Part shown: one piece after another, positions 1-64,000 of the stretch
Layout of the letters: every line of letters starts with the position of its first letter
Position numbering within the stretch: position 1 is the first letter of the stretch
NCBI GenBank assembly: GCA_016208765.1
Contig: JACQXK010000001.1
Coordinates: 218-64,217, forward strand
DNA length: 64,000 nt
Direction of reading: 5' to 3'
Origin: Candidatus Omnitrophota bacterium
Lineage (GTDB): Bacteria; Omnitrophota; Gorgyraeia; Gygaellales; Profunditerraquicolaceae
Notes under the pieces: generated by a model
The model's database searches: none
Told to the model about the DNA's origin: nothing
Seen by the model: the letters and a program-made list of their open reading frames with translations, nothing else
Program-made: the position numbers and the translations under genes

Positions 1-1
1 T

Positions 2-775
2 TCATATTTAGGAAAGTTTCCGGCCCTCTGTGGAATTGATATGAATATAGAGAAGGGTAGCAAAATTGGTATTTTGGGCGCTAATGGTTCAGGAAAATCA
101 ACTCTTTTGCAATTGTTAGACGGGCTTATTTTCTCGCATCAGGGAAATATTAAGTTTCTTGATAAGGATTTAAGCGAGAGGGCGCTGGGCGAAGAAGAAT
201 TTATGCGTTTTTTCCGTTCTAAGGTTGGTTTTGTGTTTCAAAATCCTGAAGTACAGCTGTTTTGTCCGACCGTAGAAGAAGATATCATATTTGGGCCATT
301 GCAGCTTGGTATTGATAAGGCAGAAATTAAAAAACGCTTAGCCAATCTGGTGGATCTGCTTAATATTTCAAATCTGCTGGAGCGGCCGCCTTTTCGCCTA
401 AGTATAGGAGAGAAGCGTAAGGTTGCCATTGCCTCAACCTTAATTATGTCTCCTGATGTTTTAATCTTAGACGAGCCTACGGCAGGGCTTGATCCGTTAA
501 CCAGCCGTCAAATCGTTGATATTATTATTCAGGCAAACCTGGAAGGGAAAACCATAATTACCGCTACTCATGACCTGCACATTGTAGATGAAATAGCCGA
601 TGAAATTTTCGTTTTTAGCAACGAGAAGAGAATCGCGCGTTCCGGAGCTTCAGGAGAAATCCTCTCTGACGGTGAGTTTCTTAAGAAGCATAATCTTGTC
701 CATATCCATTATCATAAACATAAGGATAAGATCCACACCCACCCTCACGAGCACTTAGAGCACCACGTTGAATAG
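2..775 (+). CDS. ECF/CbiO-type ABC transporter ATP-binding protein, 5'-truncated by the window edge, with a His-rich C-terminal tail
   Basis: The reading frame is open from nt 2 (SYLGKFPALCGID precedes the listed Met). It has Walker A GANGSGKST, the EcfA-like NPEVQLFCPTVEEDIIFGP motif, signature LSIGEKRKV and Walker B ILDEPTAGLD. The C-terminal tail is HIHYHKHKDKIHTHPHEHLEHH. Confidence 0.8.
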   Translation, partial: SYLGKFPALCGIDMNIEKGSKIGILGANGSGKSTLLQLLDGLIFSHQGNIKFLDKDLSERALGEEEFMRFFRSKVGFVFQNPEVQLFCPTVEEDIIFGPLQLGIDKAEIKKRLANLVDLLNISNLLERPPFRLSIGEKRKVAIASTLIMSPDVLILDEPTAGLDPLTSRQIVDIIIQANLEGKTIITATHDLHIVDEIADEIFVFSNEKRIARSGASGEILSDGEFLKKHNLVHIHYHKHKDKIHTHPHEHLEHHVE

Positions 776-778
776 CTT

Positions 779-957
779 GGCAACAAAAGTTTCTTTTCGC
801 ACACGAGATTTTTTGCTGTGTGCTGCGGTTTACGGCTCACTCTCGTAACGGCTTTCGCAAAACCTGTGTACTCTCGTTCGCCGTAAATCCTTGCACACTA
901 ATAGTTATAGCTGTACCAAAAAATCTCTGATTGTGTGCTCACAGAAACTTTTGTTGC
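779..957. repeat. ~180-bp intergenic element bounded by a 15/16-nt terminal inverted repeat (GGCAACAAAAGTTTCT ... AGAAACTTTTGTTGC) with nested internal inverted repeats
   Basis: Direct reading: 779-794 is the reverse complement of 943-957. Inner pair: CACACGAGATTTTTT (~816-830) pairs with AAAAAATCTC..TGTGTG (~918-937). Local hairpins: GCACAC..GTGTGC and GGTTTACGGC..GCCGTAAATCC. The element is GC-richer than its surroundings. Confidence 0.4.
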
Positions 958-1039
958 TTTAAATATTAGAATTAAAGCAAAAACTGCTCATCTTCAAAAT
1001 TATATTGACCGACATTGAGGTTGTGCTATTATTTCAGGT

Positions 1040-2221
1040 ATGAATTCAAAAGTATATAAAATCTTCATAGTTGGCATTTTTTTATTATTTCTATCTTTGC
1101 AATTTTCCTTCGCACAGCAGGAGCCAGGCGCGCTTCCTGAATTGTCTGTTTTTTATTCACCGAGTTGTGAAAAATGCATGAAGGCCAAACACGAATTAAT
1201 ACCTGAAATAGAAAAAGAATTTGGCAATAAGGTTAAAGTTAAATATTATGATATTTCTGACATTGAAAATTACAAAATACTGCTAAATTTAAGAGAAAAA
1301 TATAATCCCTCCATTGAAATAGAAGTGCCTGTATTCTTCTTAAACGGTAAATTTATTAATGCTAAAGCTGATTTGTCCAAAAGGCTGCGTGTATTTGTCG
1401 TTGAAGCGCTGGGCTTTTCTCCGGTAGATGGTATAAAAGAACAGGCAGTAGATTTAATCAGGCATTTTAAATCCATAACCCCGTTAGTAATTGTCAGCGC
1501 TGGGCTGGTTGATGGCATAAATCCTTGCGCATTTACTGTAATTGTCTTTTTTATCTCCTTCTTGGCATTGCAAGGATATAGAAGAAGGGACCTGATTGTT
1601 ATTGGTTTGACATTTATTTTCTCAGTATTTTTAACCTATGTTTTGATTGGATTGGGTTTGTTTGGTTTTCTTTACCGTTTGCAAGGGTTCTGGATCGTTA
1701 CCAAAACAATTAATCTTTTGATTGGTATTTTTAGTATCGGGCTGGGAGCGGCAGCGCTATATGATTATTTTAAATTTAAGAAAACCGGTGCTACTGAAGG
1801 GCTTTTATTACAGCTGCCTGCGGGAATAAAAAATCAGATCCATAAAATAATCGGCTTGCATTACCGAAGGACACAGCAAAATGAACAACCTGCCGGGAAT
1901 AATATCCTGGCAGTATTTTCCGGAGCTTTAATCACTGGTTTTTTGGTCTCATTGTTAGAGGCGGTTTGCACCGGGCAAACCTACGTGCCAACTATTGCCT
2001 TTGTGCTAAAAACAACGCATTTAAAACTACAGGCGCTTTTTTACCTTTTGATTTATAATATAATGTTTGTTGTGCCTTTATTTATTATTTTTATTTTTGC
2101 TTTGTTAGGAGTAACCAGCTCTCAGTTTTCAAATTTTTTAAAAAGCCGAATGCTTACAATAAAGATATTAATGAGCATGTTGTTTTTCGGGCTGGGTATA
2201 TTTTTGATCTGGAGGTTGTAA
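1040..2221 (+). CDS. membrane protein: signal peptide + periplasmic thioredoxin-like domain (CxxC) + DsbD/CcdA-like multi-TM domain
   Basis: N-terminal signal sequence; SPSCEKCMKA thioredoxin-type CxxC; polytopic C-terminal part with the conserved Cys motifs INPCAF and AVCTGQ, typical of the CcdA/DsbD transmembrane region. Confidence 0.6.
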   Translation: MNSKVYKIFIVGIFLLFLSLQFSFAQQEPGALPELSVFYSPSCEKCMKAKHELIPEIEKEFGNKVKVKYYDISDIENYKILLNLREKYNPSIEIEVPVFFLNGKFINAKADLSKRLRVFVVEALGFSPVDGIKEQAVDLIRHFKSITPLVIVSAGLVDGINPCAFTVIVFFISFLALQGYRRRDLIVIGLTFIFSVFLTYVLIGLGLFGFLYRLQGFWIVTKTINLLIGIFSIGLGAAALYDYFKFKKTGATEGLLLQLPAGIKNQIHKIIGLHYRRTQQNEQPAGNNILAVFSGALITGFLVSLLEAVCTGQTYVPTIAFVLKTTHLKLQALFYLLIYNIMFVVPLFIIFIFALLGVTSSQFSNFLKSRMLTIKILMSMLFFGLGIFLIWRL

Positions 2222-2634
2222 TGAAAGTTTTCTCGGTTGTATTAACAGGTATCTTAATTTTATCTTCATTTTCCACAGGATGCCTTGCTCAGATGCCGCA
2301 GAAACAGGACCAGCCTCAGGAAAAGCCGAAGCCTCAAGATGCGTTTATCTGGGATTTTGGAAAAATGAAAGAAGGAGAAACTGCAAAACACGAATTTGTC
2401 TTAAAGAATGAATCAGGGAAAATTTTAAATGTTAAAGAAGTGAATACTTCCTGCGGTTGTACGGTGAGCTCGGTGCAGAAAAAGCAACTCGCACCCCAAG
2501 AAAGCACGTTAATTGATGTTACTTTTAACAGTAAAGGTTATTCAGGATTAATTACCCAGTATATTTATGTAAATACTGATAATATTAAAGAACCGGTAAT
2601 CAGGTTTATGATTAAGGCTGAAGTTGTTAAATAA
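2221..2634 (+). CDS. DUF1573-family lipoprotein
   Basis: Lipobox STGC after the signal peptide; SCGCT motif inside a ~100-aa beta-rich domain characteristic of DUF1573. Start overlaps the upstream stop (ATGA). Confidence 0.6.
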   Translation: MKVFSVVLTGILILSSFSTGCLAQMPQKQDQPQEKPKPQDAFIWDFGKMKEGETAKHEFVLKNESGKILNVKEVNTSCGCTVSSVQKKQLAPQESTLIDVTFNSKGYSGLITQYIYVNTDNIKEPVIRFMIKAEVVK

Positions 2635-2649
2635 TAAAGGGGGATTAAA

Positions 2650-3612
2650 ATGTTTTTTCTAAAGTTAAGGATGTATCTTTTGATGGCAATCTTATTTGCG
2701 ATTATTTATGCTGTAATCGTGATGATTGGTTCGTATTTCGGGTTGAGGGATTTTTATTTCTATCTTTTTATATCGGTAGCAATGATGTTTATTCAGTACA
2801 TGATCGGGCCAAAGATTGTAGAGTGGTCCATGCGGGTAAAATATATTAAAAGAGCAGATAATCCCAGGTTGTTTCAGATGGTAGAGAGTTTGGCAATGCG
2901 GGCCCAGATACCGGCTCCGCGGATCGGCATTGCGCAAATCCCCCTTCCAAATGCCTTTGCTTTTGGCCGCAGCATAAAAGACGGCAGGGTCTGCGTTACT
3001 GAGGGGATTTTAGGTTTATTAAACGATGACGAGCTAAAAGCAGTGCTTGGCCACGAATTAAGTCATTTAAAAAACAGGGATGTTTTGACGATCACTCTGC
3101 TTTCAGTAATACCTATGATCATGTATCGTATTGCCTGGCAATTTTTATTTTTTGGCAGAAGGCGTGATTCACGCGGAGGGAATACCGTGCTTATAGGCAT
3201 AGCTGCATTTTTGTTTTATTTTGTAACTAACCTTCTGGTGCTTTATGCTTCGCGGATCAGGGAATATTTTGCTGATAAGGGCTCTGTGCTTTTGGGAAAT
3301 TCTCCGCATGCGCTGGCATCAAGTTTATACAAGCTCGTTTATGGTGCGGCACGGACGAACCGTGATTCTCTAAAAGAAGTAGAGGGGTTAAAAGCGTTTT
3401 TTGTTAATGACCCGTCTTGCGCAATGAAGGACATTAAAGAATTATCACAGCTTGATTTGGATAAAAACGGGACTATTGACCCCGGAGAATTGGCGCAGTT
3501 GAGGTCATCAAAAATTAAATTGGGTTTTGCAGATAAAATGATGGAGCTTCTAAGCACGCACCCAAACATGATCAAGCGCATTAAGCGGCTTTCAGAATAT
3601 AGTGCGGGTTAA
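2650..3612 (+). CDS. htpX: M48 zinc metalloprotease HtpX, with a C-terminal EF-hand-like Ca-binding loop
   Basis: HELSH zinc motif (GHELSHLKNRD), 4 TM segments, C-terminal LSTHPNMIKRIKRL typical of HtpX. Extra segment DLDKNGTIDPGELAQL matches the DxDxNGxIxxxE EF-hand loop. Confidence 0.8.
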   Translation: MFFLKLRMYLLMAILFAIIYAVIVMIGSYFGLRDFYFYLFISVAMMFIQYMIGPKIVEWSMRVKYIKRADNPRLFQMVESLAMRAQIPAPRIGIAQIPLPNAFAFGRSIKDGRVCVTEGILGLLNDDELKAVLGHELSHLKNRDVLTITLLSVIPMIMYRIAWQFLFFGRRRDSRGGNTVLIGIAAFLFYFVTNLLVLYASRIREYFADKGSVLLGNSPHALASSLYKLVYGAARTNRDSLKEVEGLKAFFVNDPSCAMKDIKELSQLDLDKNGTIDPGELAQLRSSKIKLGFADKMMELLSTHPNMIKRIKRLSEYSAG

Positions 3613-3624
3613 TCAGGAGGGGGC

Positions 3625-4506
3625 ATGGAAGAGATATATCATTTAATATTTGAGGCATTACGTGATGGGTTTATTTGGGTAGATATGTCTGGAAGGCTTA
3701 AGAAATTTAATTCTGCTTATCAGCGAATGCTGGGGTATTCTGCTCAAGAATTGCTGAACCTGACTTATATTGATATTACTCCGAAGAAATGGCATGCATT
3801 TGAAGAAAAGATTATTCAGGAGCAGGTAATGCAGCGAGGTTATTCCGATCTTTATGAAAAAGAATATGTTACTAAAGATGGGCGGGTTTTTCCTGTGGAA
3901 TTAATCACATATTTAGATAAAGGCAAAGAAGGAAAGCCCGTGGGTATGTGGGCATTTGTCAGGGATATTTCTGAGCGCAGGAAAATAATAGAAGAACTTT
4001 CTGTTTCCCAGACAAGATGTTTTGACTTGTTTGAGAACGCCAATGATATGATTTATACATTTGATTTAGCAGGGAACTTTACTTCTTTAAATAGGTCTAC
4101 TTGTGATACTTTAGGATATTCTAAAGACGAATTGATTAAGAAGAATATAATGGATGTCCTTTCATTGGAAAGCCGAGGGTTTGCTATAAAGATGCTGCAG
4201 CAGGCAATTGCCGATAAATCAGACTTAAAGGAATTACAGCCTTGGGAGTTTGTGATTGTGCGTAAAGACGGTTCTGAGGTAATTTCAGAAACGCGCACCC
4301 GTTTAATTTGGGAGGAAAAAGAAGTGGTTGGCGTGCAGGGTATCTCACGCGATATTAGCGAGCGTAAAAAATATGAAGAGGATCTGAAGAAAAAGATACA
4401 CGATTTGGAGATTTTTAATAAAATTTCAATTGAGCGTGAGCTTAAGATGATTGAGCTTAAGAAGAAGATAGAAGAGTTAGAATACAAGTTAAAAGTAAAA
4501 TCTTGA
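3625..4506 (+). CDS. tandem PAS-domain sensor protein with C-terminal coiled coil, no recognisable output domain
   Basis: Two PAS-like modules (…GYSAQELLNLTYIDITP… and …GYSKDELIKKNIMDVLS…, each followed by a DISER motif). The C-terminus is heptad-rich KKKIHDLEIF…ELEYKLKVKS. Confidence 0.65.
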   Translation: MEEIYHLIFEALRDGFIWVDMSGRLKKFNSAYQRMLGYSAQELLNLTYIDITPKKWHAFEEKIIQEQVMQRGYSDLYEKEYVTKDGRVFPVELITYLDKGKEGKPVGMWAFVRDISERRKIIEELSVSQTRCFDLFENANDMIYTFDLAGNFTSLNRSTCDTLGYSKDELIKKNIMDVLSLESRGFAIKMLQQAIADKSDLKELQPWEFVIVRKDGSEVISETRTRLIWEEKEVVGVQGISRDISERKKYEEDLKKKIHDLEIFNKISIERELKMIELKKKIEELEYKLKVKS

Positions 4507-4513
4507 TTTTAAA

Positions 4514-4541
4514 GAAAATCCCTCCTGATTTCATCGTTTTT
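4514..4541 (+). terminator. weak rho-independent terminator candidate after the PAS gene
   Basis: GAAAATC-cctcct-GATTTC hairpin followed by ATCGTTTTT. Confidence 0.3.
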
Positions 4542-4556
4542 AACGCCATTCTTGCG

Positions 4557-4585
4557 TTGACATAACCTCAAATCTACTATATAAT
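4557..4585 (+). promoter_or_regulatory. consensus sigma70-type promoter for lysS
   Basis: TTGACA (4557-4562), 17-nt spacer, TATAAT (4580-4585), about 10 nt upstream of the lysS ATG region. Confidence 0.5.
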
Positions 4586-4594
4586 TAAAAAACT

Positions 4595-6055
4595 ATGGAA
4601 TTAAACGAGATCCTCGCACAGAGAAGGGCAAAATTAGAGGCTTTGGAAGCCAAGGGTATAAATCCTTATGGCGCAAGCTGCCTAACAAGCCGTAGTGAAA
4701 TAGGCGGCTTAATTAACAGTTTTAAAGAAGGCGCTCAGGAAGTTGTTAAGGTTAGTGCCAGTGGCAGGATTATGGCTAAACGCTTGCATGGCAAGGTGTT
4801 ATTTATGGATTTACGTGATTCAACCGGTAAAATCCAGCTCTATGTTAAGGCTGATTATGTAGGTAAAGATAAATTTGAGCTTTTTGAACAGATAGATATT
4901 GCTGATACGATCAATGTCAAAGGAGAGCTTTTTAAGACGCACACAGGGGAATTGACTATTAAGGTTGAAGATTTTACTGTGCTTTCAAAGGCTCTGCGGC
5001 CGCTTCCTGAGAAATGGCACGGGCTCAAGGATGTGGAGATGCGTTACCGCCAGAGATACCTTGATTTGATCTGTAATGAAGAGGTTAAGAAAGTATTTTT
5101 GCAGCGTTCAAAGATTATATTGTCCCTGCGTAAGTTTCTTGACGGCCTGGGTTATCTGGAAGTAGAAACTCCGATGATGCATGATATTCCCGGAGGAGCT
5201 GCGGGCAGGCCCTTTAAGACGCATCACAATGAATATGATATGGAGCTGACTTTACGCATTGCCCCTGAGTTGTATTTGAAACGTTTGTTAGTAGGCGGTT
5301 TAGACAAGGTTTATGAGATCAACCGGTCTTTTCGTAATGAAGGCGTGTCTACAAAACATAATCCGGAATTTACGATGCTTGAGGTTTATTGCGCTTATGC
5401 AAATGTTGAGGATATGATGCAGTTAACGGAAAATTTAGTTTCTTCAATTGCCAAAGAGGTTTTGGGCACAACTAAGATTATTTTTGCCGATAAAGAAATA
5501 GATTTAACTCCTCCCTGGCAAAGAAGGTCTTTTGCCCAGATGGTAAAGGACAAATTCAATATTGACCCCAGCGACGATATATCGGTGATGTTGAAAAAAC
5601 TTCAGGAGAAGGGCTTTGCCAAAGAAAGGAACCGGCTTACCCGCTCTCAGATCAATAAAATCATTGAAGAGATTTTAGAGCAGGATATGAGCATGAACCC
5701 GACTTTTGTCACTGATTATTATACCAGCCTTTGCCCTCTGGCAAAGACGCGCCAGGATAATCCTTTGATTTCTGAGCGCTTTGAATTATATGTTGCCGGG
5801 ATGGAAATTGCCAATGCCTATTCAGAGTTAAATAATCCCATTGAGCAACGCAGGCGTTTTGAAGAGGAGATTAAAGAGCTTGATACTCAGGAAAAGAAAG
5901 TTGTGGACGATGATTATGTGCTTGCCCTTGAGCATGGCATGCCTCCTGCCGGCGGGCTTGGGATCGGCATTGACCGTTTGGTGATGTTGTTGACCGGGCA
6001 GCCTTCAATCCGCGACGTGATATTATTTCCATTGCTGAGGCCGGGAAAAGAGTGA
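4595..6055 (+). CDS. lysS: lysine--tRNA ligase (class II)
   Basis: N-terminal OB anticodon-binding domain; class II motifs (FRNEG, GGLGIGIDRLVMLL); length 486 aa. Confidence 0.95.
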   Translation: MELNEILAQRRAKLEALEAKGINPYGASCLTSRSEIGGLINSFKEGAQEVVKVSASGRIMAKRLHGKVLFMDLRDSTGKIQLYVKADYVGKDKFELFEQIDIADTINVKGELFKTHTGELTIKVEDFTVLSKALRPLPEKWHGLKDVEMRYRQRYLDLICNEEVKKVFLQRSKIILSLRKFLDGLGYLEVETPMMHDIPGGAAGRPFKTHHNEYDMELTLRIAPELYLKRLLVGGLDKVYEINRSFRNEGVSTKHNPEFTMLEVYCAYANVEDMMQLTENLVSSIAKEVLGTTKIIFADKEIDLTPPWQRRSFAQMVKDKFNIDPSDDISVMLKKLQEKGFAKERNRLTRSQINKIIEEILEQDMSMNPTFVTDYYTSLCPLAKTRQDNPLISERFELYVAGMEIANAYSELNNPIEQRRRFEEEIKELDTQEKKVVDDDYVLALEHGMPPAGGLGIGIDRLVMLLTGQPSIRDVILFPLLRPGKE

Positions 6056-7242
6056 GAACTGAGTTATTCATAAGCTGGCGGTATCTGGTTACCAAGCGTA
6101 AAGAAAAATTTATTTCTCTTATAAGCGTTATTTCTGTTTTAGGGATCGCTATCGGGGTTACTGCGCTTATAGTGGTAATCGGGGTAATGACCGGTTTTGA
6201 CCAGGACCTGCGGGAAAAAATTGTCGGTAATTTTTCCCATATTACACTTACAAGCTATAAGCCGATTGAGGCTGCTGAATACGATAATTTGGTAAAGAAA
6301 ATCGGCCCTCACGGGCATGTAAAGGGAATCAGCCCTTATGTTCAGGGCCAGATACTGATCAAGGAAGGCAGCCGTTATTTTGCCGTCGGGTTAAAAGGAA
6401 TTGACCCTCTTACCGAAGGGCAGGTCACAAAGATCAATAAATATATTATTGCAGGAAGCCTTGATAATCTGAATGAAGGTTCTATTATTATCGGCAAGGA
6501 ATTGGCTGCTTATTTTGGCCTTGGGTTAAATTCCAGTATTCAGGTTTATTCTCCGACAGGTAAACAACACACTTTAAAAGTAGCCGGTGTTTTTAATTCC
6601 GGGATGTATGATTATGATTTGAATCTGGTGTTTACGCATTTAAAAACAGCACAGGAGATTTTGGGGACCCCCGGACAAATAACCGCAGTGGCAATAAAAT
6701 TGGATAATTTATACCTGGCGGATAATGTAAGAAAATCACTGGCGCAGGATTTAGGCTTTAATTATAATCTCAAGACCTGGATGGAGGCAAACCAGAATTT
6801 CTTTGCTGCGTTAAAGCTGGAGAAACTGGCTATGTTTATTATCCTGACTTTGATTATTTTAGTTGCGTCATTTAATATTATCAGCACCTTGATTGTTTTG
6901 GTGGTTGATAAAACTAAAGATATAGGTATTTTAAGAGCGCTTGGAATGAGTTCTGCCGGTATCCGTCGGATTTTTACTGTTCAAGGATTGTTGATCGGCG
7001 GCACAGGGACATTGCTCGGCGCTGTTGGTGGTTTTGGGCTTTGCGCGCTTCTTGAGAAATACCAGTTTATTAAGCTGCCGCAGGATATTTATTATTTAGA
7101 CCATTTGCCGGTATCTATTCAGTTGTGGCCGGATGTTACCTTAATTGTGCTGGCTGCAATGCTGATAACGTTAGTTTCTACAATTTACCCGGCATATAAG
7201 GCTGCTCGTTTTGAGCCGGTTGAAGCGTTGAGATATGAATGA
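6052..7242 (+). CDS. lolC: lipoprotein-releasing system permease LolC/LolE (FtsX-like)
   Basis: N-terminal TM, large periplasmic loop, C-terminal FtsX 3-TM bundle; translationally coupled to the downstream LolD-like ATPase. Confidence 0.8.
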   Translation: MRTELFISWRYLVTKRKEKFISLISVISVLGIAIGVTALIVVIGVMTGFDQDLREKIVGNFSHITLTSYKPIEAAEYDNLVKKIGPHGHVKGISPYVQGQILIKEGSRYFAVGLKGIDPLTEGQVTKINKYIIAGSLDNLNEGSIIIGKELAAYFGLGLNSSIQVYSPTGKQHTLKVAGVFNSGMYDYDLNLVFTHLKTAQEILGTPGQITAVAIKLDNLYLADNVRKSLAQDLGFNYNLKTWMEANQNFFAALKLEKLAMFIILTLIILVASFNIISTLIVLVVDKTKDIGILRALGMSSAGIRRIFTVQGLLIGGTGTLLGAVGGFGLCALLEKYQFIKLPQDIYYLDHLPVSIQLWPDVTLIVLAAMLITLVSTIYPAYKAARFEPVEALRYE

Positions 7243-7910
7243 TGTTAGAGGCTAAAAATATACATAAAGTTTATAGTAACGGAACAAAGACCCTGCCGGT
7301 TTTAAAAGGGGTAAATTTAAGCATAGAGCAGGGTAAGTTTATTGCTATTGTCGGGCCGTCAGGCGCAGGCAAATCTACGCTTTTACATGTTTTGGGTGGT
7401 TTGGACCATCCTTCAGAAGGAAGCGTGTTTTTTACGGGCAGAGATATTTATAAATTAAAAGATAATGCGCGTTGCGCCCTAAGAAACAAGAACATCGGTT
7501 TTGTCTTTCAGTTTTATCATCTGTTGGCAGAGTTTACCGTTTTAGAAAATGTCGCTCTTCCTAAATTAATTGCTCAAGGCAATGGGCCGAAAGCCATAAT
7601 AGAAGATGCCCTAAAGATGTTGGGCAAAGTTGGTCTTTCAGAAAGATTAGGCCATTTTCCGAGCCAGCTTTCCGGAGGGGAGAAACAAAGGGTTGCAATT
7701 GCGCGGGCGTTAATTAACGCACCTGAGATTTTATTCTGCGACGAGCCAACCGGAAATCTTGATTCTGCAAGCGGTGGTGAAATTATAAATTTGATACGAA
7801 GCATTAATAAAGAAAACCGGATGAGCGTAGTTTTAGTAACACATAATACTGAGTTGGCTAATTCTACTGATAAGGTTTATCATTTGAAGGATGGGGTGTT
7901 GGTTAATTAA
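7239..7910 (+). CDS. lolD: lipoprotein-releasing system ATP-binding protein LolD
   Basis: Walker A GPSGAGKST, LSGGEKQRVAIARAL signature, Walker B LFCDEPTGNLD; overlaps the permease stop. Confidence 0.85.
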   Translation: MMLEAKNIHKVYSNGTKTLPVLKGVNLSIEQGKFIAIVGPSGAGKSTLLHVLGGLDHPSEGSVFFTGRDIYKLKDNARCALRNKNIGFVFQFYHLLAEFTVLENVALPKLIAQGNGPKAIIEDALKMLGKVGLSERLGHFPSQLSGGEKQRVAIARALINAPEILFCDEPTGNLDSASGGEIINLIRSINKENRMSVVLVTHNTELANSTDKVYHLKDGVLVN

Positions 7911-7928
7911 CCAGTTTATGGAGGAATT

Positions 7929-8798
7929 ATGAAAATTTATATCAACGGTAAGTTTTATAGCAAAGAGAATGCAAAAATATCAGTATTTGACCACGGGCTA
8001 TTATATGGAGACGGTGTGTTTGAGGGGATCCGTTCATACAATTGCCTGGTTTTTAAATTGGATGAGCATATTGACCGGCTTTATGAGTCTGCGCATACGA
8101 TTATGCTCAAGATTCCTTTAGCTAAGAAGGAGTTAGCTAAAGCGGTTATCGCAACTTTAAAAGCTAACGCGCTTAGAGATGCTTATATCCGCCTTATTGT
8201 TACAAGAGGCCAGGGAGACCTGGGGCTTGATCCGCGTAAATGCACCGGAAACAGCTCTATTATCATTATTGTAGATAAAATTAAGCTTTATCCGGAGAAA
8301 TTGTATAAAAAAGGCATGGAGATTATTACTGTGGCAACTACCAGGAATTCCCATGAAACTTTGAATCCTCAAATCAAGTGTCTGAATTACTTAAATAACA
8401 TTTTAGCTAAAATTGAGGCGGTGCATTTAGGTTATGAAGAAGCGTTAATGCTTAATGATTCCGGTTATGTTGCTGAATGTACCGGCGATAATGTGTTTAT
8501 TGTCAGTAAAGGAGAACTTTACACGCCGCCGGAGTGCATGGGAGCTTTAAGAGGGGTTACGCGCGACACAGTTTTGGATATTGCTAATGAGCTGCAAATC
8601 CCCAAGCATGAACATGTGTTTAGCCGTCACGAAGTTTATATCGCAGATGAGTGTTTCTTGACCGGGACTGCCGCTGAAATTATTCCGGTGGTAAAAGTTG
8701 ACGGCCGCGTGATTGGTTCCGGCAAGCCGGGAAAAATGACTTTGAATTTAACTAAAAAATTTAAGACACTGACAAAGACAGCGGGGACAAAGTATTAA
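7929..8798 (+). CDS. class IV aminotransferase (branched-chain amino acid / D-amino acid aminotransferase)
   Basis: N-terminal …VFDHGLLYGDGVFEGIRSY…, a class IV PLP fold signature. Confidence 0.8.
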   Translation: MKIYINGKFYSKENAKISVFDHGLLYGDGVFEGIRSYNCLVFKLDEHIDRLYESAHTIMLKIPLAKKELAKAVIATLKANALRDAYIRLIVTRGQGDLGLDPRKCTGNSSIIIIVDKIKLYPEKLYKKGMEIITVATTRNSHETLNPQIKCLNYLNNILAKIEAVHLGYEEALMLNDSGYVAECTGDNVFIVSKGELYTPPECMGALRGVTRDTVLDIANELQIPKHEHVFSRHEVYIADECFLTGTAAEIIPVVKVDGRVIGSGKPGKMTLNLTKKFKTLTKTAGTKY

Positions 8799-8811
8799 GC
8801 AGGAGGAAAAA

Positions 8812-9327
8812 GTGTTTTGTGATATTTGCGGGAAAAATGCCGCAACCGTTCATTTAACCGAAATTATTGATAGCCAGATGAATGAGCTGCATTTATGCGA
8901 GGGGTGCGCGCGCAAAAAATCAGAAGAGATGGAGCAGCAGTTTGGCTTAAGCGATCTTTTGGCAGGGATGGCAGAGTTTGGCAAGCCCGTAAAAGAAAAA
9001 GAAGCTGTGCACGCCAAGTGCGCTAATTGCGGACTGACTTATGCTGATTTTAAGAAAGTCGGCAGGCTCGGTTGCGGAGAATGTTACAATGCGTTTCGTA
9101 AATATCTTGGGCCTTTATTAAAAAGAATACACGGCTCAAGCCAGCATGTTGGCAAGTCGCCTGTAAAGTTAGTTAAAATTGCGAAAAAGAAGGCCGGCGA
9201 TTTACAGGACTTGCGGACAAAATTACAGTTGGCCATTGAGTCCGAGGCTTTTGAAGAGGCTGCTAAAATTCGCGATCAGATCAAAGAGCTTGAGCAGAAA
9301 GAAGAAAATGAAGGAAAGGTGCAATAA
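8812..9327 (+). CDS. mcsA: McsA, protein-arginine kinase activator (zinc ribbons + UVR domain)
   Basis: Two CxxC…CxxC zinc ribbons and a C-terminal UVR motif (FEEAAKIRDQIKELE), collinear with B. subtilis McsA. Confidence 0.75.
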   Translation: MFCDICGKNAATVHLTEIIDSQMNELHLCEGCARKKSEEMEQQFGLSDLLAGMAEFGKPVKEKEAVHAKCANCGLTYADFKKVGRLGCGECYNAFRKYLGPLLKRIHGSSQHVGKSPVKLVKIAKKKAGDLQDLRTKLQLAIESEAFEEAAKIRDQIKELEQKEENEGKVQ

Positions 9328-10377
9328 ATGGAGCTAAATGATTTGTTGAATCACACCAGCGAATGGCTCAAGGGAACCGGGCCGAATTCTGATATTGTAT
9401 TTTCTTCACGCCTGCGCTTTGCCCGCAATCTTGATAAAATACCTTTTCCGCACTGGGCAAATAAAGATCAGGCTGAAGAGGTTTTGGTTGCAATTGAACA
9501 GGCGATAAAAAAAATTGACGCGCTTAAACGTGTTACTATTTTCAGGCTAGCTGAAATGGACAGCGTTGATAAACAATTCCTTGTTGAGCGCCATTTGATG
9601 TCGCTGGATCACGCCCAGAAAACAAACCATAAGGCGGTAGCGATTGATGATGACGAGATGATCGCGATCATGATCAATGAAGAGGACCACATCCGTTTTC
9701 AGGTGATGCAGTCTGGATTTAATCTGTACGAGGCTTGGGAAATTATTAATAAAATTGATGACAGCCTTTCCAAAGAATTGTCTTTTGCTTTTGCCTCTGA
9801 CTGGGGATATTTGACTGCTTGCCCGACGAACGCCGGCACCGGTATGCGCGGATCGGTTATGCTGCATTTACCTGCCTTGGTGATGACGCGGCAGATTGAC
9901 AGGGTATTGGCTGCAATTGCAAAACTTAGCTTTACCACCCGAGGGCTTTATGGTGAAGGCACGCAGGCAACCGGAAATTGTTTCCAGATTTCCAACCAGG
10001 TTTCTTTGGGCCACAGTGAAGACGAGATCATCGGAAACATCAACGGCATCATCCGCCAGATAATTGATCAGGAGAATCAGGCGCGGGAAATTATGGTTTC
10101 AAAAAATAGGGAAGTTCTTGAAGACAGGGTTAACAGGAGCCTGGGGATCTTAAAGAGCGCAAGGATCATCTCAAGCCAGGAAACTATTGAGCTTTTGTCA
10201 ATGGTGCGGCTTGGCTGCGATACGGGGTTAATCAAGGATATTGACCGCCGCAGGGTGAATGAATTGTTTATTACTACTCAGCCTGCGCATCTGCAGAAGA
10301 TTGAAAATAAAAAATTAAGTTCTCAGGAGAGGGATGTTAAAAGGGCAGAACTTATCAGGAGTAAATTAAAATTATAA
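9328..10377 (+). CDS. mcsB: McsB, protein arginine kinase (ATP:guanido phosphotransferase)
   Basis: Phosphagen-kinase active-site motif CPTNAGTGMR; start overlaps the mcsA stop (TAAATG). Confidence 0.9.
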   Translation: MELNDLLNHTSEWLKGTGPNSDIVFSSRLRFARNLDKIPFPHWANKDQAEEVLVAIEQAIKKIDALKRVTIFRLAEMDSVDKQFLVERHLMSLDHAQKTNHKAVAIDDDEMIAIMINEEDHIRFQVMQSGFNLYEAWEIINKIDDSLSKELSFAFASDWGYLTACPTNAGTGMRGSVMLHLPALVMTRQIDRVLAAIAKLSFTTRGLYGEGTQATGNCFQISNQVSLGHSEDEIIGNINGIIRQIIDQENQAREIMVSKNREVLEDRVNRSLGILKSARIISSQETIELLSMVRLGCDTGLIKDIDRRRVNELFITTQPAHLQKIENKKLSSQERDVKRAELIRSKLKL

Positions 10378-10389
10378 TCGGGAGGGGCA

Positions 10390-12816
10390 ATGTTTAGCAG
10401 ATTTACAGAGAGGGCAAGGAAGGTAATTATCTTGGCAAAGGAAGAGGCGCGCCGTTTTAATCATGATTATATCGGGACAGAGCATATTTTATTGGGCCTT
10501 GTTCGTGAGGGAGAAGGCGTGGCTGCTGCTGTTCTACAGAAGATGGGGGTTTCTTTAGAGAATATCCGCCTTGAAATTGAAAAGCTGGTCCAGCCGGGGC
10601 CGGCAACACAAATTATCGGAGATATTCCTTTTACCCCGAGGGCAAAGAAGGCGCTTGAGCTTGCTGCCGAGGAGGCGCGCGCCTTAGGGCATAATTATAT
10701 CGGGACAGAGCATATTTTATTGGGCCTTATACGGGAAGGCGAAGGCATTGCGTCACAGGTATTATTAAATTTAGGGATGGATTTAAATACGGTAAGAAGC
10801 GAAGTGATGGAGTTATTGGGTTCATCATTACCCGGAGGCGCTGCTCCTGTCGGGGCGCAGGCAAAAACAAAGACTCCGGCATTAGATGCTTTTGGCCGCG
10901 ATCTTACTGTGCTTGCCCGCGAAAATAAATTGGATCCGGTAATTGACAGGCATGGTGAAATTGAACGTGTTATCCAGATCTTAAGCCGAAGGACAAAAAA
11001 TAATCCTGTACTTTTGGGTGAGGCAGGCGTGGGAAAGACTGCGATTGTAGAGGGGTTGGCGCAGTCAATTGTTACGGGAAATGTGCCGGAGATATTAAGA
11101 GGTAAGCGTATTGTAGTTTTGGATTTGGCGTTAATGGTAGCCGGTACAAAATACCGTGGCCAGTTTGAAGAACGGATCAAGGCGGTAATGGAGGAAATAA
11201 AGCGTTCACAAGATGTGATCATTTTTATTGATGAGCTGCATACTCTCGTCGGGGCTGGTGCCGCGGAGGGTGCAATTGACGCCTCAAACATCTTGAAACC
11301 GTCATTGTCCCGCGGAGAGATGCAATGCATTGGTGCCACTACCATGGATGAATACAGGAAATACATTGAAAAGGACGCTGCCCTTGAGCGCAGGTTCCAG
11401 ACAATCATGGTTGAGCCTCCGTCGGTGGAACAGACGGTTGAAATATTAAAGGGCCTGCGTGATAGATATGAGGCCCATCATAGGGTTAGTTTTAAAGATG
11501 ATGCTTTAGAGGCGGCGGCAAAATTATCTGATCGTTATATTTCAGGAAGGTTCTTGCCTGATAAAGCAATTGATATTATTGATGAAGCAGGTTCCAGGGC
11601 ACGGCTTAATGTTTTAATCGTGCCTCCTGATATTAAGAAGCTTGAGGAAAAAGTGGAGTCTCTCCGTAAGGAAAAGGAGTCTTTTATTAAGTCTCAGGAT
11701 TTTGAAAAAGCAGCTTCTCTGCGGGACCAGGAAAGGCAGGCGCGACAGGAATTGGAGCAGCTTACCCGCGAATGGAACCAGGCCAAGGATAAAATGCGCC
11801 CTGAGGTTGGAGAAGAAGAGATTGCCAAGATCGTTGCCCAGTGGACAGGTATCCCGATCTTCCGGCTTGAGGAAAAAGAGAGTGAGAAATTATTAAAGAT
11901 TGAAGAAGACCTGCATAAGCGCGTAGTCGGGCAGAATGAGGCAATTGATACAATTGCCCATGCGGTGCGGCGTTCCCGTGCAGGCATGAAAGATCCGCGC
12001 AGGCCTATCGGTTCATTTGTTTTCCTGGGCCCGACGGGCGTAGGTAAAACTTTATTAGCCCGCGCCTTGGCGGAATTTATGTTTGGTGACGAAGATGCCC
12101 TGGTGCAGTTGGATATGTCTGAGTATATGGAAAAATTTAATGTTTCCCGTTTAGTGGGCGCTCCTCCGGGATACGTCGGGTACGAAGAAGGCGGGCAATT
12201 GACTGAAAAGGTGCGCCGCCGTCCGTATTCAGTGATCCTTTTGGATGAAATAGAGAAGGCGCATCCCGATGTATTTAATCTGCTCCTGCAGGTTTTTGAA
12301 GAGGGCCGCCTGACTGACAGCTTTGGCAGGAAAGTTGATTTCCGTAATACAATTATCATTATGACCTCTAATGTCGGGGCTGAGCTTATCCGTAAGACCG
12401 GTTCTCTTGGATTTAAGACGCAGAAAGAAGAGGTCACTTATCAGGATATGAAGGATAAGTTGTTAGAAGAAGTTAAGCGCACATTTAAGCCGGAGTTTAT
12501 CAACCGCATTGATGATATTATTGTTTTCAGGCCGTTGTTAAAAGAAGATTTACAGAGGATCATTAATATTGAGATTGGTTATGTAATTGAGCGTTTGCGC
12601 GACCAGAAAATTGAAATGGAGGTTACGCAGGAAGCAAAGGATTTTCTGATTGAAAAGGGTTTTGATCCGGTATTTGGGGCGCGCCCTTTAAAAAGGACCA
12701 TCCAGAGATTTTTGGAGGACCCTCTTTCTTCGGAGATAATCTCAAAGAGATTTACCGAAGGAAGCAAGATAAAGATTGTCCGTAAAAATGAGGAGCTGGT
12801 TTTTGAAAACGCATGA
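10390..12816 (+). CDS. clpC: ATP-dependent Clp protease ATP-binding subunit ClpC
   Basis: Duplicated Clp_N repeats, two AAA+ modules (GEAGVGKT and GPTGVGKT), mid-domain UVR motif (FEKAASLRDQE). Confidence 0.95.
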   Translation: MFSRFTERARKVIILAKEEARRFNHDYIGTEHILLGLVREGEGVAAAVLQKMGVSLENIRLEIEKLVQPGPATQIIGDIPFTPRAKKALELAAEEARALGHNYIGTEHILLGLIREGEGIASQVLLNLGMDLNTVRSEVMELLGSSLPGGAAPVGAQAKTKTPALDAFGRDLTVLARENKLDPVIDRHGEIERVIQILSRRTKNNPVLLGEAGVGKTAIVEGLAQSIVTGNVPEILRGKRIVVLDLALMVAGTKYRGQFEERIKAVMEEIKRSQDVIIFIDELHTLVGAGAAEGAIDASNILKPSLSRGEMQCIGATTMDEYRKYIEKDAALERRFQTIMVEPPSVEQTVEILKGLRDRYEAHHRVSFKDDALEAAAKLSDRYISGRFLPDKAIDIIDEAGSRARLNVLIVPPDIKKLEEKVESLRKEKESFIKSQDFEKAASLRDQERQARQELEQLTREWNQAKDKMRPEVGEEEIAKIVAQWTGIPIFRLEEKESEKLLKIEEDLHKRVVGQNEAIDTIAHAVRRSRAGMKDPRRPIGSFVFLGPTGVGKTLLARALAEFMFGDEDALVQLDMSEYMEKFNVSRLVGAPPGYVGYEEGGQLTEKVRRRPYSVILLDEIEKAHPDVFNLLLQVFEEGRLTDSFGRKVDFRNTIIIMTSNVGAELIRKTGSLGFKTQKEEVTYQDMKDKLLEEVKRTFKPEFINRIDDIIVFRPLLKEDLQRIINIEIGYVIERLRDQKIEMEVTQEAKDFLIEKGFDPVFGARPLKRTIQRFLEDPLSSEIISKRFTEGSKIKIVRKNEELVFENA

Positions 12817-13598
12817 TTAATGATTTTCTTTCCAATATAGGCAGAAGGACGCTTTCTTTCTTGTATTTTGCAGGTGGATTGGCGAGCCTTAGCGGACAGG
12901 CGATTTATTTAACTTTTGTCCCGCCTTTTCATAAGGGGCGTTTTCTTGAGCAGGTAAAAAAAGCCGGCTGCGACAGTTTACCAATAGTATCTCTGGTGGC
13001 ATTGTTCATCGGTTTTATTTTTGCCTTGCAGACTGCTTATTTTATGCAGCGTATCGGCTCTGAGATGTATATCGCAAGCCTTGTTGCCCTTTCAATTGTC
13101 AGGGAACTCGGCCCGGTGATTACTGCCTTGGTGGTGGCAGGCAGGGTAGGTGCTTCAATTACCGCGGAACTCGGCTCAATGCAGGTTACCGAGCAGATTG
13201 ATGCTTTGGAAACCCTGGCGAGTAATCCCATAAAATATCTGGTAGTGCCTCGTTTTCTGGCATTAAGTATCGTGCTTCCTTTGTTAACTCTTTATGCCGA
13301 TATTATCGGTATCCTGGGAAGTTATATTATTTGTGTTTTTAAACTGGGGATTTCCTCCAGTTTATACCTTCATGTTACATTTGATGCTCTTTTGTATAAG
13401 GATTTGTTTACCGGGTTGTTTAAGACAATTTTCTTCGGGATGCTGATCGCGTTTATCAGCTGTTATGAAGGTTTTAATGTTGAGGGAGGGGCAGAGGGCG
13501 TCGGGCAGGCAACTACGCGTTCAGTGGTTTTTACCTTTATCATGATTATTGCCGCCGATTGTTTCTTTACCGCAATATTTTATTTTATTTTTCCATGA
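12813..13598 (+). CDS. mlaE: MlaE-family ABC permease (phospholipid transport)
   Basis: Polytopic permease with the conserved MlaE region …IVRELGPVITALVVAGRVGASITAELGSMQVTEQIDALE…. Confidence 0.85.
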   Translation: MINDFLSNIGRRTLSFLYFAGGLASLSGQAIYLTFVPPFHKGRFLEQVKKAGCDSLPIVSLVALFIGFIFALQTAYFMQRIGSEMYIASLVALSIVRELGPVITALVVAGRVGASITAELGSMQVTEQIDALETLASNPIKYLVVPRFLALSIVLPLLTLYADIIGILGSYIICVFKLGISSSLYLHVTFDALLYKDLFTGLFKTIFFGMLIAFISCYEGFNVEGGAEGVGQATTRSVVFTFIMIIAADCFFTAIFYFIFP

Positions 13599-14347
13599 TT
13601 GAAATTAATGAATTATATAAATCATTTAACTCGCATCAGGTTTTAAGCGGTTTAAACCTTAAGATCCAGAAAGGCTCAACCTGCGTAATTATCGGCCGTT
13701 CAGGATGCGGGAAGAGTGTTTTACTTAAGCATATCGTCGGAATTCTTAAGCCGGATAGCGGCAGTGTTTTTGTTGACGGTAAAGATGTCACGCATTTAAA
13801 TGACAAAGACCTGAATTCTTTAAGGCTCAGGATAAGCATAGTATTCCAGGGGGGAGCTCTTTTTGATTCGTTAAGCGTAGCGGATAATGTCGGGTTTGGT
13901 TTGATTGAGCACCAGCATATAAGCCGGAAAGAATTGTTGGAACGTGTCAAAGAGTCTTTGGCCTTAGTTGATCTTAAGGGTGTGGAAGATATGATGCCTT
14001 CTTCATTAAGCGGTGGAATGAAAAAGCGCGTATCCCTTGCGCGGGCAATTTGTATAAAGCCGGATCTTATTCTTTATGATGAACCAACTACAGGCGTTGA
14101 TCCGATCACTGCGGACAGCATTAATGAGTTAATCAAGAGCTTGCATGATAAATTAAAAGTAACTGCAGTGGTGGTCACCCATGATATGAAAAGCGCTTAT
14201 CGCGTTGCTGACCGGATCGCCATGATGTATCAGGGCAAGATCATTGCCGAGGGGAATTCTCAGGAAATTCAGCAAACTCAGGACCCGGTGGTGCATCAAT
14301 TTATAAATGGCCTGTCTCAAGGCCCGATTACTGAAAGTTTAGGATAA
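13595..14347 (+). CDS. mlaF: MlaF-family ABC ATP-binding protein
   Basis: Start reassigned to the ATG at 13595 (MIEINELYKSF…), which overlaps the mlaE stop (ATGA). The track ORF 13559 adds 12 hydrophobic residues. Walker A GRSGCGKS, LSGGMKKRVSLARA, Walker B LYDEPTTGVD. Confidence 0.85.
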   Translation: MIEINELYKSFNSHQVLSGLNLKIQKGSTCVIIGRSGCGKSVLLKHIVGILKPDSGSVFVDGKDVTHLNDKDLNSLRLRISIVFQGGALFDSLSVADNVGFGLIEHQHISRKELLERVKESLALVDLKGVEDMMPSSLSGGMKKRVSLARAICIKPDLILYDEPTTGVDPITADSINELIKSLHDKLKVTAVVVTHDMKSAYRVADRIAMMYQGKIIAEGNSQEIQQTQDPVVHQFINGLSQGPITESLG

Positions 14348-14363
14348 TTGACGGAGGATTAAA

Positions 14364-14981
14364 ATGGTATTCGGTAAAACAAAATTAGAATTAAAGGTAG
14401 GGGTTTTTGTCATTGTTGGTTTAGCGATCTTGGTAACCTTTATTTTGTCTATCGGAAAGTTTAAAACCTGGACCGCGGGATATAAAGTCGGATTTATTTT
14501 TAATTTCTCAAACGGCGTCAAGGTTGGAGCGCCCGTGCGTTTTGCCGGAATGGATGTGGGAGAGGTTAAACACATCAGTATTTCTATGCCCAAGGAAACC
14601 GGAGAAAATGCCAAGGTCAAGGTTTTATGCTGGGTGAAAAAGAAGGTTGCTATTCCTGTTGATTCAACTATCTGGGTAAATACCCTTGGTTTGTTAGGAG
14701 AGAAATATATTGAAATAATGCCCGGGCATGATTATCAGCATTGTCTTGTTGCTAACCAGACTTTAGAAGGAGTAGATCCTTTGGCCATGCACGAAGTGGT
14801 GCGCACAGCAAAAAATATTGTTGATAATCTTGATCAGGGTATTGAGAGAATTAATAAAGGAGAAGGGACGATTGGAAAACTTCTTTATGATGATTCGGTA
14901 TATAATGAACTTGATGCATTTATGAAGGATATCCGTAAGAATCCCTGGAAATTATTCTTTAGGGCCAAGGAGAAGAAATAA
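14364..14981 (+). CDS. mlaD: MlaD-family MCE-domain protein
   Basis: Single N-terminal TM helix followed by an MCE fold. Confidence 0.75.
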   Translation: MVFGKTKLELKVGVFVIVGLAILVTFILSIGKFKTWTAGYKVGFIFNFSNGVKVGAPVRFAGMDVGEVKHISISMPKETGENAKVKVLCWVKKKVAIPVDSTIWVNTLGLLGEKYIEIMPGHDYQHCLVANQTLEGVDPLAMHEVVRTAKNIVDNLDQGIERINKGEGTIGKLLYDDSVYNELDAFMKDIRKNPWKLFFRAKEKK

Positions 14982-14983
14982 TA

Positions 14984-16354
14984 GTGAAAATAAAAACTAT
15001 TTTTAGCTGTCAGAATTGCGGGTATCAATCGCCGAAGTGGATAGGAAAATGCCCGGACTGCAACAGTTGGAATTCTTTTGCCGAAGAAGATTTCAGTTCT
15101 TTTGATAATAAGCCTAAAGAAAGAGTTTCTTTATATACTCAGGGTCCGGTTTTACTAAAAGATGTTCAGATAAAAGAAGAAAACCGTTTAAAGACACATA
15201 TCAAGGAGCTGGATAGGGTTTTAGGAGGCGGAGTGGTGCCGGGTTCGGTAGTTTTGATCGGAGGAGACCCTGGAGTCGGAAAGTCAACGATCTCTCTTCA
15301 GGTTTCCAATCACCTGACTAAGCAGGATGTAACGGTGCTTTACGTCAGCGGAGAGGAGTCAGCCGCCCAGACAAAACTAAGGGCAAAACGTTTAGGCAGC
15401 ATTGATTCGGATAAATTATTTATTGTCAATCAAACGGATTTGTCTTTAATCTGCGAATACATCAAAAAGATCAAGCCGCAGGTTGTGGTTATTGATTCTA
15501 TTCAGGTTGTTTTTAACCCGCAGATCAGCTCTTCTCCCGGAAGTGTCAGTCAGGTCAGGGAATGTGCAAGCCTGTTAACGCAGCTGGCAAAAAGTTCCGG
15601 CATTTCGCTTTTTATAATAGGACATGTTACAAAAGAAGGTGCGCTTGCCGGGCCTCGTGTTTTAGAGCATATTGTTGATACGGTGCTTTATTTTGAGGGG
15701 GACCGTTTTTCAATCTACCGTATGCTGCGCGCGGTAAAAAACAGGTTTGGTTCTACAAACGAGATCGGGGTCTTTGAGATGACAGCCTCCGGGCTTAGCG
15801 AAGTAAGCAATCCTTCTGAAATATTCTTGTCAGAAAGGCCCAAGGATGTTTCAGGTTCGGTGGTGGTTTCTGTTTTGGAAGGTACTCGTCCTCTTCTCGT
15901 GGAGATCCAGGCGCTTGTGGCGCGTTCAAGCTTTGGTTATGCCACCAGGCGAGGGCAGGGGTTTGATTTTAACCGGCTGGCTTTATTAATCGCTGTTTTA
16001 GAGAAACGCATGGGCCTTGCGCTTGAGGCCGAGGATATTTTTATTAATGTTGCAGGAGGGATCAAGATTGAGGATCCCAGCGCTGATTTGGCTGTGGCCT
16101 TGGCAATTGCTTCTGCATTTGGGGATAAGACAGTTTTACCCGATACAGTTGTGGTAGGAGAGGTGGGTTTGGCAGGCGAGATTAGAAGTGTGGCGCAGGT
16201 GAGCCTGCGCATCAGCGAAGCCCAGAGGCTGGGGTTTAAAAGGTGTGTTTTGCCAAAGAACAATTATAAAAATTTGCGCCTGGATAAGGGAGAAATTGAA
16301 TTAGTGCCGGTTTCCACGCTTAAAGAGGCATTGGATATTTTACTTGGGAGGTAG
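14984..16354 (+). CDS. radA: DNA repair protein RadA/Sms
   Basis: C4 zinc finger (CQNCGYQ…CPDCNSW), RecA-like Walker A GDPGVGKST, KNRFG motif, Lon-like C-terminal domain. Confidence 0.95.
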   Translation: MKIKTIFSCQNCGYQSPKWIGKCPDCNSWNSFAEEDFSSFDNKPKERVSLYTQGPVLLKDVQIKEENRLKTHIKELDRVLGGGVVPGSVVLIGGDPGVGKSTISLQVSNHLTKQDVTVLYVSGEESAAQTKLRAKRLGSIDSDKLFIVNQTDLSLICEYIKKIKPQVVVIDSIQVVFNPQISSSPGSVSQVRECASLLTQLAKSSGISLFIIGHVTKEGALAGPRVLEHIVDTVLYFEGDRFSIYRMLRAVKNRFGSTNEIGVFEMTASGLSEVSNPSEIFLSERPKDVSGSVVVSVLEGTRPLLVEIQALVARSSFGYATRRGQGFDFNRLALLIAVLEKRMGLALEAEDIFINVAGGIKIEDPSADLAVALAIASAFGDKTVLPDTVVVGEVGLAGEIRSVAQVSLRISEAQRLGFKRCVLPKNNYKNLRLDKGEIELVPVSTLKEALDILLGR

Positions 16355-16358
16355 TTAG

Positions 16359-17339
16359 ATGAATATTTTACTGGTAAGGATTTTATTTGTAGTGGGAAGT
16401 TTAATTATCGGGTATCAGACTGTGTCTGTGGGAGGGTCTGGTTTGATCGGGGCAGGAATAGGCGCGGCTGCCGCTCTTTTAATGATTCTTTTAGAAATTG
16501 GTTTACGCAAAGTTTCGGTTACCGGTTTATCAAGCGCGGTGTTTGGGTTGATCTTAGGTTTGATTATGGCAAAGCTTGTAAGTGATGCATTCAGCCTCTC
16601 ACACATAGATGTAGAGTCTTTAAGTATTATTCGTGTTACCTTGACTTTGATTTTCTGTTATCTGGGTATGGTAATGGCGTTACGCGGTAAGGATGAATTC
16701 AATGTTATTATTCCTTATGTGCGGTTGCGCAGGCAGGATAATCCTGAAGAGATTACCCTGGTTGATACAAGTGTCATTATTGACGGAAGGATTGTGGATA
16801 TTTGTAAAAGTAAATTCCTTTCCGGCAAGATAATTATTCCTAAGTTTGTTTTAAGAGAATTGCAGCAGATTGCCGACTCAACTGACCCGATTAAACGCCA
16901 AAGAGGCAGGCGCGGGCTTGAAATGCTGCATACGGTGCAGAAGGAATCCGGTGTTGATATTACAATCCACGAGGAAGATTTTCCGGAAACAAATGAGGTG
17001 GATGCTAAATTGGTAAAATTAGCCAAGTTGCTCGGAGCAAGTATTCTGACGGTGGATTATAACCTTAACCGCGTAGCCAGTATCCAGGGAGTGAAGGTGT
17101 TAAATATAAATGAACTGGCAAACGCGTTAAAACCGATGGTCTTTCCCGGAGAGAATATGCAGATAAAATTAATCAAAGAAGGCAAAGAGCATAATCAGGC
17201 GATAGGTTATCTTGATGATGGTACAATGGTGGTTGTAGAGGATGCCCGTCGGATGATCGGACAGGAAGTTAAAGTTGCGGTAACTTCTGTTTTACAGACT
17301 CAGGCAGGAAGAATGATTTTTACCAAGCTTGAGAAATAA
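16359..17339 (+). CDS. YacL-like membrane protein with PIN and TRAM domains
   Basis: N-terminal TM helices, PIN domain ([12 protein letters not shown]), C-terminal TRAM-like beta barrel; sits where yacL does in Bacillus synteny. Confidence 0.8.
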
Positions 17340-17341
17340 AA

Positions 17342-18043
17342 ATGAATTTATCGACAATACTGCTTGCGGCAGGCGCAGGCAAAAGATTTAAGTCTAAGGT
17401 TCCAAAGCCGCTTGTAAGCCTTGCCGGGAAGCCTGTTTTTATTTACAGCCTCCAGATATTAAGTAAATTAATCTTTGTCAGAGATATTGTTGTTGTGGTT
17501 AACTCTTATAATGCTTCGGAAGTTGCCCGCGAGATCAAACGCTACCGGATAAAAAAGATCAGGTGTTTGGTTAAAGGTGGAAGGCGCAGGCAGGATTCAG
17601 TGTTATGCGGTTTGAATGCGCTGGATCAAAGTTCTGATTTTGTTTTGATTCATGATTCTGCCCGGCCATTTATTAGCAGTAAAATGGTTTCTGTGGCTGT
17701 AAAAGAAGCTTGTAAAACAGGAGCAGCGATTTTGGGTGTGCCTGTGAAGGCGACTATAAAAGAAATTGTCACCTCTCTCCCGTCGGCTGTCGCCTGTGAA
17801 AAGATTGTAAAAAAGACATTGGATAGAAGCAAGCTTTGGGAGATTCAGACTCCGCAGGTATTTAAGAAGGATGTTATAGTTGAAGCATACCGAAAGTTTG
17901 GCAAAAAAGAAGTTACAGACGATGCCTCTTTGGTTGAAAAACTTGGGAAAGGAGTAGCTGTTGTGCAAGGGGCGTATTCAAACATTAAAATTACGACTCC
18001 GGAGGATTTGCAGATAGCAGGAGCAATTGCTAAAAATTTATGA
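17342..18043 (+). CDS. ispD: 2-C-methyl-D-erythritol 4-phosphate cytidylyltransferase
   Basis: ILLAAGAGKRF N-terminus, IHDSARPF motif. Confidence 0.9.
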   Translation: MNLSTILLAAGAGKRFKSKVPKPLVSLAGKPVFIYSLQILSKLIFVRDIVVVVNSYNASEVAREIKRYRIKKIRCLVKGGRRRQDSVLCGLNALDQSSDFVLIHDSARPFISSKMVSVAVKEACKTGAAILGVPVKATIKEIVTSLPSAVACEKIVKKTLDRSKLWEIQTPQVFKKDVIVEAYRKFGKKEVTDDASLVEKLGKGVAVVQGAYSNIKITTPEDLQIAGAIAKNL

Positions 18044-18522
18044 AATCCCGAATTGGTATTGGTTATGATATCCATCGCTTAGTAGAGGGCCGTAAGTTAT
18101 TCTTAGGCGGTGTTGAAATTCCATTTATTAAGGGGTTGCTGGGCCACTCAGACGGAGATGCTCTTTTGCATTCCATTTGTGATGCGCTTTTAGGGGCATT
18201 ATCAGCTGGAGATATTGGGAGCCATTTTCCGGATACCGACCCAAAGTATCAAGGAGTTTCAAGTGCAATATTATTGGAAAAGGTGGTAGAATTAGTGAAG
18301 ATGCGTAAATTTAGCATAAATAATATTGATACGGTAGTTATTGCGCAAGAGCCGATATTGGCGCCATTTAAAGAAAAGATTGCTCAGAATGTTGCGCAGA
18401 TTTTAAATATTAGTAAAGATTGTGTTAGTGTCAAAGCAAAGACTAATGAGGGTTTGGGCGAGGTTGGTGAAAAGCTTGCTATTGCCTGTTATGCAGTGGC
18501 AGCTTTAGAAGCGGAGGAATAA
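18040..18522 (+). CDS. ispF: 2-C-methyl-D-erythritol 2,4-cyclodiphosphate synthase
   Basis: [10 protein letters not shown]… HSDGDALLH motifs; overlaps the ispD stop. Confidence 0.9.
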
Positions 18523-18523
18523 A

Positions 18524-19207
18524 ATGGAGCTTCTTGTTAAAATCTTAGTAGCATTGCTTATTTTATTTGTAATTAAGGTTAGCTTAATAATTTTATTTTT
18601 TTATAGTGAAATTAGGGCAGCCCAGAAAAGGGATCCTGCTGCAAAAAACTTTTTTGAAGTGCTTTTTCTTTATCCCGGGCTGCACGCATTGATTTATTAT
18701 CGCGTTGCTCATTTGCTGCATAAAATAGGTATGACTTTTTCCGCCCGCTTTATTTCCCAGCTTGCACGTTTCTTCACCGGCATTGAAATACATCCGGGAG
18801 CCCAAATAGGAAAGAATTTCTTTATTGATCACGGGATGGGTGTTGTGATTGGAGAAACTACAATTATCGGTGACAATGTGCTTTTGTATCAGGGGGTGAC
18901 CCTGGGAGGGACTGGGCTTCAGCAAGGCAAACGCCATCCGACTCTGGGTAATAGCGTTGTTATCGGCACAGGTGCCAAGGTATTGGGGAATATTCTTATC
19001 GGTGATAATTCCTATGTCGGGGCAAATGCGGTGGTAATTAAGGATGTCCCTCCGAATTCTACTGTTGTGGGGGTGCCGGGAAGAATCACAAAACAAGAAG
19101 GAAAGAAAATTGATGTGAGCCTTGACCATATTCATGTATTGGATCCTATCATGCAGTCTGTTGAAGAGTTGGAAAAGAGATTAGAAGAGTTAGAAAAACG
19201 CAAATAA
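18524..19207 (+). CDS. cysE: serine O-acetyltransferase
   Basis: DPAA…LYPGLHAL…[10 protein letters not shown]…[12 protein letters not shown] hexapeptide-repeat region nearly collinear with Bacillus CysE. N-terminal 30 aa are hydrophobic, so the true start may be slightly downstream. Confidence 0.9.
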
Positions 19208-19214
19208 TCGTTCC

Positions 19215-20591
19215 ATGCCCATATATATTCAAAATTCCCTTTCAAGAAGAAAAGAGCCTTTTGAGCCAACAAAACCGCCTCAAGTAAATATGTATACTTG
19301 CGGTGTTACTGTTTATGACGATTGCCACATCGGGCATGCGCGCAGTTTGTATATTTTTGATGTCATCAGGAGGTATCTTGTTTACCGCGGATTTAAGGTT
19401 AATTTTGTGCGCAATATTACCGATATTGATGACAAGATCATTAATCGCGCCAATGAATTAAAAGTCAGCTGGGAAGATTTAGTAGCAAAATATATCCAGC
19501 GTTATTATGAGGATATAGAAGTTTTGGGAATTAGCCGCGCAGATTTTGAACCGCGGGCAACAGAAAATATCCCCGATATGATTAAGTATATTCAGGCGTT
19601 GATTGAAAGAGGTTTTGCCTATGAATCCGGCGGGGATGTGTATTTTAATGTGCGTAAATTTTCCGGTTACGGAAAACTTTCCGGGCAGAGCATTGATGCA
19701 ATGGAGTCCGGGACGCGTATTGAGCCGACAGAGCATAAAAAGGATCCGCTGGATTTTGCCCTCTGGAAGAAATCAAAAGAAAACGAGCCTTTTTGGGAGA
19801 GCCCGTGGGGAAATGGCAGGCCGGGGTGGCATATTGAGTGTTCTGTGATGAGTCAGAAATACTTAAAAGTTGATACTCTTGATATTCATGCCGGAGGCAG
19901 GGATTTGATCTTTCCGCATCACGAAAATGAAATTGCGCAGGCAGAGGCATTAACCGGAAAGCCATTTGCCAAATACTGGATTCATCATGGTTTGTTGACC
20001 ATCAATTCCCAGAAAATGTCCAAATCGCTGGGAAACTTTGTGACGATCACAGATTTTTTATCAAAACATCGTTACGCCGATATTTTAAAACTTTTCTTTT
20101 TATCCGCGCATTATTCGCATCCTATAGATTACAGTGAAGAGAAAATTACGGAAGTTAAGCAGGCATTAGAAAGAATATTGATCTTTCTTGATAAGGCACA
20201 GAATCTTGCAGCTTCTAAGAAGGCCGGGCAATTTCAGGATCTTGAAAATCTCAAGCAGGAATTTATTAAGGCAATGGATGATGATTTTAACCTTCCGCAG
20301 GGCCTTGCTGTAATATTTGAATTGGTTAATGCCGGTAATAAAAAACTTGATGATGCCAATTATGCTTTTTGCGCGAGGGCAATTTTGTTGGAGTTGGCTG
20401 GCATTCTTGGTTTGGAACTGCATAGGGAAGCAATGCATGAAGATGTTGATGATTTGATTAATCAGCGTAATGAGGCAAGAAAAAATAAAAATTTTAAAGA
20501 ATCGGATCGGATCAGAAAAGAGCTGGAATTAAAGGGGATTGTATTAGAGGATACAAAAGACGGTAAAACTACCTGGAGAAAAAAGCTTTAG
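19215..20591 (+). CDS. cysS: cysteine--tRNA ligase
   Basis: MYTCGVTVYDDCHIGHA (HIGH), KMSKS, zinc-binding Cys. Confidence 0.95.
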   Translation: MPIYIQNSLSRRKEPFEPTKPPQVNMYTCGVTVYDDCHIGHARSLYIFDVIRRYLVYRGFKVNFVRNITDIDDKIINRANELKVSWEDLVAKYIQRYYEDIEVLGISRADFEPRATENIPDMIKYIQALIERGFAYESGGDVYFNVRKFSGYGKLSGQSIDAMESGTRIEPTEHKKDPLDFALWKKSKENEPFWESPWGNGRPGWHIECSVMSQKYLKVDTLDIHAGGRDLIFPHHENEIAQAEALTGKPFAKYWIHHGLLTINSQKMSKSLGNFVTITDFLSKHRYADILKLFFLSAHYSHPIDYSEEKITEVKQALERILIFLDKAQNLAASKKAGQFQDLENLKQEFIKAMDDDFNLPQGLAVIFELVNAGNKKLDDANYAFCARAILLELAGILGLELHREAMHEDVDDLINQRNEARKNKNFKESDRIRKELELKGIVLEDTKDGKTTWRKKL

Positions 20592-20638
20592 TTTTTTAAC
20601 GTCCTCGCGAGAAACAGGACAAGACACACGTTAAAAAC
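20592..20638. other. perfect 11-bp inverted repeat (GTTTTTAACGT / ACGTTAAAAAC) with a 25-nt loop between cysS and tmk
   Basis: Read directly. No T-tract follows, so it is not a canonical intrinsic terminator. Confidence 0.25.
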
Positions 20639-20642
20639 GGAC

Positions 20643-21272
20643 TTGGTTAATATGAAAGGTAAATTTATTACATTTGAAGGTTCAGAAGGGTGTGGCAAGA
20701 GTACGCAGTCTAAAATGCTGGCTCAGTTTCTTGAAAGCAAGGGCTATTCTGTAGTATACCTGCGCGAGCCCGGCGGCGTAAAGGTTAGCGAGAAGATTCG
20801 CGATCTTCTGCTTGATGCCAAAAATAAAATCAGCCCTGAAGCAGAAACACTTCTTTATATGGCAGCGCGTTCTGAAGTGGTGAATGAAATTATTAAGCCG
20901 GCATTAACAAATGGCAAAATTATAGTTTGCGACCGTTTTTTAGATTCAACCATTGCCTATCAGGGTTATGGTTTGGGCATAGATTTAAAGGCAATAAAAT
21001 TCATTGGTTTATTTGCTACCTGTGGGATCAAACCGGATTTGACTATTCTACTGGATCTTCCCTTAAAGAAAGGTTTGGCGCACAGGAAATTCTGCGAGGA
21101 TCGCATTGAGCAAAGGCCGATGAGCTATCATAGGCGTGTAAGAGACGGCTATTTGAAATTGGCGGCTCAGGAGCCAAAAAGGATCAAGGTTGTTAAGGTT
21201 GAAAAGGAAGTATCAGTAACACAGGATAAAATCAGAAAACTTGTATTAAAAACTATTTTTAGAGGCTCTTAG
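20643..21272 (+). CDS. tmk: thymidylate kinase
   Basis: P-loop FEGSEGCGKST, DRF motif. Confidence 0.9.
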   Translation: MVNMKGKFITFEGSEGCGKSTQSKMLAQFLESKGYSVVYLREPGGVKVSEKIRDLLLDAKNKISPEAETLLYMAARSEVVNEIIKPALTNGKIIVCDRFLDSTIAYQGYGLGIDLKAIKFIGLFATCGIKPDLTILLDLPLKKGLAHRKFCEDRIEQRPMSYHRRVRDGYLKLAAQEPKRIKVVKVEKEVSVTQDKIRKLVLKTIFRGS

Positions 21273-21276
21273 GCAA

Positions 21277-22236
21277 ATGTCTTTTGAAAAAGTTATCGGA
21301 CAGAAAAAAGCAGTTAGTATCCTTAAGGGTTATTTAGAGAATAATTGTCTTGAGGGAGGGTATTTATTTACAGGCCCCGGAGGAGTCGGTAAGAAGTTAA
21401 CTTCCTTGGAATTGGCAAAGGCATTAAACTGCCAGCAGGATTTTGGAGATGCATGTGATAATTGTATTTCCTGTAGAAAGATCACCAATGCACAACATCC
21501 TGATATTCATGTTATTGCCAAAGAAGATGATGAAATAAAGATTGAAGATATACGGAACTTGCAACGGGAAATCGGTTTTCGGCCGTATGAGGGGAAGAAA
21601 AAGTTATTTATTATTGATAATGCGCATAAACTGACTGCAGAGGCTTCCAATGCGCTTTTAAAAGTTTTGGAAGAGCCGCCTAAGAGCAGTTTAATTGTTT
21701 TAATCAGCGATAAGCCGGCACTTTTATTAAGGACCATTGTTTCGCGCTGCAAAGTCCTTAAATTTTCTGCGCTTTTACGCGAAGAAATAAAAGGTATCCT
21801 GGAAGATGAATACAGCGTTGAGAAGGGCCAGGCGCATTTTCTTGCTTATTTTTGTGAAGGAAGCCTTGGCAGGGCATTAAGATTAAAAGATACAGATATT
21901 TTTTCCCGAAAAAACATTGTTATTGATAAATTTATTCTTTCTGAAAAGCCGAGTATAGAAAGTTTATCTCCGCAAAATAAGGCAGAGATACTCTCTGGTA
22001 TTAATATTGCGGCTACATGGTTCAGGGATATTTATCTGTCAAAGGCAGGTATTAGAGAATCTGAGTTAATCCATTATGACCGCCGTCAGGAGATATCTGG
22101 TTTTGCAGAAGTTCTGCCGTATGCGCGCCTAAACCAGATTATTGATTCTCTTTCAAAGGCGGTATTGTATCTGGATCAGAATATTAATACGCGTTTACTT
22201 CTTTATGAATTAGCAGGAAGTATCAACTTGAGGTGA
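21277..22236 (+). CDS. holB: DNA polymerase III delta-prime subunit
   Basis: AAA+ GPGGVGKK P-loop variant, zinc-like C-x2-C…C-x2-C, SRC motif. Confidence 0.85.
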   Translation: MSFEKVIGQKKAVSILKGYLENNCLEGGYLFTGPGGVGKKLTSLELAKALNCQQDFGDACDNCISCRKITNAQHPDIHVIAKEDDEIKIEDIRNLQREIGFRPYEGKKKLFIIDNAHKLTAEASNALLKVLEEPPKSSLIVLISDKPALLLRTIVSRCKVLKFSALLREEIKGILEDEYSVEKGQAHFLAYFCEGSLGRALRLKDTDIFSRKNIVIDKFILSEKPSIESLSPQNKAEILSGINIAATWFRDIYLSKAGIRESELIHYDRRQEISGFAEVLPYARLNQIIDSLSKAVLYLDQNINTRLLLYELAGSINLR

Positions 22237-22240
22237 ATTT

Positions 22241-23032
22241 ATGAAACCAAAGATATGGGTGAGGTTGCGTGATTCCGGCCAGGCGCATGTTTATGAGCCG
22301 GGGAATTTAGAGGTAAAGGAAGGTGATTGCGTAATTGTTGAGCATGACCGCGGCCTTGATTATGGAGTGATCGTTAAACCTAATGAATGCCCTGCGGCTC
22401 TTGAAGCTGAAGCCAAGGAAGAGATTAAGAAGATAGTCCGCAAGGCCACAGAGAGCGACTTAAAACAAATTGAGGAGAACCGCTCAAAGGCAAGGGAAGC
22501 GTTTAGCACCTGTGGAAAAAAGATCTCCGAGCACAAATTGGAAATGAAACTTGTGAAGGCGGAGTATTCTTTTGACCGCAGTAAAATTGTATTTTATTTT
22601 ACTGCCGAGGGCAGGGTTGATTTCAGGAATCTTGTTAAGGATTTAGCAAAGATTTTTAAGGCACGCATTGAGCTGCGCCAGATTGGCGTGCGTGATGAGG
22701 CTCGTCTTTTTGGCGGTTTTGGGCCATGCGGCAGGGAGTTATGTTGTGCAAAATTCCTAAGGGATTTTGAGCCGGTTACCATAAAAATGGCAAAGGAAGA
22801 GGGCCTGTCTTTAAATCCTCCTAAAATTTCCGGGCTTTGCGGAAGGTTGATGTGCTGCCTTTCTTTTGAATATGAAACTTATAAATTGCTTGCCAAGGGG
22901 CTCCCTCATGAGGGAGAACATGTAAATACTCCCCAAGGTAAAGGCAAGGTTTTAAGTGTTAATGTTTTTAAGCGCAGCGCCCATGTTCAGCTTGATGAAG
23001 GCGGGGTAATTGAAGTACCCTATAAACAATAA
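22241..23032 (+). CDS. ricT: PSP1-domain protein RicT/YaaT-like
   Basis: PSP1 C-terminal conserved region (…FGGFGPCGRELCC…LCGRLMCCL…); position after holB matches Bacillus synteny. Confidence 0.8.
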   Translation: MKPKIWVRLRDSGQAHVYEPGNLEVKEGDCVIVEHDRGLDYGVIVKPNECPAALEAEAKEEIKKIVRKATESDLKQIEENRSKAREAFSTCGKKISEHKLEMKLVKAEYSFDRSKIVFYFTAEGRVDFRNLVKDLAKIFKARIELRQIGVRDEARLFGGFGPCGRELCCAKFLRDFEPVTIKMAKEEGLSLNPPKISGLCGRLMCCLSFEYETYKLLAKGLPHEGEHVNTPQGKGKVLSVNVFKRSAHVQLDEGGVIEVPYKQ

Positions 23033-23034
23033 AA

Positions 23035-24528
23035 ATGGCTGATAAATTTTATATAACAACTCCATTGTATTATGTAAATGCCAGTCCGCACATCGGGCAC
23101 TCTTATACATGCATTGCCGCAGATACCTTGGCAAGGCATATGCGCCTTGTCTTAGGAAAAGAGAATGTCTGGTTTCTTACCGGCACCGACGAGCATGGGC
23201 AGAAGATACAAAAGGCAGCTGATGCCCAAGGATTGAGCCCTATTGTTTTTGCCGATAAAACGGTTGAACAATTTAAAAAACTCTGGGATGTTTTAAATAT
23301 TTCCTACAATGATTTTATACGCACAACCGAAGACAGGCATAAAAGAGTAGTGGCGCGCGTTTTGGATATCCTGCATAAAAAAGGTGACATTTATCAGGAT
23401 ACTTATCAGGGTTGGTATTGCACGCCTTGTGAGACTTTTTGGATTGAATCGCAGTTATTAGACGGCAAGTGCCCTGATTGCAAACGCCCGGTTGAGAAAA
23501 TATCAGAAACAAACTATTTTTTCAGATTATCAAAGTATCAGGATTGGCTGGTTGAACATATTAAGAAAAACCCCGGTTTTATAAAGCCTGCCAGCCGTTA
23601 TGAAGAGGTGTCTCGTTTTCTTGAGCTAAATAAATTAAGCGACCTGTGTATTTCCCGGCCGAAGGAGCGTTTAGGGTGGGGCATACCTTTGCCCTTTAGT
23701 CAGGATCATGTAACTTATGTCTGGTTTGACGCTTTGATAAATTATATCAGCGCGGTAGGTGATTTTAATGACGAAGGTAAGTATGTTTCCCGTTGGTGGC
23801 CGGCCGATATGCAGCTTATTGGAAAAGATATCCTAAGACAGCATGCAGTTTATTGGCCGATAATGCTAAAGGCGCTTGATATTGCGCCTCCTAAGTTGAT
23901 CTTTGCCCATGGTTGGTGGATGTTGGGAGAGAGCAAGATGTCAAAATCTCTGGGAAATGTAGTTTCTCCGATACAAATGGCTGAAAAATACGGGACAGAC
24001 CCATATCGTTATTTTCTTTTACGTGATGTGCCGTTTGGGCTGGATGGTAATTTTTCAGAAGGCTCAATTATCAAAAGATATAACAGCGATTTAGCCAATG
24101 ATCTGGGCAATCTTGTTTTTCGCACTTTAACTATGATTGAGAAGTATTTCTCCGGGAATATTCCGGAGATACAGAATGAATTATTGAGCATTCAGGGCAA
24201 GGCTATTAAAGAGAAACTTTTAAATATAAAACAAGCCGTCAGCAAGAATTTGGATGCTTGCGGATTTTCTCAGGCATTAGAGGAGATCTGGGCCCTGATT
24301 AATATGGCTAATAAATATGTAGAAGACACCAAGCCCTGGAACCTTGCAAAAGAAAATAAAACCGCGGAATTAAAGACATTCATTGCGCTTTTGGTTGAGG
24401 TGATCAGAGAAGTAGGCAAAGATTCAGCTTGTTTCATGCCTAAGACAGCACAAGCCATATTTGAGCAAATTGGAACAGCAACTATTAATAAGGCCGGTCC
24501 CTTATTTCCCCGTATTGATACAAAATGA
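23035..24528 (+). CDS. metG: methionine--tRNA ligase (short form)
   Basis: YYVNASPHIGHSYT (HIGH), KMSKS, zinc knuckle CTPCETF…CPDC. Confidence 0.95.
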   Translation: MADKFYITTPLYYVNASPHIGHSYTCIAADTLARHMRLVLGKENVWFLTGTDEHGQKIQKAADAQGLSPIVFADKTVEQFKKLWDVLNISYNDFIRTTEDRHKRVVARVLDILHKKGDIYQDTYQGWYCTPCETFWIESQLLDGKCPDCKRPVEKISETNYFFRLSKYQDWLVEHIKKNPGFIKPASRYEEVSRFLELNKLSDLCISRPKERLGWGIPLPFSQDHVTYVWFDALINYISAVGDFNDEGKYVSRWWPADMQLIGKDILRQHAVYWPIMLKALDIAPPKLIFAHGWWMLGESKMSKSLGNVVSPIQMAEKYGTDPYRYFLLRDVPFGLDGNFSEGSIIKRYNSDLANDLGNLVFRTLTMIEKYFSGNIPEIQNELLSIQGKAIKEKLLNIKQAVSKNLDACGFSQALEEIWALINMANKYVEDTKPWNLAKENKTAELKTFIALLVEVIREVGKDSACFMPKTAQAIFEQIGTATINKAGPLFPRIDTK

Positions 24529-25289
24529 TGTTTATAGATACGCATTGTCATTTAGATTTCCCGGAATTTGATGCTGACCGCGAAGAGATTATACAAAATG
24601 CCAGGTCTTTGGATGTAGGTTATATTATTAATGTCGGCTCAAGCATAGAAGGTTCAGAACGTTCAGTTGAGCTGGCAAGAAAGTATGATTCGGTTTATGC
24701 TGTTGTTGGTGTGCATCCGCACGAGGCAGATACATTTAACGAGCAAATACTCCAGAGGATAAAACAGCTTGCCGGGAATCAAAAGGTTGTGGCAATTGGA
24801 GAGATCGGGTTAGATTATTTCAGGAATTTTTCTTCCAAAGAAGGCCAGCTTAGGATTTTTACCAGCTTGTTGGGCCTTGCCAAAGAATTAAACCTTCCTT
24901 TAGTTATTCATTCGCGCGATGCGCAAGCTGATACACTAAAAATTATTCAGGAATTTCTTCCTTTAAAGGCAGTGGTGCATTGTTTCTCAGGAGGCGTAGA
25001 ATTCCTTAAGGGATGCCTTGACCTTGGTTTTTATGTTTCTTACACCTGCAATATTACTTATAAAAAAGCTCAAACATTAAGGGATTTGGTTAAGGTTACT
25101 CCGCTTGAGCGGATTTTTTTGGAAACCGACGCGCCCTATTTATCGCCTGAGGGAATGCGCGGCAAAAGAAATCATCCTGCTAATGTGCGTATCGTGGCTG
25201 AGGAAGTTGCCCGGATCAAAGAAACGGATCTTGAAAATGTGGCAAGAATTACTACTGAAAATGCTGCGCAATTCTTTGGGCTAAAATGA
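24525..25289 (+). CDS. tatD: TatD-family metal-dependent deoxyribonuclease/hydrolase
   Basis: IDTHCHLDF start, conserved His/Glu/Asp set of TatD/YabD. Confidence 0.9.
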   Translation: MMFIDTHCHLDFPEFDADREEIIQNARSLDVGYIINVGSSIEGSERSVELARKYDSVYAVVGVHPHEADTFNEQILQRIKQLAGNQKVVAIGEIGLDYFRNFSSKEGQLRIFTSLLGLAKELNLPLVIHSRDAQADTLKIIQEFLPLKAVVHCFSGGVEFLKGCLDLGFYVSYTCNITYKKAQTLRDLVKVTPLERIFLETDAPYLSPEGMRGKRNHPANVRIVAEEVARIKETDLENVARITTENAAQFFGLK

Positions 25290-26407
25290 AATCAAGGATT
25301 TCCATAATAAAGTGCCCGAGTTATGATCAAAGCCTGGTCGGAGAATCTGTGCGCAGGTCAGTTGATCTATTAGGGGGCATAACTGCTTTTATTAAACCAG
25401 GGTCAAAGGTTTTAGTGAAGCCGAATTTGTTAATGGCCAAAGAGCCGGAATTCGGTATTGATACTCACCCTGAAGTTATTCGCGCAGTAATTAAGCTTTT
25501 AAAAGAAATAAAATGTAATATTTTGGTCGGAGACGGCCCGAGTGTCTGGGGAAAACAAATTGAGAATGTTGACGAAGTTTATCGGCGTTCCGGAGTTAAG
25601 AAAATATGTGATGAAGAAAAAGTTGAAATGGTTAAATTTGACAAGCGTAAATGGCATGGGCGTTTCCCTCTGACAAGTTATCTGGATGAGTGTGATCACC
25701 TGGTAAATATTCCTAAATTTAAGACGCATGATTTAACTTTGTTAACCGGAGCAATAAAGAATTTATTTGGTTTGGTTTGCGGGACATATAAGACCGAACT
25801 GCATAAAAATCATTTTGAGATAAAAGATTTTTCTAAGGTGCTTGTGGATATTTACGGCTTGGCCCGGCCTTGTTTAACTATCGTTGACGGGATTGTTGCT
25901 ATGGAGGGTGATGGCCCTGCAACAGGAGGAAAACTGCGCAATCTTAATCTGCTGTTGGCAGGAAGTGATTGTGTGGCAATAGATGCAGTTATGTCTAAAA
26001 TTATTGGCGTTGAAGCAAATGATGTTTTTACGATAAAAGAAGCGGGTGAGAGAAAACTCGGAAATGCAAGTATTGAACAAATTGAAATAATAGGTGAACG
26101 GCTTGAAGATTGTCTGGGTAAGCCGTTTTTGCTGCCTTCAACTTCAATTGCCCGCAGGAAGATCCCCCTGCCGGTGGTTAATCTTATTCGCAGGTTAGTC
26201 AAGTATTATCCGTTTGTTTATGAGAAGAATTGTATTCGTTGCCAGGCTTGTATTGATGCTTGCCCTAAAAGTGTAATTAGCATGCAAACATCTTCTATGC
26301 ATTTTGATTATAAGAAATGTATAGCCTGTTTTTGTTGCCAGGAGGCATGCCCTGCTTCTGCAATTAAGGTTAAGAAAAGCCTGGTGGCAAGGCTTATCGG
26401 GCTATAA
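25286..26407 (+). CDS. DUF362-domain protein with C-terminal 2x[4Fe-4S] ferredoxin domain
   Basis: N-terminal DUF362-like region (…VLVKPNLL…); C-terminal CIRCQACIDACP and CIACFCCQEACP cluster motifs. Confidence 0.7.
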   Translation: MKSRISIIKCPSYDQSLVGESVRRSVDLLGGITAFIKPGSKVLVKPNLLMAKEPEFGIDTHPEVIRAVIKLLKEIKCNILVGDGPSVWGKQIENVDEVYRRSGVKKICDEEKVEMVKFDKRKWHGRFPLTSYLDECDHLVNIPKFKTHDLTLLTGAIKNLFGLVCGTYKTELHKNHFEIKDFSKVLVDIYGLARPCLTIVDGIVAMEGDGPATGGKLRNLNLLLAGSDCVAIDAVMSKIIGVEANDVFTIKEAGERKLGNASIEQIEIIGERLEDCLGKPFLLPSTSIARRKIPLPVVNLIRRLVKYYPFVYEKNCIRCQACIDACPKSVISMQTSSMHFDYKKCIACFCCQEACPASAIKVKKSLVARLIGL

Positions 26408-26408
26408 A

Positions 26409-27017
26409 ATGAGCAAGAACTCTGAATTTAGCAAGTTGAGGATTGATTTGGATAATGCCATTACTTATGGAACAAAAATAGAGGCAAAAAGGATTGCAAG
26501 AAAAGGCTTAAAAGAGGCAAAGGATTGCCGGCTGCAAGGAGAAGTTGAATATTTTTTAGGCCAGATTGATTTATTGAATAATAAATTTACCAGCGCCATA
26601 GAACATTTTGATGCGGCAATAAAATATAATCCTAAGGACGGGGCATCCTATAATGACCGAGCTTTATGCATGATAGAACTGGGGATTATGGATGAAGCAA
26701 TACCATATTTTGATAAAGGGATTGAGGTAGAGCCTGATTATGCTACTATTTATCATAACAAGGGTTGGCTTTTGAATAATCTCGGCGAATATACAAAGGC
26801 GATAAAATATTTTCAGAAAGCGCTCCAGCTTGAGCCCGAAAGGGCGGTAACTTATGATAATCTCGCCGATGCAAGGTATAATTTAAATGATTTCTCCGGA
26901 GCCCTTGAGGCTTACCGGAAAGTTTTGAGTCTGCTTAAGCCCGGGCAGTGCCGACAGATCAAGTCGCAGATAAGAAAGAAAATAAAAGAACTGGAAAATA
27001 GAGAGGCTAAGAGATGA
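26409..27017 (+). CDS. TPR-repeat protein
   Basis: Four to five 34-aa TPR-like repeats (…AIEHFDAAIKYNPKD…, …AIKYFQKALQLEPER…). Confidence 0.6.
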   Translation: MSKNSEFSKLRIDLDNAITYGTKIEAKRIARKGLKEAKDCRLQGEVEYFLGQIDLLNNKFTSAIEHFDAAIKYNPKDGASYNDRALCMIELGIMDEAIPYFDKGIEVEPDYATIYHNKGWLLNNLGEYTKAIKYFQKALQLEPERAVTYDNLADARYNLNDFSGALEAYRKVLSLLKPGQCRQIKSQIRKKIKELENREAKR

Positions 27018-28054
27018 GTATCCGTACCATAGAATGGAAGAACAATTGCATAAGAATGATTGACCAGACAAAACTGCCGCAAAAACTGGAATATTTAAAT
27101 ATCAAGGATTTAAAGGCTCTTTGGCAGGCAATCAAACTTTTAAAGGTGCGCGGCGCTCCTGCTTTAGGAGGAGCTGCCGGGCTGGGAGTTTATTTGGGAA
27201 TAAAAGGTTCGCGCGCCACGGGATTTTTGCAGTTTGATAATGAATTAAGAAAAGTTTGTGATTACCTGGCATCAAGCCGCCCAACAGCAAGGAATCTTTT
27301 CTGGGGGCTGGAACGAATGACGCAGGTTTCTCGGGCTAATAAGAATAAAAGCGTTTCTGAAATTAAGAAAATTCTTTTTCAGGAAGCTATGAGGATTATT
27401 GAAGAAGACAGGGTTTCTTGCCGCAAGATAGGAGCTTTTGGCGCAAAGTTATTTTCTGATAATGATTCTGTTTTAACAATTTGTAATACAGGCATACTTG
27501 CTACTATTGATTATGGCACTGCTTTAGGGGTAATTTATCGCGCGCACGAAGAGGGGAAACGCCTTAAAATTTATGCCTGTGAGACGCGGCCGCTTTTACA
27601 GGGCGCTCGCTTAACTACCTGGGAATTAAAAAGAAAAGGCATGGATGTTACCTTGATTTGTGACAACATGGCAGCAGCCTTAATGCAGCAGGGTAAAATT
27701 AAAAAAGTTATTGCCGGAGCAGACAGGATTGCTGCAAACGGAGATACTGCAAATAAAATAGGGACTTCAGGCCTTGCGATCCTGGCAAAGTACCATAAAA
27801 TTCCTTTTTATATCGCAGCTCCGGTTTCTACATTTGATTTAAAGATTAAAAACGGCAAAGAAATCACTATAGAACAAAGGTGTTCGTCTGAGGTAACGGA
27901 TTTATTTTTTAAAAAACCAATTGCGCCAAAAGGAGTCAAAGTATTTAATCCGGCTTTTGACGTTACTCCGAATGCTTTGATCAGTGCTATTATTACAGAC
28001 AAGGGCGTAATCCGGCAGCCATATTTAAAGAATATATGCTCATATCTAAAATAG
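27014..28054 (+). CDS. mtnA: S-methyl-5-thioribose-1-phosphate isomerase (eIF-2B alpha/beta/delta family)
   Basis: VRGAPALGGAAG, CNTGILAT…GTALGVIYRA, CETRPLLQGARLT, GADRIAANGDTANKIGT motifs. Confidence 0.8.
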   Translation: MSIRTIEWKNNCIRMIDQTKLPQKLEYLNIKDLKALWQAIKLLKVRGAPALGGAAGLGVYLGIKGSRATGFLQFDNELRKVCDYLASSRPTARNLFWGLERMTQVSRANKNKSVSEIKKILFQEAMRIIEEDRVSCRKIGAFGAKLFSDNDSVLTICNTGILATIDYGTALGVIYRAHEEGKRLKIYACETRPLLQGARLTTWELKRKGMDVTLICDNMAAALMQQGKIKKVIAGADRIAANGDTANKIGTSGLAILAKYHKIPFYIAAPVSTFDLKIKNGKEITIEQRCSSEVTDLFFKKPIAPKGVKVFNPAFDVTPNALISAIITDKGVIRQPYLKNICSYLK

Positions 28055-28932
28055 GTGAATTTGGGTTAATTGAAAGGTTCCGTCGTAAGATCAAAACAGA
28101 TCCTTCGGTTGTTGTCGGTTCAGGCGATGATTGTGCTGTTCTAAAATTTGATAAAAGGCGTTATCAGCTTTTTACCTGTGATATGCTGGTGGAGGGCATT
28201 GATTTTACAAAGAACACAGACCCTTATTTAATCGGCAGAAAGTCGGTTGCGGTTTCAATCAGCGATATTGCTTCCTGCTGCGGAGAACCGACGCATTGCC
28301 TTGTTTCTTTGGGGCTTCCTGAAAATACAAACTTAAAAACAGCTGACGGTCTTTTTGAAGGAATATTTGGGATTTGCAAAAAATATCATATTAATCTTGT
28401 CGGAGGAGATTTGAGCAGCTCGGAAAAGATTGTTATTGATGTGAGCATGCTTGGACTTGTTGATAAGAATAAACTTACTTTAAGAAGCAAAGCCCAAGAC
28501 GGAGATATTATTTTTGTTACCGGTTCACTGGGAGGTTCTATCCGCGGAAGGCATCTTTGTTTTGAGCCCCGGTTAAAAGAAGCGCGCTTTTTAGCGCATA
28601 ATTTTAAAGTTAATGCTATGATTGATATTTCAGACGGGCTTGTGCAGGATTTGGGGCACATACTTGAACAAAGCAAGGTTGGCGGAGTGATTTATGAGAA
28701 TTTACTTCCGATAAGTAAAGATGCAAACGGGATTAATGAAGCGTTTTATATGGGAGAAGATTTTGAATTGCTCTTTACTTTGCCCAAGGACCAGTCGCGC
28801 AGGCTTTTAGATAAAAGAAAGAGCGGTTTTTATCCTATCGGAGAAATTATCAAGAAAAAATCAGGCTTAACCTTAATTGACAAGAAGGCCAATGAAGTAG
28901 AAGTAAAATCAGGGGGCTTTCGCCACTTTTAA
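28036..28932 (+). CDS. thiL: thiamine-monophosphate kinase
   Basis: MLISKIGEFGLIERF N-terminus, AIR-synthase-related fold; overlaps the mtnA 3' end. Confidence 0.8.
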   Translation: MLISKIGEFGLIERFRRKIKTDPSVVVGSGDDCAVLKFDKRRYQLFTCDMLVEGIDFTKNTDPYLIGRKSVAVSISDIASCCGEPTHCLVSLGLPENTNLKTADGLFEGIFGICKKYHINLVGGDLSSSEKIVIDVSMLGLVDKNKLTLRSKAQDGDIIFVTGSLGGSIRGRHLCFEPRLKEARFLAHNFKVNAMIDISDGLVQDLGHILEQSKVGGVIYENLLPISKDANGINEAFYMGEDFELLFTLPKDQSRRLLDKRKSGFYPIGEIIKKKSGLTLIDKKANEVEVKSGGFRHF

Positions 28933-28933
28933 A

Positions 28934-29404
28934 ATGCAGTTTATTTCAAATTCAGCAAGCGAGACAAAAAATATCGGGAGTATCATTGCAAGGAATCTTC
29001 TTCCCGGAGATATAATTTGCCTTATTGGAGAGCTTGGTTCAGGTAAAACTGTGCTCGCCAAAGGCATTGCTTCCGGATTGAGGATGGGACATAAAAAAGT
29101 AATTAGCCCGTCATTTGTTTTGATCCGCGAGCATCGGCAAGGAAGGCTTCCGATGTATCATTTTGATCTTTACCGGCTTAATCAGCTTAATGATATTTTG
29201 TCGCTCGGGTATGAGGATTATTTGTATGCGCAAGGGGTCAGCGTGATTGAGTGGGCACAGCGTTTGGAGTATCTTTTTCCAAGCCAATGTTTAAAAGTTG
29301 AGTTTTTTTTAAAGCCAGGCAAAAAAAGGGTTTTAAAATTCAGCGCCAAAGGCAACCGCTATAAAAAATTATTGGAGAAGATCCATGAAAATATTGGCAA
29401 TTGA
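28934..29404 (+). CDS. tsaE: tRNA t6A biosynthesis ATPase TsaE (YjeE)
   Basis: P-loop GELGSGKT, SPSF motif. Confidence 0.85.
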   Translation: MQFISNSASETKNIGSIIARNLLPGDIICLIGELGSGKTVLAKGIASGLRMGHKKVISPSFVLIREHRQGRLPMYHFDLYRLNQLNDILSLGYEDYLYAQGVSVIEWAQRLEYLFPSQCLKVEFFLKPGKKRVLKFSAKGNRYKKLLEKIHENIGN

Positions 29405-30059
29405 CACTTCAACAAAATATTTATGTATTGGCGTGTTTTGTGACGGCAAAGTTCATGAATATAACCTTGAAACAGGCCGGGAACTTTCGCGTTTAATCGC
29501 AGTTACCATTGACAGGGTTTTAAAGGCAGTCGGATTAGAGCCGGCTGATATTGGCTATTTTGCTTGCGGCCTTGGGCCGGGGTCTTTTACCGGTATGCGC
29601 GTGGGGGTCTCTTTTATTAAAGGCCTGGCTTGGGTGAATAAAAAGAAAGTAATAGGGATCTCCACTTTGGATATTTTGGCAAAAGGCATAAAAAGCGCAA
29701 ATCAAGATATTGTGCCGGTGATTGACGCAAAAAGAAATCTTTTTTATAGCTGTATTTTTAGTAATGCAAATGGACGGTTAAGAAGAAAAACGCCATATCT
29801 GTTGCTTAATCAGCAGGAGTTGCTAAAGAAAATAAAACCGCAAAGCATAATTCTTGGAGACGGGGTGCCATTATTGGGCAACCATATTTTTGGAGCGATA
29901 AGAGGAGCAGAAATCTTGGACAAAGATTACTGGTATCCTAAGGCCCATAATATTATTGAACTTGCTTTAGAAAAAATTAAAAATAAAAGTTTTAACAGCG
30001 CGTTTGATATAAAGCCTATTTATTTGTATCCCAAAGAATGTCAAATAAGGAATGTCTAA
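29385..30059 (+). CDS. tsaB: tRNA t6A biosynthesis protein TsaB (YeaZ)
   Basis: ILAIDTST N-terminus of the ASKHA-fold Kae1/TsaD paralogue; lacks the metal-binding His pair. Confidence 0.8.
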   Translation: MKILAIDTSTKYLCIGVFCDGKVHEYNLETGRELSRLIAVTIDRVLKAVGLEPADIGYFACGLGPGSFTGMRVGVSFIKGLAWVNKKKVIGISTLDILAKGIKSANQDIVPVIDAKRNLFYSCIFSNANGRLRRKTPYLLLNQQELLKKIKPQSIILGDGVPLLGNHIFGAIRGAEILDKDYWYPKAHNIIELALEKIKNKSFNSAFDIKPIYLYPKECQIRNV

Positions 30060-31179
30060 AGCTATGCATACTCGTTATTACCGTCCTACATGGGCAGAAG
30101 TAAATTTAGCAAATCTCGGGCATAATTTCCGCCAGATTAAAAAGCATCTTAAGCCGGGGGTGAGGGTGCTGGTAACAGTTAAAGCTGATGCTTATGGGCA
30201 TGGCTTGCTGCCTGTAGCCAAAAGGCTTGTGGCTGAAGGAGTTGATTTTTTAGGAGTGGCATCCATTGACGAAGGCATAAAGCTCAGAGAATCCGGGATT
30301 ACCAAGCCTGTTTTAATCCTCGGGGTTATTCTTAAAGAGGACATTGCTCCTGTTTTTAAATACAACCTTACGCCTACTGTTTGTGATTTTGATTTGGCAA
30401 GCGCTTTAAACAAAAGAGCAAGGTCGTCAGGCAGGCCCATGAATATTCATATAAAAGTTGACACCGGTATGGGCCGCATCGGGGTTTTGCATCAGGATGC
30501 GTTTATTTTAATAAAGAGGATCAGTAATCTTAAGCATCTTAAAATTGAAGGACTTTTTACGCATTTTGCTTTTGCCGATATGGATAAAGATTTTACCTTG
30601 CATCAGGCAGGATTATTGGAGAGCTTGGTAAATAAGCTAAAATTAAAGGGGGTAAATATTCCCTTGATTCATGCAGCAAATAGCATGGGGATTATTGATT
30701 GTAAAAGCGCTCATTTTAATATGGTCAGGCCCGGTCTTGTTATTTACGGGCTTTATCCTAAAGAAAATCTTAGCATTCATTTAAAACCGGTATTGAGCCT
30801 AAAGACACGGGTGGTTTATGTTAAAAATGTCCCTGAAAGCTATGGAGTAAGTTACGGGCATGCCTATATAACAAAAACATCCACAAGGATAGTTACCTTG
30901 CCGATTGGCTATGGCGACGGATATCCGCGTAATTTGTCTAATATCGCCCCTGTTTTGATCAGGGGCAGGCGTTTTAAGCTTAGCGGCAGGATTTGCATGG
31001 ATCAGATTATGGTTGATGTTGGCCGTGTTCCGGTACGTGTCGGAGAAGAGGCAGTTTTGATCGGCAGCCAGAGAAGAAACAAGATTACTGCAGAAGAATT
31101 GGCCAGCTTGAGCGGTACTATCCCCTATGAAATAGCCTGCGGTTTAGGCAGCCGAATCCCGAGGGTTTATATTGATTAA
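30052..31179 (+). CDS. alr: alanine racemase
   Basis: RPTWAEVNL N-terminus, PLP-Lys VKADAYGHG; the start may instead be the ATG at 30064. Confidence 0.9.
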   Translation: MSKAMHTRYYRPTWAEVNLANLGHNFRQIKKHLKPGVRVLVTVKADAYGHGLLPVAKRLVAEGVDFLGVASIDEGIKLRESGITKPVLILGVILKEDIAPVFKYNLTPTVCDFDLASALNKRARSSGRPMNIHIKVDTGMGRIGVLHQDAFILIKRISNLKHLKIEGLFTHFAFADMDKDFTLHQAGLLESLVNKLKLKGVNIPLIHAANSMGIIDCKSAHFNMVRPGLVIYGLYPKENLSIHLKPVLSLKTRVVYVKNVPESYGVSYGHAYITKTSTRIVTLPIGYGDGYPRNLSNIAPVLIRGRRFKLSGRICMDQIMVDVGRVPVRVGEEAVLIGSQRRNKITAEELASLSGTIPYEIACGLGSRIPRVYID

Positions 31180-32276
31180 GGAAGTGTTTTTATAAAGTAG
31201 ATTCCTGCTGAAAGCCCGATGATATGGCTGAGCGAAGCGGAGAGTATGGGAGGCAATATCCCTCCTTTTCCGAGCGCGATGCTGATGGCATCAAAAATGT
31301 AGTAAAGAAATCCCACCAGAATTGAAACTCCGATAGAAGATAATCCGGTAGCTTTTCTGCGCATTATTAGTGAAAACGGTATACCCAAAAGAATAATGAT
31401 CAGGTTTGTAAATGGGGCGGCGAACCTTTGATAAAGATCAACCTTTAAATTGCGGATAACACTTGAGGCTCCGCTTTTTGAAAGCCTCCAGATGTAATCT
31501 TCAAGCTGAGGGATGGTCATAAAATCCGGGCGTTGCCTTTGGTTTTGGAAATCACCCGGTTTTTCGGGTATGGACATGATTTCTTCTTCAAAATATGTAG
31601 GTTCCTGAATAACCTGCCCGTTTTTGTCAAAATTATAGGTAATGCACTGATAGAATTTCCATAGTCCATCCGAATAAATTCCTTTATTAGCGACGATTTT
31701 TTTTATCAGATTCTGATGCTCGTCGTGCTCTAAGATGGTGATCCCCTCCATGGTGTTTGTAGCGGCAAAATATCTATTGATAAAAAATAGACGGTTCTTA
31801 ATCCCGTACATAGAAAGGTTGTTGATTACTTCTTGTCGTTTTTGATTTGCCCTGCCTGCTCCATAATCCATTTGTTCACGGATATTTACCAGCTTAGCCT
31901 GCGAGCGGGATATTACTGCATTATTTACATAGAAAACAAAAATACTTATTATTACCCCAAAGACAATCGTGGTTTTTGTGATCTGGAAAACGCTCAGGCC
32001 TGATGAGCGCATTGCGATAATTTCATTATCCTGGTTTAATTTGCCAAACGAATAAAGCGTGCTTAAAAGGCAGGCAAATGGAGAGACTTGTACAAACATG
32101 ACAGGAAGGTTTAGCAGGTAATACTGAGCTAAAATATAAATGGGGATTTTTAATTTCATCAAATCTTCAAGGCGGGTGAGCACGTCAATAATAATGTAAA
32201 GAAAAAGGAAAATAAAAACACAGGAAATAAATATTTTTACAACGGGTTTTAATGTATAGCGGTCTAAGATGCGCAT
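31176..32276 (-). CDS. lptG: LPS export permease LptG (YjgP/YjgQ family)
   Basis: 6-TM permease with a periplasmic beta-jellyroll; paired with its paralogue upstream on the same strand. Confidence 0.8.
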   Translation of the reverse strand: MRILDRYTLKPVVKIFISCVFIFLFLYIIIDVLTRLEDLMKLKIPIYILAQYYLLNLPVMFVQVSPFACLLSTLYSFGKLNQDNEIIAMRSSGLSVFQITKTTIVFGVIISIFVFYVNNAVISRSQAKLVNIREQMDYGAGRANQKRQEVINNLSMYGIKNRLFFINRYFAATNTMEGITILEHDEHQNLIKKIVANKGIYSDGLWKFYQCITYNFDKNGQVIQEPTYFEEEIMSIPEKPGDFQNQRQRPDFMTIPQLEDYIWRLSKSGASSVIRNLKVDLYQRFAAPFTNLIIILLGIPFSLIMRRKATGLSSIGVSILVGFLYYIFDAISIALGKGGILPPILSASLSHIIGLSAGIYFIKTLP

Positions 32277-33364
32277 GTTTTAATCGTTAAAAATGTTCCT
32301 AAGGCTGCGAAAATAGCGTTTGGTATCCACATGGCTAAATGCGGATTAATTTTTGCCTCCATGCCCAAGGCCGCGGCTCCGATAATAAGAGGATAATATA
32401 CAAGGATAATCAGCACCGCTATTCCTATATTAATAGCTTTTTCTCTTCGGCGCGTAATCAAGGCAAGGGGCGCTCCGATAAGTATAAATACAAAACAGGA
32501 CAGTGCAAGGTTGATCTTTTCGTTAATTTGCGTTACAAGAGGGGCAGGGTCAATTCCGTTTTTTTGTAATTTTCTGATTTCCTGCCGAAGCTCCTTGATG
32601 GTCATGTCTTTTGGTTTCTTATCAAGTTTTTCTTTGTTAGTCTGAGAAAGATTTAAATTCATAAAGTATGTTTTGAAATTAAGCTTATAAAAGTTTGTGG
32701 GGTTTTCCAAGTCCGGCTCATCCGAAGTGCCGTCTACAAGTTTTAATTTTATGATTTTCTTTTCGGGGATGGCGATAAATTCACCGCTTCGCGCGACAAT
32801 AGTGCGGGTAGGTTTTCCTTCCTGCGGTTCGTATATACGCACGTTATAAATCTTATTTTTTTTCTGGTCCACACGGTAGATAAAAAGCACGTATTTCTGA
32901 AAAGAATTTATAAAGACACCTTCTTCAAAGGCAGCTGTCGGATTCTTGAGCCCGACCTGAGTCAGTGTCTGCCGGTAGGCATAGTGCGCATAGGCAGAGG
33001 CACGGTCATTAAAGATTATGAGCCCAAGGCTTAAGATCGCCCCGATTACAATAAAAGGAAAAATTAGCTTTATGATATTTACTCCGCTTGAACGTATGGC
33101 AATAACCTCGTTGTCGCTTGAAAGCCTTCCTAATGATAAAAGCACCGCAATTAAGACGGAGATCGGAAGCGCGTAGGTAACAATGTATGGCATCATGAAT
33201 AAGAAAAGTTTTAAAACGCTAAAAATATCTACGCCTTTATTGATTACAAGGTCAGCGATTCTTTTGAGGTTGCCCACCAGGACCATCACAAAGCTTAATA
33301 CCCCTAAAGACAAGAATAGAGGAGTAAGAAATTCCCGAAGAAAATAATTACGTAATGTTTTCAT
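32264..33364 (-). CDS. lptF: LPS export permease LptF (YjgP/YjgQ family)
   Basis: Same family; overlaps the lptG start. Confidence 0.8.
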   Translation of the reverse strand: MKTLRNYFLREFLTPLFLSLGVLSFVMVLVGNLKRIADLVINKGVDIFSVLKLFLFMMPYIVTYALPISVLIAVLLSLGRLSSDNEVIAIRSSGVNIIKLIFPFIVIGAILSLGLIIFNDRASAYAHYAYRQTLTQVGLKNPTAAFEEGVFINSFQKYVLFIYRVDQKKNKIYNVRIYEPQEGKPTRTIVARSGEFIAIPEKKIIKLKLVDGTSDEPDLENPTNFYKLNFKTYFMNLNLSQTNKEKLDKKPKDMTIKELRQEIRKLQKNGIDPAPLVTQINEKINLALSCFVFILIGAPLALITRRREKAINIGIAVLIILVYYPLIIGAAALGMEAKINPHLAMWIPNAIFAALGTFLTIKTCAS

Positions 33365-33367
33365 TGG

Positions 33368-34108
33368 TTAGTTAGCAAGAGTAATGGCGAAGATGACATT
33401 TGCGCCGGACTCTTTTAGGGGCCGGCTGGCTTCAGATGCGGTGGCCCCCGAAGTTAAAACATCATCAATTAGCAGGATATTTTTACCTCGTATATCTCGT
33501 TTATTAGTAAAAGTAAAACAGCCTTTTACATTGTTGAACCTTTGGTTGTGGTCTAATTCTGTCTGCGTGCCGGTATTGCGGCTGCGCAAGATCACGTCAG
33601 TTAAAATATCTTTATTGAATTCATCCGCGATTATTTTTGCCAGAAGATGCGCTTGGTTAAATTCTCTCTCGCGCAGCTTTGTTTCATAAAGGGGCACAGG
33701 GATAATGAAATCAATGTAGCTAATGGGCAGGTTATATTCTTTAATGAAATTTGTCATTAGTTTTCCAAGTCCGTCGGCAAGATGGTCCTTATTTCTATAT
33801 TTAAACTCATGGATTAATTCTTTGATTGTCCCTGTGTAACTGCAGGGGCTAAAGGCCCGGTCAAAATGAAATATTTTTCTCTGGCACTGCCCGCAGGTAT
33901 TTTTAGAATAATTCTTTTTGTCTAATTGCCTTCCGCATGAAGAACAGAAAGGAGGCAGATTTACCAATATGTTCTTGCGGCATGGCCCGCAGATAAAATT
34001 ATCAAGCGCCTTGCCCGGATTATTGCCGGTTGTAAACTTTTTTTTGCAGGCAAGGCAGGTTTTAGGATAAATTAAATCCGTTAAACCATTAAAAATATTG
34101 CGCAGCAT
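33368..34108 (-). CDS. comFC: ComF-family protein (double zinc ribbon + phosphoribosyltransferase)
   Basis: N-terminal C-x2-C…C-x2-C pairs; C-terminal PRTase motif ILLIDDVLTSGAT. Confidence 0.8.
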   Translation of the reverse strand: MLRNIFNGLTDLIYPKTCLACKKKFTTGNNPGKALDNFICGPCRKNILVNLPPFCSSCGRQLDKKNYSKNTCGQCQRKIFHFDRAFSPCSYTGTIKELIHEFKYRNKDHLADGLGKLMTNFIKEYNLPISYIDFIIPVPLYETKLREREFNQAHLLAKIIADEFNKDILTDVILRSRNTGTQTELDHNQRFNNVKGCFTFTNKRDIRGKNILLIDDVLTSGATASEASRPLKESGANVIFAITLAN

Positions 34109-34294
34109 AGGGATATAATAACAATGAAATTATCTTTTGTCAAAATAAATAGAAAGCGGAGATTTCTGGGAGATTTTTTACCTGGTCCTTGACATTTGTC
34201 TTTAAATATGTTAGCCTTAATAGCACGTTATAGTAACTTATGAATATTTATAAGAAGTAATTAATTTTCGGTATAGAAAACGGTTGTGTAAAAT

Positions 34295-34516
34295 ATGGAA
34301 AAAGATAAGTTTCTGACAGTTGATGAGCTTTGCAAATACATCAAGATTCCCAAACCGACAATTTACATGCTGCTTGGCAAAGGGCATATCCCTGCAGCCA
34401 AGATCGGCAGGCAATGGAGGTTCAATAAAGACTCAATTGATGAGTGGATGAGGAAAAAAGAGGAGTATTACACCACAAGAAAAGAACGAAGAAAACGATC
34501 CGTATACAATTCATAA
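34295..34516 (+). CDS. small excisionase-family helix-turn-helix DNA-binding protein
   Basis: LTVDELCKYIKIPKPTIYMLLGKGHIPAAKIGRQWRF matches the excisionase/MerR-like HTH_17 pattern; basic C-terminal tail. Confidence 0.6.
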   Translation: MEKDKFLTVDELCKYIKIPKPTIYMLLGKGHIPAAKIGRQWRFNKDSIDEWMRKKEEYYTTRKERRKRSVYNS

Positions 34517-34595
34517 GCAAACGGAATCATAATTATATAAGTTCTTAAGAGTGTAAAAAGTTGCATAGCCTAAGTAATGGCTCAACAGTGAGTAA

Positions 34596-35834
34596 ATGCG
34601 CAAAAAAAGGATCGTCATTACAGGCATAGGTGTGGTATCTCCGGTTGGCCTCGGGAAAGAAGCTTTCTGGCATAACCTTTGGGAAGGTAAGCCGGGATTC
34701 GGGCCAATCAGTCTTTTTGATACCTCTGACCTTAAGGTTAAGGTCGCAGGCGAGGCCTCTGGATTTAACCCCCAGGAAATATTGGGGAAAAGAGGTTTGA
34801 TTGACCTTGACCGCGCCACGACACTATTATTATCCGCCGCTAAGTTTTGCCTTCAAGATAGCCAAATAGATTTAGCTAATATCAACTCTCCGACTACCGG
34901 TATTTGTATCGGCACTACCTTCGGAAGCCTCAACAGCCTTTCTGAGTTTGACGAACAATCTCTTCAGGAGGGGCCAAATTTTGTTAATGCCTCCAGATTT
35001 CCTAATACCGTAATCAATTCCCCGGCGAGCCGCGCAGCAATCCGTTATGGAATTAAAGGGCCGAATACTACTGTTTCCACAGGTTTCTGCGCCAGCCTTG
35101 ATGCCCTGGAGCACGCGGTTGATACTATTAACGCCGGGCGTGCAGAGAGGATAATTGCTGGCGGGCTTGAAGAGATGTGTATCCAGACCTTTCTTGGTTT
35201 TTACAGGCTCGGGTATCTGTCCGGCCTGAAGAATAACTATGAGCCAACAAGCTGTCCTTTTGACAAGAGAAGGGATGGTATAATTTTCTCCGAGGGGTCT
35301 GGAGTTTTTCTGGTTGAGGAGTTAGATGCTGCGCTTAACCGCAATGCGCATATTTATGCTGAGGTTCTTGGTATTGGTTCTGATTTTGACCCGTTTCGTT
35401 TGCACAAATTTAATCCAAAGGCTCGCGGCATGATAGAGGCGATGCAGTTTGCCTTGGAAGACGCGGGCATTGATACAGGTAAAATTGATTGTATTTTTGC
35501 CAATGCCAATTCAACTCCAGACGGAGATTATGTTGAGGCGAGGGCAATCCGGGAAGTTTTCCAAAAGCAGGCAGATGAAGTTCCGGTAACTGCCGTAAAA
35601 TCTATTACCGGTGAGTCGTTTAGCGCAGGAGGAAGTTTTGCGCTTGCTGCTGCTTTAGGCACTCTTGAAACAGGGCTTATTCCTCCGATAGTTAATTTTG
35701 AACAGGCAGATGCAGCAAGCAGGCTTAATTTTGTAAGTGATTCGGCAAGGATGGATAATGTTGATAAAATTATGATTAATGCCTTTGGTCCGAATGGCGC
35801 AAATAGTTCTGTGGTAATAGGGAGATATTATTAA
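34596..35834 (+). CDS. beta-ketoacyl synthase-like protein with a degenerate catalytic triad (Cys retained, both His lost): CLF-like / non-decarboxylating partner
   Basis: KAS I/II thiolase fold. Active-site Cys present (TGFCASLDALEHA). The HGTGT His box reads ANANSTPDGD (H to N). The KSxxGH box reads KSITGESFSAGG (H to E). Confidence 0.8.
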   Translation: MRKKRIVITGIGVVSPVGLGKEAFWHNLWEGKPGFGPISLFDTSDLKVKVAGEASGFNPQEILGKRGLIDLDRATTLLLSAAKFCLQDSQIDLANINSPTTGICIGTTFGSLNSLSEFDEQSLQEGPNFVNASRFPNTVINSPASRAAIRYGIKGPNTTVSTGFCASLDALEHAVDTINAGRAERIIAGGLEEMCIQTFLGFYRLGYLSGLKNNYEPTSCPFDKRRDGIIFSEGSGVFLVEELDAALNRNAHIYAEVLGIGSDFDPFRLHKFNPKARGMIEAMQFALEDAGIDTGKIDCIFANANSTPDGDYVEARAIREVFQKQADEVPVTAVKSITGESFSAGGSFALAAALGTLETGLIPPIVNFEQADAASRLNFVSDSARMDNVDKIMINAFGPNGANSSVVIGRYY

Positions 35835-35835
35835 G

Positions 35836-36273
35836 ATGGCTTATCTTAATATTGAGCAGATAATGCAAAGTATTTCGCAAAGGTTCCCGATGTTGTTTGT
35901 TGACAGGATCATTGAGCTTGAGCCGGGAAAGCAGGTTACAGCGATAAAAAATGTAACGATGAATGAACAATTTTTTTCAGGGCACTTTCCGGATGCCCCT
36001 ATTATGCCCGGGACATTGATTGTTGAAGCAATGGCGCAGGTCTCAACTTTTCTTTTTTATAATCCCGAGGACCCTCATAAAAAACTTGATTTCTTTTTGG
36101 GTGTAATTAAAGATGCCCGTTTTTTTAGGCCTGTAGTTCCCGGTGACAAAATAAAGATTGTTGCCCAGAGTATCCGGCTGGCAGAAGATAGCGCATACGT
36201 TAAGGCAAGCGCAGTTGTTGAGGATGCAAAGGTTTGTGAGGCAGAGCTTGTATTCGTGCGGAGAAAGAAATGA
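35836..36273 (+). CDS. fabZ: FabZ-like 3-hydroxyacyl-ACP dehydratase (hotdog fold)
   Basis: …FFSGHFPDAPIMPGTLIVEAMAQV… catalytic His and hotdog motif. Confidence 0.85.
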   Translation: MAYLNIEQIMQSISQRFPMLFVDRIIELEPGKQVTAIKNVTMNEQFFSGHFPDAPIMPGTLIVEAMAQVSTFLFYNPEDPHKKLDFFLGVIKDARFFRPVVPGDKIKIVAQSIRLAEDSAYVKASAVVEDAKVCEAELVFVRRKK

Positions 36274-37481
36274 AAAGAATTGTTATTACCGGCCTTGGGG
36301 CGGTTACTTCTATCGGATTGGGATGGAAAGATTTCTGGGTTAACCTTTTAGAAGGAAGATCCGGTATTTCAAAGATAACGGTTTTTGATACATCAAGGCA
36401 CGTAACTCACGTGGGAGGCGAGGTAAAAAGTTTTCGCCCGGAAGATTTTATTCCAAGGGCAAAAATAAAATATATCGGCAGGGCTTCGCAATTGGCGATT
36501 GCCGCGACTAAAATGGCATTGGCTGATGCAAAACTGGAAAAAGAGCTTTATTCTGAGGTGAGGACTTCGGTTTGCCTTGGTACGACTATGGGAGAGATCA
36601 GGTCGGTGGAAACCGCGGATCATTCCTGGATTAATTCAAGTAAAGATAAGCATCAGATTGACCCTTTTGAGGTTTACCGTTCTTCGGTAAATAATATCCC
36701 CTCAAATGTAGCCATTGCGTTTCACTTAAAAGGAAGGAACCGTATTTTTACCACTGCCTGTGCATCAGGAAATTACGCTATTGGCTACGGGTTTGATCTT
36801 TTGCGTTCAGGAAAAACAGACCTTGTTGTTGCAGGAGGCGCAGATGCACTTTCTTGGATTGCCTTTACCGGTTTTAATAAAGTGAGCGCCACTGCTCCAG
36901 AAAGATGCCAGCCTTTTGACAAAAATAGATTAGGCATGATCCCCGGAGAGGGCTCGGGTGTGTTAGTGCTTGAGGATTTGGATTCTGCGCTTTTGCGGGG
37001 TGCGCCTATTTATGCAGAAATCTTAGGCTATGGTTTAAGCTGTGATGCCAATCATATGACCAATCCAAATCCCGAGGGGGTTGCTGCTTGCATGCGCAAT
37101 GCCATGCTTGATGCCGGAATAAAACCAAGAGATGTTGATTATATCAGCGCGCATGGCACTGGAACTATTTTTAATGATAGGACAGAGAGTGCTGCTATTA
37201 ACGAGGTTTTTGGCAAGCGTTCGGTAAAGGTGAGCTCAATTAAGTCTATGCTGGGCCATACCATGGGAGCGGCCTCGGCAATTGAGGCAATTGCCTGCTG
37301 CCTTGCCTTAAAAGACCAGGTGCTTCCTCCGACGATAAATTATGAAACTCCGGATCCGGAATGTGATATAGATTGTATTCCTAATGCCGCCAGAAAACAA
37401 AAAGTGGATGTGGTTTTGAACAATGGTTTTGCTTTTGGCGGGAATAATGCTTGTGTCGTGTTAAAAAGATTTACAACTTGA
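36270..37481 (+). CDS. beta-ketoacyl-ACP synthase II-like (catalytically complete)
   Basis: Cys (TACASGNYAIGYG), His (ISAHGTGT), Lys/His (KSMLGHTMGAAS), C-terminal NNGFAFGGNNACVVL. Confidence 0.85.
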   Translation: MKRIVITGLGAVTSIGLGWKDFWVNLLEGRSGISKITVFDTSRHVTHVGGEVKSFRPEDFIPRAKIKYIGRASQLAIAATKMALADAKLEKELYSEVRTSVCLGTTMGEIRSVETADHSWINSSKDKHQIDPFEVYRSSVNNIPSNVAIAFHLKGRNRIFTTACASGNYAIGYGFDLLRSGKTDLVVAGGADALSWIAFTGFNKVSATAPERCQPFDKNRLGMIPGEGSGVLVLEDLDSALLRGAPIYAEILGYGLSCDANHMTNPNPEGVAACMRNAMLDAGIKPRDVDYISAHGTGTIFNDRTESAAINEVFGKRSVKVSSIKSMLGHTMGAASAIEAIACCLALKDQVLPPTINYETPDPECDIDCIPNAARKQKVDVVLNNGFAFGGNNACVVLKRFTT

Positions 37482-37494
37482 AAAGGAGGAAGCG

Positions 37495-37746
37495 ATGTTA
37501 GAGAATTTAGAAATGGAATTTAAGGAGATGTTATCAAAATTAACCGGGCTTGAACCAACTGAAATCGGCGACGAGGATGATTTGTTTAAAGACCTGGGGA
37601 TTGATTCTTTAAAGGTTATTGAGATTGCCACGCAAATTGAACGTAACTACAAAGTTGTGGTAAAAGACAGCCAGTTGGCGCGCCTGCGTACAGTAAAAGA
37701 CGCGGTAACTTTTTTAAGGGACCTTTTGGAGAAAAAGAATGCCTAA
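37495..37746 (+). CDS. acyl carrier protein
   Basis: LGIDSLKVIEIATQIE phosphopantetheine attachment site (DSL). Confidence 0.8.
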   Translation: MLENLEMEFKEMLSKLTGLEPTEIGDEDDLFKDLGIDSLKVIEIATQIERNYKVVVKDSQLARLRTVKDAVTFLRDLLEKKNA

Positions 37747-39049
37747 GGAAAAAAGAATTGCCATTACCGGTATAGGCCCGCTTGCATCCATTGGCACGGG
37801 CCGTAAAGAATTGTGGCAGAATTTGCTCGCCGGTAAAACTAATATTAAACTTGATGAAGCTTATATTGGAGACGAGCTTTGGGATAAATATCATTTTCAC
37901 AAGGTTGACAATTTTGATATTTCCCGTTTCGGCCTTGACAGGGGCGCTTTGGATTGGATCAAAGACTGGAAGCAGGGTGATGAAATAAAGGATTTATTAT
38001 ATTTGTTAGCCGTGATCAAGCTTGCTATTGATGACAGTGGGTTAGTGTATAATCCAGATGCTGAAAGTGATTTCGGTTTGGTTTTAGCTCATGAAAATAT
38101 GGCGCTGATCCCGTTTTTATTTAAGGTCAGCGAAACTGCGTATAATCTCATGAGCGATAAATCAAAACAGCTTACAAAAAAGAAGTTTTACGACGAGGTT
38201 TATCGTCTTTGTCTTAAGGCTGGTTATGATGTTCAGCCGTTTATGACCTTGTTTCATGTGGCAAAAGTGTTTAATGTCAGGCAGCATTCTTTATTTATTT
38301 GTAATGCCTGTGCTTCGGGATTGTATGCTTTGGAAACCGCCAGTGAAATGATACATAGTAATCAGAATTCTTCGGTGATTGTTGCGGCTTCGGATTTTCC
38401 GGATATTTACAAGTATTTATGGTTTAGGGACCTGGGAATTTATTCTAAAGATGGGATTTGCCGGCCATTTTCCAAAGATAGTAACGGCCTTGTTTTTGGA
38501 GACGGCGGAGTCGCAATTGTTATGGAAGATATGGAACATGCAAAAAAACGCAATGCTCCCATATATGGTGAATATTTGGGCGGTGGTTTTGCTCTTGAAG
38601 GTTGGCAGGTCACTGTGCCAAAAGTCGGTAGTGATTCTTATCAGAACGCGATGTTAAAGGCCTTGGAGCAGAGCAAGGTAAAGAGAGAAGATATAGATTT
38701 GCTCTGCCCGCACGGAGTAGGCTCGCATGTTATTGATTATTATGAATCAAAGGCAATTACTGAGATTTTCGGAGACAACCCTAAAAAACCATTAATTACT
38801 GCTTTTAAGCCTTACGTCGGGCACAACTTGGGAGGCAGCGCTTTACTTGAAGCGGCGATTTTGCTGCTTTGTTTGAGTAATGACACGGTTTTACCCGCTC
38901 TTAATTCCAGCAATTCTAATCCCGCCTATAAAATCCAACTTGTTCAGCAAACAGCAAAAACCAGGCTTAAAACTGTAATGAAAGCTTGTGCTGCCTTTGC
39001 CGGATTCAATTCCGCAGTGGTGTTTGGGAAGGGTGATAGCCTTGTGTAG
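37739..39049 (+). CDS. divergent beta-ketoacyl synthase with Cys-His-His triad and an ~80-aa N-terminal insertion
   Basis: ICNACASGLYALETA (Cys), LCPHGVGSH (His), KPYVGHNLGGSA (His). The insertion between the first conserved block and the Cys loop has no clear family match. Confidence 0.75.
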   Translation: MPKEKRIAITGIGPLASIGTGRKELWQNLLAGKTNIKLDEAYIGDELWDKYHFHKVDNFDISRFGLDRGALDWIKDWKQGDEIKDLLYLLAVIKLAIDDSGLVYNPDAESDFGLVLAHENMALIPFLFKVSETAYNLMSDKSKQLTKKKFYDEVYRLCLKAGYDVQPFMTLFHVAKVFNVRQHSLFICNACASGLYALETASEMIHSNQNSSVIVAASDFPDIYKYLWFRDLGIYSKDGICRPFSKDSNGLVFGDGGVAIVMEDMEHAKKRNAPIYGEYLGGGFALEGWQVTVPKVGSDSYQNAMLKALEQSKVKREDIDLLCPHGVGSHVIDYYESKAITEIFGDNPKKPLITAFKPYVGHNLGGSALLEAAILLLCLSNDTVLPALNSSNSNPAYKIQLVQQTAKTRLKTVMKACAAFAGFNSAVVFGKGDSLV

Positions 39050-39092
39050 CACATTTTATACCAGCGAGTTACATCCCTGAAGAAAATCTGTC

Positions 39093-39120
39093 TTGACTCC
39101 TGAAAATTACATGTTATATT
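39093..39120 (+). promoter_or_regulatory. sigma70-like promoter candidate upstream of the secreted repeat protein / RHS operon
   Basis: TTGACT (39093-39098), 16-nt spacer, TATATT (39115-39120). Confidence 0.35.
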
Positions 39121-39179
39121 GAAATCAGATTTTGCCACGGAGAGAAAGCAGATTCTCTTAATAAGGAAAGGCTGAAATC

Positions 39180-40466
39180 GTGATATTAAAGGCTAAGCCA
39201 ACAAAGGTTTTGATTATAACTTTGGCTTTAGCCTTATTTTTTTGTCTTTTTACTGCTTCTGCGTTTGCCGGCGCTCTTTCTATCCCCATGGTCGGCCCCT
39301 CAGCAGGCGGCTGCACTGCTAACTACCAGCAAATCTTCACCACTACCTTTAATGACTTAAGCGGCTGGCAGCATGTTAACTATGTCTACTTTGTAATTAA
39401 CACTACTGCTTCTGGCTCCAGCTGTTTTTATGGCTACTACAATCAGAATACCAACAAGCTCTATATTAAAAATGATGCAGGTAATGCTTGGTTAGGTGGA
39501 TTTGCTCCCGGCTCAAACAATCTAATTGAAAACTCTTATGTTAAGCTAAACTGCGCTCAAACTACAGTCTCAGGCTCAGGACAGACTATGTTTGTAAACT
39601 GGGCAGTAACTTTTAAGCCTCCTTTTGTCGGTACAAAAAATATGTATCTTTATGTCAGGGACGACTCTAATGCTTATCAGCCTCTTACTAAAAGAGGCAC
39701 CTGGACTATTCCTAACCATACCCCAACAATAGTATCAGTTATTCCTAATCAGGGAACCTCTCAACCTGAGCAAGCCTTAACCTTTACCACTATTTACCTT
39801 GATACTGATACCTGGATTAATATTAAGTATGTCTATTTCCGAATTAGCCCCTCTCTTACAGGTTTGACTAATTGCTTCTATGGCTACTATGACCAGGATA
39901 ACAACAAGCTCTACCTAAGAAATGACACTAACACAGCCTGGCTTGGAGGCTACACCCCCGGCTCAAACTATACTATTGAAAACTCTTATGCTAAATTAGA
40001 CTGCTCTAAGACAATTGTTACAGGAAATTCCGATACCTTAAGCATTAACTGGCAGATTATCCCTAAAACCACCTTTACCGGCACAAAGAACCTCTATCTT
40101 TATGTCAGAGATAACAATAATGCCTACCAAGGCTGGTTACAGAAGGGGACATGGAGTATTGATAATACAGATACTACTCCGCCGCAGATTACCCAGCTTA
40201 GCCCTGTGGATGCAAGCCGTATTTATGAAAATGCTTCTGTTGTTATTAAGCCAACAATAACTGATAACAATCAGTCTGCAGTTACTTATCAATTTTCTGT
40301 TGATGGAGTAGTTAAACAGGTTTGGTCAAGTAGTGCTACTTATAATTGGGTAAGTCCTTTAGCAGGTGCGCATACTATTAAGGCAGAAGCAAAGGATGAG
40401 GCCGGGCAGTCTATCAAAAGTGCTGAGGTATTTATCTTAAGAAAACCCATGGAAGTTGCAAATTAA
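39180..40466 (+). CDS. secreted protein with two tandem ~150-aa beta-rich repeats and a C-terminal Ig-like domain
   Basis: Signal peptide ending SAFAGA. Repeat 1 (…NYVYFVINTTASGSSCFYGYYNQNTNKLYIKNDAGNAWLGGFAPGSN…NMYLYVRDDSNAYQ…GTWTI) and repeat 2 (…KYVYFRISPSL…CFYGYYDQDNNKLYLRNDTNTAWLGGYTPGSN…NLYLYVRDNNNAYQ…GTWSI) are clearly homologous. GTG start; 6-nt gap to the RHS gene. Confidence 0.6.
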   Translation: MILKAKPTKVLIITLALALFFCLFTASAFAGALSIPMVGPSAGGCTANYQQIFTTTFNDLSGWQHVNYVYFVINTTASGSSCFYGYYNQNTNKLYIKNDAGNAWLGGFAPGSNNLIENSYVKLNCAQTTVSGSGQTMFVNWAVTFKPPFVGTKNMYLYVRDDSNAYQPLTKRGTWTIPNHTPTIVSVIPNQGTSQPEQALTFTTIYLDTDTWINIKYVYFRISPSLTGLTNCFYGYYDQDNNKLYLRNDTNTAWLGGYTPGSNYTIENSYAKLDCSKTIVTGNSDTLSINWQIIPKTTFTGTKNLYLYVRDNNNAYQGWLQKGTWSIDNTDTTPPQITQLSPVDASRIYENASVVIKPTITDNNQSAVTYQFSVDGVVKQVWSSSATYNWVSPLAGAHTIKAEAKDEAGQSIKSAEVFILRKPMEVAN

Positions 40467-40472
40467 CCATAT

Positions 40473-43400
40473 ATGAAAAAGTCAATCATCAAAATTCTTT
40501 CTTTGGCTTTAATCATTACGCACTTATTTACAATTTGTTTAAGGGATGTTTCCTTTGCTGCTGGGTCAAGCACAACTACTTCTAACACAAGTACAACTAA
40601 TTCTGGCGCAAGTACAACTAAAAGCACAACAACTTCTATCCAATCGCAGTCTAAGTCAACAAGCAGCGACACTAAAACCAAGAGCCCTGCTCTTAGTTCA
40701 GCCAAATCAATGAGCCTATCCGCAGCAAGCAGTTCTTCGTCTCCACAAATGAGCACAAGTTTTAACACTTCAGTTTTAAAATCTTTTCAGAGCGATCCCT
40801 TTACCGGAAGAGCATCGTTTTCCGTTTCTATAAGTGTTCCGGTAGGCCGGAAAGGTATTCAGCCTAATATTGCGCTCACCTATGCCTCAGGTTCAGGTAA
40901 CGGCATATTAGGCGTAGGTTGGAGCTTAGAGTTAGGTTCTATTCAGCGTTCCACTAAACGCGGTACTCCAAAATATGATTCTACGGATACTTTTATTTTT
41001 AACTCCTTAGGCTCAAATCAGGAATTAGTTAATATTGGCGGTAATGAATACCGTACTAAAATTGAAGGCAGTTTCTCAAAGTTTACTTTTGACGGCACAA
41101 GCTGGGTAATCACTGATAAAGGTGGCACAAAATACTACTTTGGGCAAGATGAGGCTTCAAGACAGATAAATTCTAAGGGAATATTTTCATGGAATTTAAA
41201 TAAGGTTGTTGATCTGCAGACGAATTTTCTTGAAATAGAATATTTTGTTGATCAGGGCCAGATATACCCAGTTAAGGTTAAATATACAGGTAATCAATCC
41301 CAGAATCTTGAGCCTTTATGTGAAGTTCATTTTGTTTTCACTGATCGCGCTGACTATTCTTTTAATTACCGCAGCGGCTCAAAAGTTGTAACTGCAAAAA
41401 GGCTTACTGAAATTAAGTCTAAATTTCGCAGCAATATAATAAATCAGTACAAAATAGAGTATCTTGAAGAACAAAATGCAAGGCCGCTTTCCTTAATAAA
41501 GCAAATTACACTGTTTGATGCATCTTCAAACAATTCTTATCCTCCGGTAGTATTTACTTATCAGGAATTAAACCCCAGTTTTACTGATATTCAGCAATTG
41601 CCGATCTTACGCCGCAGTGATGATCCTTTAAGGAATTCCGAGGAGTACAGTTTTTTCCGGTATCAAAGCGAGAACAAAGTATTTAGCACTATGCTTGATA
41701 TAAATTCAGATGGATTGGTTGACTGGATACAGCGTAAAAACAATTCTCCGTATACAAATTACTCTGTTTTGTTAAATAACGGCTCAGGGTTTAATGAGCC
41801 TCTTGGCTGGGGGCCTTTATTGGGAGATTTAGCAGAAGGGGCAGTTGAATGGAGCAATGACGGTTTATACCGGGATTTAGGAGTTTTAGATATTAATGGC
41901 GACAGCCTTGCTGACAGGGTTTATTATAAAATTAATGATCCAAGATACCAGGTTCAGCTAAATACAGGGTTAGGCTTTGATAATTTTTATACTTATTTTA
42001 GCCAGTTGTATGGCGGCGGAGAAGCATATGATTGTATAACAGGAATTTCTTCAAATGGGATCAGGTCTGAAACAATGGACATAAATGGTGACGGTTTTGC
42101 TGACAAAGTAATGGCAACAAGAAATGGCTCTCCGTATAATTCCATGGATGTGCAGCTAAATAACGGCTCCTCTTTTGGCCAGATAATAAAATGGCCGGTT
42201 TCATGGGAAGACAGTAGGCTTACATCAGAGGGGTGGAATTATCTAAGGGCATCCTCGGGTAATACAACCTTACTTACAATCTTAGATATTAACGGTGACG
42301 GTTTGCCAGACAGAGTGATGCGAAAATATGATGCGCCTTATACTGGTTTTGATGTCCAGCTTAATAATGGCAGTGGATTTGATAAGCCTGTGGTTTGGGG
42401 GCCGCTACTTTATAACTGCGGGCCAGAAGCATCTTCTCCAGAGTGGAGCGATAACGGCCTTTATAAAAGATTAGCCCTTATTGATATGAATGGAGACGGC
42501 CTGCCTGACAGGGTGCATTATGAAGATGGAGATAATAAATATGAGGTGCAATTAAATAACGGCCATGGTTTTGAAGCTACTTATGTGTATTGGACAAATA
42601 TTGGCTCCCGTGGACAGGAATTTGATTGTATCACAGGTTATTCTGTTGGCCCGTATGGTGTGCGCGCTGACGTATTTGATATTAATGGTGACGGCCTGCC
42701 GGATAAGCTTACCAATAAAATAACAGGCGCTCCTTATGATTATGTGGAAGCCAGATTAAATAATAATCCTGTGCCTGCAGGTTATCTTAAGGAAATCTCA
42801 AACGGCATCGGAGGCTCAGTAGCAGTTACCTACAAGCCATATAAAGGTAAGGATAACTCAACTTACGACCCACAAAAACTCTTACCGTTTTGTGTCTGGG
42901 TGGTTGATTCTATTACTCAAAACTCAGGTTTTGAACAGCCGATAAATACCCATAGTTTTAAATACGACTCTGGATTTTTTGATTTTAAGGATCGCGAATT
43001 CCGCGGCTTTGGCTATGCAAAAACCACTGATTCCGAAGGTACTTCCAGCGAAAGCTATTTTAAACAGGACAGCATCTTTAAAGCAAGGCCATATAAACAG
43101 GAAGTAAAAGATAAAGACAACAAGCTTTATTCAAAAACAGAAAACACCTGGCAAAGTGTTGAGCTTTATCCCGGAGTTAACTTGCCATATCTAGTTCAAA
43201 CTGATAATTATGTTTATGATCCTGATAATTCCGACAATTACAAACAAACCCGCGTAAAATACGAATATGATTCTTATGGTAATCCTAAAAAAGTCATCTC
43301 TGAAGGTGAGGTTAATGTAATTGGCGATGAGAAGACCCAGGTTACGGAATATATTTATAATACTACTGATTGGATTATCTCTTGCCCTAAATCTACTACA

Positions 43401-46400
43401 CTTTTAGATAAGAACCAAACTAAAGTTTCTGAAAAGCGCTTCTACTACGATAATCATGCCAGCCTTGATGAAATCCCGGCAAAAGGAATACTAAGCAAGG
43501 AAGAAAGCTACCTCAAGGATCCAATTAAAAATACCCAAAAGTATATATCATCAAGCTATGCTTATGACAGTTATGGTAATTTAACCAGCTCAACTGATGC
43601 CTTGGGTAGGATCACCTCAATTGTCTATGACACAGTGCAGTTTTCCTATCCAGTGCAAACAACCAATGCCTTAGGTAAAAGCGTAAAAACTGTTTATTAC
43701 GGAATTAACGATTCTCTACAAGATGCAATTACTGGCTCAGGTTTACCCGGCCAGGTAAAATTCACCGAAGATTACAATACTCAAAAAAATTATAATATCT
43801 ATGATTCTTTGGGTAGAATTACTAAGGCTATCGGCCCGCTTGATTCGGAGGACTCTCCAGGAGCAATCTACGAATATGATTTATCAAGCCAGCCGATTAA
43901 AGTTGTCAGAAAAGTTAAGGTTGATTATTCCGCTCAACCTGCGTATCTTACAAGTTATTCTTTTTATGATGGCTTGGGCCGTGTGATTGAAGATAAAACT
44001 CCTGCTGAAAATAATCCCATAAATAATCAGCCCCGCCAGATAATCTCAGGCCTTGTAAGATATGATTCCCGCTGCCAGATTAAGGAGAAGTACTTGCCTT
44101 ATTTTGTGGATGCCTCAGCAAACTACGAATCTCCTGTATATAATACTCCGCACTCAAGTTTTATTTACGATGCTTTAGGCCGCCTCACCCAAAGCATTAA
44201 CCCGGATTTAACCAGCTCTAGTGTTTTATACGGAGTTTGGTTCAAGGCCACTACTGATGAAAATAACCACTCTAAGGGTTATTATTTTGATTCCTATGGA
44301 AAAATTACCAAAGTAGAAGAGCATAACAGTGGTCAGATTTATACCACTAAATATGAATATGACACATTAGGTAATCTTATTAAGCTTACAGATAATCAGA
44401 ATAATGTTACCCAGATTTGGTATGATTCACTATGTAGGAAAATAAAGATGTCAGATCCAGATATGGGTATCTGGCTGTATGAATATGATGCCTTGGGGAA
44501 TCTTATCAAGCAAACCGATGCCAAGAATCAGGTTTTGGAATTCCACTATGATTCTTTAAATAGGCTGACTAACAAGCTTAACTCAAGTAACCCAAGCAAC
44601 CCAATAACCCTGGTAACTTACTCTTACGACGACCCCGGCAAAGACCATTGCCTTGGCCGTCTTTCCAAAATAACTGATCTATCCGGCTCAACTGATTTTT
44701 ACTATGACAAATTAGGTAGAGAAGTTAAATCCACAAAAACTATTACAGGCTCAGGTACTTATACTGTTGAGCGCATCTATGATGCTTTAGACAGATTACT
44801 CACTCTTAAATACCCCGACTCTACACTCATAACCTACAGCTATAATCCTCAAGGAATTGAAAAGGTGCAGGGACTGTCCCCGCAGGGGACTGTCCCTTAT
44901 ATTCTAAATATTGATTACTCTCCCACAGGCCAACTGCTCAAGGTGCAATATGGCAATGGCACTCAAACAAACTACGCTTATGAGCCTAATACCCTAAGGC
45001 TAAATAATATCGTTACCCAATCACCAAGCGGTAAAATCCAGGACCTAAGCTATCAGTTTGATAATACCGGTAACATCAGGAACATAGTTGATGCAGTAAA
45101 CACCGCTACTCAAAGTTTTGTTTATGATGACCTAAGCCGTCTTATTCAAGCAAACGGCTCTTATGGTGCGCTTACTTACTCTTATGATTCCATAGGAAAC
45201 ATGATTAATAAAGAAGGTGTTAATTTAACTTATGGCAAAGGCGGTAAGCTTCCTCATGCTGTTACTCAATACGGAAATGACTTGTCTATTGATTATGATG
45301 CAAATGGAAACATGATTACAAAAGGCGACCTATCTCTAATCTATGATGCAGAAAACCGCCTCAAAGAAGCTCAAAGAGCTCCTCCACAACCGGTAACTAT
45401 CAGTATCACCCTAAAGCCGGGATGGAATTTCCTCTCGCTTCCAATAATCCCTCAGGATACTAAAGTAAACTCAGTTTTGGCTCAAATCTCCGGAAAGTAC
45501 TCTCAAATATCCCGCTATAGCCCTAATACCAAAACCTTTGAGCATAATGTTGCTAATACTAAGTTTGATCAGTTCACTGATTTTGAATACGGCAAGGGCT
45601 ATCAAATCTATATTACAAGTACAACAGATGTTGACTTAAATATTACCGGCACACTACCATTAACTACTCAAAACATCGGTCTTGTTACAGGAGAGAACTT
45701 GATCTTTTGCCCAAAGACAACCGAGACTACAGTAGAAGCAGCGCTATTTCCTTTAAAGCTTGATACAGATTATTCTAAGGTTGTTTACTATAACAAATTC
45801 TTAAATAAGTTTGAAGAATACTCAAGCATAAAACAGGAATTTACGACCCTAAAACCCGGAACCAGCTATTATCTTTACTGTTTAAAAGATACTACTCTAA
45901 CTGTATCCGGCTCTCAACAACCACCAGTTAGTTTTACTTATGATGGCGACGGAGGAAGAGTGAGAAAGGGACTGTCCCCGCAGGGGACTGTCCCTGAACA
46001 ATGGACCACCTACATCGGCTCCCTCTACGAAATTAACTCTGACGGCACTACTACTAAACATATTTTCTCCGGCTCAAACCGTATTGCCTCGTCATTGCGA
46101 AACGCCGCAGGCGTTGAAGCAATCTCGTATTTCCATAGTGATCATTTAGGAAGCTCTAATATTATCACTGACTCAAGTGGCAAGCAGATAGGCTTTACTG
46201 AATTTACTCCTTATGGCTCAACCTTTAAACAAACAGGAACCTTTGATCCAAAATACAAATTCACCGGCAAAGAGCTTGATTCTTCCACTGGATTATATTA
46301 TTATGGTGCCAGGTATTATGATCCGCTCTTTGGCAGATTCATTACTCCAGACACCATCGTCCAAGCTCCCTATGATCCACAGAGTTTAAACCGATATTCT

Positions 46401-47330
46401 TACTGTCGAAACAACCCGATAAATCTGGTTGACCCTACCGGACACTCGTGGAAGAGTTTTTGGAAAAAGTTCGGTGGTGCCATAGCTTCGGTGGTAGTGG
46501 GAATAGTGGTAGGAGTATTTACTGCTGGTATTGGAACCGCCTTTTACACTTCAATGATGGGTGGTAGTGCGTTTTGGGGTGGGGTATTAAGTGCTGCGAC
46601 TACTGGTGCACTAGCAGGTGCCGCTGCCGGAGGTGTAGGTGGCGCCTTCTATGGGCAGAATATAGGTCAATCAATGTTAATGGGGGCGGCGTTTGGCGCC
46701 CTTAGCGGGGCGGTCTTTGGTGGCATGATCAGCAAGGTTGGTGGACCTGATTGGAATTGGAAGGTTGGGCTTGAAAGGGTTGGATTATCTGCCATTGCCG
46801 GTGGAGGTATATCCGAGTTGGCAGGGGGATCTTTTGAGAATGGGGCGATGTTCGCCGGCGCTATTGCGGGAGCAGATTTTCTATATAGGGGTATCGTAAG
46901 TACTAAGCCTGCAGGAAAGAATGTAGGTGCCTCTATGAAAACAGCACAAGATAATGGCTTGCCAAAGTTGGATGCCAATGGTAAAGCTCTTATGGTGGAT
47001 AATAAGCCTGTAGTTATAAATACTCCGAAATATAGTAATGTCGGGTTTGGGTCAAGAGTTGGTGATATTAGCCTGGGGAATGGTCTCACTGGAGAAACAG
47101 GGCCTGTTATGAGTGGTTTAGGCCGGTTTGTTCCCGGTTTCCAAAGGTTTTCCCTTGCTCATGATATAACAGGTGATTTTTTAAGTAGAACCTTTGGCGG
47201 CACAGTCAATGCCGCTGCCTTTAATTTTGAAACAATGCCTGTGCTATATGGGCTTAATGCAGCGGGGTCGCTAATCAATGATAGCCCAGGTATGATTGGG
47301 TACTATGAAGAAAGTTGGAATGATAGATAA
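40473..47330 (+). CDS. giant secreted SpvB/FG-GAP/RHS-repeat polymorphic toxin (TcB-TcC 'BC'-like) with a glycine-zipper-rich C-terminal tip
   Basis: Layout: signal peptide; S/T-rich linker; SpvB-type N-terminal domain (…SFSVSISVPVGRKGIQPNIALTYASGSGNGILGVGWSL…); seven DINGDGLPD-type FG-GAP repeats; many YD repeats; an inserted ~185-aa domain (45381-45930); RHS core (YFHSDHLGSSNII…GARYYDPLFGRFITPD…NPINLVDPTGHSW); a ~290-aa tip starting about 46447 with GxxxG-rich hydrophobic segments. Confidence 0.9.
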   Translation: MKKSIIKILSLALIITHLFTICLRDVSFAAGSSTTTSNTSTTNSGASTTKSTTTSIQSQSKSTSSDTKTKSPALSSAKSMSLSAASSSSSPQMSTSFNTSVLKSFQSDPFTGRASFSVSISVPVGRKGIQPNIALTYASGSGNGILGVGWSLELGSIQRSTKRGTPKYDSTDTFIFNSLGSNQELVNIGGNEYRTKIEGSFSKFTFDGTSWVITDKGGTKYYFGQDEASRQINSKGIFSWNLNKVVDLQTNFLEIEYFVDQGQIYPVKVKYTGNQSQNLEPLCEVHFVFTDRADYSFNYRSGSKVVTAKRLTEIKSKFRSNIINQYKIEYLEEQNARPLSLIKQITLFDASSNNSYPPVVFTYQELNPSFTDIQQLPILRRSDDPLRNSEEYSFFRYQSENKVFSTMLDINSDGLVDWIQRKNNSPYTNYSVLLNNGSGFNEPLGWGPLLGDLAEGAVEWSNDGLYRDLGVLDINGDSLADRVYYKINDPRYQVQLNTGLGFDNFYTYFSQLYGGGEAYDCITGISSNGIRSETMDINGDGFADKVMATRNGSPYNSMDVQLNNGSSFGQIIKWPVSWEDSRLTSEGWNYLRASSGNTTLLTILDINGDGLPDRVMRKYDAPYTGFDVQLNNGSGFDKPVVWGPLLYNCGPEASSPEWSDNGLYKRLALIDMNGDGLPDRVHYEDGDNKYEVQLNNGHGFEATYVYWTNIGSRGQEFDCITGYSVGPYGVRADVFDINGDGLPDKLTNKITGAPYDYVEARLNNNPVPAGYLKEISNGIGGSVAVTYKPYKGKDNSTYDPQKLLPFCVWVVDSITQNSGFEQPINTHSFKYDSGFFDFKDREFRGFGYAKTTDSEGTSSESYFKQDSIFKARPYKQEVKDKDNKLYSKTENTWQSVELYPGVNLPYLVQTDNYVYDPDNSDNYKQTRVKYEYDSYGNPKKVISEGEVNVIGDEKTQVTEYIYNTTDWIISCPKSTTLLDKNQTKVSEKRFYYDNHASLDEIPAKGILSKEESYLKDPIKNTQKYISSSYAYDSYGNLTSSTDALGRITSIVYDTVQFSYPVQTTNALGKSVKTVYYGINDSLQDAITGSGLPGQVKFTEDYNTQKNYNIYDSLGRITKAIGPLDSEDSPGAIYEYDLSSQPIKVVRKVKVDYSAQPAYLTSYSFYDGLGRVIEDKTPAENNPINNQPRQIISGLVRYDSRCQIKEKYLPYFVDASANYESPVYNTPHSSFIYDALGRLTQSINPDLTSSSVLYGVWFKATTDENNHSKGYYFDSYGKITKVEEHNSGQIYTTKYEYDTLGNLIKLTDNQNNVTQIWYDSLCRKIKMSDPDMGIWLYEYDALGNLIKQTDAKNQVLEFHYDSLNRLTNKLNSSNPSNPITLVTYSYDDPGKDHCLGRLSKITDLSGSTDFYYDKLGREVKSTKTITGSGTYTVERIYDALDRLLTLKYPDSTLITYSYNPQGIEKVQGLSPQGTVPYILNIDYSPTGQLLKVQYGNGTQTNYAYEPNTLRLNNIVTQSPSGKIQDLSYQFDNTGNIRNIVDAVNTATQSFVYDDLSRLIQANGSYGALTYSYDSIGNMINKEGVNLTYGKGGKLPHAVTQYGNDLSIDYDANGNMITKGDLSLIYDAENRLKEAQRAPPQPVTISITLKPGWNFLSLPIIPQDTKVNSVLAQISGKYSQISRYSPNTKTFEHNVANTKFDQFTDFEYGKGYQIYITSTTDVDLNITGTLPLTTQNIGLVTGENLIFCPKTTETTVEAALFPLKLDTDYSKVVYYNKFLNKFEEYSSIKQEFTTLKPGTSYYLYCLKDTTLTVSGSQQPPVSFTYDGDGGRVRKGLSPQGTVPEQWTTYIGSLYEINSDGTTTKHIFSGSNRIASSLRNAAGVEAISYFHSDHLGSSNIITDSSGKQIGFTEFTPYGSTFKQTGTFDPKYKFTGKELDSSTGLYYYGARYYDPLFGRFITPDTIVQAPYDPQSLNRYSYCRNNPINLVDPTGHSWKSFWKKFGGAIASVVVGIVVGVFTAGIGTAFYTSMMGGSAFWGGVLSAATTGALAGAAAGGVGGAFYGQNIGQSMLMGAAFGALSGAVFGGMISKVGGPDWNWKVGLERVGLSAIAGGGISELAGGSFENGAMFAGAIAGADFLYRGIVSTKPAGKNVGASMKTAQDNGLPKLDANGKALMVDNKPVVINTPKYSNVGFGSRVGDISLGNGLTGETGPVMSGLGRFVPGFQRFSLAHDITGDFLSRTFGGTVNAAAFNFETMPVLYGLNAAGSLINDSPGMIGYYEESWNDR
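44870..44896 (+). repeat. 27-nt GC-rich tandem-palindrome insert GGGACTGTCCCCGCAGGGGACTGTCCC inside the RHS ORF (copy 1)
   Basis: Read directly. Each half, GGGACTGTCCC, is palindromic around a central base. About 74% GC in an AT-rich gene. In-frame, encoding GLSPQGTVP. Confidence 0.7.
45969..45995 (+). repeat. identical 27-nt GC-rich tandem-palindrome insert inside the RHS ORF (copy 2)
   Basis: 27/27 identical to 44870-44896, same reading frame (GLSPQGTVP), 1.1 kb downstream, immediately 5' of the block that is duplicated at 49038. Confidence 0.7.
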
Positions 47331-47343
47331 TATGGGAGATTTT

Positions 47344-47949
47344 ATGAGAATAGTAGTCTTAATCGTGATACTGCTTGTATCTTTTAGTCAGAGTTCTTAC
47401 GCCGGGTTGTTTAAATTTGACCCCGAGGCGAAATTTAAAGAAGCTGATTATATGATTAGTATAGATCGGCATATTGCAGCGGATAAGCTGATAAGTGAGG
47501 TTATAGCTTATTGCAAAAAGAAAAATGATGAGGCTTGTCTAGCGAAAGCCTTCTTTTATTATGGGAAGTTGTTAATGGCAGAAATTCCAGATGGATATGA
47601 TCGTGAGAAGAATAGTGCACGTAGGCCAGGAGGCAGCTATGTAGACGACAGCGTGACTGTAGGAAATATTGATCAAAAAGCCATGGAGTACTTTGACAAA
47701 GCACTATACTTAGCAAAGAAACACGGTCTAAATGATGCTGCCTCTGCTATATACATCAAGATTGGTATCTTGCAATACACGCGTTTTAAGGATAGTACTG
47801 CGGCTTGTGAGAGTTTTGATCGCAGCTTGGAGTATTACTTGCTATTTAAAAAGGACAATCCGAACACAACGGTCATAATACCAAAGGGGTTTGATAGTTT
47901 TGAAGAATATATAGCGCAGGCGAAGCGCGAAGCGGGGTGTCAGAAATAG
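47344..47949 (+). CDS. candidate cognate immunity protein (signal peptide + ~180-aa soluble domain) for the RHS tip
   Basis: Lies immediately 3' of the RHS stop. GGGAGA RBS 5 nt before the ATG at 47344 (alternative ATG at 47332; the track start 47296 overlaps the RHS gene). MRIVVLIVILLVSFSQSSYAG signal sequence. Confidence 0.45.
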   Translation: MRIVVLIVILLVSFSQSSYAGLFKFDPEAKFKEADYMISIDRHIAADKLISEVIAYCKKKNDEACLAKAFFYYGKLLMAEIPDGYDREKNSARRPGGSYVDDSVTVGNIDQKAMEYFDKALYLAKKHGLNDAASAIYIKIGILQYTRFKDSTAACESFDRSLEYYLLFKKDNPNTTVIIPKGFDSFEEYIAQAKREAGCQK

Positions 47950-48096
47950 AGCGGCTTGAGAGATATGGGATTAGCACAAATTGTGCGGATTTTGCGGTGG
48001 GGACAACTCATGAAGCGCTAAGTCCACAAGGCAAATAAAATTACGCGAGATAGTATAGGCAATTTTTTTTACACGAATGCATAAGTTGGAGGAAAA

Positions 48097-48891
48097 ATGA
48101 GTAAAACACAATATTATGATTCAACTATAGAATCACCGCCTGCTACTATGGATCAATATTATGCGGATGTAGGTGAGAGAATAATAGTTAGAGAAATTAG
48201 GAAATATGGTAAAAATCTGAAAGTTTTAGATGTAGGCTGCGGAGAAGGAATGTTGGGTTCTTTTCTTTTGGACGATAATCAAGTTTATGGTGTAGAAATC
48301 TTTGAAGAAAAAGTTAAAAGATGTTGTGAAAAGGGAATTAATGCAAAATTGGTTAGGGATAATGATCCAATACCATATATGGATTCTTGTTTTGATGTAG
48401 TTACTTGTTGTCAAGTTTTGGAACATCTGTTGAATCCATTTTACATGGTTGAAGAAATGCATAGAGTTTTAAAAAATGATGGTTTGCTGGTAGTTACAGT
48501 TCCTAATATATATGATTTAATAACAAGAGTTAGGTTTCCTTTTGGGATTTGGACGAAAATCCAATTTGGCGCAAATCTTGGACACATAAGATTCTATTCT
48601 AAGAAAACATTAATAAAATTGATCAAAGAAGAAGGATTTGTAATACAGAAATGTATATCATATGGTTTTATAGTTTACTTGCAAAAACCTGTAGCTTTAT
48701 TAGCTTATGGTTTAGCATTTGTTGTGAATCCGTTATGGTTTGTAAAAAATAGAGGGGGATTAAAGCTTAGGAAACAACAGATTTATCAGAATATTAACAT
48801 TTTTCTAACTAAAATCTTGGGTTTTACATCTTTTGGTGCTGATTTAATGATAATAGCAAAAAAGCAAACAAAATTCTCCATTTCTGTCTAA
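48097..48891 (+). CDS. class I SAM-dependent methyltransferase with C-terminal hydrophobic segment
   Basis: Motif I VLDVGCGEGMLG, acidic loop after beta2 (VYGVEI), motif II region DVVTCCQVLEHL; GGAGG RBS upstream. Confidence 0.7.
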   Translation: MSKTQYYDSTIESPPATMDQYYADVGERIIVREIRKYGKNLKVLDVGCGEGMLGSFLLDDNQVYGVEIFEEKVKRCCEKGINAKLVRDNDPIPYMDSCFDVVTCCQVLEHLLNPFYMVEEMHRVLKNDGLLVVTVPNIYDLITRVRFPFGIWTKIQFGANLGHIRFYSKKTLIKLIKEEGFVIQKCISYGFIVYLQKPVALLAYGLAFVVNPLWFVKNRGGLKLRKQQIYQNINIFLTKILGFTSFGADLMIIAKKQTKFSISV

Positions 48892-49036
48892 AATTTGCTT
48901 AACTTACATTACTATAAGAAGTTAGATAAATCTGTTTGTTAGGTACGAACGTAAAATTAAGGGTTCTATTTTTCTGGATGGGAATTACGGGCGGAAATTC
49001 CTGGGACACAACACTTAACTTTAAGAAGCAACTTCC

Positions 49037-49100
49037 ACCACCTACATCGGCTCCCTCTACGAAGTCAACTCTGACGGCACCACTACTAAACACATCTTCA
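49037..49100 (+). other. orphan RHS gene fragment (recombination scar) homologous to 46005-46070 of the main RHS gene
   Basis: CCACCTACATCGGCTCCCTCTACGAA is 26/26 identical to 46006-46031, followed by about 85% identity for ~40 nt. It encodes TTYIGSLYEVNSDGTTTKHIF, preceded by an in-frame TAA, then diverges (RNQDAFHNHL, stop). Confidence 0.6.
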
Positions 49101-49255
49101 GAAACCAAGACGCTTTCCATAACCATTTGTAACTTAATTACTCCCACAACAAATCCTTTGGTCGGAATTAGATAAGGATTAAAATTAATTTGACAACAAG
49201 TAATTTATAGGTTATAGTTTATATGTGATATAGATTATAACTTATATTAAATGAC

Positions 49256-49969
49256 ATGGATAAAAAATTACGAAAGATTCAATTAGAAGTTTTAAGGTTA
49301 TTCTCAAATAAGGCAAAGAAGTTTGCTCTTTCTGGGGGTACTGCGCTTGAGCTATGTTATTTGCACCATCGTTTTTCCTCTGATTTGGATTTCTTCTCTC
49401 CGAAATATGACATTAAGGAAATTGAAAACCTGATTGCTTTTTTTGAAGAGAAGCTTAAAACAAAAATTAAACTTGAAGCAGATTTTGCCATTGCTGAAAA
49501 AGCCAGGGTGAGGTTTTACACCGTGTAATTAAAAGGACAGAAGAGGCCGCTGAAGCCTGATTTTGGTGAAGATGTTTTAATAAAAAGCCCTGAAATAAAG
49601 AAAACCGGAGGCATAAGGGCTTATTGCGCTAAGAATATTTATTTTCAGAAGATTGTTGCAATAACAGGAACGCAATTTGAATTTGACCGGATAGGAAGGC
49701 GGGTTTTGCAAGGTAGGCAGGCGGCCAGAGATGTCTATGATATTTATATGCTTTCAAAGAAAATAATGCCTTTGCATTTATTCCTAATAACAATTCCTGA
49801 ACAGTTTCGGCGCGGGATGGTGCATTGGTATAGATCGTTTTCTCGTAATGAACTGAAGTTAGAGTTGCTTGATCTTGACATTTCCGACAAGAATTTTGAT
49901 TCGCAGGAAATGATCCAATATTTGGAAGATGAAATAAAATTGTTTGTGAAAGAAGGAATCAAGAAATGA
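49256..49969 (+). pseudogene. AbiEii/DUF1814-family nucleotidyltransferase gene interrupted by an in-frame TAA (49526-49528)
   Basis: Track ORFs 49256-49528 and 49706-49969 are in the same frame, and the frame between them is open except for the single TAA. N-terminal …ALSGGTALELCYLHHRFSSDLDFFSP… is the NTase motif of this family. C-terminal …GRQAARDVYDIYML… continues the family. Confidence 0.6.
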
Positions 49970-50472
49970 AGATTGAAAAGTATTTTTGGAATCTTAATGA
50001 AACTGCATTAAATGAAACCATGAAAATCATTAAAAAACCATCACATCCTAAATTCGCCTCGGTTATGGTTAATTTTCTTTCAAGGTGCGATAAGCCCAAA
50101 GAGCTATTTTCTGTCCTTTCTAGACGAGAATTTGTTGAAAATTGGCCCCAGATTAGGAGATATTGGGTTAAAGTAGAACTGCAATCCGAGTTTAGAGATT
50201 GGTGGGAAACTATTTTTGAACAGTTGATGGAAGAACGAATGCAAAAACAAGTTAGGCCAAAAGGTACGGCCCCGATTTTCTTAAAGGCAATCGGAGTTCA
50301 AATTAGGAAGGCAAGGCTCGGTAAAAGACTGAGCCAAAAAGATTTGTCTCTTATTATCGGAATAAAACAACCTGAAATATCTAAAATAGAAGACGGAAAG
50401 AAGAATATTACGATTGTTACCTTGGCTAAATTTTGCAAGGTATTGAATATTAGTAAAATAAGCATAGAATAA
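49966..50472 (+). CDS. HTH-XRE (Cro/C1-type) DNA-binding protein with ~100-aa N-terminal unknown domain, coupled to the NTase pseudogene
   Basis: C-terminal IRKARLGKRLSQKDLSLIIGIKQPEISKIEDGKKNITIVTLAKFCKVLNI is a classical XRE helix-turn-helix; ATGA overlap with the upstream ORF. Confidence 0.6.
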   Translation: MKIEKYFWNLNETALNETMKIIKKPSHPKFASVMVNFLSRCDKPKELFSVLSRREFVENWPQIRRYWVKVELQSEFRDWWETIFEQLMEERMQKQVRPKGTAPIFLKAIGVQIRKARLGKRLSQKDLSLIIGIKQPEISKIEDGKKNITIVTLAKFCKVLNISKISIE

Positions 50473-50492
50473 AAGAGGTTTTTGTTAATTAA

Positions 50493-51838
50493 ATGGAAAA
50501 ATACGATTACGACGCGATAATTATTGGAGCAGGGATTGGCGGGTTGGTCTGCGGCTGCTATCTGGCTAAGGCCGGCCTTAAGACGCTGATTGTGGAAAAG
50601 AACGCCCAGCCCGGCGGCTACTGTACTTCTTTCACCCGAAATGGATTCAGGTTTGATGCTTGTGCGCATTCGCTGGGGAGCTTGCGGGATGGTGGAATTC
50701 TAAAGGTGATATTGAAGGAATTAGATTTAGAGAATAGAATAGAATTTAAAAGAAGTAATCCTCAGGATACTATCATTACTATTGATGGTAAAATATCTTT
50801 TTGGAATGATTTAGGTAAAACAAAGCAAGAATTTTCTAGTAAATTTACTGATGAAAGAGCTAACATAGATAAGTTCTTTGATTTTATTGTTAATTGTGAT
50901 GCCGTGTCGTTTAATTCACTCAAGAAATCAACATTCTTAGATGTGTTAAACAAATACTTTAATAATGAGAAATTAAAATCAGTTTTATCATTGCCTGTTC
51001 TTGGGAATGCCGGATTGTCTGCTTCTAAAGCTTCAGCTTTTACAGCCATCGCTTTATTCAAAGAGTTTATGTTTGATGGAGGATATTATCCGGGAAGTAG
51101 CATGCAACAGCGTTTGTTAATAAAATAAAATTAAAAGATGACCGTGTTGATGGAGTAGAAATAAATGGCAGATATTTTAAATCTGGAAAGTATATAGTTT
51201 CTGATGTTGATGCAACTCAAACTTTCTTGGATTTGGTAGGTGAGAGGGTAATAGGAAAAGATAGTAAACAGAAATTAGCTTTATTAAAACCAGCTCATTC
51301 TATTCTTGTTTTATATCTTGGTACAGATGGAAAATTAAGCAACATGCCTATTGGTACCAACGTTTGGGCTATGCCTAATTATGATATTGAGAAGATGTAT
51401 TGTCTTGTAGATGATGGTGTAGTTGATGATTTAGATTGTTATTTATTGAGGTTAATGCCTGATAAGAAGAGTATGGTCATGCTTGTTAATGCTCCTTTTA
51501 AAGATAGTGATTTTTGGAGAGAAAACAAACAAAGGCTGATTGATAATTTTATAGAAAAGATTAAATTTGTAATTCCAGATATAAGAGAACGAATTGTATT
51601 TAAAGATGCAGCTACTCCTGCAACACTTTATAGATGGACATTAAACTATCATGGTTCTGCTTATGGTTGGGAAGGCGCTCCATCTCAGTTTCTGGTTAAC
51701 AGTTTTTCTCAGAATACTTTTATTGAAGGTTTGTATTTAACTGGTCATTGGGCAACTTTGGTGCAGGGAATTTCAGGAGTTACAAGATTGGGGAGAGATA
51801 CAGCTAGAATTATTATAAATAAAAGTAGAAGAAAATGA
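50493..51838 (+). pseudogene. CrtI/phytoene-desaturase-family FAD-dependent oxidoreductase split by a frameshift near 51105-51125
   Basis: N-terminal Rossmann YDAIIIGAGIGGLVCGCYLAKAG…EKNAQPGGYCTSF. The +1 frame continues without a stop (…FVNKIKLKDDRVDGVEINGRYFKSGKYIVSDVDATQTF…) into track ORF 51227-51838 (…GSAYGWEGAPSQF…). The shift lies in an A-rich run. Confidence 0.6.
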
Positions 51839-53928
51839 ATTTATTTGCAATAGCGGGTCTTTCTTGCGCGTTTTTTTGTTTAATACTATCTTTTATAGCT
51901 TTGATATTTGGAAAGGCTAAGATTCATAGGATCTTAGCCTTTTTTAATATTGCTGTTGCTGTGTGGGGGTTTGGTTTGTTTATGGTAGGAATTGCTTTTA
52001 ATGAAAAGCAAGCTATATTTGGTTGGAAATATGCACACATAGGGGGCATGTTTGTTTCAGTTCTTTTCTTTCACCTTGTTTGTTCATTTTGTGAAATAAA
52101 CAGGAGGTCATTATTACTATTTGGGTATTTTCAGGCTTTCGTCTTTAACTGGATTAGTTGGTTCCCCGATAAGTTAATAACTAATACTCGTTATGCGTAT
52201 GGGCTTTATTATAATGACACTACCTTCTTCTTTTTATTAGCAGCTTTATCGTATGTAATCTTAGTAATTGCTAGTTTTATTGAATTATTTAACTTTCTAA
52301 AGAAAGCTATTGGAAATAAGCGTTTGCAGGCAAAATATTTGATATTTAGTTTCTTTGTTGGGTTTTTAGGAGGTACGTCGACTTTCTTGCCTGAATTTAG
52401 AATAGATCTTTTTTATCCAGCAGGAGCTTTTGGTGTCGCTCTTTATGCTATAACTGGAACATATGTTATCCTTCGATATCGTCTTTTAGACTTGAATGTT
52501 GCCTTTACCCGGGCTGGCATATTTGGCGTTGTTTATGCTTTAGTTTTGGGAGTGCCTTTCTGGCTTGGCTATAAATACAACCAATGGCAATATTCTACGT
52601 GGATCATGCTAATCTTGGCTACGTCTGGGCCGTTTATTTACAGTTATTTGCGACGGCATGCAGAAGACATCATCCTTAAAGATCAACGCCGCTATCAGCA
52701 GGCGTTGCGCGAGCTTGCTGAAACCATGACTCACATCCGCTCTTTAGACGCATTGATCCAGATTATTACCACAACCATGGTTAACGCGGTTAAAGTGAAT
52801 TTTGCCGCGATGTATGTTAAGGAAGAAGAGAGCAATTCTTATGTTTTAAAAAGCTGTAATCCTCAGGATGTGCAGGATAAGTTTCCTGAAAATTTAGCCG
52901 TTGATTCAGCGTTTGTAAAATTTATTTCTGCCGAACAAAGGCTTGTAACCTGTGATGAAATTAAACATAAGCCGGATATTCTTTTGGAATGCGGTTTATT
53001 TATTCCGTGTTTTATGGAAAATGACCTTTTGGCATTTATCGCCTTGGGGACAAAACCAAACAGCCAGATGTTTACTACCGACGACATTCTTGTTTTTGAA
53101 ACCGTGTCTTACTCAGCAAGCCTTGCCATTGAGAACTGCCGTTTTTGGAGAGAGATTGAAGATAAACAAAGAAAGGCCCGCCTGCAAGAGATGGATACTT
53201 ATTCTTATTCTCTGGCGCATGAAATTGATAATCCCGTGCACATTATCCTTAATGAAACCACTTTAATTAAAGATTATCTTTTAAAGAATATCACAAATCC
53301 TCAGGAATACAAAGAAGCTGAAAGCGCGTGCGGTTTTACTATTGAGGCTGCCCGCAGAGTGGCTGGGATGGTTAAGGCTATCCGCGATTTTGGTTCGCCG
53401 GTAACCGGAAAGGCGCTGGCTTTAAAAATTGATGATGTTGTGGAGAGTTTTTTCAAGCTTTATTACCCTCAGTTTAAAGATAAGGCGATTGTTTTTGAGA
53501 AAACTTTTTCCGGGGATTTAGGTTTTATCCGCGGGATAAAGCCGGAATTGATGCAGGTATTGGTTATTTTAGCGAATAATTCTATTCATGCCATGCGAGA
53601 GGCTGAGTTAAAGAAGATCACGCTTAAAGTTGAACCGGTAAATCACGACAGGATCAGGATTATTTTCTCGGATACAGGTTATGGGATCAAGAAAGAAAAC
53701 TTAGAAATTATATTTTTGCCCTTTACTACTACCAAGGCCTCAAGTGAAGGCACAGGTATGGGCCTTTATAATGCAAAGAAAATTATTGAACGCCATAAAG
53801 GAAAAATATCTGCGCAATCTGATGGAAAAGGGCAGGGAGCCTGTTTTGTAATTGAGCTTCCCAAGGCGCTGGATGTTACAGAAGAGGAGTTCATAAGAGA
53901 GGGCCAGAAAGAAAAGAGATTGATTTGA
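51835..53928 (+). CDS. sensor histidine kinase: N-terminal 6-7 TM domain, GAF-like domain, HisKA and HATPase_c
   Basis: Polytopic N-terminus (~270 aa), GAF-like region (…IQIITTTMVNAVKVNFAAMYV…), H-box YSYSLAHEIDNPVH, and N/G1/G2 boxes (…NNSIHAM…DTGYGI…GTGMGLY…). Confidence 0.85.
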   Translation: MNLFAIAGLSCAFFCLILSFIALIFGKAKIHRILAFFNIAVAVWGFGLFMVGIAFNEKQAIFGWKYAHIGGMFVSVLFFHLVCSFCEINRRSLLLFGYFQAFVFNWISWFPDKLITNTRYAYGLYYNDTTFFFLLAALSYVILVIASFIELFNFLKKAIGNKRLQAKYLIFSFFVGFLGGTSTFLPEFRIDLFYPAGAFGVALYAITGTYVILRYRLLDLNVAFTRAGIFGVVYALVLGVPFWLGYKYNQWQYSTWIMLILATSGPFIYSYLRRHAEDIILKDQRRYQQALRELAETMTHIRSLDALIQIITTTMVNAVKVNFAAMYVKEEESNSYVLKSCNPQDVQDKFPENLAVDSAFVKFISAEQRLVTCDEIKHKPDILLECGLFIPCFMENDLLAFIALGTKPNSQMFTTDDILVFETVSYSASLAIENCRFWREIEDKQRKARLQEMDTYSYSLAHEIDNPVHIILNETTLIKDYLLKNITNPQEYKEAESACGFTIEAARRVAGMVKAIRDFGSPVTGKALALKIDDVVESFFKLYYPQFKDKAIVFEKTFSGDLGFIRGIKPELMQVLVILANNSIHAMREAELKKITLKVEPVNHDRIRIIFSDTGYGIKKENLEIIFLPFTTTKASSEGTGMGLYNAKKIIERHKGKISAQSDGKGQGACFVIELPKALDVTEEEFIREGQKEKRLI

Positions 53929-53931
53929 TCC

Positions 53932-53960
53932 TTGACAATCCAAGATTGCAATGTTATACT
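53932..53960 (+). promoter_or_regulatory. consensus sigma70 promoter for the abiEi-abiEii operon
   Basis: TTGACA (53932-53937), 17-nt spacer, TATACT (53955-53960). Confidence 0.55.
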
Positions 53961-53971
53961 TATTTCTGTAA

Positions 53972-53989
53972 GTAATCATTTATGATTAC
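53972..53989. promoter_or_regulatory. perfect palindrome GTAATCAT-tt-ATGATTAC between the -10 element and the abiEi start: candidate autoregulatory operator
   Basis: Read directly. AbiEi-type antitoxins are known to autorepress through inverted repeats in their promoters. Confidence 0.45.
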
Positions 53990-53999
53990 ATAGAGAAAT

Positions 54000-54638
54000 A
54001 TGAACTATACTCAATTTAGGCAAAAGTTTCAGGATGTCCCGCTAATCTTAAGCAAGAGCTTGTCTTTAAGCGGACTCGGGGATAAGCAAATGCAAAATCA
54101 GCTTATCCGTTGGCAGCAAAGGCGCCTCGTGATTAAGCTTAAGCGCGGATTGTATTTATTAAATGAAAGCGACCGTAAAGTTAACCCCAGCCGTTTTTAT
54201 ATCGCCAATCAACTGTATTCTCCTTCTTATGTCAGCCTTGAGTCAGCTTTGAGTTTCTACGAGCTTATCCCAGAGCGTGTTTTTGACATTACAAGTATTG
54301 CCACCAAGAAAACATCACGCTTTAAAAATGAGCTTGGGCTCTTTGTTTATCAACATATCAAGCCTGGTTGTTTTAGGGGATTTAAAGTGATTAAGGAAAA
54401 AGGTTCAGGTGGATTTTTGATTGCAGATCCGGAGAAGGCTTTGGTAGATTTTCTTTACCTGAATAGAAATAAGTTTAAGAGAAATGCAATAGGATTATTT
54501 AGGGATTCTTATCGTTTTCAGAATTTAGAGATTTTAAGCCCAAGAAAAATAAAATTCTTCGCCGGTATTTTTAATAACGATGAACTTGTTAAAGTAGCCG
54601 GAGAATTTTGTGCCTTTTTGCGCCAGGAGAAGGAATAA
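54000..54638 (+). CDS. abiEi: AbiEi-family type IV antitoxin / transcriptional regulator
   Basis: N-terminal AbiEi_4-like wHTH region (…LSKSLSLSGLGDKQMQNQLIRWQQRRLVIKLKRGLYLL…). Its stop overlaps the downstream NTase ATG (TAATG). Confidence 0.7.
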   Translation: MNYTQFRQKFQDVPLILSKSLSLSGLGDKQMQNQLIRWQQRRLVIKLKRGLYLLNESDRKVNPSRFYIANQLYSPSYVSLESALSFYELIPERVFDITSIATKKTSRFKNELGLFVYQHIKPGCFRGFKVIKEKGSGGFLIADPEKALVDFLYLNRNKFKRNAIGLFRDSYRFQNLEILSPRKIKFFAGIFNNDELVKVAGEFCAFLRQEKE

Positions 54639-55441
54639 TGTTGGATATTTTAAAGCAACAGCTTGGTGAAAATTTAGGCCCTGAAGAAAAATTAAACAGG
54701 GCGAGAGAATTTTTGCAGATTATCATCCTGAAGGTTATGTATGACAAGAATATTCTTAATAACCTTGCTTTCGTGGGAGGGACTGCTTTGAGGATACTTT
54801 ATAATTTAAAGCGTTTCTCCGAGGATCTTGATTTTTCGCTCATTAATAAGAAAAAGTATGATTTCAATTCAGTGAGCAGCGAGATAATCAAGGGTTTAAA
54901 ACTTTACGGTTTTGAGGCTGAGCCTGCGGTTAAGGCGGATAAAACCGTGCAATCTTCCATGCTAAAGTTCTCCGGCTTGTTAAAAGAGCTGGGAATATCT
55001 GCCCTTGGAAAACAAAAACTCGCTATTAAGATTGAAGTTGACGCAAACCCTCCGGCAGGGTGGCATATTCAGAATACCGTGGTAAACAAATCGTATATGT
55101 TTAATGTCGTACATTTTGATCTTTCTTCTTTGTATGCTACGAAATTGCATGCCTGTTTTTACAGAAAATTTACCAAAGGAAGAGATTTTTATGATTTTAT
55201 CTGGTATTTATCAAATAAGATAAAGCCGAATTTTACTTTTTTAAATAACGCAATTATACAAACAAGCGGTCATTTTTCAAAAATAAACGAACAAAATTTC
55301 AAAGCATTTTTGCTTGATAAAATCAGCGGAGTAGATTTTAATGCTGCAAGAAGAGATGTAGGGCGTTTTCTGGAAGATAAAGAAGAGCTAAAGCTGATTG
55401 ATTTAAAAATAATCCGTCAGGCCATAGAATCAGCGATATAA
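54638..55441 (+). CDS. abiEii: AbiEii-family nucleotidyltransferase toxin (DUF1814)
   Basis: Start set to ATG 54638 (MLDILKQQ…), coupled to the abiEi stop and preceded by AGGAGAAGGA. NTase motif AFVGGTALRILYNLKRFSEDLDFSL. Confidence 0.8.
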   Translation: MLDILKQQLGENLGPEEKLNRAREFLQIIILKVMYDKNILNNLAFVGGTALRILYNLKRFSEDLDFSLINKKKYDFNSVSSEIIKGLKLYGFEAEPAVKADKTVQSSMLKFSGLLKELGISALGKQKLAIKIEVDANPPAGWHIQNTVVNKSYMFNVVHFDLSSLYATKLHACFYRKFTKGRDFYDFIWYLSNKIKPNFTFLNNAIIQTSGHFSKINEQNFKAFLLDKISGVDFNAARRDVGRFLEDKEELKLIDLKIIRQAIESAI

Positions 55442-55459
55442 TTAATCGGAGGTAACAAG

Positions 55460-55852
55460 ATGAGCGATACAGCTTTAAAATTACTGGTGGTTGATGATGA
55501 GGAAGGTATAGTTGATTTTACTACAAGGATATATACCCGCAAGGGTTTTATTACCTTTGGGGCTACCGACGGGATAAAGGCGGTGGAGATATTTGAGAAA
55601 GAAAGACCCGATATCAGCCTAATTGACGTGCATATGCCTTATTCGCCGATTGACGGGATTGAGACTTTGAAGCGGATCAAAAATATTGATAAGAATGCGA
55701 TTTGTATTATGGTTACTCGTATTACCGAGCAGGATACAGTAGATGTTGCGCGCGGGTTTGGCGCAGATGCCTATGTGCTTAAGCCTCTTGAAATGGAAGA
55801 CTTGGACAAAGTAATTTCAGATGTAATTAAAAAGGTCCAGGAGGCTAAATAA
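55460..55852 (+). CDS. single-domain response regulator (CheY-like receiver)
   Basis: LLVVDDEE acidic pocket, phospho-acceptor in SLIDVHMP, conserved T/K (…MVTRI…YVLKP). Confidence 0.8.
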   Translation: MSDTALKLLVVDDEEGIVDFTTRIYTRKGFITFGATDGIKAVEIFEKERPDISLIDVHMPYSPIDGIETLKRIKNIDKNAICIMVTRITEQDTVDVARGFGADAYVLKPLEMEDLDKVISDVIKKVQEAK

Positions 55853-56644
55853 ATGGCCAATCCGCTTCCTGATGAAAAAGAGCTATATAAAAGAATTTAC
55901 AGAGAACGTATTTCTATGGATCCGCAGGTGTGGGATCTTTTGTACAATCGGGTTGGCGATGATATTACTACAATCAATCTTTTGTGCCAATTGCATCTGT
56001 GTGATTGTCAGCCGATCCCTGTGCAGGAGGCAAGAAAAATCCTTACTTACACCCGCCATATTAAAGAGCTGCTTTCTCGCATTACAAATATTTATGACGA
56101 TAATAAGAAAGTTTTTCCTGTGTTTGTCGGAACAGTTCCGCTGCATCCGGTTTTGCGAGAAATGTTTACCCATTATATAGGAAATGATGTTTATATGATC
56201 AATCTGATCGTTGAAGACGCCACTGATCCTATGCAGCCTGAACCGCTTTCTGTTGCCTCTACCCAGAAAATCCTTAATCATACTCGGAGTATCCGCGATT
56301 TTATGGATAAGCTCAGGCAGGCTACAATGCCGGGAGGAGATTATTCCTTTGAAGATGACCAGCAGGAGAAAAAAGAAAAACCAGGACTTGAATTAGAATT
56401 AACTAAAGAAGCTGTGCTTGCGCGTATTCGCAAGCTTTTTGCCCAGGAATTTAAATTTCCAGAAGAGAATATCCAAATGGAAACTCATTTTGCAAATAAT
56501 TTACAGCTTGATTCAGTTGACGCGATACGGGTGGTAATGATTCTTGAGGAAGGCTTTGGTTTTGAAATTCCCGACGATGATTATGAGGGGGTCGTTACGG
56601 TTGGCCAGGCAGTGGATTATGTGTTAAAAAGATTAAAAGGATAG
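55853..56644 (+). CDS. unknown two-module N-terminal domain fused to a C-terminal acyl-carrier-protein-like domain
   Basis: Internal ~45-aa duplication (…ITTINLLCQLHLCDCQPIPVQEARKILTYTRHIKELLSRI… and …VYMINLIVEDATDPMQPEPLSVASTQKILNHTRSIRDFMDKL…). C-terminal …FANNLQLDSVDAIRVVMILEEGFGFEIPDDDYEGVVTVGQAVDYV… is a canonical ACP four-helix signature with Ser in DSV. The ATG abuts the response-regulator stop. Confidence 0.6.
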   Translation: MANPLPDEKELYKRIYRERISMDPQVWDLLYNRVGDDITTINLLCQLHLCDCQPIPVQEARKILTYTRHIKELLSRITNIYDDNKKVFPVFVGTVPLHPVLREMFTHYIGNDVYMINLIVEDATDPMQPEPLSVASTQKILNHTRSIRDFMDKLRQATMPGGDYSFEDDQQEKKEKPGLELELTKEAVLARIRKLFAQEFKFPEENIQMETHFANNLQLDSVDAIRVVMILEEGFGFEIPDDDYEGVVTVGQAVDYVLKRLKG

Positions 56645-56663
56645 ATAAAAAGGACTAATAAAA

Positions 56664-57236
56664 ATGGAAAAAGAAAACTTAACTGAATTAAAGCAAAAAT
56701 TACACGCGCTTTTAAACAAGGAAGCCTTAAAAAGAGGAAAATTCATTTTATCAAGCGGCAAAGAAAGTAATTATTATCTTGATGGAAGGGTAATTACTCT
56801 AACTCCGGAAGGCGCATATTTGGTCGGAAGTATTATTTTAGAAATGACTAATCAGGATAAACTGGATGCAATCGGCGGCCCGACGCTGGGAGCAGACCCG
56901 ATTGTAGGTTCAATTGCCTGCCTGGCTCATTTAAAGAATATTCCTCTTAAAACATTTATTGTGCGTAAAGCTGCTAAAGAGCATGGTACTCAGCGTCAGG
57001 TTGAAGGGCCTGCTTTAAAAGAAAAAGCCCGCGTAGTTTTGGTTGATGATGTGGCTACTACTGGCAAAGCCTTGATTGAGGCCAAACAGGCGCTTGATAA
57101 AATTGGCGTTATAGCAGAGAAAGCGATTGTGATTGTTGATCGTAATGAAGGCGGCGCAGAGAACTTAGCCAAAGCCGGCCTTAAGTTAGAATCAATCTTT
57201 AAAATAGAAGACTTTGGATTATCTGCTGTAAAATAA
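56664..57236 (+). CDS. pyrE: orotate phosphoribosyltransferase
   Basis: PRPP-binding motif VVLVDDVATTGKA. Confidence 0.85.
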   Translation: MEKENLTELKQKLHALLNKEALKRGKFILSSGKESNYYLDGRVITLTPEGAYLVGSIILEMTNQDKLDAIGGPTLGADPIVGSIACLAHLKNIPLKTFIVRKAAKEHGTQRQVEGPALKEKARVVLVDDVATTGKALIEAKQALDKIGVIAEKAIVIVDRNEGGAENLAKAGLKLESIFKIEDFGLSAVK

Positions 57237-57239
57237 CCA

Positions 57240-58487
57240 ATGGAACAAAATAAAAAAATTATCATTATAGGCGGGGGGCCGGCGGGGATGATGGCAGCTA
57301 TTCGTGCTGGCCAATTGCACCAGCAGGTGGTTCTTCTTGAGAAAAATGCAGGTCTTGGAAGAAAGCTTCTTTTAAGCGGCAAAGGAAGATGCAATTTAAC
57401 AAACGCCTGCAGTTTAGATGAATTCCTGGGGCACTTTTCCAAGAATGGCCAGTTTTTAAGGGATGCTTTTAAGAAATTCTTCAATCAGGATTTAATGAAT
57501 TTTTTTGAAGAAAGAGGCCTACCTGTAAAAGTTGAAAGGCAGATGCGCGTGTTTCCTGTGTCCGACAGGTCAGCCAGCATCCTTGATGTTCTGGAAAAAG
57601 AATTGATTAAGAATAATGTAGAGATAATTTTTAAAGCCAAAATAAAGAGTTTATCTGCCGTAGACAACAAGGTTAAAGGTTTATACTTGGCTGATGGCCA
57701 ATTTCTTCCGGCTGATAAAATAATTCTTGCCACCGGAGGCGTTTCTTTTTCGCTTACCGGGTCTACAGGAGATGGTTTTGAATTCTCCCGTAAACTGGGG
57801 CATACGGTTACTGCGTTTTCTCCGGGATTAGTGCCGTTAAAGACCGCAGATAAATTTGTTAAGAACCTTGAAGGCCTGACCCTAAAAAATGTTTTGATCA
57901 GGTTTTGTGACGGGAAAAGAGAAATTGTTTCGGATGTCGGAGAATTGTTATTTACTTTTTTCGGGATTTCCGGCCCCTTGGTTTTAGCTTTAAGCGGCAA
58001 AGTTGTTAATTGGTTGAAAGAAAATAAAAAAGTTCATGTTGAAATTGATTTGAAGCCCGGGTTATCAGAAGAGCAATTGAATAACCGCTTATTGCGTGAA
58101 TTTAGCAGTAATCCGAGGAAAAATATTAAAAATGTGCTAAAGGGTTTTTTGCCTTTGAGGATGGTTGATGTTTTTCTTGAAATTGCAAAAATTAATCCCG
58201 AGATCAGGGTAAATCAAATTAGCCGACAGGCTCGGGAGGGAATAACTAACCATTTAAAGGCTTTCCGGCTTGATATTGCCGGTTCGCTTCCTATTGAAGA
58301 GGCAATGGTTACCCAGGGTGGAGTTTTTTTAAAGGAGATTGACCCGCGCACTATGGAGTCGCGAAAGATAGATGGGTTATATTTTGCCGGTGAGATGATT
58401 GATGTTGACGCGGATACCGGAGGGTTTAATTTGCAGGCGGCATTTTCTACCGGTTATTTGGCAGGAGAAAGCGCTGCATTATCATGA
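57240..58487 (+). CDS. HI0933/BaiN-family NAD(P)/FAD-dependent flavoprotein
   Basis: GGGPAGMMAA dinucleotide-binding motif; family-typical C-terminus …GEMIDVDADTGGFNLQAAFSTG…. Confidence 0.8.
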   Translation: MEQNKKIIIIGGGPAGMMAAIRAGQLHQQVVLLEKNAGLGRKLLLSGKGRCNLTNACSLDEFLGHFSKNGQFLRDAFKKFFNQDLMNFFEERGLPVKVERQMRVFPVSDRSASILDVLEKELIKNNVEIIFKAKIKSLSAVDNKVKGLYLADGQFLPADKIILATGGVSFSLTGSTGDGFEFSRKLGHTVTAFSPGLVPLKTADKFVKNLEGLTLKNVLIRFCDGKREIVSDVGELLFTFFGISGPLVLALSGKVVNWLKENKKVHVEIDLKPGLSEEQLNNRLLREFSSNPRKNIKNVLKGFLPLRMVDVFLEIAKINPEIRVNQISRQAREGITNHLKAFRLDIAGSLPIEEAMVTQGGVFLKEIDPRTMESRKIDGLYFAGEMIDVDADTGGFNLQAAFSTGYLAGESAALS

Positions 58488-59848
58488 GAAAAATATATTT
58501 AGCAAGTGATTCAAAGGCGCGCAGAAAACTTTTTCGTATTTTTGGCTTAAAATTCCAGGTAATTCCAAGCAGGATTAAAGAGAAAGTGCTGACCGGAAAG
58601 TTATCTTTTGCCGCTTTAGCCAAACATAACGCATTGTTAAAAGCTAAAGCAGTCAGTCAGAAAATAAAAAGCGGAGTTGTTGTTGCCGCTGATACAATAA
58701 TTGTGCAGGATGGAAAGATTTTTGGAAAGCCAAACTCATTAAAAGATGCTAACTCAATGCTTAAAAAGCTTTCTAAAAAACCGCAGCAGCTTTATACTGG
58801 TTTAGTAGTGATTGATAAAGACAGCTCAAGAATAAAAACTTCAGTTGAAAAGACAAAAATTTACATGGATAAAATAAGCGACTCTGAAATAAGAAATTAT
58901 TTTAAGAATGTTTCCCCTCTGGATAAGGCAGGAAGTTTTGATATTCAGGGACAGGGGGCATTTTTTATCCGGCGGATTGAAGGTTGTTTTTATAATGTGG
59001 TGGGTTTGCCGCTACGTCGGTTGTATCTTATGTTCAAGGATTTAGGGATAAAGGTGTTTATGTTACTGGTTTGCGGCGCGGGGTTCGCGGCGTGCGTTTT
59101 TATTTCTGGATGCTCTACTGAATATAATGTTGTTACAGGGCAGGAAGAAACCTATTATTATTCTACTGATAGCGAGGAGAAAATGGGCCAGGCAATTGCC
59201 AAGCAGGTTGAAAAAGAATACAAAATGACTAATGACCCTTTGGTGCAAAAGCGGGTTGAAGATATTGGTAAGAAAATTGCTGCAGTTTGTGACAGAAAAG
59301 AAATTGATTATAAATTTAATGTGATAGAAGACGAAGAAGTAAATGCTGTTTCGCTTCCCGGCGGGTATGTTTATGTGAATAAGGGGCTGGTTGATAAGGT
59401 TGCTAATGACGACGAGCTGGCCGGAGTCCTGGCGCATGAAGTCGGGCATATTGTGGCGCGCCACAGCATAAAAAAATTACAGGCGATCCAGGGTTATTCA
59501 ATTTTGCGTATTTTGGTGGCGGCTGTGCCTTCAGGAGAAGCTGGAAGCGCAGGGCAAGCAGCAGATGCGGCATTTACCGAGGTAATGCTTGGTTATTCAA
59601 GAGAGGATGAGCTTTTAGCAGATCAATTGGCTGTCCGTTATTCCAAGGCAGCCGGGTATAATCCACATGCAATGATAGATTTTTTGAAAAAGCTTGAAGA
59701 AATAAATCGCCGAAAGCCTTTGCGGCCGAGGTCATATTATAAAACTCACCCTTATGTTCCTGATCGCATCAGGGTTGTGAAACAGGAATTGGGAGAGAAA
59801 ATAGGTTTTGACGACTATATAAATATTGAACAGACACCGCATAAATAA
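58484..59848 (+). CDS. maf: Maf-like nucleotide pyrophosphatase domain fused in-frame to an M48-family zinc-peptidase lipoprotein (possible internal start at 59060)
   Basis: Residues 1-192 are Maf (…LASDSKARRKLF…VVAADTII…GLPLRRLYLMFKDLGI). With no stop, the frame runs into MLLVCGAGFAACVFISGC, a lipoprotein signal with a lipobox whose ATG at 59060 is preceded by AAGGTG. An M48 domain with HEVGH follows (…LAHEVGHIVARH…). Confidence 0.55.
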   Translation: MRKIYLASDSKARRKLFRIFGLKFQVIPSRIKEKVLTGKLSFAALAKHNALLKAKAVSQKIKSGVVVAADTIIVQDGKIFGKPNSLKDANSMLKKLSKKPQQLYTGLVVIDKDSSRIKTSVEKTKIYMDKISDSEIRNYFKNVSPLDKAGSFDIQGQGAFFIRRIEGCFYNVVGLPLRRLYLMFKDLGIKVFMLLVCGAGFAACVFISGCSTEYNVVTGQEETYYYSTDSEEKMGQAIAKQVEKEYKMTNDPLVQKRVEDIGKKIAAVCDRKEIDYKFNVIEDEEVNAVSLPGGYVYVNKGLVDKVANDDELAGVLAHEVGHIVARHSIKKLQAIQGYSILRILVAAVPSGEAGSAGQAADAAFTEVMLGYSREDELLADQLAVRYSKAAGYNPHAMIDFLKKLEEINRRKPLRPRSYYKTHPYVPDRIRVVKQELGEKIGFDDYINIEQTPHK

Positions 59849-60896
59849 AGTAATATTTTTAATTGTCTTGGGCGTGGTGATGTTTTCCGGGTGTGCCTTT
59901 AGACAGAATGAGGAAGCTAGCATGAAAAGTCCTTTTGGAGTTTTGGAATTCTTACATTGGAGCCATGATTGGAATAAATGCAAATATTGTGATAAAAAAG
60001 ATCTTGAAAAATCAGTGAAACTTATGCGCGAAGCTGGAGTTGGTATTGTGCGCATGGATTTTTTGTGGGGAGATATTGAGCCGCAGCAGGGAAAATTTGA
60101 TTTTGCTAAATACGACGGAATTGTAAGTTTACTGCGTAAAAATAAAATTGAAATATTGGGTATTTTAAATTATAGCACTGATTGGGCATCGTCATGCGGT
60201 AAGTGGAATTGTCCGCCGAAGGATAATGCTTTGTTTGTTAATTATGCCCAGAAAGTAGTTGCCCGTTATAAAGGAAAAGTAAAATATTGGGAAGTCTGGA
60301 ATGAGCCTGATTCTCCGACCTATTGGATGCCGCAGGATGGGTTAAAGAGTTATTGCAAACTTTTAAAGGAAGTTTACATTGCTGCTAAAAAGATTGACCC
60401 AAAGTGTAAAATCCTAAACGGCGGGCTTGCCGAGGGGCCAAGCAGGGTAAATCTGCTTTATGACAACGGCGCAAGAGATTATTTTGATATTTTAAATATT
60501 CATATTTTTGAATCACCTTTAAACAGGAACCCTCTTCCGGCATTCAAGGCTTATATAAAATTAGCGCAAAAGATTATGGAAAGAAATGGCGATGAAAATA
60601 AGAAGATTTGGATAACTGAAATCGGCTGCCCAGGAGTGAAAAAAGGCATAAAGGTGAATAATTGGTGGCTGGGGGATAACCCTGATGAGGCTCAACAGGC
60701 AGAATTAGTTGCGCAAGTTTATACGGAGCTTATTAAGGAAAGAAGCCTTGAAAAGGTTTTCTGGGCGTTTTTTAGGGATTGTAAAGGGCATTGGGGCACA
60801 GGGGTGGATTATTTTGGGTTGGTGCGCTGGGATTTAAGCAAAAAACCTGCCTTTAATGCCTACAAGAAATGTTATAAAGATTTCTTGAAAGAGTAA
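59826..60896 (+). CDS. lipoprotein glycoside hydrolase, TIM-barrel (GH5/GH39-like clan A)
   Basis: Signal peptide/lipobox VMFSGCAF; acid/base WEVWNEPD; nucleophile region IWITEIGCPG. Confidence 0.65.
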   Translation: MNRHRINKVIFLIVLGVVMFSGCAFRQNEEASMKSPFGVLEFLHWSHDWNKCKYCDKKDLEKSVKLMREAGVGIVRMDFLWGDIEPQQGKFDFAKYDGIVSLLRKNKIEILGILNYSTDWASSCGKWNCPPKDNALFVNYAQKVVARYKGKVKYWEVWNEPDSPTYWMPQDGLKSYCKLLKEVYIAAKKIDPKCKILNGGLAEGPSRVNLLYDNGARDYFDILNIHIFESPLNRNPLPAFKAYIKLAQKIMERNGDENKKIWITEIGCPGVKKGIKVNNWWLGDNPDEAQQAELVAQVYTELIKERSLEKVFWAFFRDCKGHWGTGVDYFGLVRWDLSKKPAFNAYKKCYKDFLKE

Positions 60897-61112
60897 GGAA
60901 ATGTGTTATACTATAAAAAGTTGAGTTATTACAATTTGGGTGCCGGAATATCTTGATTTTGGAGGAGTCAAGATAAGCCACGTTAAGTAAATTTTCGTCC
61001 GGATTGACTTTAAAATGGTCAGTTCGGATTTTTTTATTTGTTAAAGAAAAAGATTTAAAAAGCCTAAATGAGTGAATATTTTGGTTAAATTATTCTAAGA
61101 AAGGAAGAAGAA

Positions 61113-62165
61113 ATGGTAAAGAAGATCTTATCTTGGGCGTTAGTAATCAGCTTTTGTTTCCAGCAAACCAGTTTTGCACAGATGGCTTTGGAATTAAATT
61201 TGGCAAGCCACTTTGCAAAAACACAGCCTGCTATCATTACAGACGTATTCCGTCCTGTGCATTTAAGGTATTTCTCTTATGACACTCTGCATAATAAGTT
61301 TAATATCATGCTTGATAAAGGCGATGCTAAAAACCTTCCCTCTCAAGAACTCCAGAATACCGGTAAAGATCTGTTAAGCTATTTCTTGGTAGGTGTAACC
61401 CTTCCTAATGAAGCTTTTTGGGTAAACTTGCGCCCTGATGCAGAAGATCAGGTAATTGATGAACTTTTAGCCCGCACTGATGTTGGTAAAATTATGCTTG
61501 AAGCAGACCTTCAGCTTAAAAAAGATACCTCTCTTTATACCTCTCCGCAAACACCCCAAGGCAAAGAATACTGGAGAAGGCTTTATAAAAAAGCAGAAGA
61601 GCTTTTTGGTTCTGATAATATCACTATTCCTACATTAACCCGTCCCTGGATTGTGCCGGGTGAAATTATTGTACGCGAGTCAAAAGACGGTTCTGCCTAT
61701 ATTTACAAGGCAACACTTAAAGTAATGCTTGAGCAGGATCATTTAAAGAACTCTGCAACTTATTCATTCAAAGACCCAAGGCAAAAAGAGCTGAATGAAT
61801 ATTCAAGTCAACTTATCCGTGAATTAATTATTTCTAATTTAACCAAAGAAGTAAATAGCTCTAAAAAATACGCAGAGCTTCGCCAGGTCTTTTATTCCTT
61901 AATTCTATCCAGGTGGTTTAAATCAAGGTTTGTTGGTAAAGCAGGAACCTACGCTTCCATGATCAACAAGAAAGATTTAACCAGCCTTAGCTCAAAAACC
62001 AATTGGTCAAAGCTTACCTATATAAGCGCCTACAAGAAGTCTTTTGCTGAAGGTGAATATAATATTAAGGAACCGGTTACTACTCCTTCGGGACAGGTAA
62101 TCAGAAGCTATTTTAGCGGTGGACTTGCTTTGGCGAACATGCTTCCCGGAGATGGATATGTTTAG
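61113..62165 (+). CDS. secreted hypothetical protein
   Basis: Signal peptide ending FAQMA; no recognisable catalytic motifs. Confidence 0.5.
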   Translation: MVKKILSWALVISFCFQQTSFAQMALELNLASHFAKTQPAIITDVFRPVHLRYFSYDTLHNKFNIMLDKGDAKNLPSQELQNTGKDLLSYFLVGVTLPNEAFWVNLRPDAEDQVIDELLARTDVGKIMLEADLQLKKDTSLYTSPQTPQGKEYWRRLYKKAEELFGSDNITIPTLTRPWIVPGEIIVRESKDGSAYIYKATLKVMLEQDHLKNSATYSFKDPRQKELNEYSSQLIRELIISNLTKEVNSSKKYAELRQVFYSLILSRWFKSRFVGKAGTYASMINKKDLTSLSSKTNWSKLTYISAYKKSFAEGEYNIKEPVTTPSGQVIRSYFSGGLALANMLPGDGYV

Positions 62166-64000
62166 TATTTCAGGGACTCCGGATGGAGTTGTTAGTTCAG
62201 CTGTTGTGGCAAGCAGTCCACAATTTACACAGTCCGCAGCCAGTTCCGCATTGAAAAAAGCAAAAAGCGGAAAAGATTTCGTTCATCTCTTTGGCCCCGG
62301 CTTAGCCTCTCCTAACACAAAAAGCACAGCGGAATTGAAAGAGCTATTGGGAGGCAAGGGTGAAGGCCTACTTTCAATGTCACTATTAGGATTGCCGGTT
62401 CCTCCGGGATTCACTATTGATACAAGGGTTTGCGAAGAATATTTAAAAACAGGGGAAATCCCACAATATATCAAAGAAGCAATTTTATGGGGATTGCGTG
62501 AACTTGAGAAAAAAACAGGTAAAAAGTTTGGCGATCCGGATAATCCGCTTTTTCTCTCGGGCCGTTCCGGAGCACGTATGTCTATGCCCGGAATGATGGA
62601 AACCGTATTAAACATCGGCTTAACCCTAATAACAATAAACGGCATGGTTAAGAAAACAAAAAACGAAAGATTTGTCTATGATGCTTATCGCCGCTTAATC
62701 ATGATGTATGCTGATGTGGTTATGGAAAAGGCTGAGGGTATTGAACCGGAAAAGGGCAAAGAAATCAGGGCTCAGCTTGAGTATATCATGGAAACAATGA
62801 AGCAGGAAAATAATTACAAAAAAGACACCGATTTTAGCGATAAGGACCTAAAATTGCTCTGTGGTTTGTTTAAGGTCAAGATCAGTGAAGTGTTTAAAAA
62901 GGATTTCCCTGATGATCCGTACGAACAACTCTGGGGAGTTGTTGGTGCGGTCTTTAAGAGTTGGAACGGAAAACGCGCGGTTGCATACCGTAATATCGAA
63001 AAAATTCCTCATCACTGGGGAACCGCGGTCAATATTCAGGCAATGGCTTTTGGAAATACAGGAGATAAATCTGCAACTGGCGTTGCATTTACCCGCAATC
63101 CGGCGAATGGTGATAATAAATTCTACGGAGAATGGTTGCCAAATGCACAAGGTGAAGATGTAGTCGCCGGGATCCGCACACCTTGGGCTCTAAATGAACA
63201 CTCAAAAAATGATGCAAATAGAGACCTTCCTACCCTTGAAGAAACAATGCCAGAGATCTATTCGCAATTACTAGAAATTAGAGAAGCTGTGGAAAAAAGG
63301 GATCCTAAAAAATTTGATATGCAGGATATTGAATTTACCATTGAAGATGGAGTACTTTATATGCTGCAGACCCGCGATGGAAAACGCAATGGCCCGGCAG
63401 CAGTAAAAATGGCCTTAGATATGTTGCGTGATGGCAAGATTTCAAAGAAGCAAGCAATTAAGCGCGTTAAGCCTGAACAGCTTCTGGAGATGTTGCTTCC
63501 AATTCTTGATCCGGACGCAGAGAAAAAGGTTGAAAAAATAGGAAAAGGTTTACCCGCAGGTCCCGGAGGAGCAGTTGGTCAAATCGTTTTTGACCCAGAT
63601 CGGGCCGAAGAGTTGGCAAAACAGGGCCAAAAAGTAATCCTTGTGCGCGAAGAAACCAGCCCCGAAGATATTCATGGCATGAAACCGGCTCAGGCGATTT
63701 TAACTGCTAAAGGAGGCATGACCTCTCATGCTGCTCTGGTTTGCCGTGGTTGGGGAAAATGCTGTGTTGTCGGTATTTCTGGTATGGAAATTGATTTTAA
63801 AAAGAGAACGGTTCGCCTCGACGACAAAGTCTTGAAAGAAGGCGACTGGGTTAGTGTGAATGGAACAAAAGGCCTTGTTTATGAAGGCAAACTTGAGACG
63901 AAAGATCCGGATCCAAATAATGAAGATTTTTTTGAATATCTGAAGTTATGCCGTTCGGTAAAAAAACTGGGTATCCGTGCTAATGTTGAAAGTTTACAAG
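62158..64000 (+). CDS. ppdK: pyruvate, phosphate dikinase (3'-partial; start uncertain)
   Basis: …LLGGKGEGLLSMSLLGLPVPPGFTI… ATP-grasp N-terminus; central phosphohistidine domain (…TAKGGMTSHAALVCRGWGKCCVVG…). The frame is open to the window end. Candidate starts are the ATG at 62158, overlapping the upstream stop, or the TTG at 62251, giving MKKAKSGKDFVHLFG. Confidence 0.85.
   Translation, partial: MFSISGTPDGVVSSAVVASSPQFTQSAASSALKKAKSGKDFVHLFGPGLASPNTKSTAELKELLGGKGEGLLSMSLLGLPVPPGFTIDTRVCEEYLKTGEIPQYIKEAILWGLRELEKKTGKKFGDPDNPLFLSGRSGARMSMPGMMETVLNIGLTLITINGMVKKTKNERFVYDAYRRLIMMYADVVMEKAEGIEPEKGKEIRAQLEYIMETMKQENNYKKDTDFSDKDLKLLCGLFKVKISEVFKKDFPDDPYEQLWGVVGAVFKSWNGKRAVAYRNIEKIPHHWGTAVNIQAMAFGNTGDKSATGVAFTRNPANGDNKFYGEWLPNAQGEDVVAGIRTPWALNEHSKNDANRDLPTLEETMPEIYSQLLEIREAVEKRDPKKFDMQDIEFTIEDGVLYMLQTRDGKRNGPAAVKMALDMLRDGKISKKQAIKRVKPEQLLEMLLPILDPDAEKKVEKIGKGLPAGPGGAVGQIVFDPDRAEELAKQGQKVILVREETSPEDIHGMKPAQAILTAKGGMTSHAALVCRGWGKCCVVGISGMEIDFKKRTVRLDDKVLKEGDWVSVNGTKGLVYEGKLETKDPDPNNEDFFEYLKLCRSVKKLGIRANVESLQ

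Follow-up and report, generated by a model that had tools for sequence, protein, structure and literature searches.

Some 1.7 kb downstream of the stop codon of an intact RHS toxin gene, and on the same strand, the 64-kb window (the whole stretch of 64,000 nucleotides analysed here) carries a 75-nt scrap of RHS coding sequence at 49025-49099, which is probably the non-functional 5' stump of a dissociated RHS 3' module, debris of C-terminal tip turnover. A scar of such turnover is also what an earlier note on this DNA had taken it for, and that reading is supported by the nature of the relic, a non-coding remnant downstream of an intact gene, and by the polymorphism of the tips, which in the related allele L001 are unrelated after DPTGHSW. 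In enterobacteria, orphan modules made of an rhs core fragment and a tip arise by C-terminal displacement (Jackson et al. 2009, PMC2935791; Poole et al. 2011, PMC3150448), and dissociated rhs modules also occur in bee-gut Snodgrassella (PMC5727410). The displacement model has newly arrived DNA, made up of core and tip, recombine with the resident gene, the core fragments that are thereby dissociated staying behind downstream (PMC2935791; see also PMC5727410), and the present data fit it. The relic resembles the enterobacterial orphans in being a same-strand fragment downstream of an intact gene, in lacking a translation start of its own, and in deriving from another allele of the same RHS clade at a locus whose post-DPxG tip is polymorphic. 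It differs from them in that only 75 nt are left, upstream of the TIGR03696 core, with no alternative tip or immunity gene following, and in that the host is an uncultivated member of the Omnitrophica and the protein a Tc-toxin BC-like fusion (SpvB + TcdB_midN + RHS).

The Intact RHS Gene and its Tip

The intact gene (40473-47330, + strand) encodes a 2285-aa RHS/Tc-toxin BC-like polymorphic toxin with matches to Pfam SpvB, TcdB_toxin_midN, FG-GAP and RHS_repeat. Together with SpvB and TcdB_toxin_midN, the RHS_repeat match (PF05593, E 3.5e-31) identifies a YD/RHS-repeat shell, and TIGR03696, matched with 87.9 bits (cut-off 32.5) at nt 46203-46445, identifies a core domain whose DPxG end, reading PINLVDPTGHSW, is followed by a variable tip. 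An orthologous RHS gene of 2319 aa in locus L001 (JACROO010000131.1) is 88% identical to the window over 42990-46453, with homology ending just after DPTGHSW; the window's tip (46454-47330) is allele-specific, and in L001 the tip is unrelated and other small ORFs follow. The tips at this locus are therefore polymorphic, as in classical Rhs systems. The L001 contig appears to end about 860 nt past the RHS gene, as inferred from an off-centre match in an 8000-nt locus. Directly after the window's toxin gene stands a 201-aa ORF for a secreted, TPR-like protein (47344-47949, +), a putative immunity protein so designated from its position; it is also called as a gene in L002, has no match in Pfam or NCBIfam, and shows weak TPR-like similarity to the ORF that follows the RHS gene of L037.

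Two further observations concern the alleles as such. The FG-GAP/beta-propeller parts (41146-42990 in the window, 854-2761 in L001) cannot be aligned as DNA, with both flanks 84-90% identical, a pattern that hints at a further exchangeable module in the gene's N-terminal half. Moreover, L001 is labelled 'Nitrospirae bacterium', its RHS gene and 183 nt upstream are 84-88% identical to the window, and the window's methyltransferase is identical to a 'Candidatus Omnitrophica' MAG protein; one of the two labels or bins is probably wrong.

The Relic

Most of the relic is a 63-nt block (49037-49099, +; 'TTYIGSLYE(V)NSDGTTTKHIF') that matches 46005-46067 (+) of the intact gene, RHS residues 1845-1865, at 58/63 positions (92%), the two copies lying 3032 nt apart as same-strand direct repeats. 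The first 27 nt (49037-49063 and 46005-46031) are identical and 31 of the next 36 (86%) agree, so that the 26/26 block with an approximately 85% tail described in the earlier note needs only one base added at its start, and the similarity withstands careful alignment (58/63 to the resident gene, 70/75 to L001). Within the intact gene the block lies 136 nt upstream of TIGR03696, just upstream of the core as had been said, and the relic's homology ends at 49099, 45 codons short of the predicted core start. In the RHS frame the region reads TAA (49022-24), EATS, TTYIGSLYEVNSDGTTTKHIF, RNQDAFHNHL, TAA: there is no start codon in the relic, an in-frame stop lies four codons upstream, and a second stop follows ten unrelated codons downstream, both stops where they had previously been placed. 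The GC-rich codons on which the earlier note remarked are borne out at third positions (GC3 0.76 in the relic and 0.57 in the intact copy, against 0.355 for the whole RHS gene) but not in total GC, which is ordinary, 39% of the gene's 63-nt windows equalling or exceeding the block.

RHS homology ends abruptly at a right breakpoint, 49099/49100, after which comes a unique spacer (49100-49180) that resembles neither RHS allele nor any of the fetched loci. Searches with both alleles by tblastn and short-word blastn, over 48850-49300 and over the whole window, found no RHS similarity beyond 49025-49099, hence no further orphan fragments in the 64 kb. The relic thus shares with orphan modules its homology to a conserved stretch of the main rhs gene and its place downstream on the same strand, but its sequence does not extend through a core to DPxG, and neither an alternative C-terminal toxin domain nor an immunity gene accompanies it, the next gene belonging to an AbiEii module with its own promoter. 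That only a short scar remains, as claimed before, is confirmed by this lack of core, tip or immunity sequence after 49099. As no core, toxin or immunity sequence follows and there is no start codon, we regard it as a dead 5' stump rather than an orphan toxin cassette; and with no start codon, an in-frame stop four codons upstream, and no core or toxin encoded, the stump does nothing today.

The relic occupies a 364-nt gap between a methyltransferase ORF (48097-48891) and the AbiEii toxin gene (49256 onward), and its sequence is 100% identical in L002 and L003, two Logan assemblies of the same population. A minus-strand ORF of 82 aa (48899-49147), annotated in L002, overlaps it; without a family match and given this overlap, it is probably spurious and was treated as such.

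Allelic Source and In-Frame Hairpin Inserts

A scan with the 27-mer of one genome per species (185,579 species' genomes) gave L001 as the sole match, within its RHS gene, and a metagenome scan with a 24-mer from inside the 27-mer gave none. Over 49025-49099 the relic agrees with L001 at 70/75 positions by BLAST (93%). Within the 63-nt block it is closer to L001 (60/63, at 5803-5865) than to the resident gene (58/63), and it continues for 12 nt further, GAAGCAACTTCC ('EATS', 49025-49036, +), into the tail of an SLR..EAIS-type insert, where it matches 10/12 bases of L001 5791-5802 (GAAGCAATCTCC) and 3/12 of the equivalent bases of the window gene. The relic is accordingly not the duplicate of the present gene's block for which it had been taken. 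All five differences between relic and resident gene are AT-to-GC in direction and four fall at codon position 3 (P = 0.045 for random positions, a modest significance resting on five differences); this points to a once-functional allele as the source of the scrap. The sole amino-acid change, ATT-to-GTC (I to V), yields the commonest residue of the family at this site (SLYEV). On the sequence evidence, then, the relic, which reads ..TACGAAGTCAAC..CACATCTTC preceded by ..GAAGCAACTTCC, stems from a third, L001-like allele with an SLR..EAIS insert before TTYIGS and not from the resident gene's copy, and this source allele appears to have diverged while still under coding constraint.

The inserts belong to two unrelated families of in-frame hairpins found in RHS loops, a GGGACTGTCCCC-type ('GLSPQGTVP') and a CATTGCGA..GAAGCAATC-type ('SLR..EAIS'), both confined within the window to the RHS gene. 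The loop before TTYIGS holds in the window a 29-nt GLSPQGTVP insert with a perfect stem (copy 2, 45967-45995, +; DNA fold -13.2 kcal/mol, z -3.8), an exact direct repeat of copy 1 at 44869-44897, and in L001 a different hairpin, encoding SSLRDAEGGEAIS. Both GLSPQGTVP sites of the window are occupied in L001 by SLR..EAIS-type inserts (hairpin inserts of L001 lie at 4643-4680, 5048-5085, 5768-5805 and 5891-5928), and the two alleles have in common an SLR..EAIS-type hairpin ('SSLRNAAGVEAIS') in the core-proximal loop (46089-46126, +; fold -9.7 kcal/mol). Similar inserts occur in other members of the family, such as P0008 ('GLSPQGT') and P0013 ('SLRGASAASDEVIS'). The nine nt after hairpin copy 2 (45996-46004, GAACAATGG, 'EQW') resemble by eye the GAAGCAATCTCC tail, and in the loop before TTYIGS an older SLR..EAIS insert may have given way to the GLSPQGTVP hairpin. 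Palindromic elements of Rickettsia are reportedly inserted in frame in protein genes. The inserts described here are like them in being short hairpin repeats placed in frame in surface loops of a coding gene, and unlike them in repeat family and phylum; the comparison concerns the inserts neighbouring the block, not the relic.

Surroundings of the Relic

The DNA around the relic is a patchwork of a stray methyltransferase gene, a toxin-antitoxin module and an 86-nt element that L005 also has. The SAM-dependent methyltransferase gene (48097-48891, +; Pfam Methyltransf_11/23), between toxin locus and relic, is full length and 100% identical to a 'Candidatus Omnitrophica' MAG protein (P0121) on a 258,789-nt contig; its natural end is ..IAKK, and its stop has been replaced by eight codons from the 86-nt element, which also provides the stop of the present ORF. 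As a gene of the RHS cassette it was considered and rejected, its homologues lying in glycan-biosynthesis clusters and not in RHS loci; because it is not RHS-associated elsewhere, the interval between toxin gene and relic is no simple cassette. The 86-nt element (48863-48948, +), conserved, non-coding and built of nested inverted repeats, is 87% identical to L005 1836-1921, which comes after an orphan RHS module and a small ORF and is separated by 170 nt from the RAYT-like gene downstream. The element shows no significant fold. RNA explanations found no footing in a search of Rfam, without a match even at E = 1, or in the relic's left flank, which has no hairpin.

On the other side of the relic, an AbiEii-type toxin module (49181-49969, +) consists of an operator/promoter region, 49181-49251, and a disrupted AbiEii gene, preceded by a strong promoter-like site, TTGACA-17-TATAGT, at 49190-49218. 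The palindrome-rich 49181-49251 is 75-82% conserved upstream of AbiEii/HTH gene pairs in unrelated metagenomes, in both orientations, and is probably, on this comparison, the operator of the toxin-antitoxin module, in which the toxin gene here precedes the HTH gene. The AbiEii relatives in metagenomes reach at most 63% amino-acid identity, and conservation starts at about 49181, taking in the operator region only. Compared with L002, where the AbiEii ORF is intact at 237 aa, five clustered substitutions at 49510-49566 break the window's ORF, and a 58-nt deletion at 51107 divides an amine-oxidase/FAD gene in two (50493-51128 and 51227-51838); these disruptions are either real pseudogenes of the strain or local assembly errors. 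Look-ups of the window's genes by exact protein either came back empty or led to short Logan contigs, all of the same locus (L002-L004).

Orphan Modules in Related Loci

Searching proteins with the last third of the RHS gene product brought up many short 'core + tip' ORFs, whose contigs were compared. L007, from an Omnitrophota MAG, is a textbook array, in which a 2200-aa main gene is followed by a 95-aa ORF, orphan 1, a 128-aa ORF, orphan 2 and a Y1 transposase gene; the order of main gene, small ORF and orphan is also that of L037. RHS homology begins with KKITPTSTTTYVGSLFE in orphan 1 (P0069) and about 75 codons further upstream in orphan 2, with ESFITSFEYDGDGGRIKK in the orphan (P0110) of L037 (from another Omnitrophica MAG, L036 and L038 representing the same locus), and with (F)YI..GSLFE, the same YIGSLFE block, in that of L005 (P0017). 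L007 orphan 1 and the L037 and L005 orphans resemble the relic in belonging to the same RHS subfamily and in having their 5' limit in or near the same loop (KK..TTY), and those of L007 and L037 share its REP-like motif just upstream; they differ from it in running on through core, tip and a small downstream ORF, where the window's homology ends after 21 codons.

The 5' limits of the five dissociated modules lie between about 75 codons upstream and about 10 codons downstream of the hairpin loop, and four of the five, the window's included, fall within about 14 codons of the loop that bears the hairpins in the window and L001. The identity profile of the two intact alleles shows no breakpoint at the insert, climbing gradually from 90% to 98% coreward without a step at 46005. 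The earlier claim that the locus recombined exactly at the insert therefore survives in part: the relic's 5' limit does lie in the same loop, but there is no allele breakpoint there and the module limits are scattered.

The REP-Like Junction Motif and RAYT-Like Genes

The motif in question, TTCCTGGGACACAACACTTAACT (23 nt, 48998-49020, +), occurs once in the window, 2-4 nt upstream of the relic. L007 carries TTCCGGGGACACATTACTTAATT 7 nt before the homology of orphan 1, and the alignment score of the window and L007 upstream regions, a pair picked after the similarity had been noticed, was reached by 0/1000 shuffles. The pattern TTCCNGGGACACANNACTTAA is found at three distinct places among 35 loci and the window, namely the window's own locus, L007 9938-9958 and L006 12420-12440(-). 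L037 has a variant at 1696-1718, 12-15 nt 5' of its orphan, and a second copy (8868) in unrelated intergenic DNA; L006 has an inverted pair and partial tandem copies beside Y1 transposase gene fragments. In the window, L007 and L037 the motif thus stands in the same orientation 2-15 nt 5' of RHS homology; it is absent from L007 orphan 2, L005 has at most a degenerate trace, and a scan of viral contigs gave no match. By these occurrences it behaves like a dispersed REP-like repeat of these genomes, of which the window has a single copy exactly at the relic.

All five related loci with enough flank have genes or gene fragments of Y1 transposases a few kb beyond their last RHS module (L005 2092-2760; L006 12126-14076; L007 14553-15065; L008 15064-16011; L037 6929-7177), and the three scored against NCBIfam (L005, L007, L008) have as best match NF047646, REP-associated tyrosine transposase. 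tblastn with three of the genes detected none in the window or in 27 AbiEii loci. REP/REPIN repeats and their associated tyrosine transposases, RAYTs, are known (Nunvar et al. 2010, PMC2817692; Bertels & Rainey 2011, PMC3116915). The present motif is like them in being short and GC-rich, in forming an inverted pair in L006, in being dispersed in related genomes and in having RAYT-like genes nearby in related loci; it is unlike them in that the window has a single diverged copy and no RAYT gene. The many copies and inverted pairs typical of REP systems are represented by one copy in 64 kb, with an inverted pair or extra copies only in L006 and L037, and a RAYT gene flanked by repeats is lacking in the window, RAYT-like genes being those of L005-L008 and L037. 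No paper connecting REP/RAYT elements with RHS exchange was found in the literature searched. The association of motif and RAYT-like genes with orphan junctions, seen in a small sample chosen after the pattern had been noticed, is an unproven lead.

Origin of the Relic

The reading as a stump of a dissociated module is favoured by the uniqueness of the repeat, its different allelic source and coding constraint, the polymorphic tips, the orphan arrays of L007 and L037 and the L005 orphan that begins in the same block, the shared junction motif, the absence of other RHS homology around the stump or elsewhere in the window, and the patchwork surroundings. Under it, homologous recombination within the conserved shell/core region (Jackson et al. 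2009, PMC2935791) would have linked to the resident gene a 3' RHS segment comprising core, current toxin tip, 201-aa ORF and passenger DNA, and the module starting at 49025 would have been pushed, or carried, downstream. The core, toxin and immunity sequences missing past 49099 would have been removed by later deletion, or the imported DNA would have ended there and been joined illegitimately. The one thing that recombination between the 63-nt repeats could bring about is loss of the current core, tip and immunity genes. The relic may have arrived with the present cassette rather than been the resident tip. What speaks against a stump of an orphan is that classical orphans keep core and tip, and the relic has neither and lies wholly upstream of TIGR03696. 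Sister genomes in which this position holds a full orphan, or is empty, were not found, the comparison loci L002 and L003 being near-identical to the window. The sequences show that the relic is of RHS origin, that it stems from a different allele, that the motif stands at its junction and that core, tip and immunity sequence are absent; the recombination route, by contrast, is a history that we infer rather than one observed.

A sub-variant of this explanation does without a resident tip and without a later deletion, and we consider it a reasonable possibility, though we lean away from it. A donor array would already have contained main gene, tip, passenger DNA, REP-like motif and orphan, and a linear piece of it, ending 75 nt into the donor's first orphan, would have entered in one step, by homologous joining of its left end within the RHS gene and illegitimate joining of its right end at 49099/49100. 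Such a truncated import needs one event instead of two. It accords with the relic's GC3, far above that of the gene, and with the single-copy state of the REP-like motif and the 86-nt element in a 64-kb window without a RAYT, both being present in other Omnitrophica RHS loci. Against it, neither the 27-mer genome scan, which gave only L001, nor the 24-mer metagenome scan, which gave nothing, produced a donor, and a model with a circular intermediate would likewise bring in the motif and the first part of the relic, the data not separating the two.

A more far-reaching proposal, which we think unlikely, is that tip exchange in the Omnitrophica is more than homologous recombination. A REP-associated tyrosine (HUH) transposase would cut or join single-stranded DNA at hairpins and REP-like repeats: RAYTs at the array ends would recognise the in-frame hairpins and the TTCCGGGGACAC motif before orphans, define the 5' end of modules, and give rise to the intermediates, single-stranded or circular, by which tips pass between genomes, the circular ones being those postulated by Jackson et al., and the relic would be a footprint of this activity. 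The motif's place 2-15 nt 5' of three dissociated modules with differing RHS breakpoints argues for it, as do the hairpin inserts occupying the same loop and the Y1 genes or fragments downstream of RHS modules in L005, L006, L007, L008 and L037, REP-associated by the best NCBIfam match of the three scored and without counterpart in the 27 AbiEii loci (tblastn). These points have to be set against a 64-kb window with neither a RAYT gene nor a second copy of the motif, an L007 orphan 2 without it and at most a degenerate trace in L005, its occurrence also away from RHS genes (L037 8868, L006), a small sample picked post hoc, a cleavage-site logic that is hypothetical, and a searched literature in which no paper joins REP/RAYT and RHS systems.

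Far less probable still is a local duplication of the resident block, by slippage or through a tandem duplication since collapsed, with neutral drift thereafter. The arrangement of the copies as direct repeats on one strand, 3032 nt apart, would suit it, but the relic is nearer to L001 than to the resident gene, its insert tail is of a type that the resident lacks at this site (3/12 against 10/12), third-position AT-to-GC differences in an AT-rich genome are the opposite of neutral decay, and the motif that precedes it is common to orphans elsewhere. Chance, or a common dispersed repeat that has nothing to do with RHS, the possibility behind the earlier suggestion that such 26-mers might be frequent, can be dismissed, since the 27-mer has no third site in the 64-kb window with up to three mismatches allowed (shuffles expect 0.00) and its one match among the 185,579 species' genomes lies inside the orthologous RHS gene.

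Implications

The relic is a real but ordinary scar of the known turnover of RHS tips, here in a new example from an uncultivated phylum. It dates at least one recombination event and records that the locus held, or received DNA from, a second RHS allele, and it extends the picture of C-terminal displacement drawn in enterobacteria to the Tc-toxin-like RHS genes of this phylum. If confirmed by a proper survey, the pattern of motif and RAYT-like genes would address the question left open by Jackson et al., that of the origin of the mobile intermediates that carry the tips.

Follow-up and report, generated by a model that had tools for sequence, protein, structure and literature searches.

Two-component systems overwhelmingly deliver their signals to transcription factors, c-di-GMP enzymes or motor switches. 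The described proteins closest to the one analysed here are Spo0B of Bacillus and ChpT of Caulobacter, histidine phosphotransferases without a CA domain that descend from kinase DHp domains, and the monomeric HPt proteins (Ypd1, LuxU and the HPt domain of ArcB); all are four-helix bundles with a helix-borne conserved histidine. In known receiver phosphatases the residue used is an amide carried on a helix (HisKA E/DxxT/N, CheZ DxxxQ, CheX ExxN). Acyl carrier protein (ACP) acts as a metabolic signal in the pairing of ACP with SpoT in E. coli and in the mitochondrial acyl-ACP–LYR-motif proteins.

Here we analyse a 263-residue protein encoded in a 64,000-nucleotide stretch of Omnitrophota DNA (the whole stretch is called the window below), which joins an N-terminal domain of ~160 residues, termed N-dom, to a C-terminal ACP. 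Like Spo0B, ChpT and the HPt proteins, N-dom is predicted to be a four-helix bundle with a conserved helix-borne His, and it occupies a comparable gene position, between a stand-alone receiver and further receivers and downstream of a non-hybrid kinase. A single-hairpin N-dom would dimerise in the way of Spo0B and ChpT, and a duplicated N-dom would be monomeric like HPt. Unlike these proteins, N-dom carries the motif H-x-x-G-N-D rather than HxxKG or H-E-x-x-T/N-P, has no HMM-level similarity to HisKA, HPt or Spo0B and no remnant of a CA domain, is fused to ACP, PAS-GGDEF-HD-GYP or REC-REC, and is found almost only in Omnitrophota; its phosphotransfer is putative. We tentatively read N-dom as a DHp-like, receiver-directed phosphotransfer module whose AcpP-type ACP tail may couple a relay to acyl-lipid metabolism, a reading that we prefer as possible rather than probable.

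The two-domain protein is encoded directly behind a receiver

The locus comprises the following features, all on the + strand of the window.

34596..39049, + strand: KS(FabF-like)-FabZ-KS-ACP-KS cassette
50493..51838, + strand: CrtI/phytoene-desaturase-family flavoprotein gene, directly upstream of the kinase (Pfam; NCBIfam crtI_fam on the orthologue in relative L009)
51835..53928, + strand: sensor histidine kinase with HisKA_7TM membrane region, GAF, DHp and HATPase_c (Pfam)
53930..55432, + strand: AbiEi-like/AbiEii toxin-antitoxin cassette, open reading frames 54000..54638 and 54608..55441 (PF08843, 94 bits)
55460..55852, + strand: stand-alone, CheY-like receiver (REC), 130 residues (PF00072, 75.8 bits, and sequence reading)
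55839..55843, + strand: Shine-Dalgarno-like GGAGG, within the end of the receiver gene and 9 nt before the next ATG (sequence)
55853..56644, + strand: N-dom-ACP open reading frame, 263 residues

The receiver clears its Pfam cut-off of 30.2 bits by a wide margin, and its acid pocket, read from the translation, is intact (D12, D13, D56, T86, K108). The TAA of its gene abuts the ATG of the 263-residue frame at 55850-55855 (...GCT AAA TAA|ATG GCC...); the first-pass annotation of this DNA had described the two abutting reading frames, and both frames and the junction were found exactly as it gave them.

The histidine kinase, whose DHp H-box reads AHEIDNP, is the first component of a conserved cassette. 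The AbiEi-like/AbiEii cassette is an insertion between kinase and receiver and stands outside the signalling system: the segment is missing from an 85%-identical relative (L009), in which the kinase directly abuts the receiver, and it has its own promoter-like site at 53932-53960. Apart from this site the promoter/terminator scan was uninformative, and Rfam gave nothing within 48-60 kb of the window.

N-dom is predicted to be a duplicated helical hairpin

Within the 263-residue frame we distinguish the following parts.

55853..56092, + strand: N-dom repeat 1, residues 1-80 (AF2 model, hhalign, alignments)
56114..56332, + strand: N-dom repeat 2, residues 88-160, a hairpin of helices 99-123 and 134-158 that bears the family signature
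56168..56188, + strand: H-box-like motif T106-H107-Y-I-G110-N111-D112 (conservation across architectures)
56333..56401, + strand: variable, charged, low-confidence linker, residues 161-183 (pLDDT <50 for residues 167-181; variable alignment columns)
56402..56644, + strand: AcpP-type ACP domain, residues 184-263, with the stop codon (PF00550, TIGR00517)

Residues 1-86 and 87-178 match each other in BLASTP at E = 7e-9, profile–profile comparison of the two repeats with hhalign gives 98.5% probability (E = 3.5e-15), and single-hairpin homologues of 85-110 residues match both repeats at >99.8% (hhalign). The first-pass annotation had therefore seen the duplication correctly but had cut the module too short, at ~45 residues: the repeat measures ~65-80 residues and is a complete helical hairpin that begins upstream of the peptides picked out there and takes in VWDLLYNRVGDD / LREMFTHYIGND. 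The AF2 model of N-dom is all-helical, with two hairpins (pLDDT 85.7, pTM 0.80), which suggests that a tandem-duplicated hairpin folds into a four-helix bundle; at 85-110 residues, the single-hairpin homologues would need to dimerise to build the same bundle. Repeat 1 opens with the conserved N-terminal peptide MANPLP.E, followed by a short helix and a hairpin of helices 24-49 and 57-78; the degenerate H-box of this repeat reads YNRVGDD, with His and Asn lost and the fold kept. AF2 predicted no confident packing of N-dom against the ACP (full-length pTM 0.59, as against 0.80 for N-dom alone).

The same annotation could assign these modules to no family, and searches of Pfam, NCBIfam, PDB sequences and, by Foldseek, PDB structures agree. 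Pfam returned no N-dom match in the whole protein, in 47 full-size members or in 23 single-repeat members; NCBIfam, run on the whole protein, placed ACP models on the C-terminal part only and gave nothing credible for N-dom. An N-dom profile against all PDB sequences produced only noise (best, a hydroxynitrile lyase at E = 0.59), and Foldseek of the N-dom model against the PDB returned only generic four-helix bundles (best E = 0.36, TM <=0.5), with an HPt protein ranking 43rd at E = 1.9. In the literature we found nothing on the family or its architecture. A CMD/AhpD thiol-redox lead, from an AhpD-like 'peroxidase-related' PDB match at E = 1.4, was dropped as unsupported. Identity with a STAS domain or anti-sigma antagonist, named in the first-pass annotation as a family that it might have overlooked, was also rejected, as N-dom is predicted to be all-helical and has no STAS HMM match.

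A conserved site weakly resembles the H-box of the cassette's own kinase

The signature of N-dom is W...H-x-x-G-N-D. Across the ACP-fused, stand-alone and other-fusion groups, the best-conserved residues of the domain are H107 (100/92/100%, respectively), N111 (100/98/78%) and D112 (100/95/89%), and the H and N of the motif are invariant in single-repeat homologues. The N-terminus M1-A2-N3-P4-L5-P6..E8 is nearly invariant in the alignments, and C45 and H69 are 99-100% conserved in the ACP-fused clade only.

When N-dom (THYIGNDVYMINL) is aligned with the cognate kinase (AHEIDNPVHIILN), the H-box-like motif falls on AHEIDNP. Comparison of single-repeat N-dom with the kinase DHp by hhalign sets His on His with P = 7.5e-4, but at a probability of only 26%. 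In a sliding-window scan of the whole kinase, the H-box window scored P ~1e-3 and the DHp helix-2 window P ~0.01, with all others >0.09, and column shuffles reached the observed score in 0/620 cases; these statistical tests were run after the likeness had been noticed. As judged from the sequences, the similarity to the H-box of the cassette's own kinase appears specific though weak. Kinase and N-dom share the H-box spacing, with H, a hydrophobic residue at +2, Asn at +4 and hydrophobic residues at +6 and +9, as well as an I-[KR]-[DE]-F-type pattern in the second helix, and the profile match is limited to these two helices. By contrast, the acidic H+1 of the kinase is Tyr or His in N-dom, its Pro at H+5 is Asp, and no ATP-binding domain follows: in place of HATPase_c, N-dom is succeeded by the linker and ACP, by nothing, by REC-REC or by PAS-GGDEF. 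The HisKA HMM (PF00512) matched none of the 47 full-size members and one of the 23 single-repeat members, at E = 0.17; the Pfam HMMs for HPt (PF01627) and Spo0B matched neither set.

The C-terminus carries an AcpP-type ACP domain

Residues 191-257 match PF00550 at 40.3 bits (cut-off 20.8), and Ser221, the phosphopantetheine-site serine of LDSVD, is encoded at 56513-56515. On this profile and motif evidence the C-terminus is a bona fide PP-binding/ACP domain, in agreement with its initial recognition from a helix-II region with the Ser in DSV. The NCBIfam ACP models score 59-64 bits, just under their equivalog cut-offs (TIGR00517, 59.4 against 70.45; NF002148, 64.4 against 71; NF002150, 64.0 against 66), which places the domain below the thresholds for housekeeping AcpP. 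Its AF2 helices (185-200, 221-235 and 250-262; pLDDT ~80-89) fit the small helical-bundle fold of ACPs. The domain resembles the AcpP of type II FAS and mitochondrial ACP, including complex-I ACP, in its ACP HMM match over the C-terminal 80 residues, its DSxD serine and its acidic helix II; among solved structures it comes nearest to FAS ACPs of mitochondria and bacteria (46-53 bits), yet it stays under the AcpP equivalog cut-offs. It further differs from AcpP in being tethered to a signalling domain and in losing the serine in ~10% of the family: 60/67 fused members keep it, and 7/67 have P, T, A or L.

N-dom follows a receiver across the family, with or without ACP

Among 1.84 billion proteins, the N-dom family forms 139 clusters, almost only from Omnitrophota. 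Besides stand-alone and single-repeat forms, the family includes fusions of N-dom to ACP, to REC-REC and to PAS-GGDEF-HD-GYP, as well as loci in which a separate ACP gene comes next, and N-dom is also found at the N-terminus of PAS-GGDEF-PilZ proteins; with 69 full-length clusters of conserved architecture, a gene-fusion or annotation artefact was rejected. ACP is fused in 25/56 complete full-size N-dom genes, and in 7 loci (L052, L065, L076, L081, L027, L093, L094) N-dom is followed directly by a separate gene for the same AcpP-like ACP. ACP is missing from over half of the family, which nonetheless keeps the kinase and receiver context. These family comparisons indicate that N-dom is the conserved signalling unit and the ACP an accessory. 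Because the ACP serine is lost in 7/67 fused members and over half of the family lacks the domain altogether, the core mechanism must be able to work without the ACP. The initial view of a protein that is primarily a carrier is thus not sustained: the conserved element is N-dom, free of ACP in most of the family and found as well on REC-REC and PAS-GGDEF-HD-GYP.

The proposed coupling to signalling, by contrast with that view, is strengthened by genomic context. Of 70 informative loci, at least 63 have a stand-alone receiver gene directly before N-dom, at gaps of ~-41 to +55 nt, and an orthologous 7TM-GAF kinase is encoded upstream of the pair in most untruncated loci. No receiver domain was detected in any cassette kinase examined, so these are not hybrid kinases. 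REC or REC-REC is encoded within two genes downstream of N-dom in 24/66 loci, and an N-dom-REC-REC fusion (P0145) occupies the same position in the cassette as N-dom. The gene order REC / N-dom / REC-REC and this fusion look like a relay.

Only about one third of loci therefore offer a downstream receiver as phosphoryl acceptor, an observation that counts against a phosphotransfer role.

Genes of acyl chemistry recur upstream of the kinase

Lipid genes are common upstream of the kinase, where various loci encode KS/ACP/KS, a CrtI-like desaturase, an acyl-ACP-reductase-like protein, a fatty-acyl reductase, HMG-CoA reductase or a thioesterase. The CrtI-like gene recurs there in L006, L009, L015, L016, L026, L070, L083 and L085; in the window it is frameshifted into two reading frames, with the switch at ~51107-51116 (tblastn), and in relatives it is intact. 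Relatives also carry, upstream of the kinase, a REC-FabF fusion (L004:3188-4792) that passes the FabF equivalog cut-off (NCBIfam). The recurrence of KS/ACP cassettes, CrtI-like desaturase, reductases and REC-FabF bears out the link to acyl chemistry that the first-pass annotation had drawn. The distance of the KS cassette, also noted there, is real within the window, where ~11 kb including a 2285-residue reading frame separate the cassette from the desaturase-kinase-REC-N-dom-ACP genes, but not in L006, L015 and L070, where the cassette is contiguous with them.

The KS cassettes carry a different ACP of their own (37495..37746 in the window, 21% identical to the fused ACP domain; also in L004, L006 and L015), and the fused ACP was accordingly rejected as the cassette's own carrier.

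Discussion

The cassette order runs from 7TM-GAF histidine kinase to single-domain receiver to N-dom, often with REC-REC after it, and the 263-residue protein would be the third component. In the reading that we prefer, the N-dom hairpin would resemble the His-phosphotransfer hairpin (DHp) of the kinase encoded in the same cassette, and because only repeat 2 keeps the H107-x-x-G-N111-D112 'H-box', the bundle would be a single-chain pseudo-dimer with one active face. N-dom would dock the phosphorylated receiver encoded just upstream and, acting like Spo0B or ChpT as a phosphotransferase that lacks a CA domain, accept the phosphoryl group on His107 before handing it to REC-REC or other receivers. 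The AcpP-type ACP on its flexible linker may tie this relay to the acyl-lipid enzymes encoded beside the cassette, either because the holo/acyl state of the ACP gates the N-dom bundle or because the relay controls the access of the ACP to KS and FabF-type partners. We infer receiver docking, phosphotransfer at His107 and every aspect of the role of the ACP.

An alternative, which we hold to be rather unlikely, is that N-dom is not a phospho-acceptor at all but a receiver-directed phosphatase or adaptor, working on the same principle as CheZ, Spo0E or the phosphatase motif of DHp domains. The N-terminal peptide MANPLPNE..ELY would tether the phosphorylated receiver, and the amide of N111, with D112 and H107, would position a hydrolytic water; alternatively, binding of the phosphorylated receiver would simply switch the attached ACP, GGDEF/HD-GYP or REC-REC. 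The synteny of receiver and N-dom supports this as well as it supports phosphotransfer, the invariant Asn at H+4 falls on the phosphatase-critical T/N position of the HisKA H-box, and the near-invariant N-terminus recalls the N-terminal CheY-binding peptide of FliM. The model also accounts more easily for the enzymatic-output fusions and for the absence of a downstream receiver from two thirds of loci. CheZ and Spo0E-type phosphatases resemble N-dom as helical-hairpin four-helix bundles that act on single-domain receivers through helix-borne amide or acid residues and a terminal tethering peptide. However, neither family has detectable sequence or Foldseek similarity to N-dom, and no similarity to CheC or CheX was detected either (Foldseek, PDB sequences, Pfam); the His of N-dom is almost absolutely conserved, whereas those families do not require one and HisKA-type DHp phosphatase activity does not need it; and the N-dom-REC-REC fusion and the REC / N-dom / REC-REC order resemble a relay. 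We give still less credence to the proposal that N-dom is an input domain, a sensory four-helix bundle that would engage a metal, haem, redox species or small ligand through H98/H107/N111/D112, joined by C45/H69 in the ACP-fused clade, so that receiver adjacency would reflect co-regulation without direct phosphochemistry. N-dom does come first in PAS-GGDEF-HD-GYP and PAS-GGDEF-PilZ proteins, where sensors are typically placed, and 2 of the 3 contexts examined have no adjacent receiver; polar His, Asn and Asp residues are conserved on a bundle helix; the weak Foldseek matches include cytochrome b562-type, designed metal-binding and chemoreceptor or kinase sensor bundles; and the restriction of near-complete C45 and H69 conservation to the ACP-fused clade would fit a ligand site. 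Against a sensor, repeat 1 has lost His and Asn while retaining the fold, a free-standing cytoplasmic sensor domain beside a receiver in ~90% of loci would be unusual, the specific H-box similarity is left unexplained, and PDB sequences and Pfam gave no hemerythrin, cytochrome b562 or other sensor family.

Equally doubtful in our view is the model of the first-pass annotation, in which the protein would serve first of all as the acyl carrier of a KS/desaturase biosynthetic pathway encoded nearby. N-dom would then be an appendage for docking or regulation, and by way of it the phosphorylated receiver would govern how the carrier is loaded or which partner it chooses. The ACP is a genuine AcpP-type domain that mostly keeps its serine, KS cassettes and the REC-FabF fusion lie in the neighbourhood, and the partnership of ACP with N-dom persists where the two are separate adjacent genes. 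Yet the cassettes already possess a distinct ACP, the serine is lost in some fused members, and in the window the desaturase is frameshifted and the KS cassette 16 kb away. Further, more than half of N-dom proteins retain the kinase and receiver context without any ACP, and the fusions of N-dom to c-di-GMP enzymes and receivers are unconnected with acyl carriage.

If the DHp-like reading is true, the family exemplifies how a kinase hairpin evolves to become a phosphotransfer module that is a pseudo-dimer in one chain. With a relay component joined to an ACP, phosphorelays would be seen to act directly on the machinery of lipid synthesis, and the REC-FabF fusion, KS cassettes, desaturases and acyl reductases beside the 7TM kinase provide supporting context for so direct a link. 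In a more specific form, which we think improbable, N-dom and ACP would together make an acyl-ACP-gated phosphorelay node, which would keep lipid homeostasis by post-translational means alone. KS/FabF-type enzymes encoded nearby would load the tethered AcpP-type carrier, and the His107 face of the DHp-like bundle would depend for its opening and closing on the holo/acyl state of that carrier. The acyl-ACP pool would thereby directly set the flow of phosphate from the membrane-sensing 7TM kinase to downstream receivers, including the receiver-fused FabF. The likeness to ACP-SpoT and acyl-ACP-LYR signalling would be conceptual: a helical or regulatory partner senses the holo/acyl state of an AcpP-type carrier, which links signalling to fatty-acid synthesis. 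There, however, the ACP is the housekeeping protein in its free form, which meets a TGS domain or a three-helix LYR protein as its partner, whereas here the ACP is fused or adjacent to a two-component-type module, and we found no sequence or fold relationship of N-dom to LYR or TGS domains. Such a node, if real, would give bacteria an equivalent of mitochondrial acyl-ACP/LYR signalling, made from a previously undescribed domain family.

N-dom is a new signalling domain absent from Pfam, and its clear signature, its single-repeat and duplicated forms and its several fusion partners make biochemical tests easy. The system also opens a way to study function in the Omnitrophota, an uncultured phylum in which very few regulatory systems have been annotated.

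The 125-residue gene upstream of one GGDEF fusion was examined as a hidden receiver and is not one. Where they lack an adjacent receiver, the N-dom-PAS-GGDEF-HD-GYP fusions fit a sensor or dimerisation role better than phosphotransfer.

A receiver gene abuts a gene for a duplicated domain fused to an ACP

Two genes lie end to end in the window:

55460..55852, +, stand-alone receiver (REC), 130 aa (ORF call)
55853..56644, +, N-dom-ACP protein, 263 aa: an N-terminal domain of ~160 aa (N-dom) and a C-terminal ACP domain (ORF call)

The TAA of the receiver gene directly abuts the ATG of the second gene, and a GGAGG lies within the receiver gene, 9 nt 5' of that ATG. The 130-aa product scores 75.8 bits on PF00072 (cut-off 30.2) and is a canonical receiver, with the acid-pocket residues D12/D13, D56, T86 and K108 evident from its translation. 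Residues 191-257 of the 263-aa product match PF00550 at 40.3 bits (cut-off 20.8), with Ser221, in LDSVD, as the predicted attachment point of the prosthetic group. The two halves of N-dom are alike (BLASTP E = 7e-9; profile-profile comparison of repeat 1 with repeat 2, 98.5% probability, E = 3.5e-15), and the N-terminal 160 aa have no match in Pfam, NCBIfam or PDB sequences. These results bear out what the first-pass annotation had observed: both ORFs, their TAA|ATG junction, the receiver, an ACP with its phosphopantetheine serine, and an N-terminal duplication of no known family. Its repeat length of ~45 aa, by contrast, was too short, as the unit is a full helical hairpin of ~65-80 aa. The extreme N-terminus, M-A-N-P-L-P-x-E (55853-55876), is almost invariant in the family alignments (A1-A3) even at 30-40% overall identity, which suggests a functional terminal peptide, e.g. 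for partner tethering or processing.

An AF2 model of N-dom, built with a 47-sequence alignment, is confident (pLDDT 85.7, pTM 0.80). It comprises a short helix (8-17) and two hairpins (24-49/57-78 and 99-123/134-158) with a disordered loop between them; N-dom is thus predicted to be a four-helix bundle. Modelled at full length, the protein has its ACP as a distinct domain beyond a low-confidence linker (residues 161-183), and pTM drops to 0.59; fixed packing of N-dom against ACP is therefore not predicted.

N-dom is a small family with varying partners

A protein identical to the 263-aa product has been deposited from a Candidatus Omnitrophica MAG. A word-indexed search returned ~67 full-length homologues of 250-275 aa, with N-dom and ACP both present, and ~50 shorter proteins, close to 160 aa, that are N-dom alone; when 1.84 billion representative proteins were searched exhaustively with a profile, just 139 clusters emerged. 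On GTDB contigs (one genome per species), all 28 N-dom loci belong to Omnitrophota MAGs, except for four bins labelled Planctomycetales/Planctomycetia and one labelled 'bacterium'. N-dom is thus a small undescribed domain family, essentially of a single lineage, and we found no literature on it.

N-dom occurs alone, fused to ACP, fused to REC-REC (protein P0145), or fused to PAS-PAS-GGDEF-HD-GYP, PAS-GGDEF-PilZ or PAS arrays. It also occurs as a single repeat of 85-110 aa that keeps the N-terminus (MANPLPNE..) and core motif (W-x-L-x-x-H-H-I-x-N-D) of the duplicated form. Elsewhere the same AcpP-like ACP is encoded separately, by the next gene, after full-size N-dom at homologous loci L052, L065, L076 and L081 and after single-repeat N-dom at L027, L093 and L094. 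This range argues that N-dom is a signal-transduction module combined with varying partners, of which ACP is the commonest, not an obligatory one (fused in 25 of 56 complete full-size genes). Some single-repeat variants carry a conserved hydrophobic insertion of ~25 aa in the hairpin loop, PxWILKFASFxIKFLYKxSxQPG, which could be an amphipathic or membrane-associating segment (L031:6001-6330, L032:6001-6336, L033:452-772, L034:1460-1783, L035:6001-6330, L036:232-552).

The C-terminus belongs to the PP-binding family without being a housekeeping AcpP equivalog, scoring 59-64 bits on NCBIfam AcpP-type models, slightly below the equivalog cut-offs. Its nearest solved relatives are FAS-type (mitochondrial complex-I ACP, 53 bits; Aquifex AcpP, 52 bits; E. 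coli AcpP, 46 bits), and it shares just 21% identity with the ACP of the KS cassette in the same window. The phosphopantetheine-site serine is retained in 60 of 67 fused forms and is P, T, A or L in the other seven. Separately encoded ACPs are of the same type as the fused domain and have a linker-like basic extension at the N-terminus; the recurrence of this partnership, whether fused or split, points to a real functional link. In a clade of N-dom-ACP proteins represented by P0069 (L007:508-1308) and P0076 (L016:6001-6801), the ACP-like domain is strongly diverged and the serine lost (FDLPA), and a secretin gene comes next in both loci. Because L016 and L009, the locus of a 94%-identical relative of the window protein, derive from the same MAG, serine-bearing and serine-less paralogues coexist there.

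N-dom lies within a kinase-receiver cassette

Among the informative loci in a non-redundant set of 79, at least 63 of 70 have a stand-alone receiver immediately 5' of N-dom, mostly with a gap of -4 to +20 nt (32 loci with gap measured). A HisKA_7TM-GAF-HisKA-HATPase kinase lies 5' of the receiver in nearly all loci that reach far enough. REC-REC or two single receivers follow no more than two genes downstream of N-dom in 24 of 66 loci, and often the next gene is a divergently oriented HTH_3-Cupin_2 regulator, which could be the transcriptional arm of the cassette. Upstream of the kinase, a lipid theme recurs.

Genes recurring beside the cassette
HTH_3-Cupin_2, opposite strand, directly after REC-REC genes: L004:9245-9823(-), L015:7560-8204(-), L022:7252-7854(-), L027:7286-7873(-), L037:7269-7835(-)
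CrtI-family flavoprotein, upstream of kinase: window, L006, L009, L015, L016, L026, L070, L083, L085
KS-ACP-KS cassette, upstream of kinase: L006, L015, L070
Acyl-ACP-reductase-like gene, upstream of kinase: L006, L032, L091
'Male sterility' fatty-acyl reductase, upstream of kinase: L027
HMG-CoA reductase, upstream of kinase: L037
Receiver-FabF fusion, then ACP, then 4HBT thioesterase, directly 5' of 7TM kinase: L004:3188-4792; also L018, L079

With 555.7 bits, the receiver-fused FabF (KAS II, full) clears the NCBIfam equivalog threshold for FabF (493.75), and the fusion suggests a condensing enzyme under direct phospho-control. A further receiver-enzyme fusion within Omnitrophota, L040:995-3859, joins a receiver to glycogen/starch phosphorylase immediately 5' of an N-dom-PAS-GGDEF-PilZ protein.

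A conserved N-dom site weakly resembles the kinase H-box

The best-conserved N-dom positions among ACP-fused, stand-alone and other-fusion members are W27, H107, G110, N111, D112, I116, F150, L154 and T158, and the equivalents of H107 and N111 are invariant in single-repeat proteins. Repeat 1 of the duplicated form lacks the His and Asn (YNRVGDD), which would make the predicted bundle a pseudo-dimer in which one site remains intact. In its spacing, the motif THYIGNDVYMINL matches the H-box AHEIDNPVHIILN of the cassette's own kinase. Aligned by hhalign with a DHp profile of 17 cognate kinases, single-repeat N-dom places His on His at P = 7.5e-4, with a probability of just 26%; under relaxed settings the second helices are in register too. 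When a window was slid along the whole kinase alignment, two positions alone scored, the H-box (P ~1e-3) and DHp helix 2 (P ~0.01), with P > 0.09 for the remainder. None of 620 column-shuffled N-dom alignments scored as high as the real one; for repeat 2 the figure is one in 200. Pfam HisKA was touched by one of 23 single-repeat members (E = 0.17). This specific but weak likeness makes a DHp-like hairpin a lead, not a family membership.

Possible functions of N-dom

We tentatively favor a receiver-directed, DHp-like N-dom that would take up the upstream receiver's phosphate on His107 and hand it onward (kinase to REC to N-dom to REC-REC). The tethered AcpP-type ACP would couple this relay to adjacent acyl-lipid enzymes: the bundle may be gated by the acyl state of the ACP, or the relay may govern which partners the carrier can reach. 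That an acyl-ACP-gated phosphorelay acts directly on lipid synthesis seems improbable. A close second to the relay itself is the same docking with N-dom as a phosphatase or adaptor, in which the invariant Asn at H+4 would supply the catalytic amide and the receiver would be tethered by the invariant peptide at the N-terminus.

The phospho-regulated biosynthetic carrier proposed by the first-pass annotation is unlikely, since ACP-less forms are the majority, N-dom has non-acyl fusion partners, KS cassettes have separate ACPs, and some fused forms have lost the serine. We give an equally small chance to a ligand- or metal-sensing bundle; N-dom does stand N-terminally in GGDEF proteins without an adjacent receiver, but the 90% receiver adjacency and the H-box similarity speak against it. 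The N-dom-ACP protein would work most like Spo0B/ChpT/HPt-type relay intermediates or, alternatively, a CheZ-type receiver phosphatase; no HMM or fold test run placed N-dom in the Spo0B, ChpT, HPt or CheZ families. Fusion of an ACP to a two-component module has no precedent that we could find, and we classify the system as a putative two-component phosphorelay whose helical intermediate is new and bears an ACP appendage.

The cassette is locally disturbed in the window

The surroundings of the cassette in the window include:

39180..40466, Big_7-domain protein, 5' of the 2285-aa ORF
40473-47330, 2285-aa ORF between KS cassette and signalling genes
50493-51838, CrtI/phytoene-desaturase-family flavoprotein gene directly 5' of the kinase, frameshift at ~51107-51116
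53930-55432, AbiEi-like/AbiEii cassette (ORFs 54000..54638 and 54608..55441)

The N-dom-ACP gene and its receiver had been described as far from the KS cassette. This holds in the window, where ~11 kb separate the KS-FabZ-KS-ACP-KS cassette (34.6-39 kb) from the signalling genes, but not in relatives, where the two sets are contiguous at the spot taken here by the 2285-aa ORF and the Big_7 gene; the distance is thus a local accident. The 1.5-kb AbiEi-like/AbiEii type IV toxin-antitoxin cassette sits exactly in the kinase-receiver gap. It is absent from L009 (85% identical), where the kinase abuts the receiver. The insertion also contains a strong promoter-like site (53932-53960), from which the receiver and N-dom-ACP genes may now be transcribed. 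The L009 orthologue of the CrtI-like gene is intact (468 aa), and the split gene in the window reflects either pseudogenization or a mistake in the MAG assembly. Farther downstream, one ORF (58484-59848) joins a complete Maf nucleotide pyrophosphatase domain (residues 3-186) to an M48 peptidase domain (253-434), an unusual fusion.
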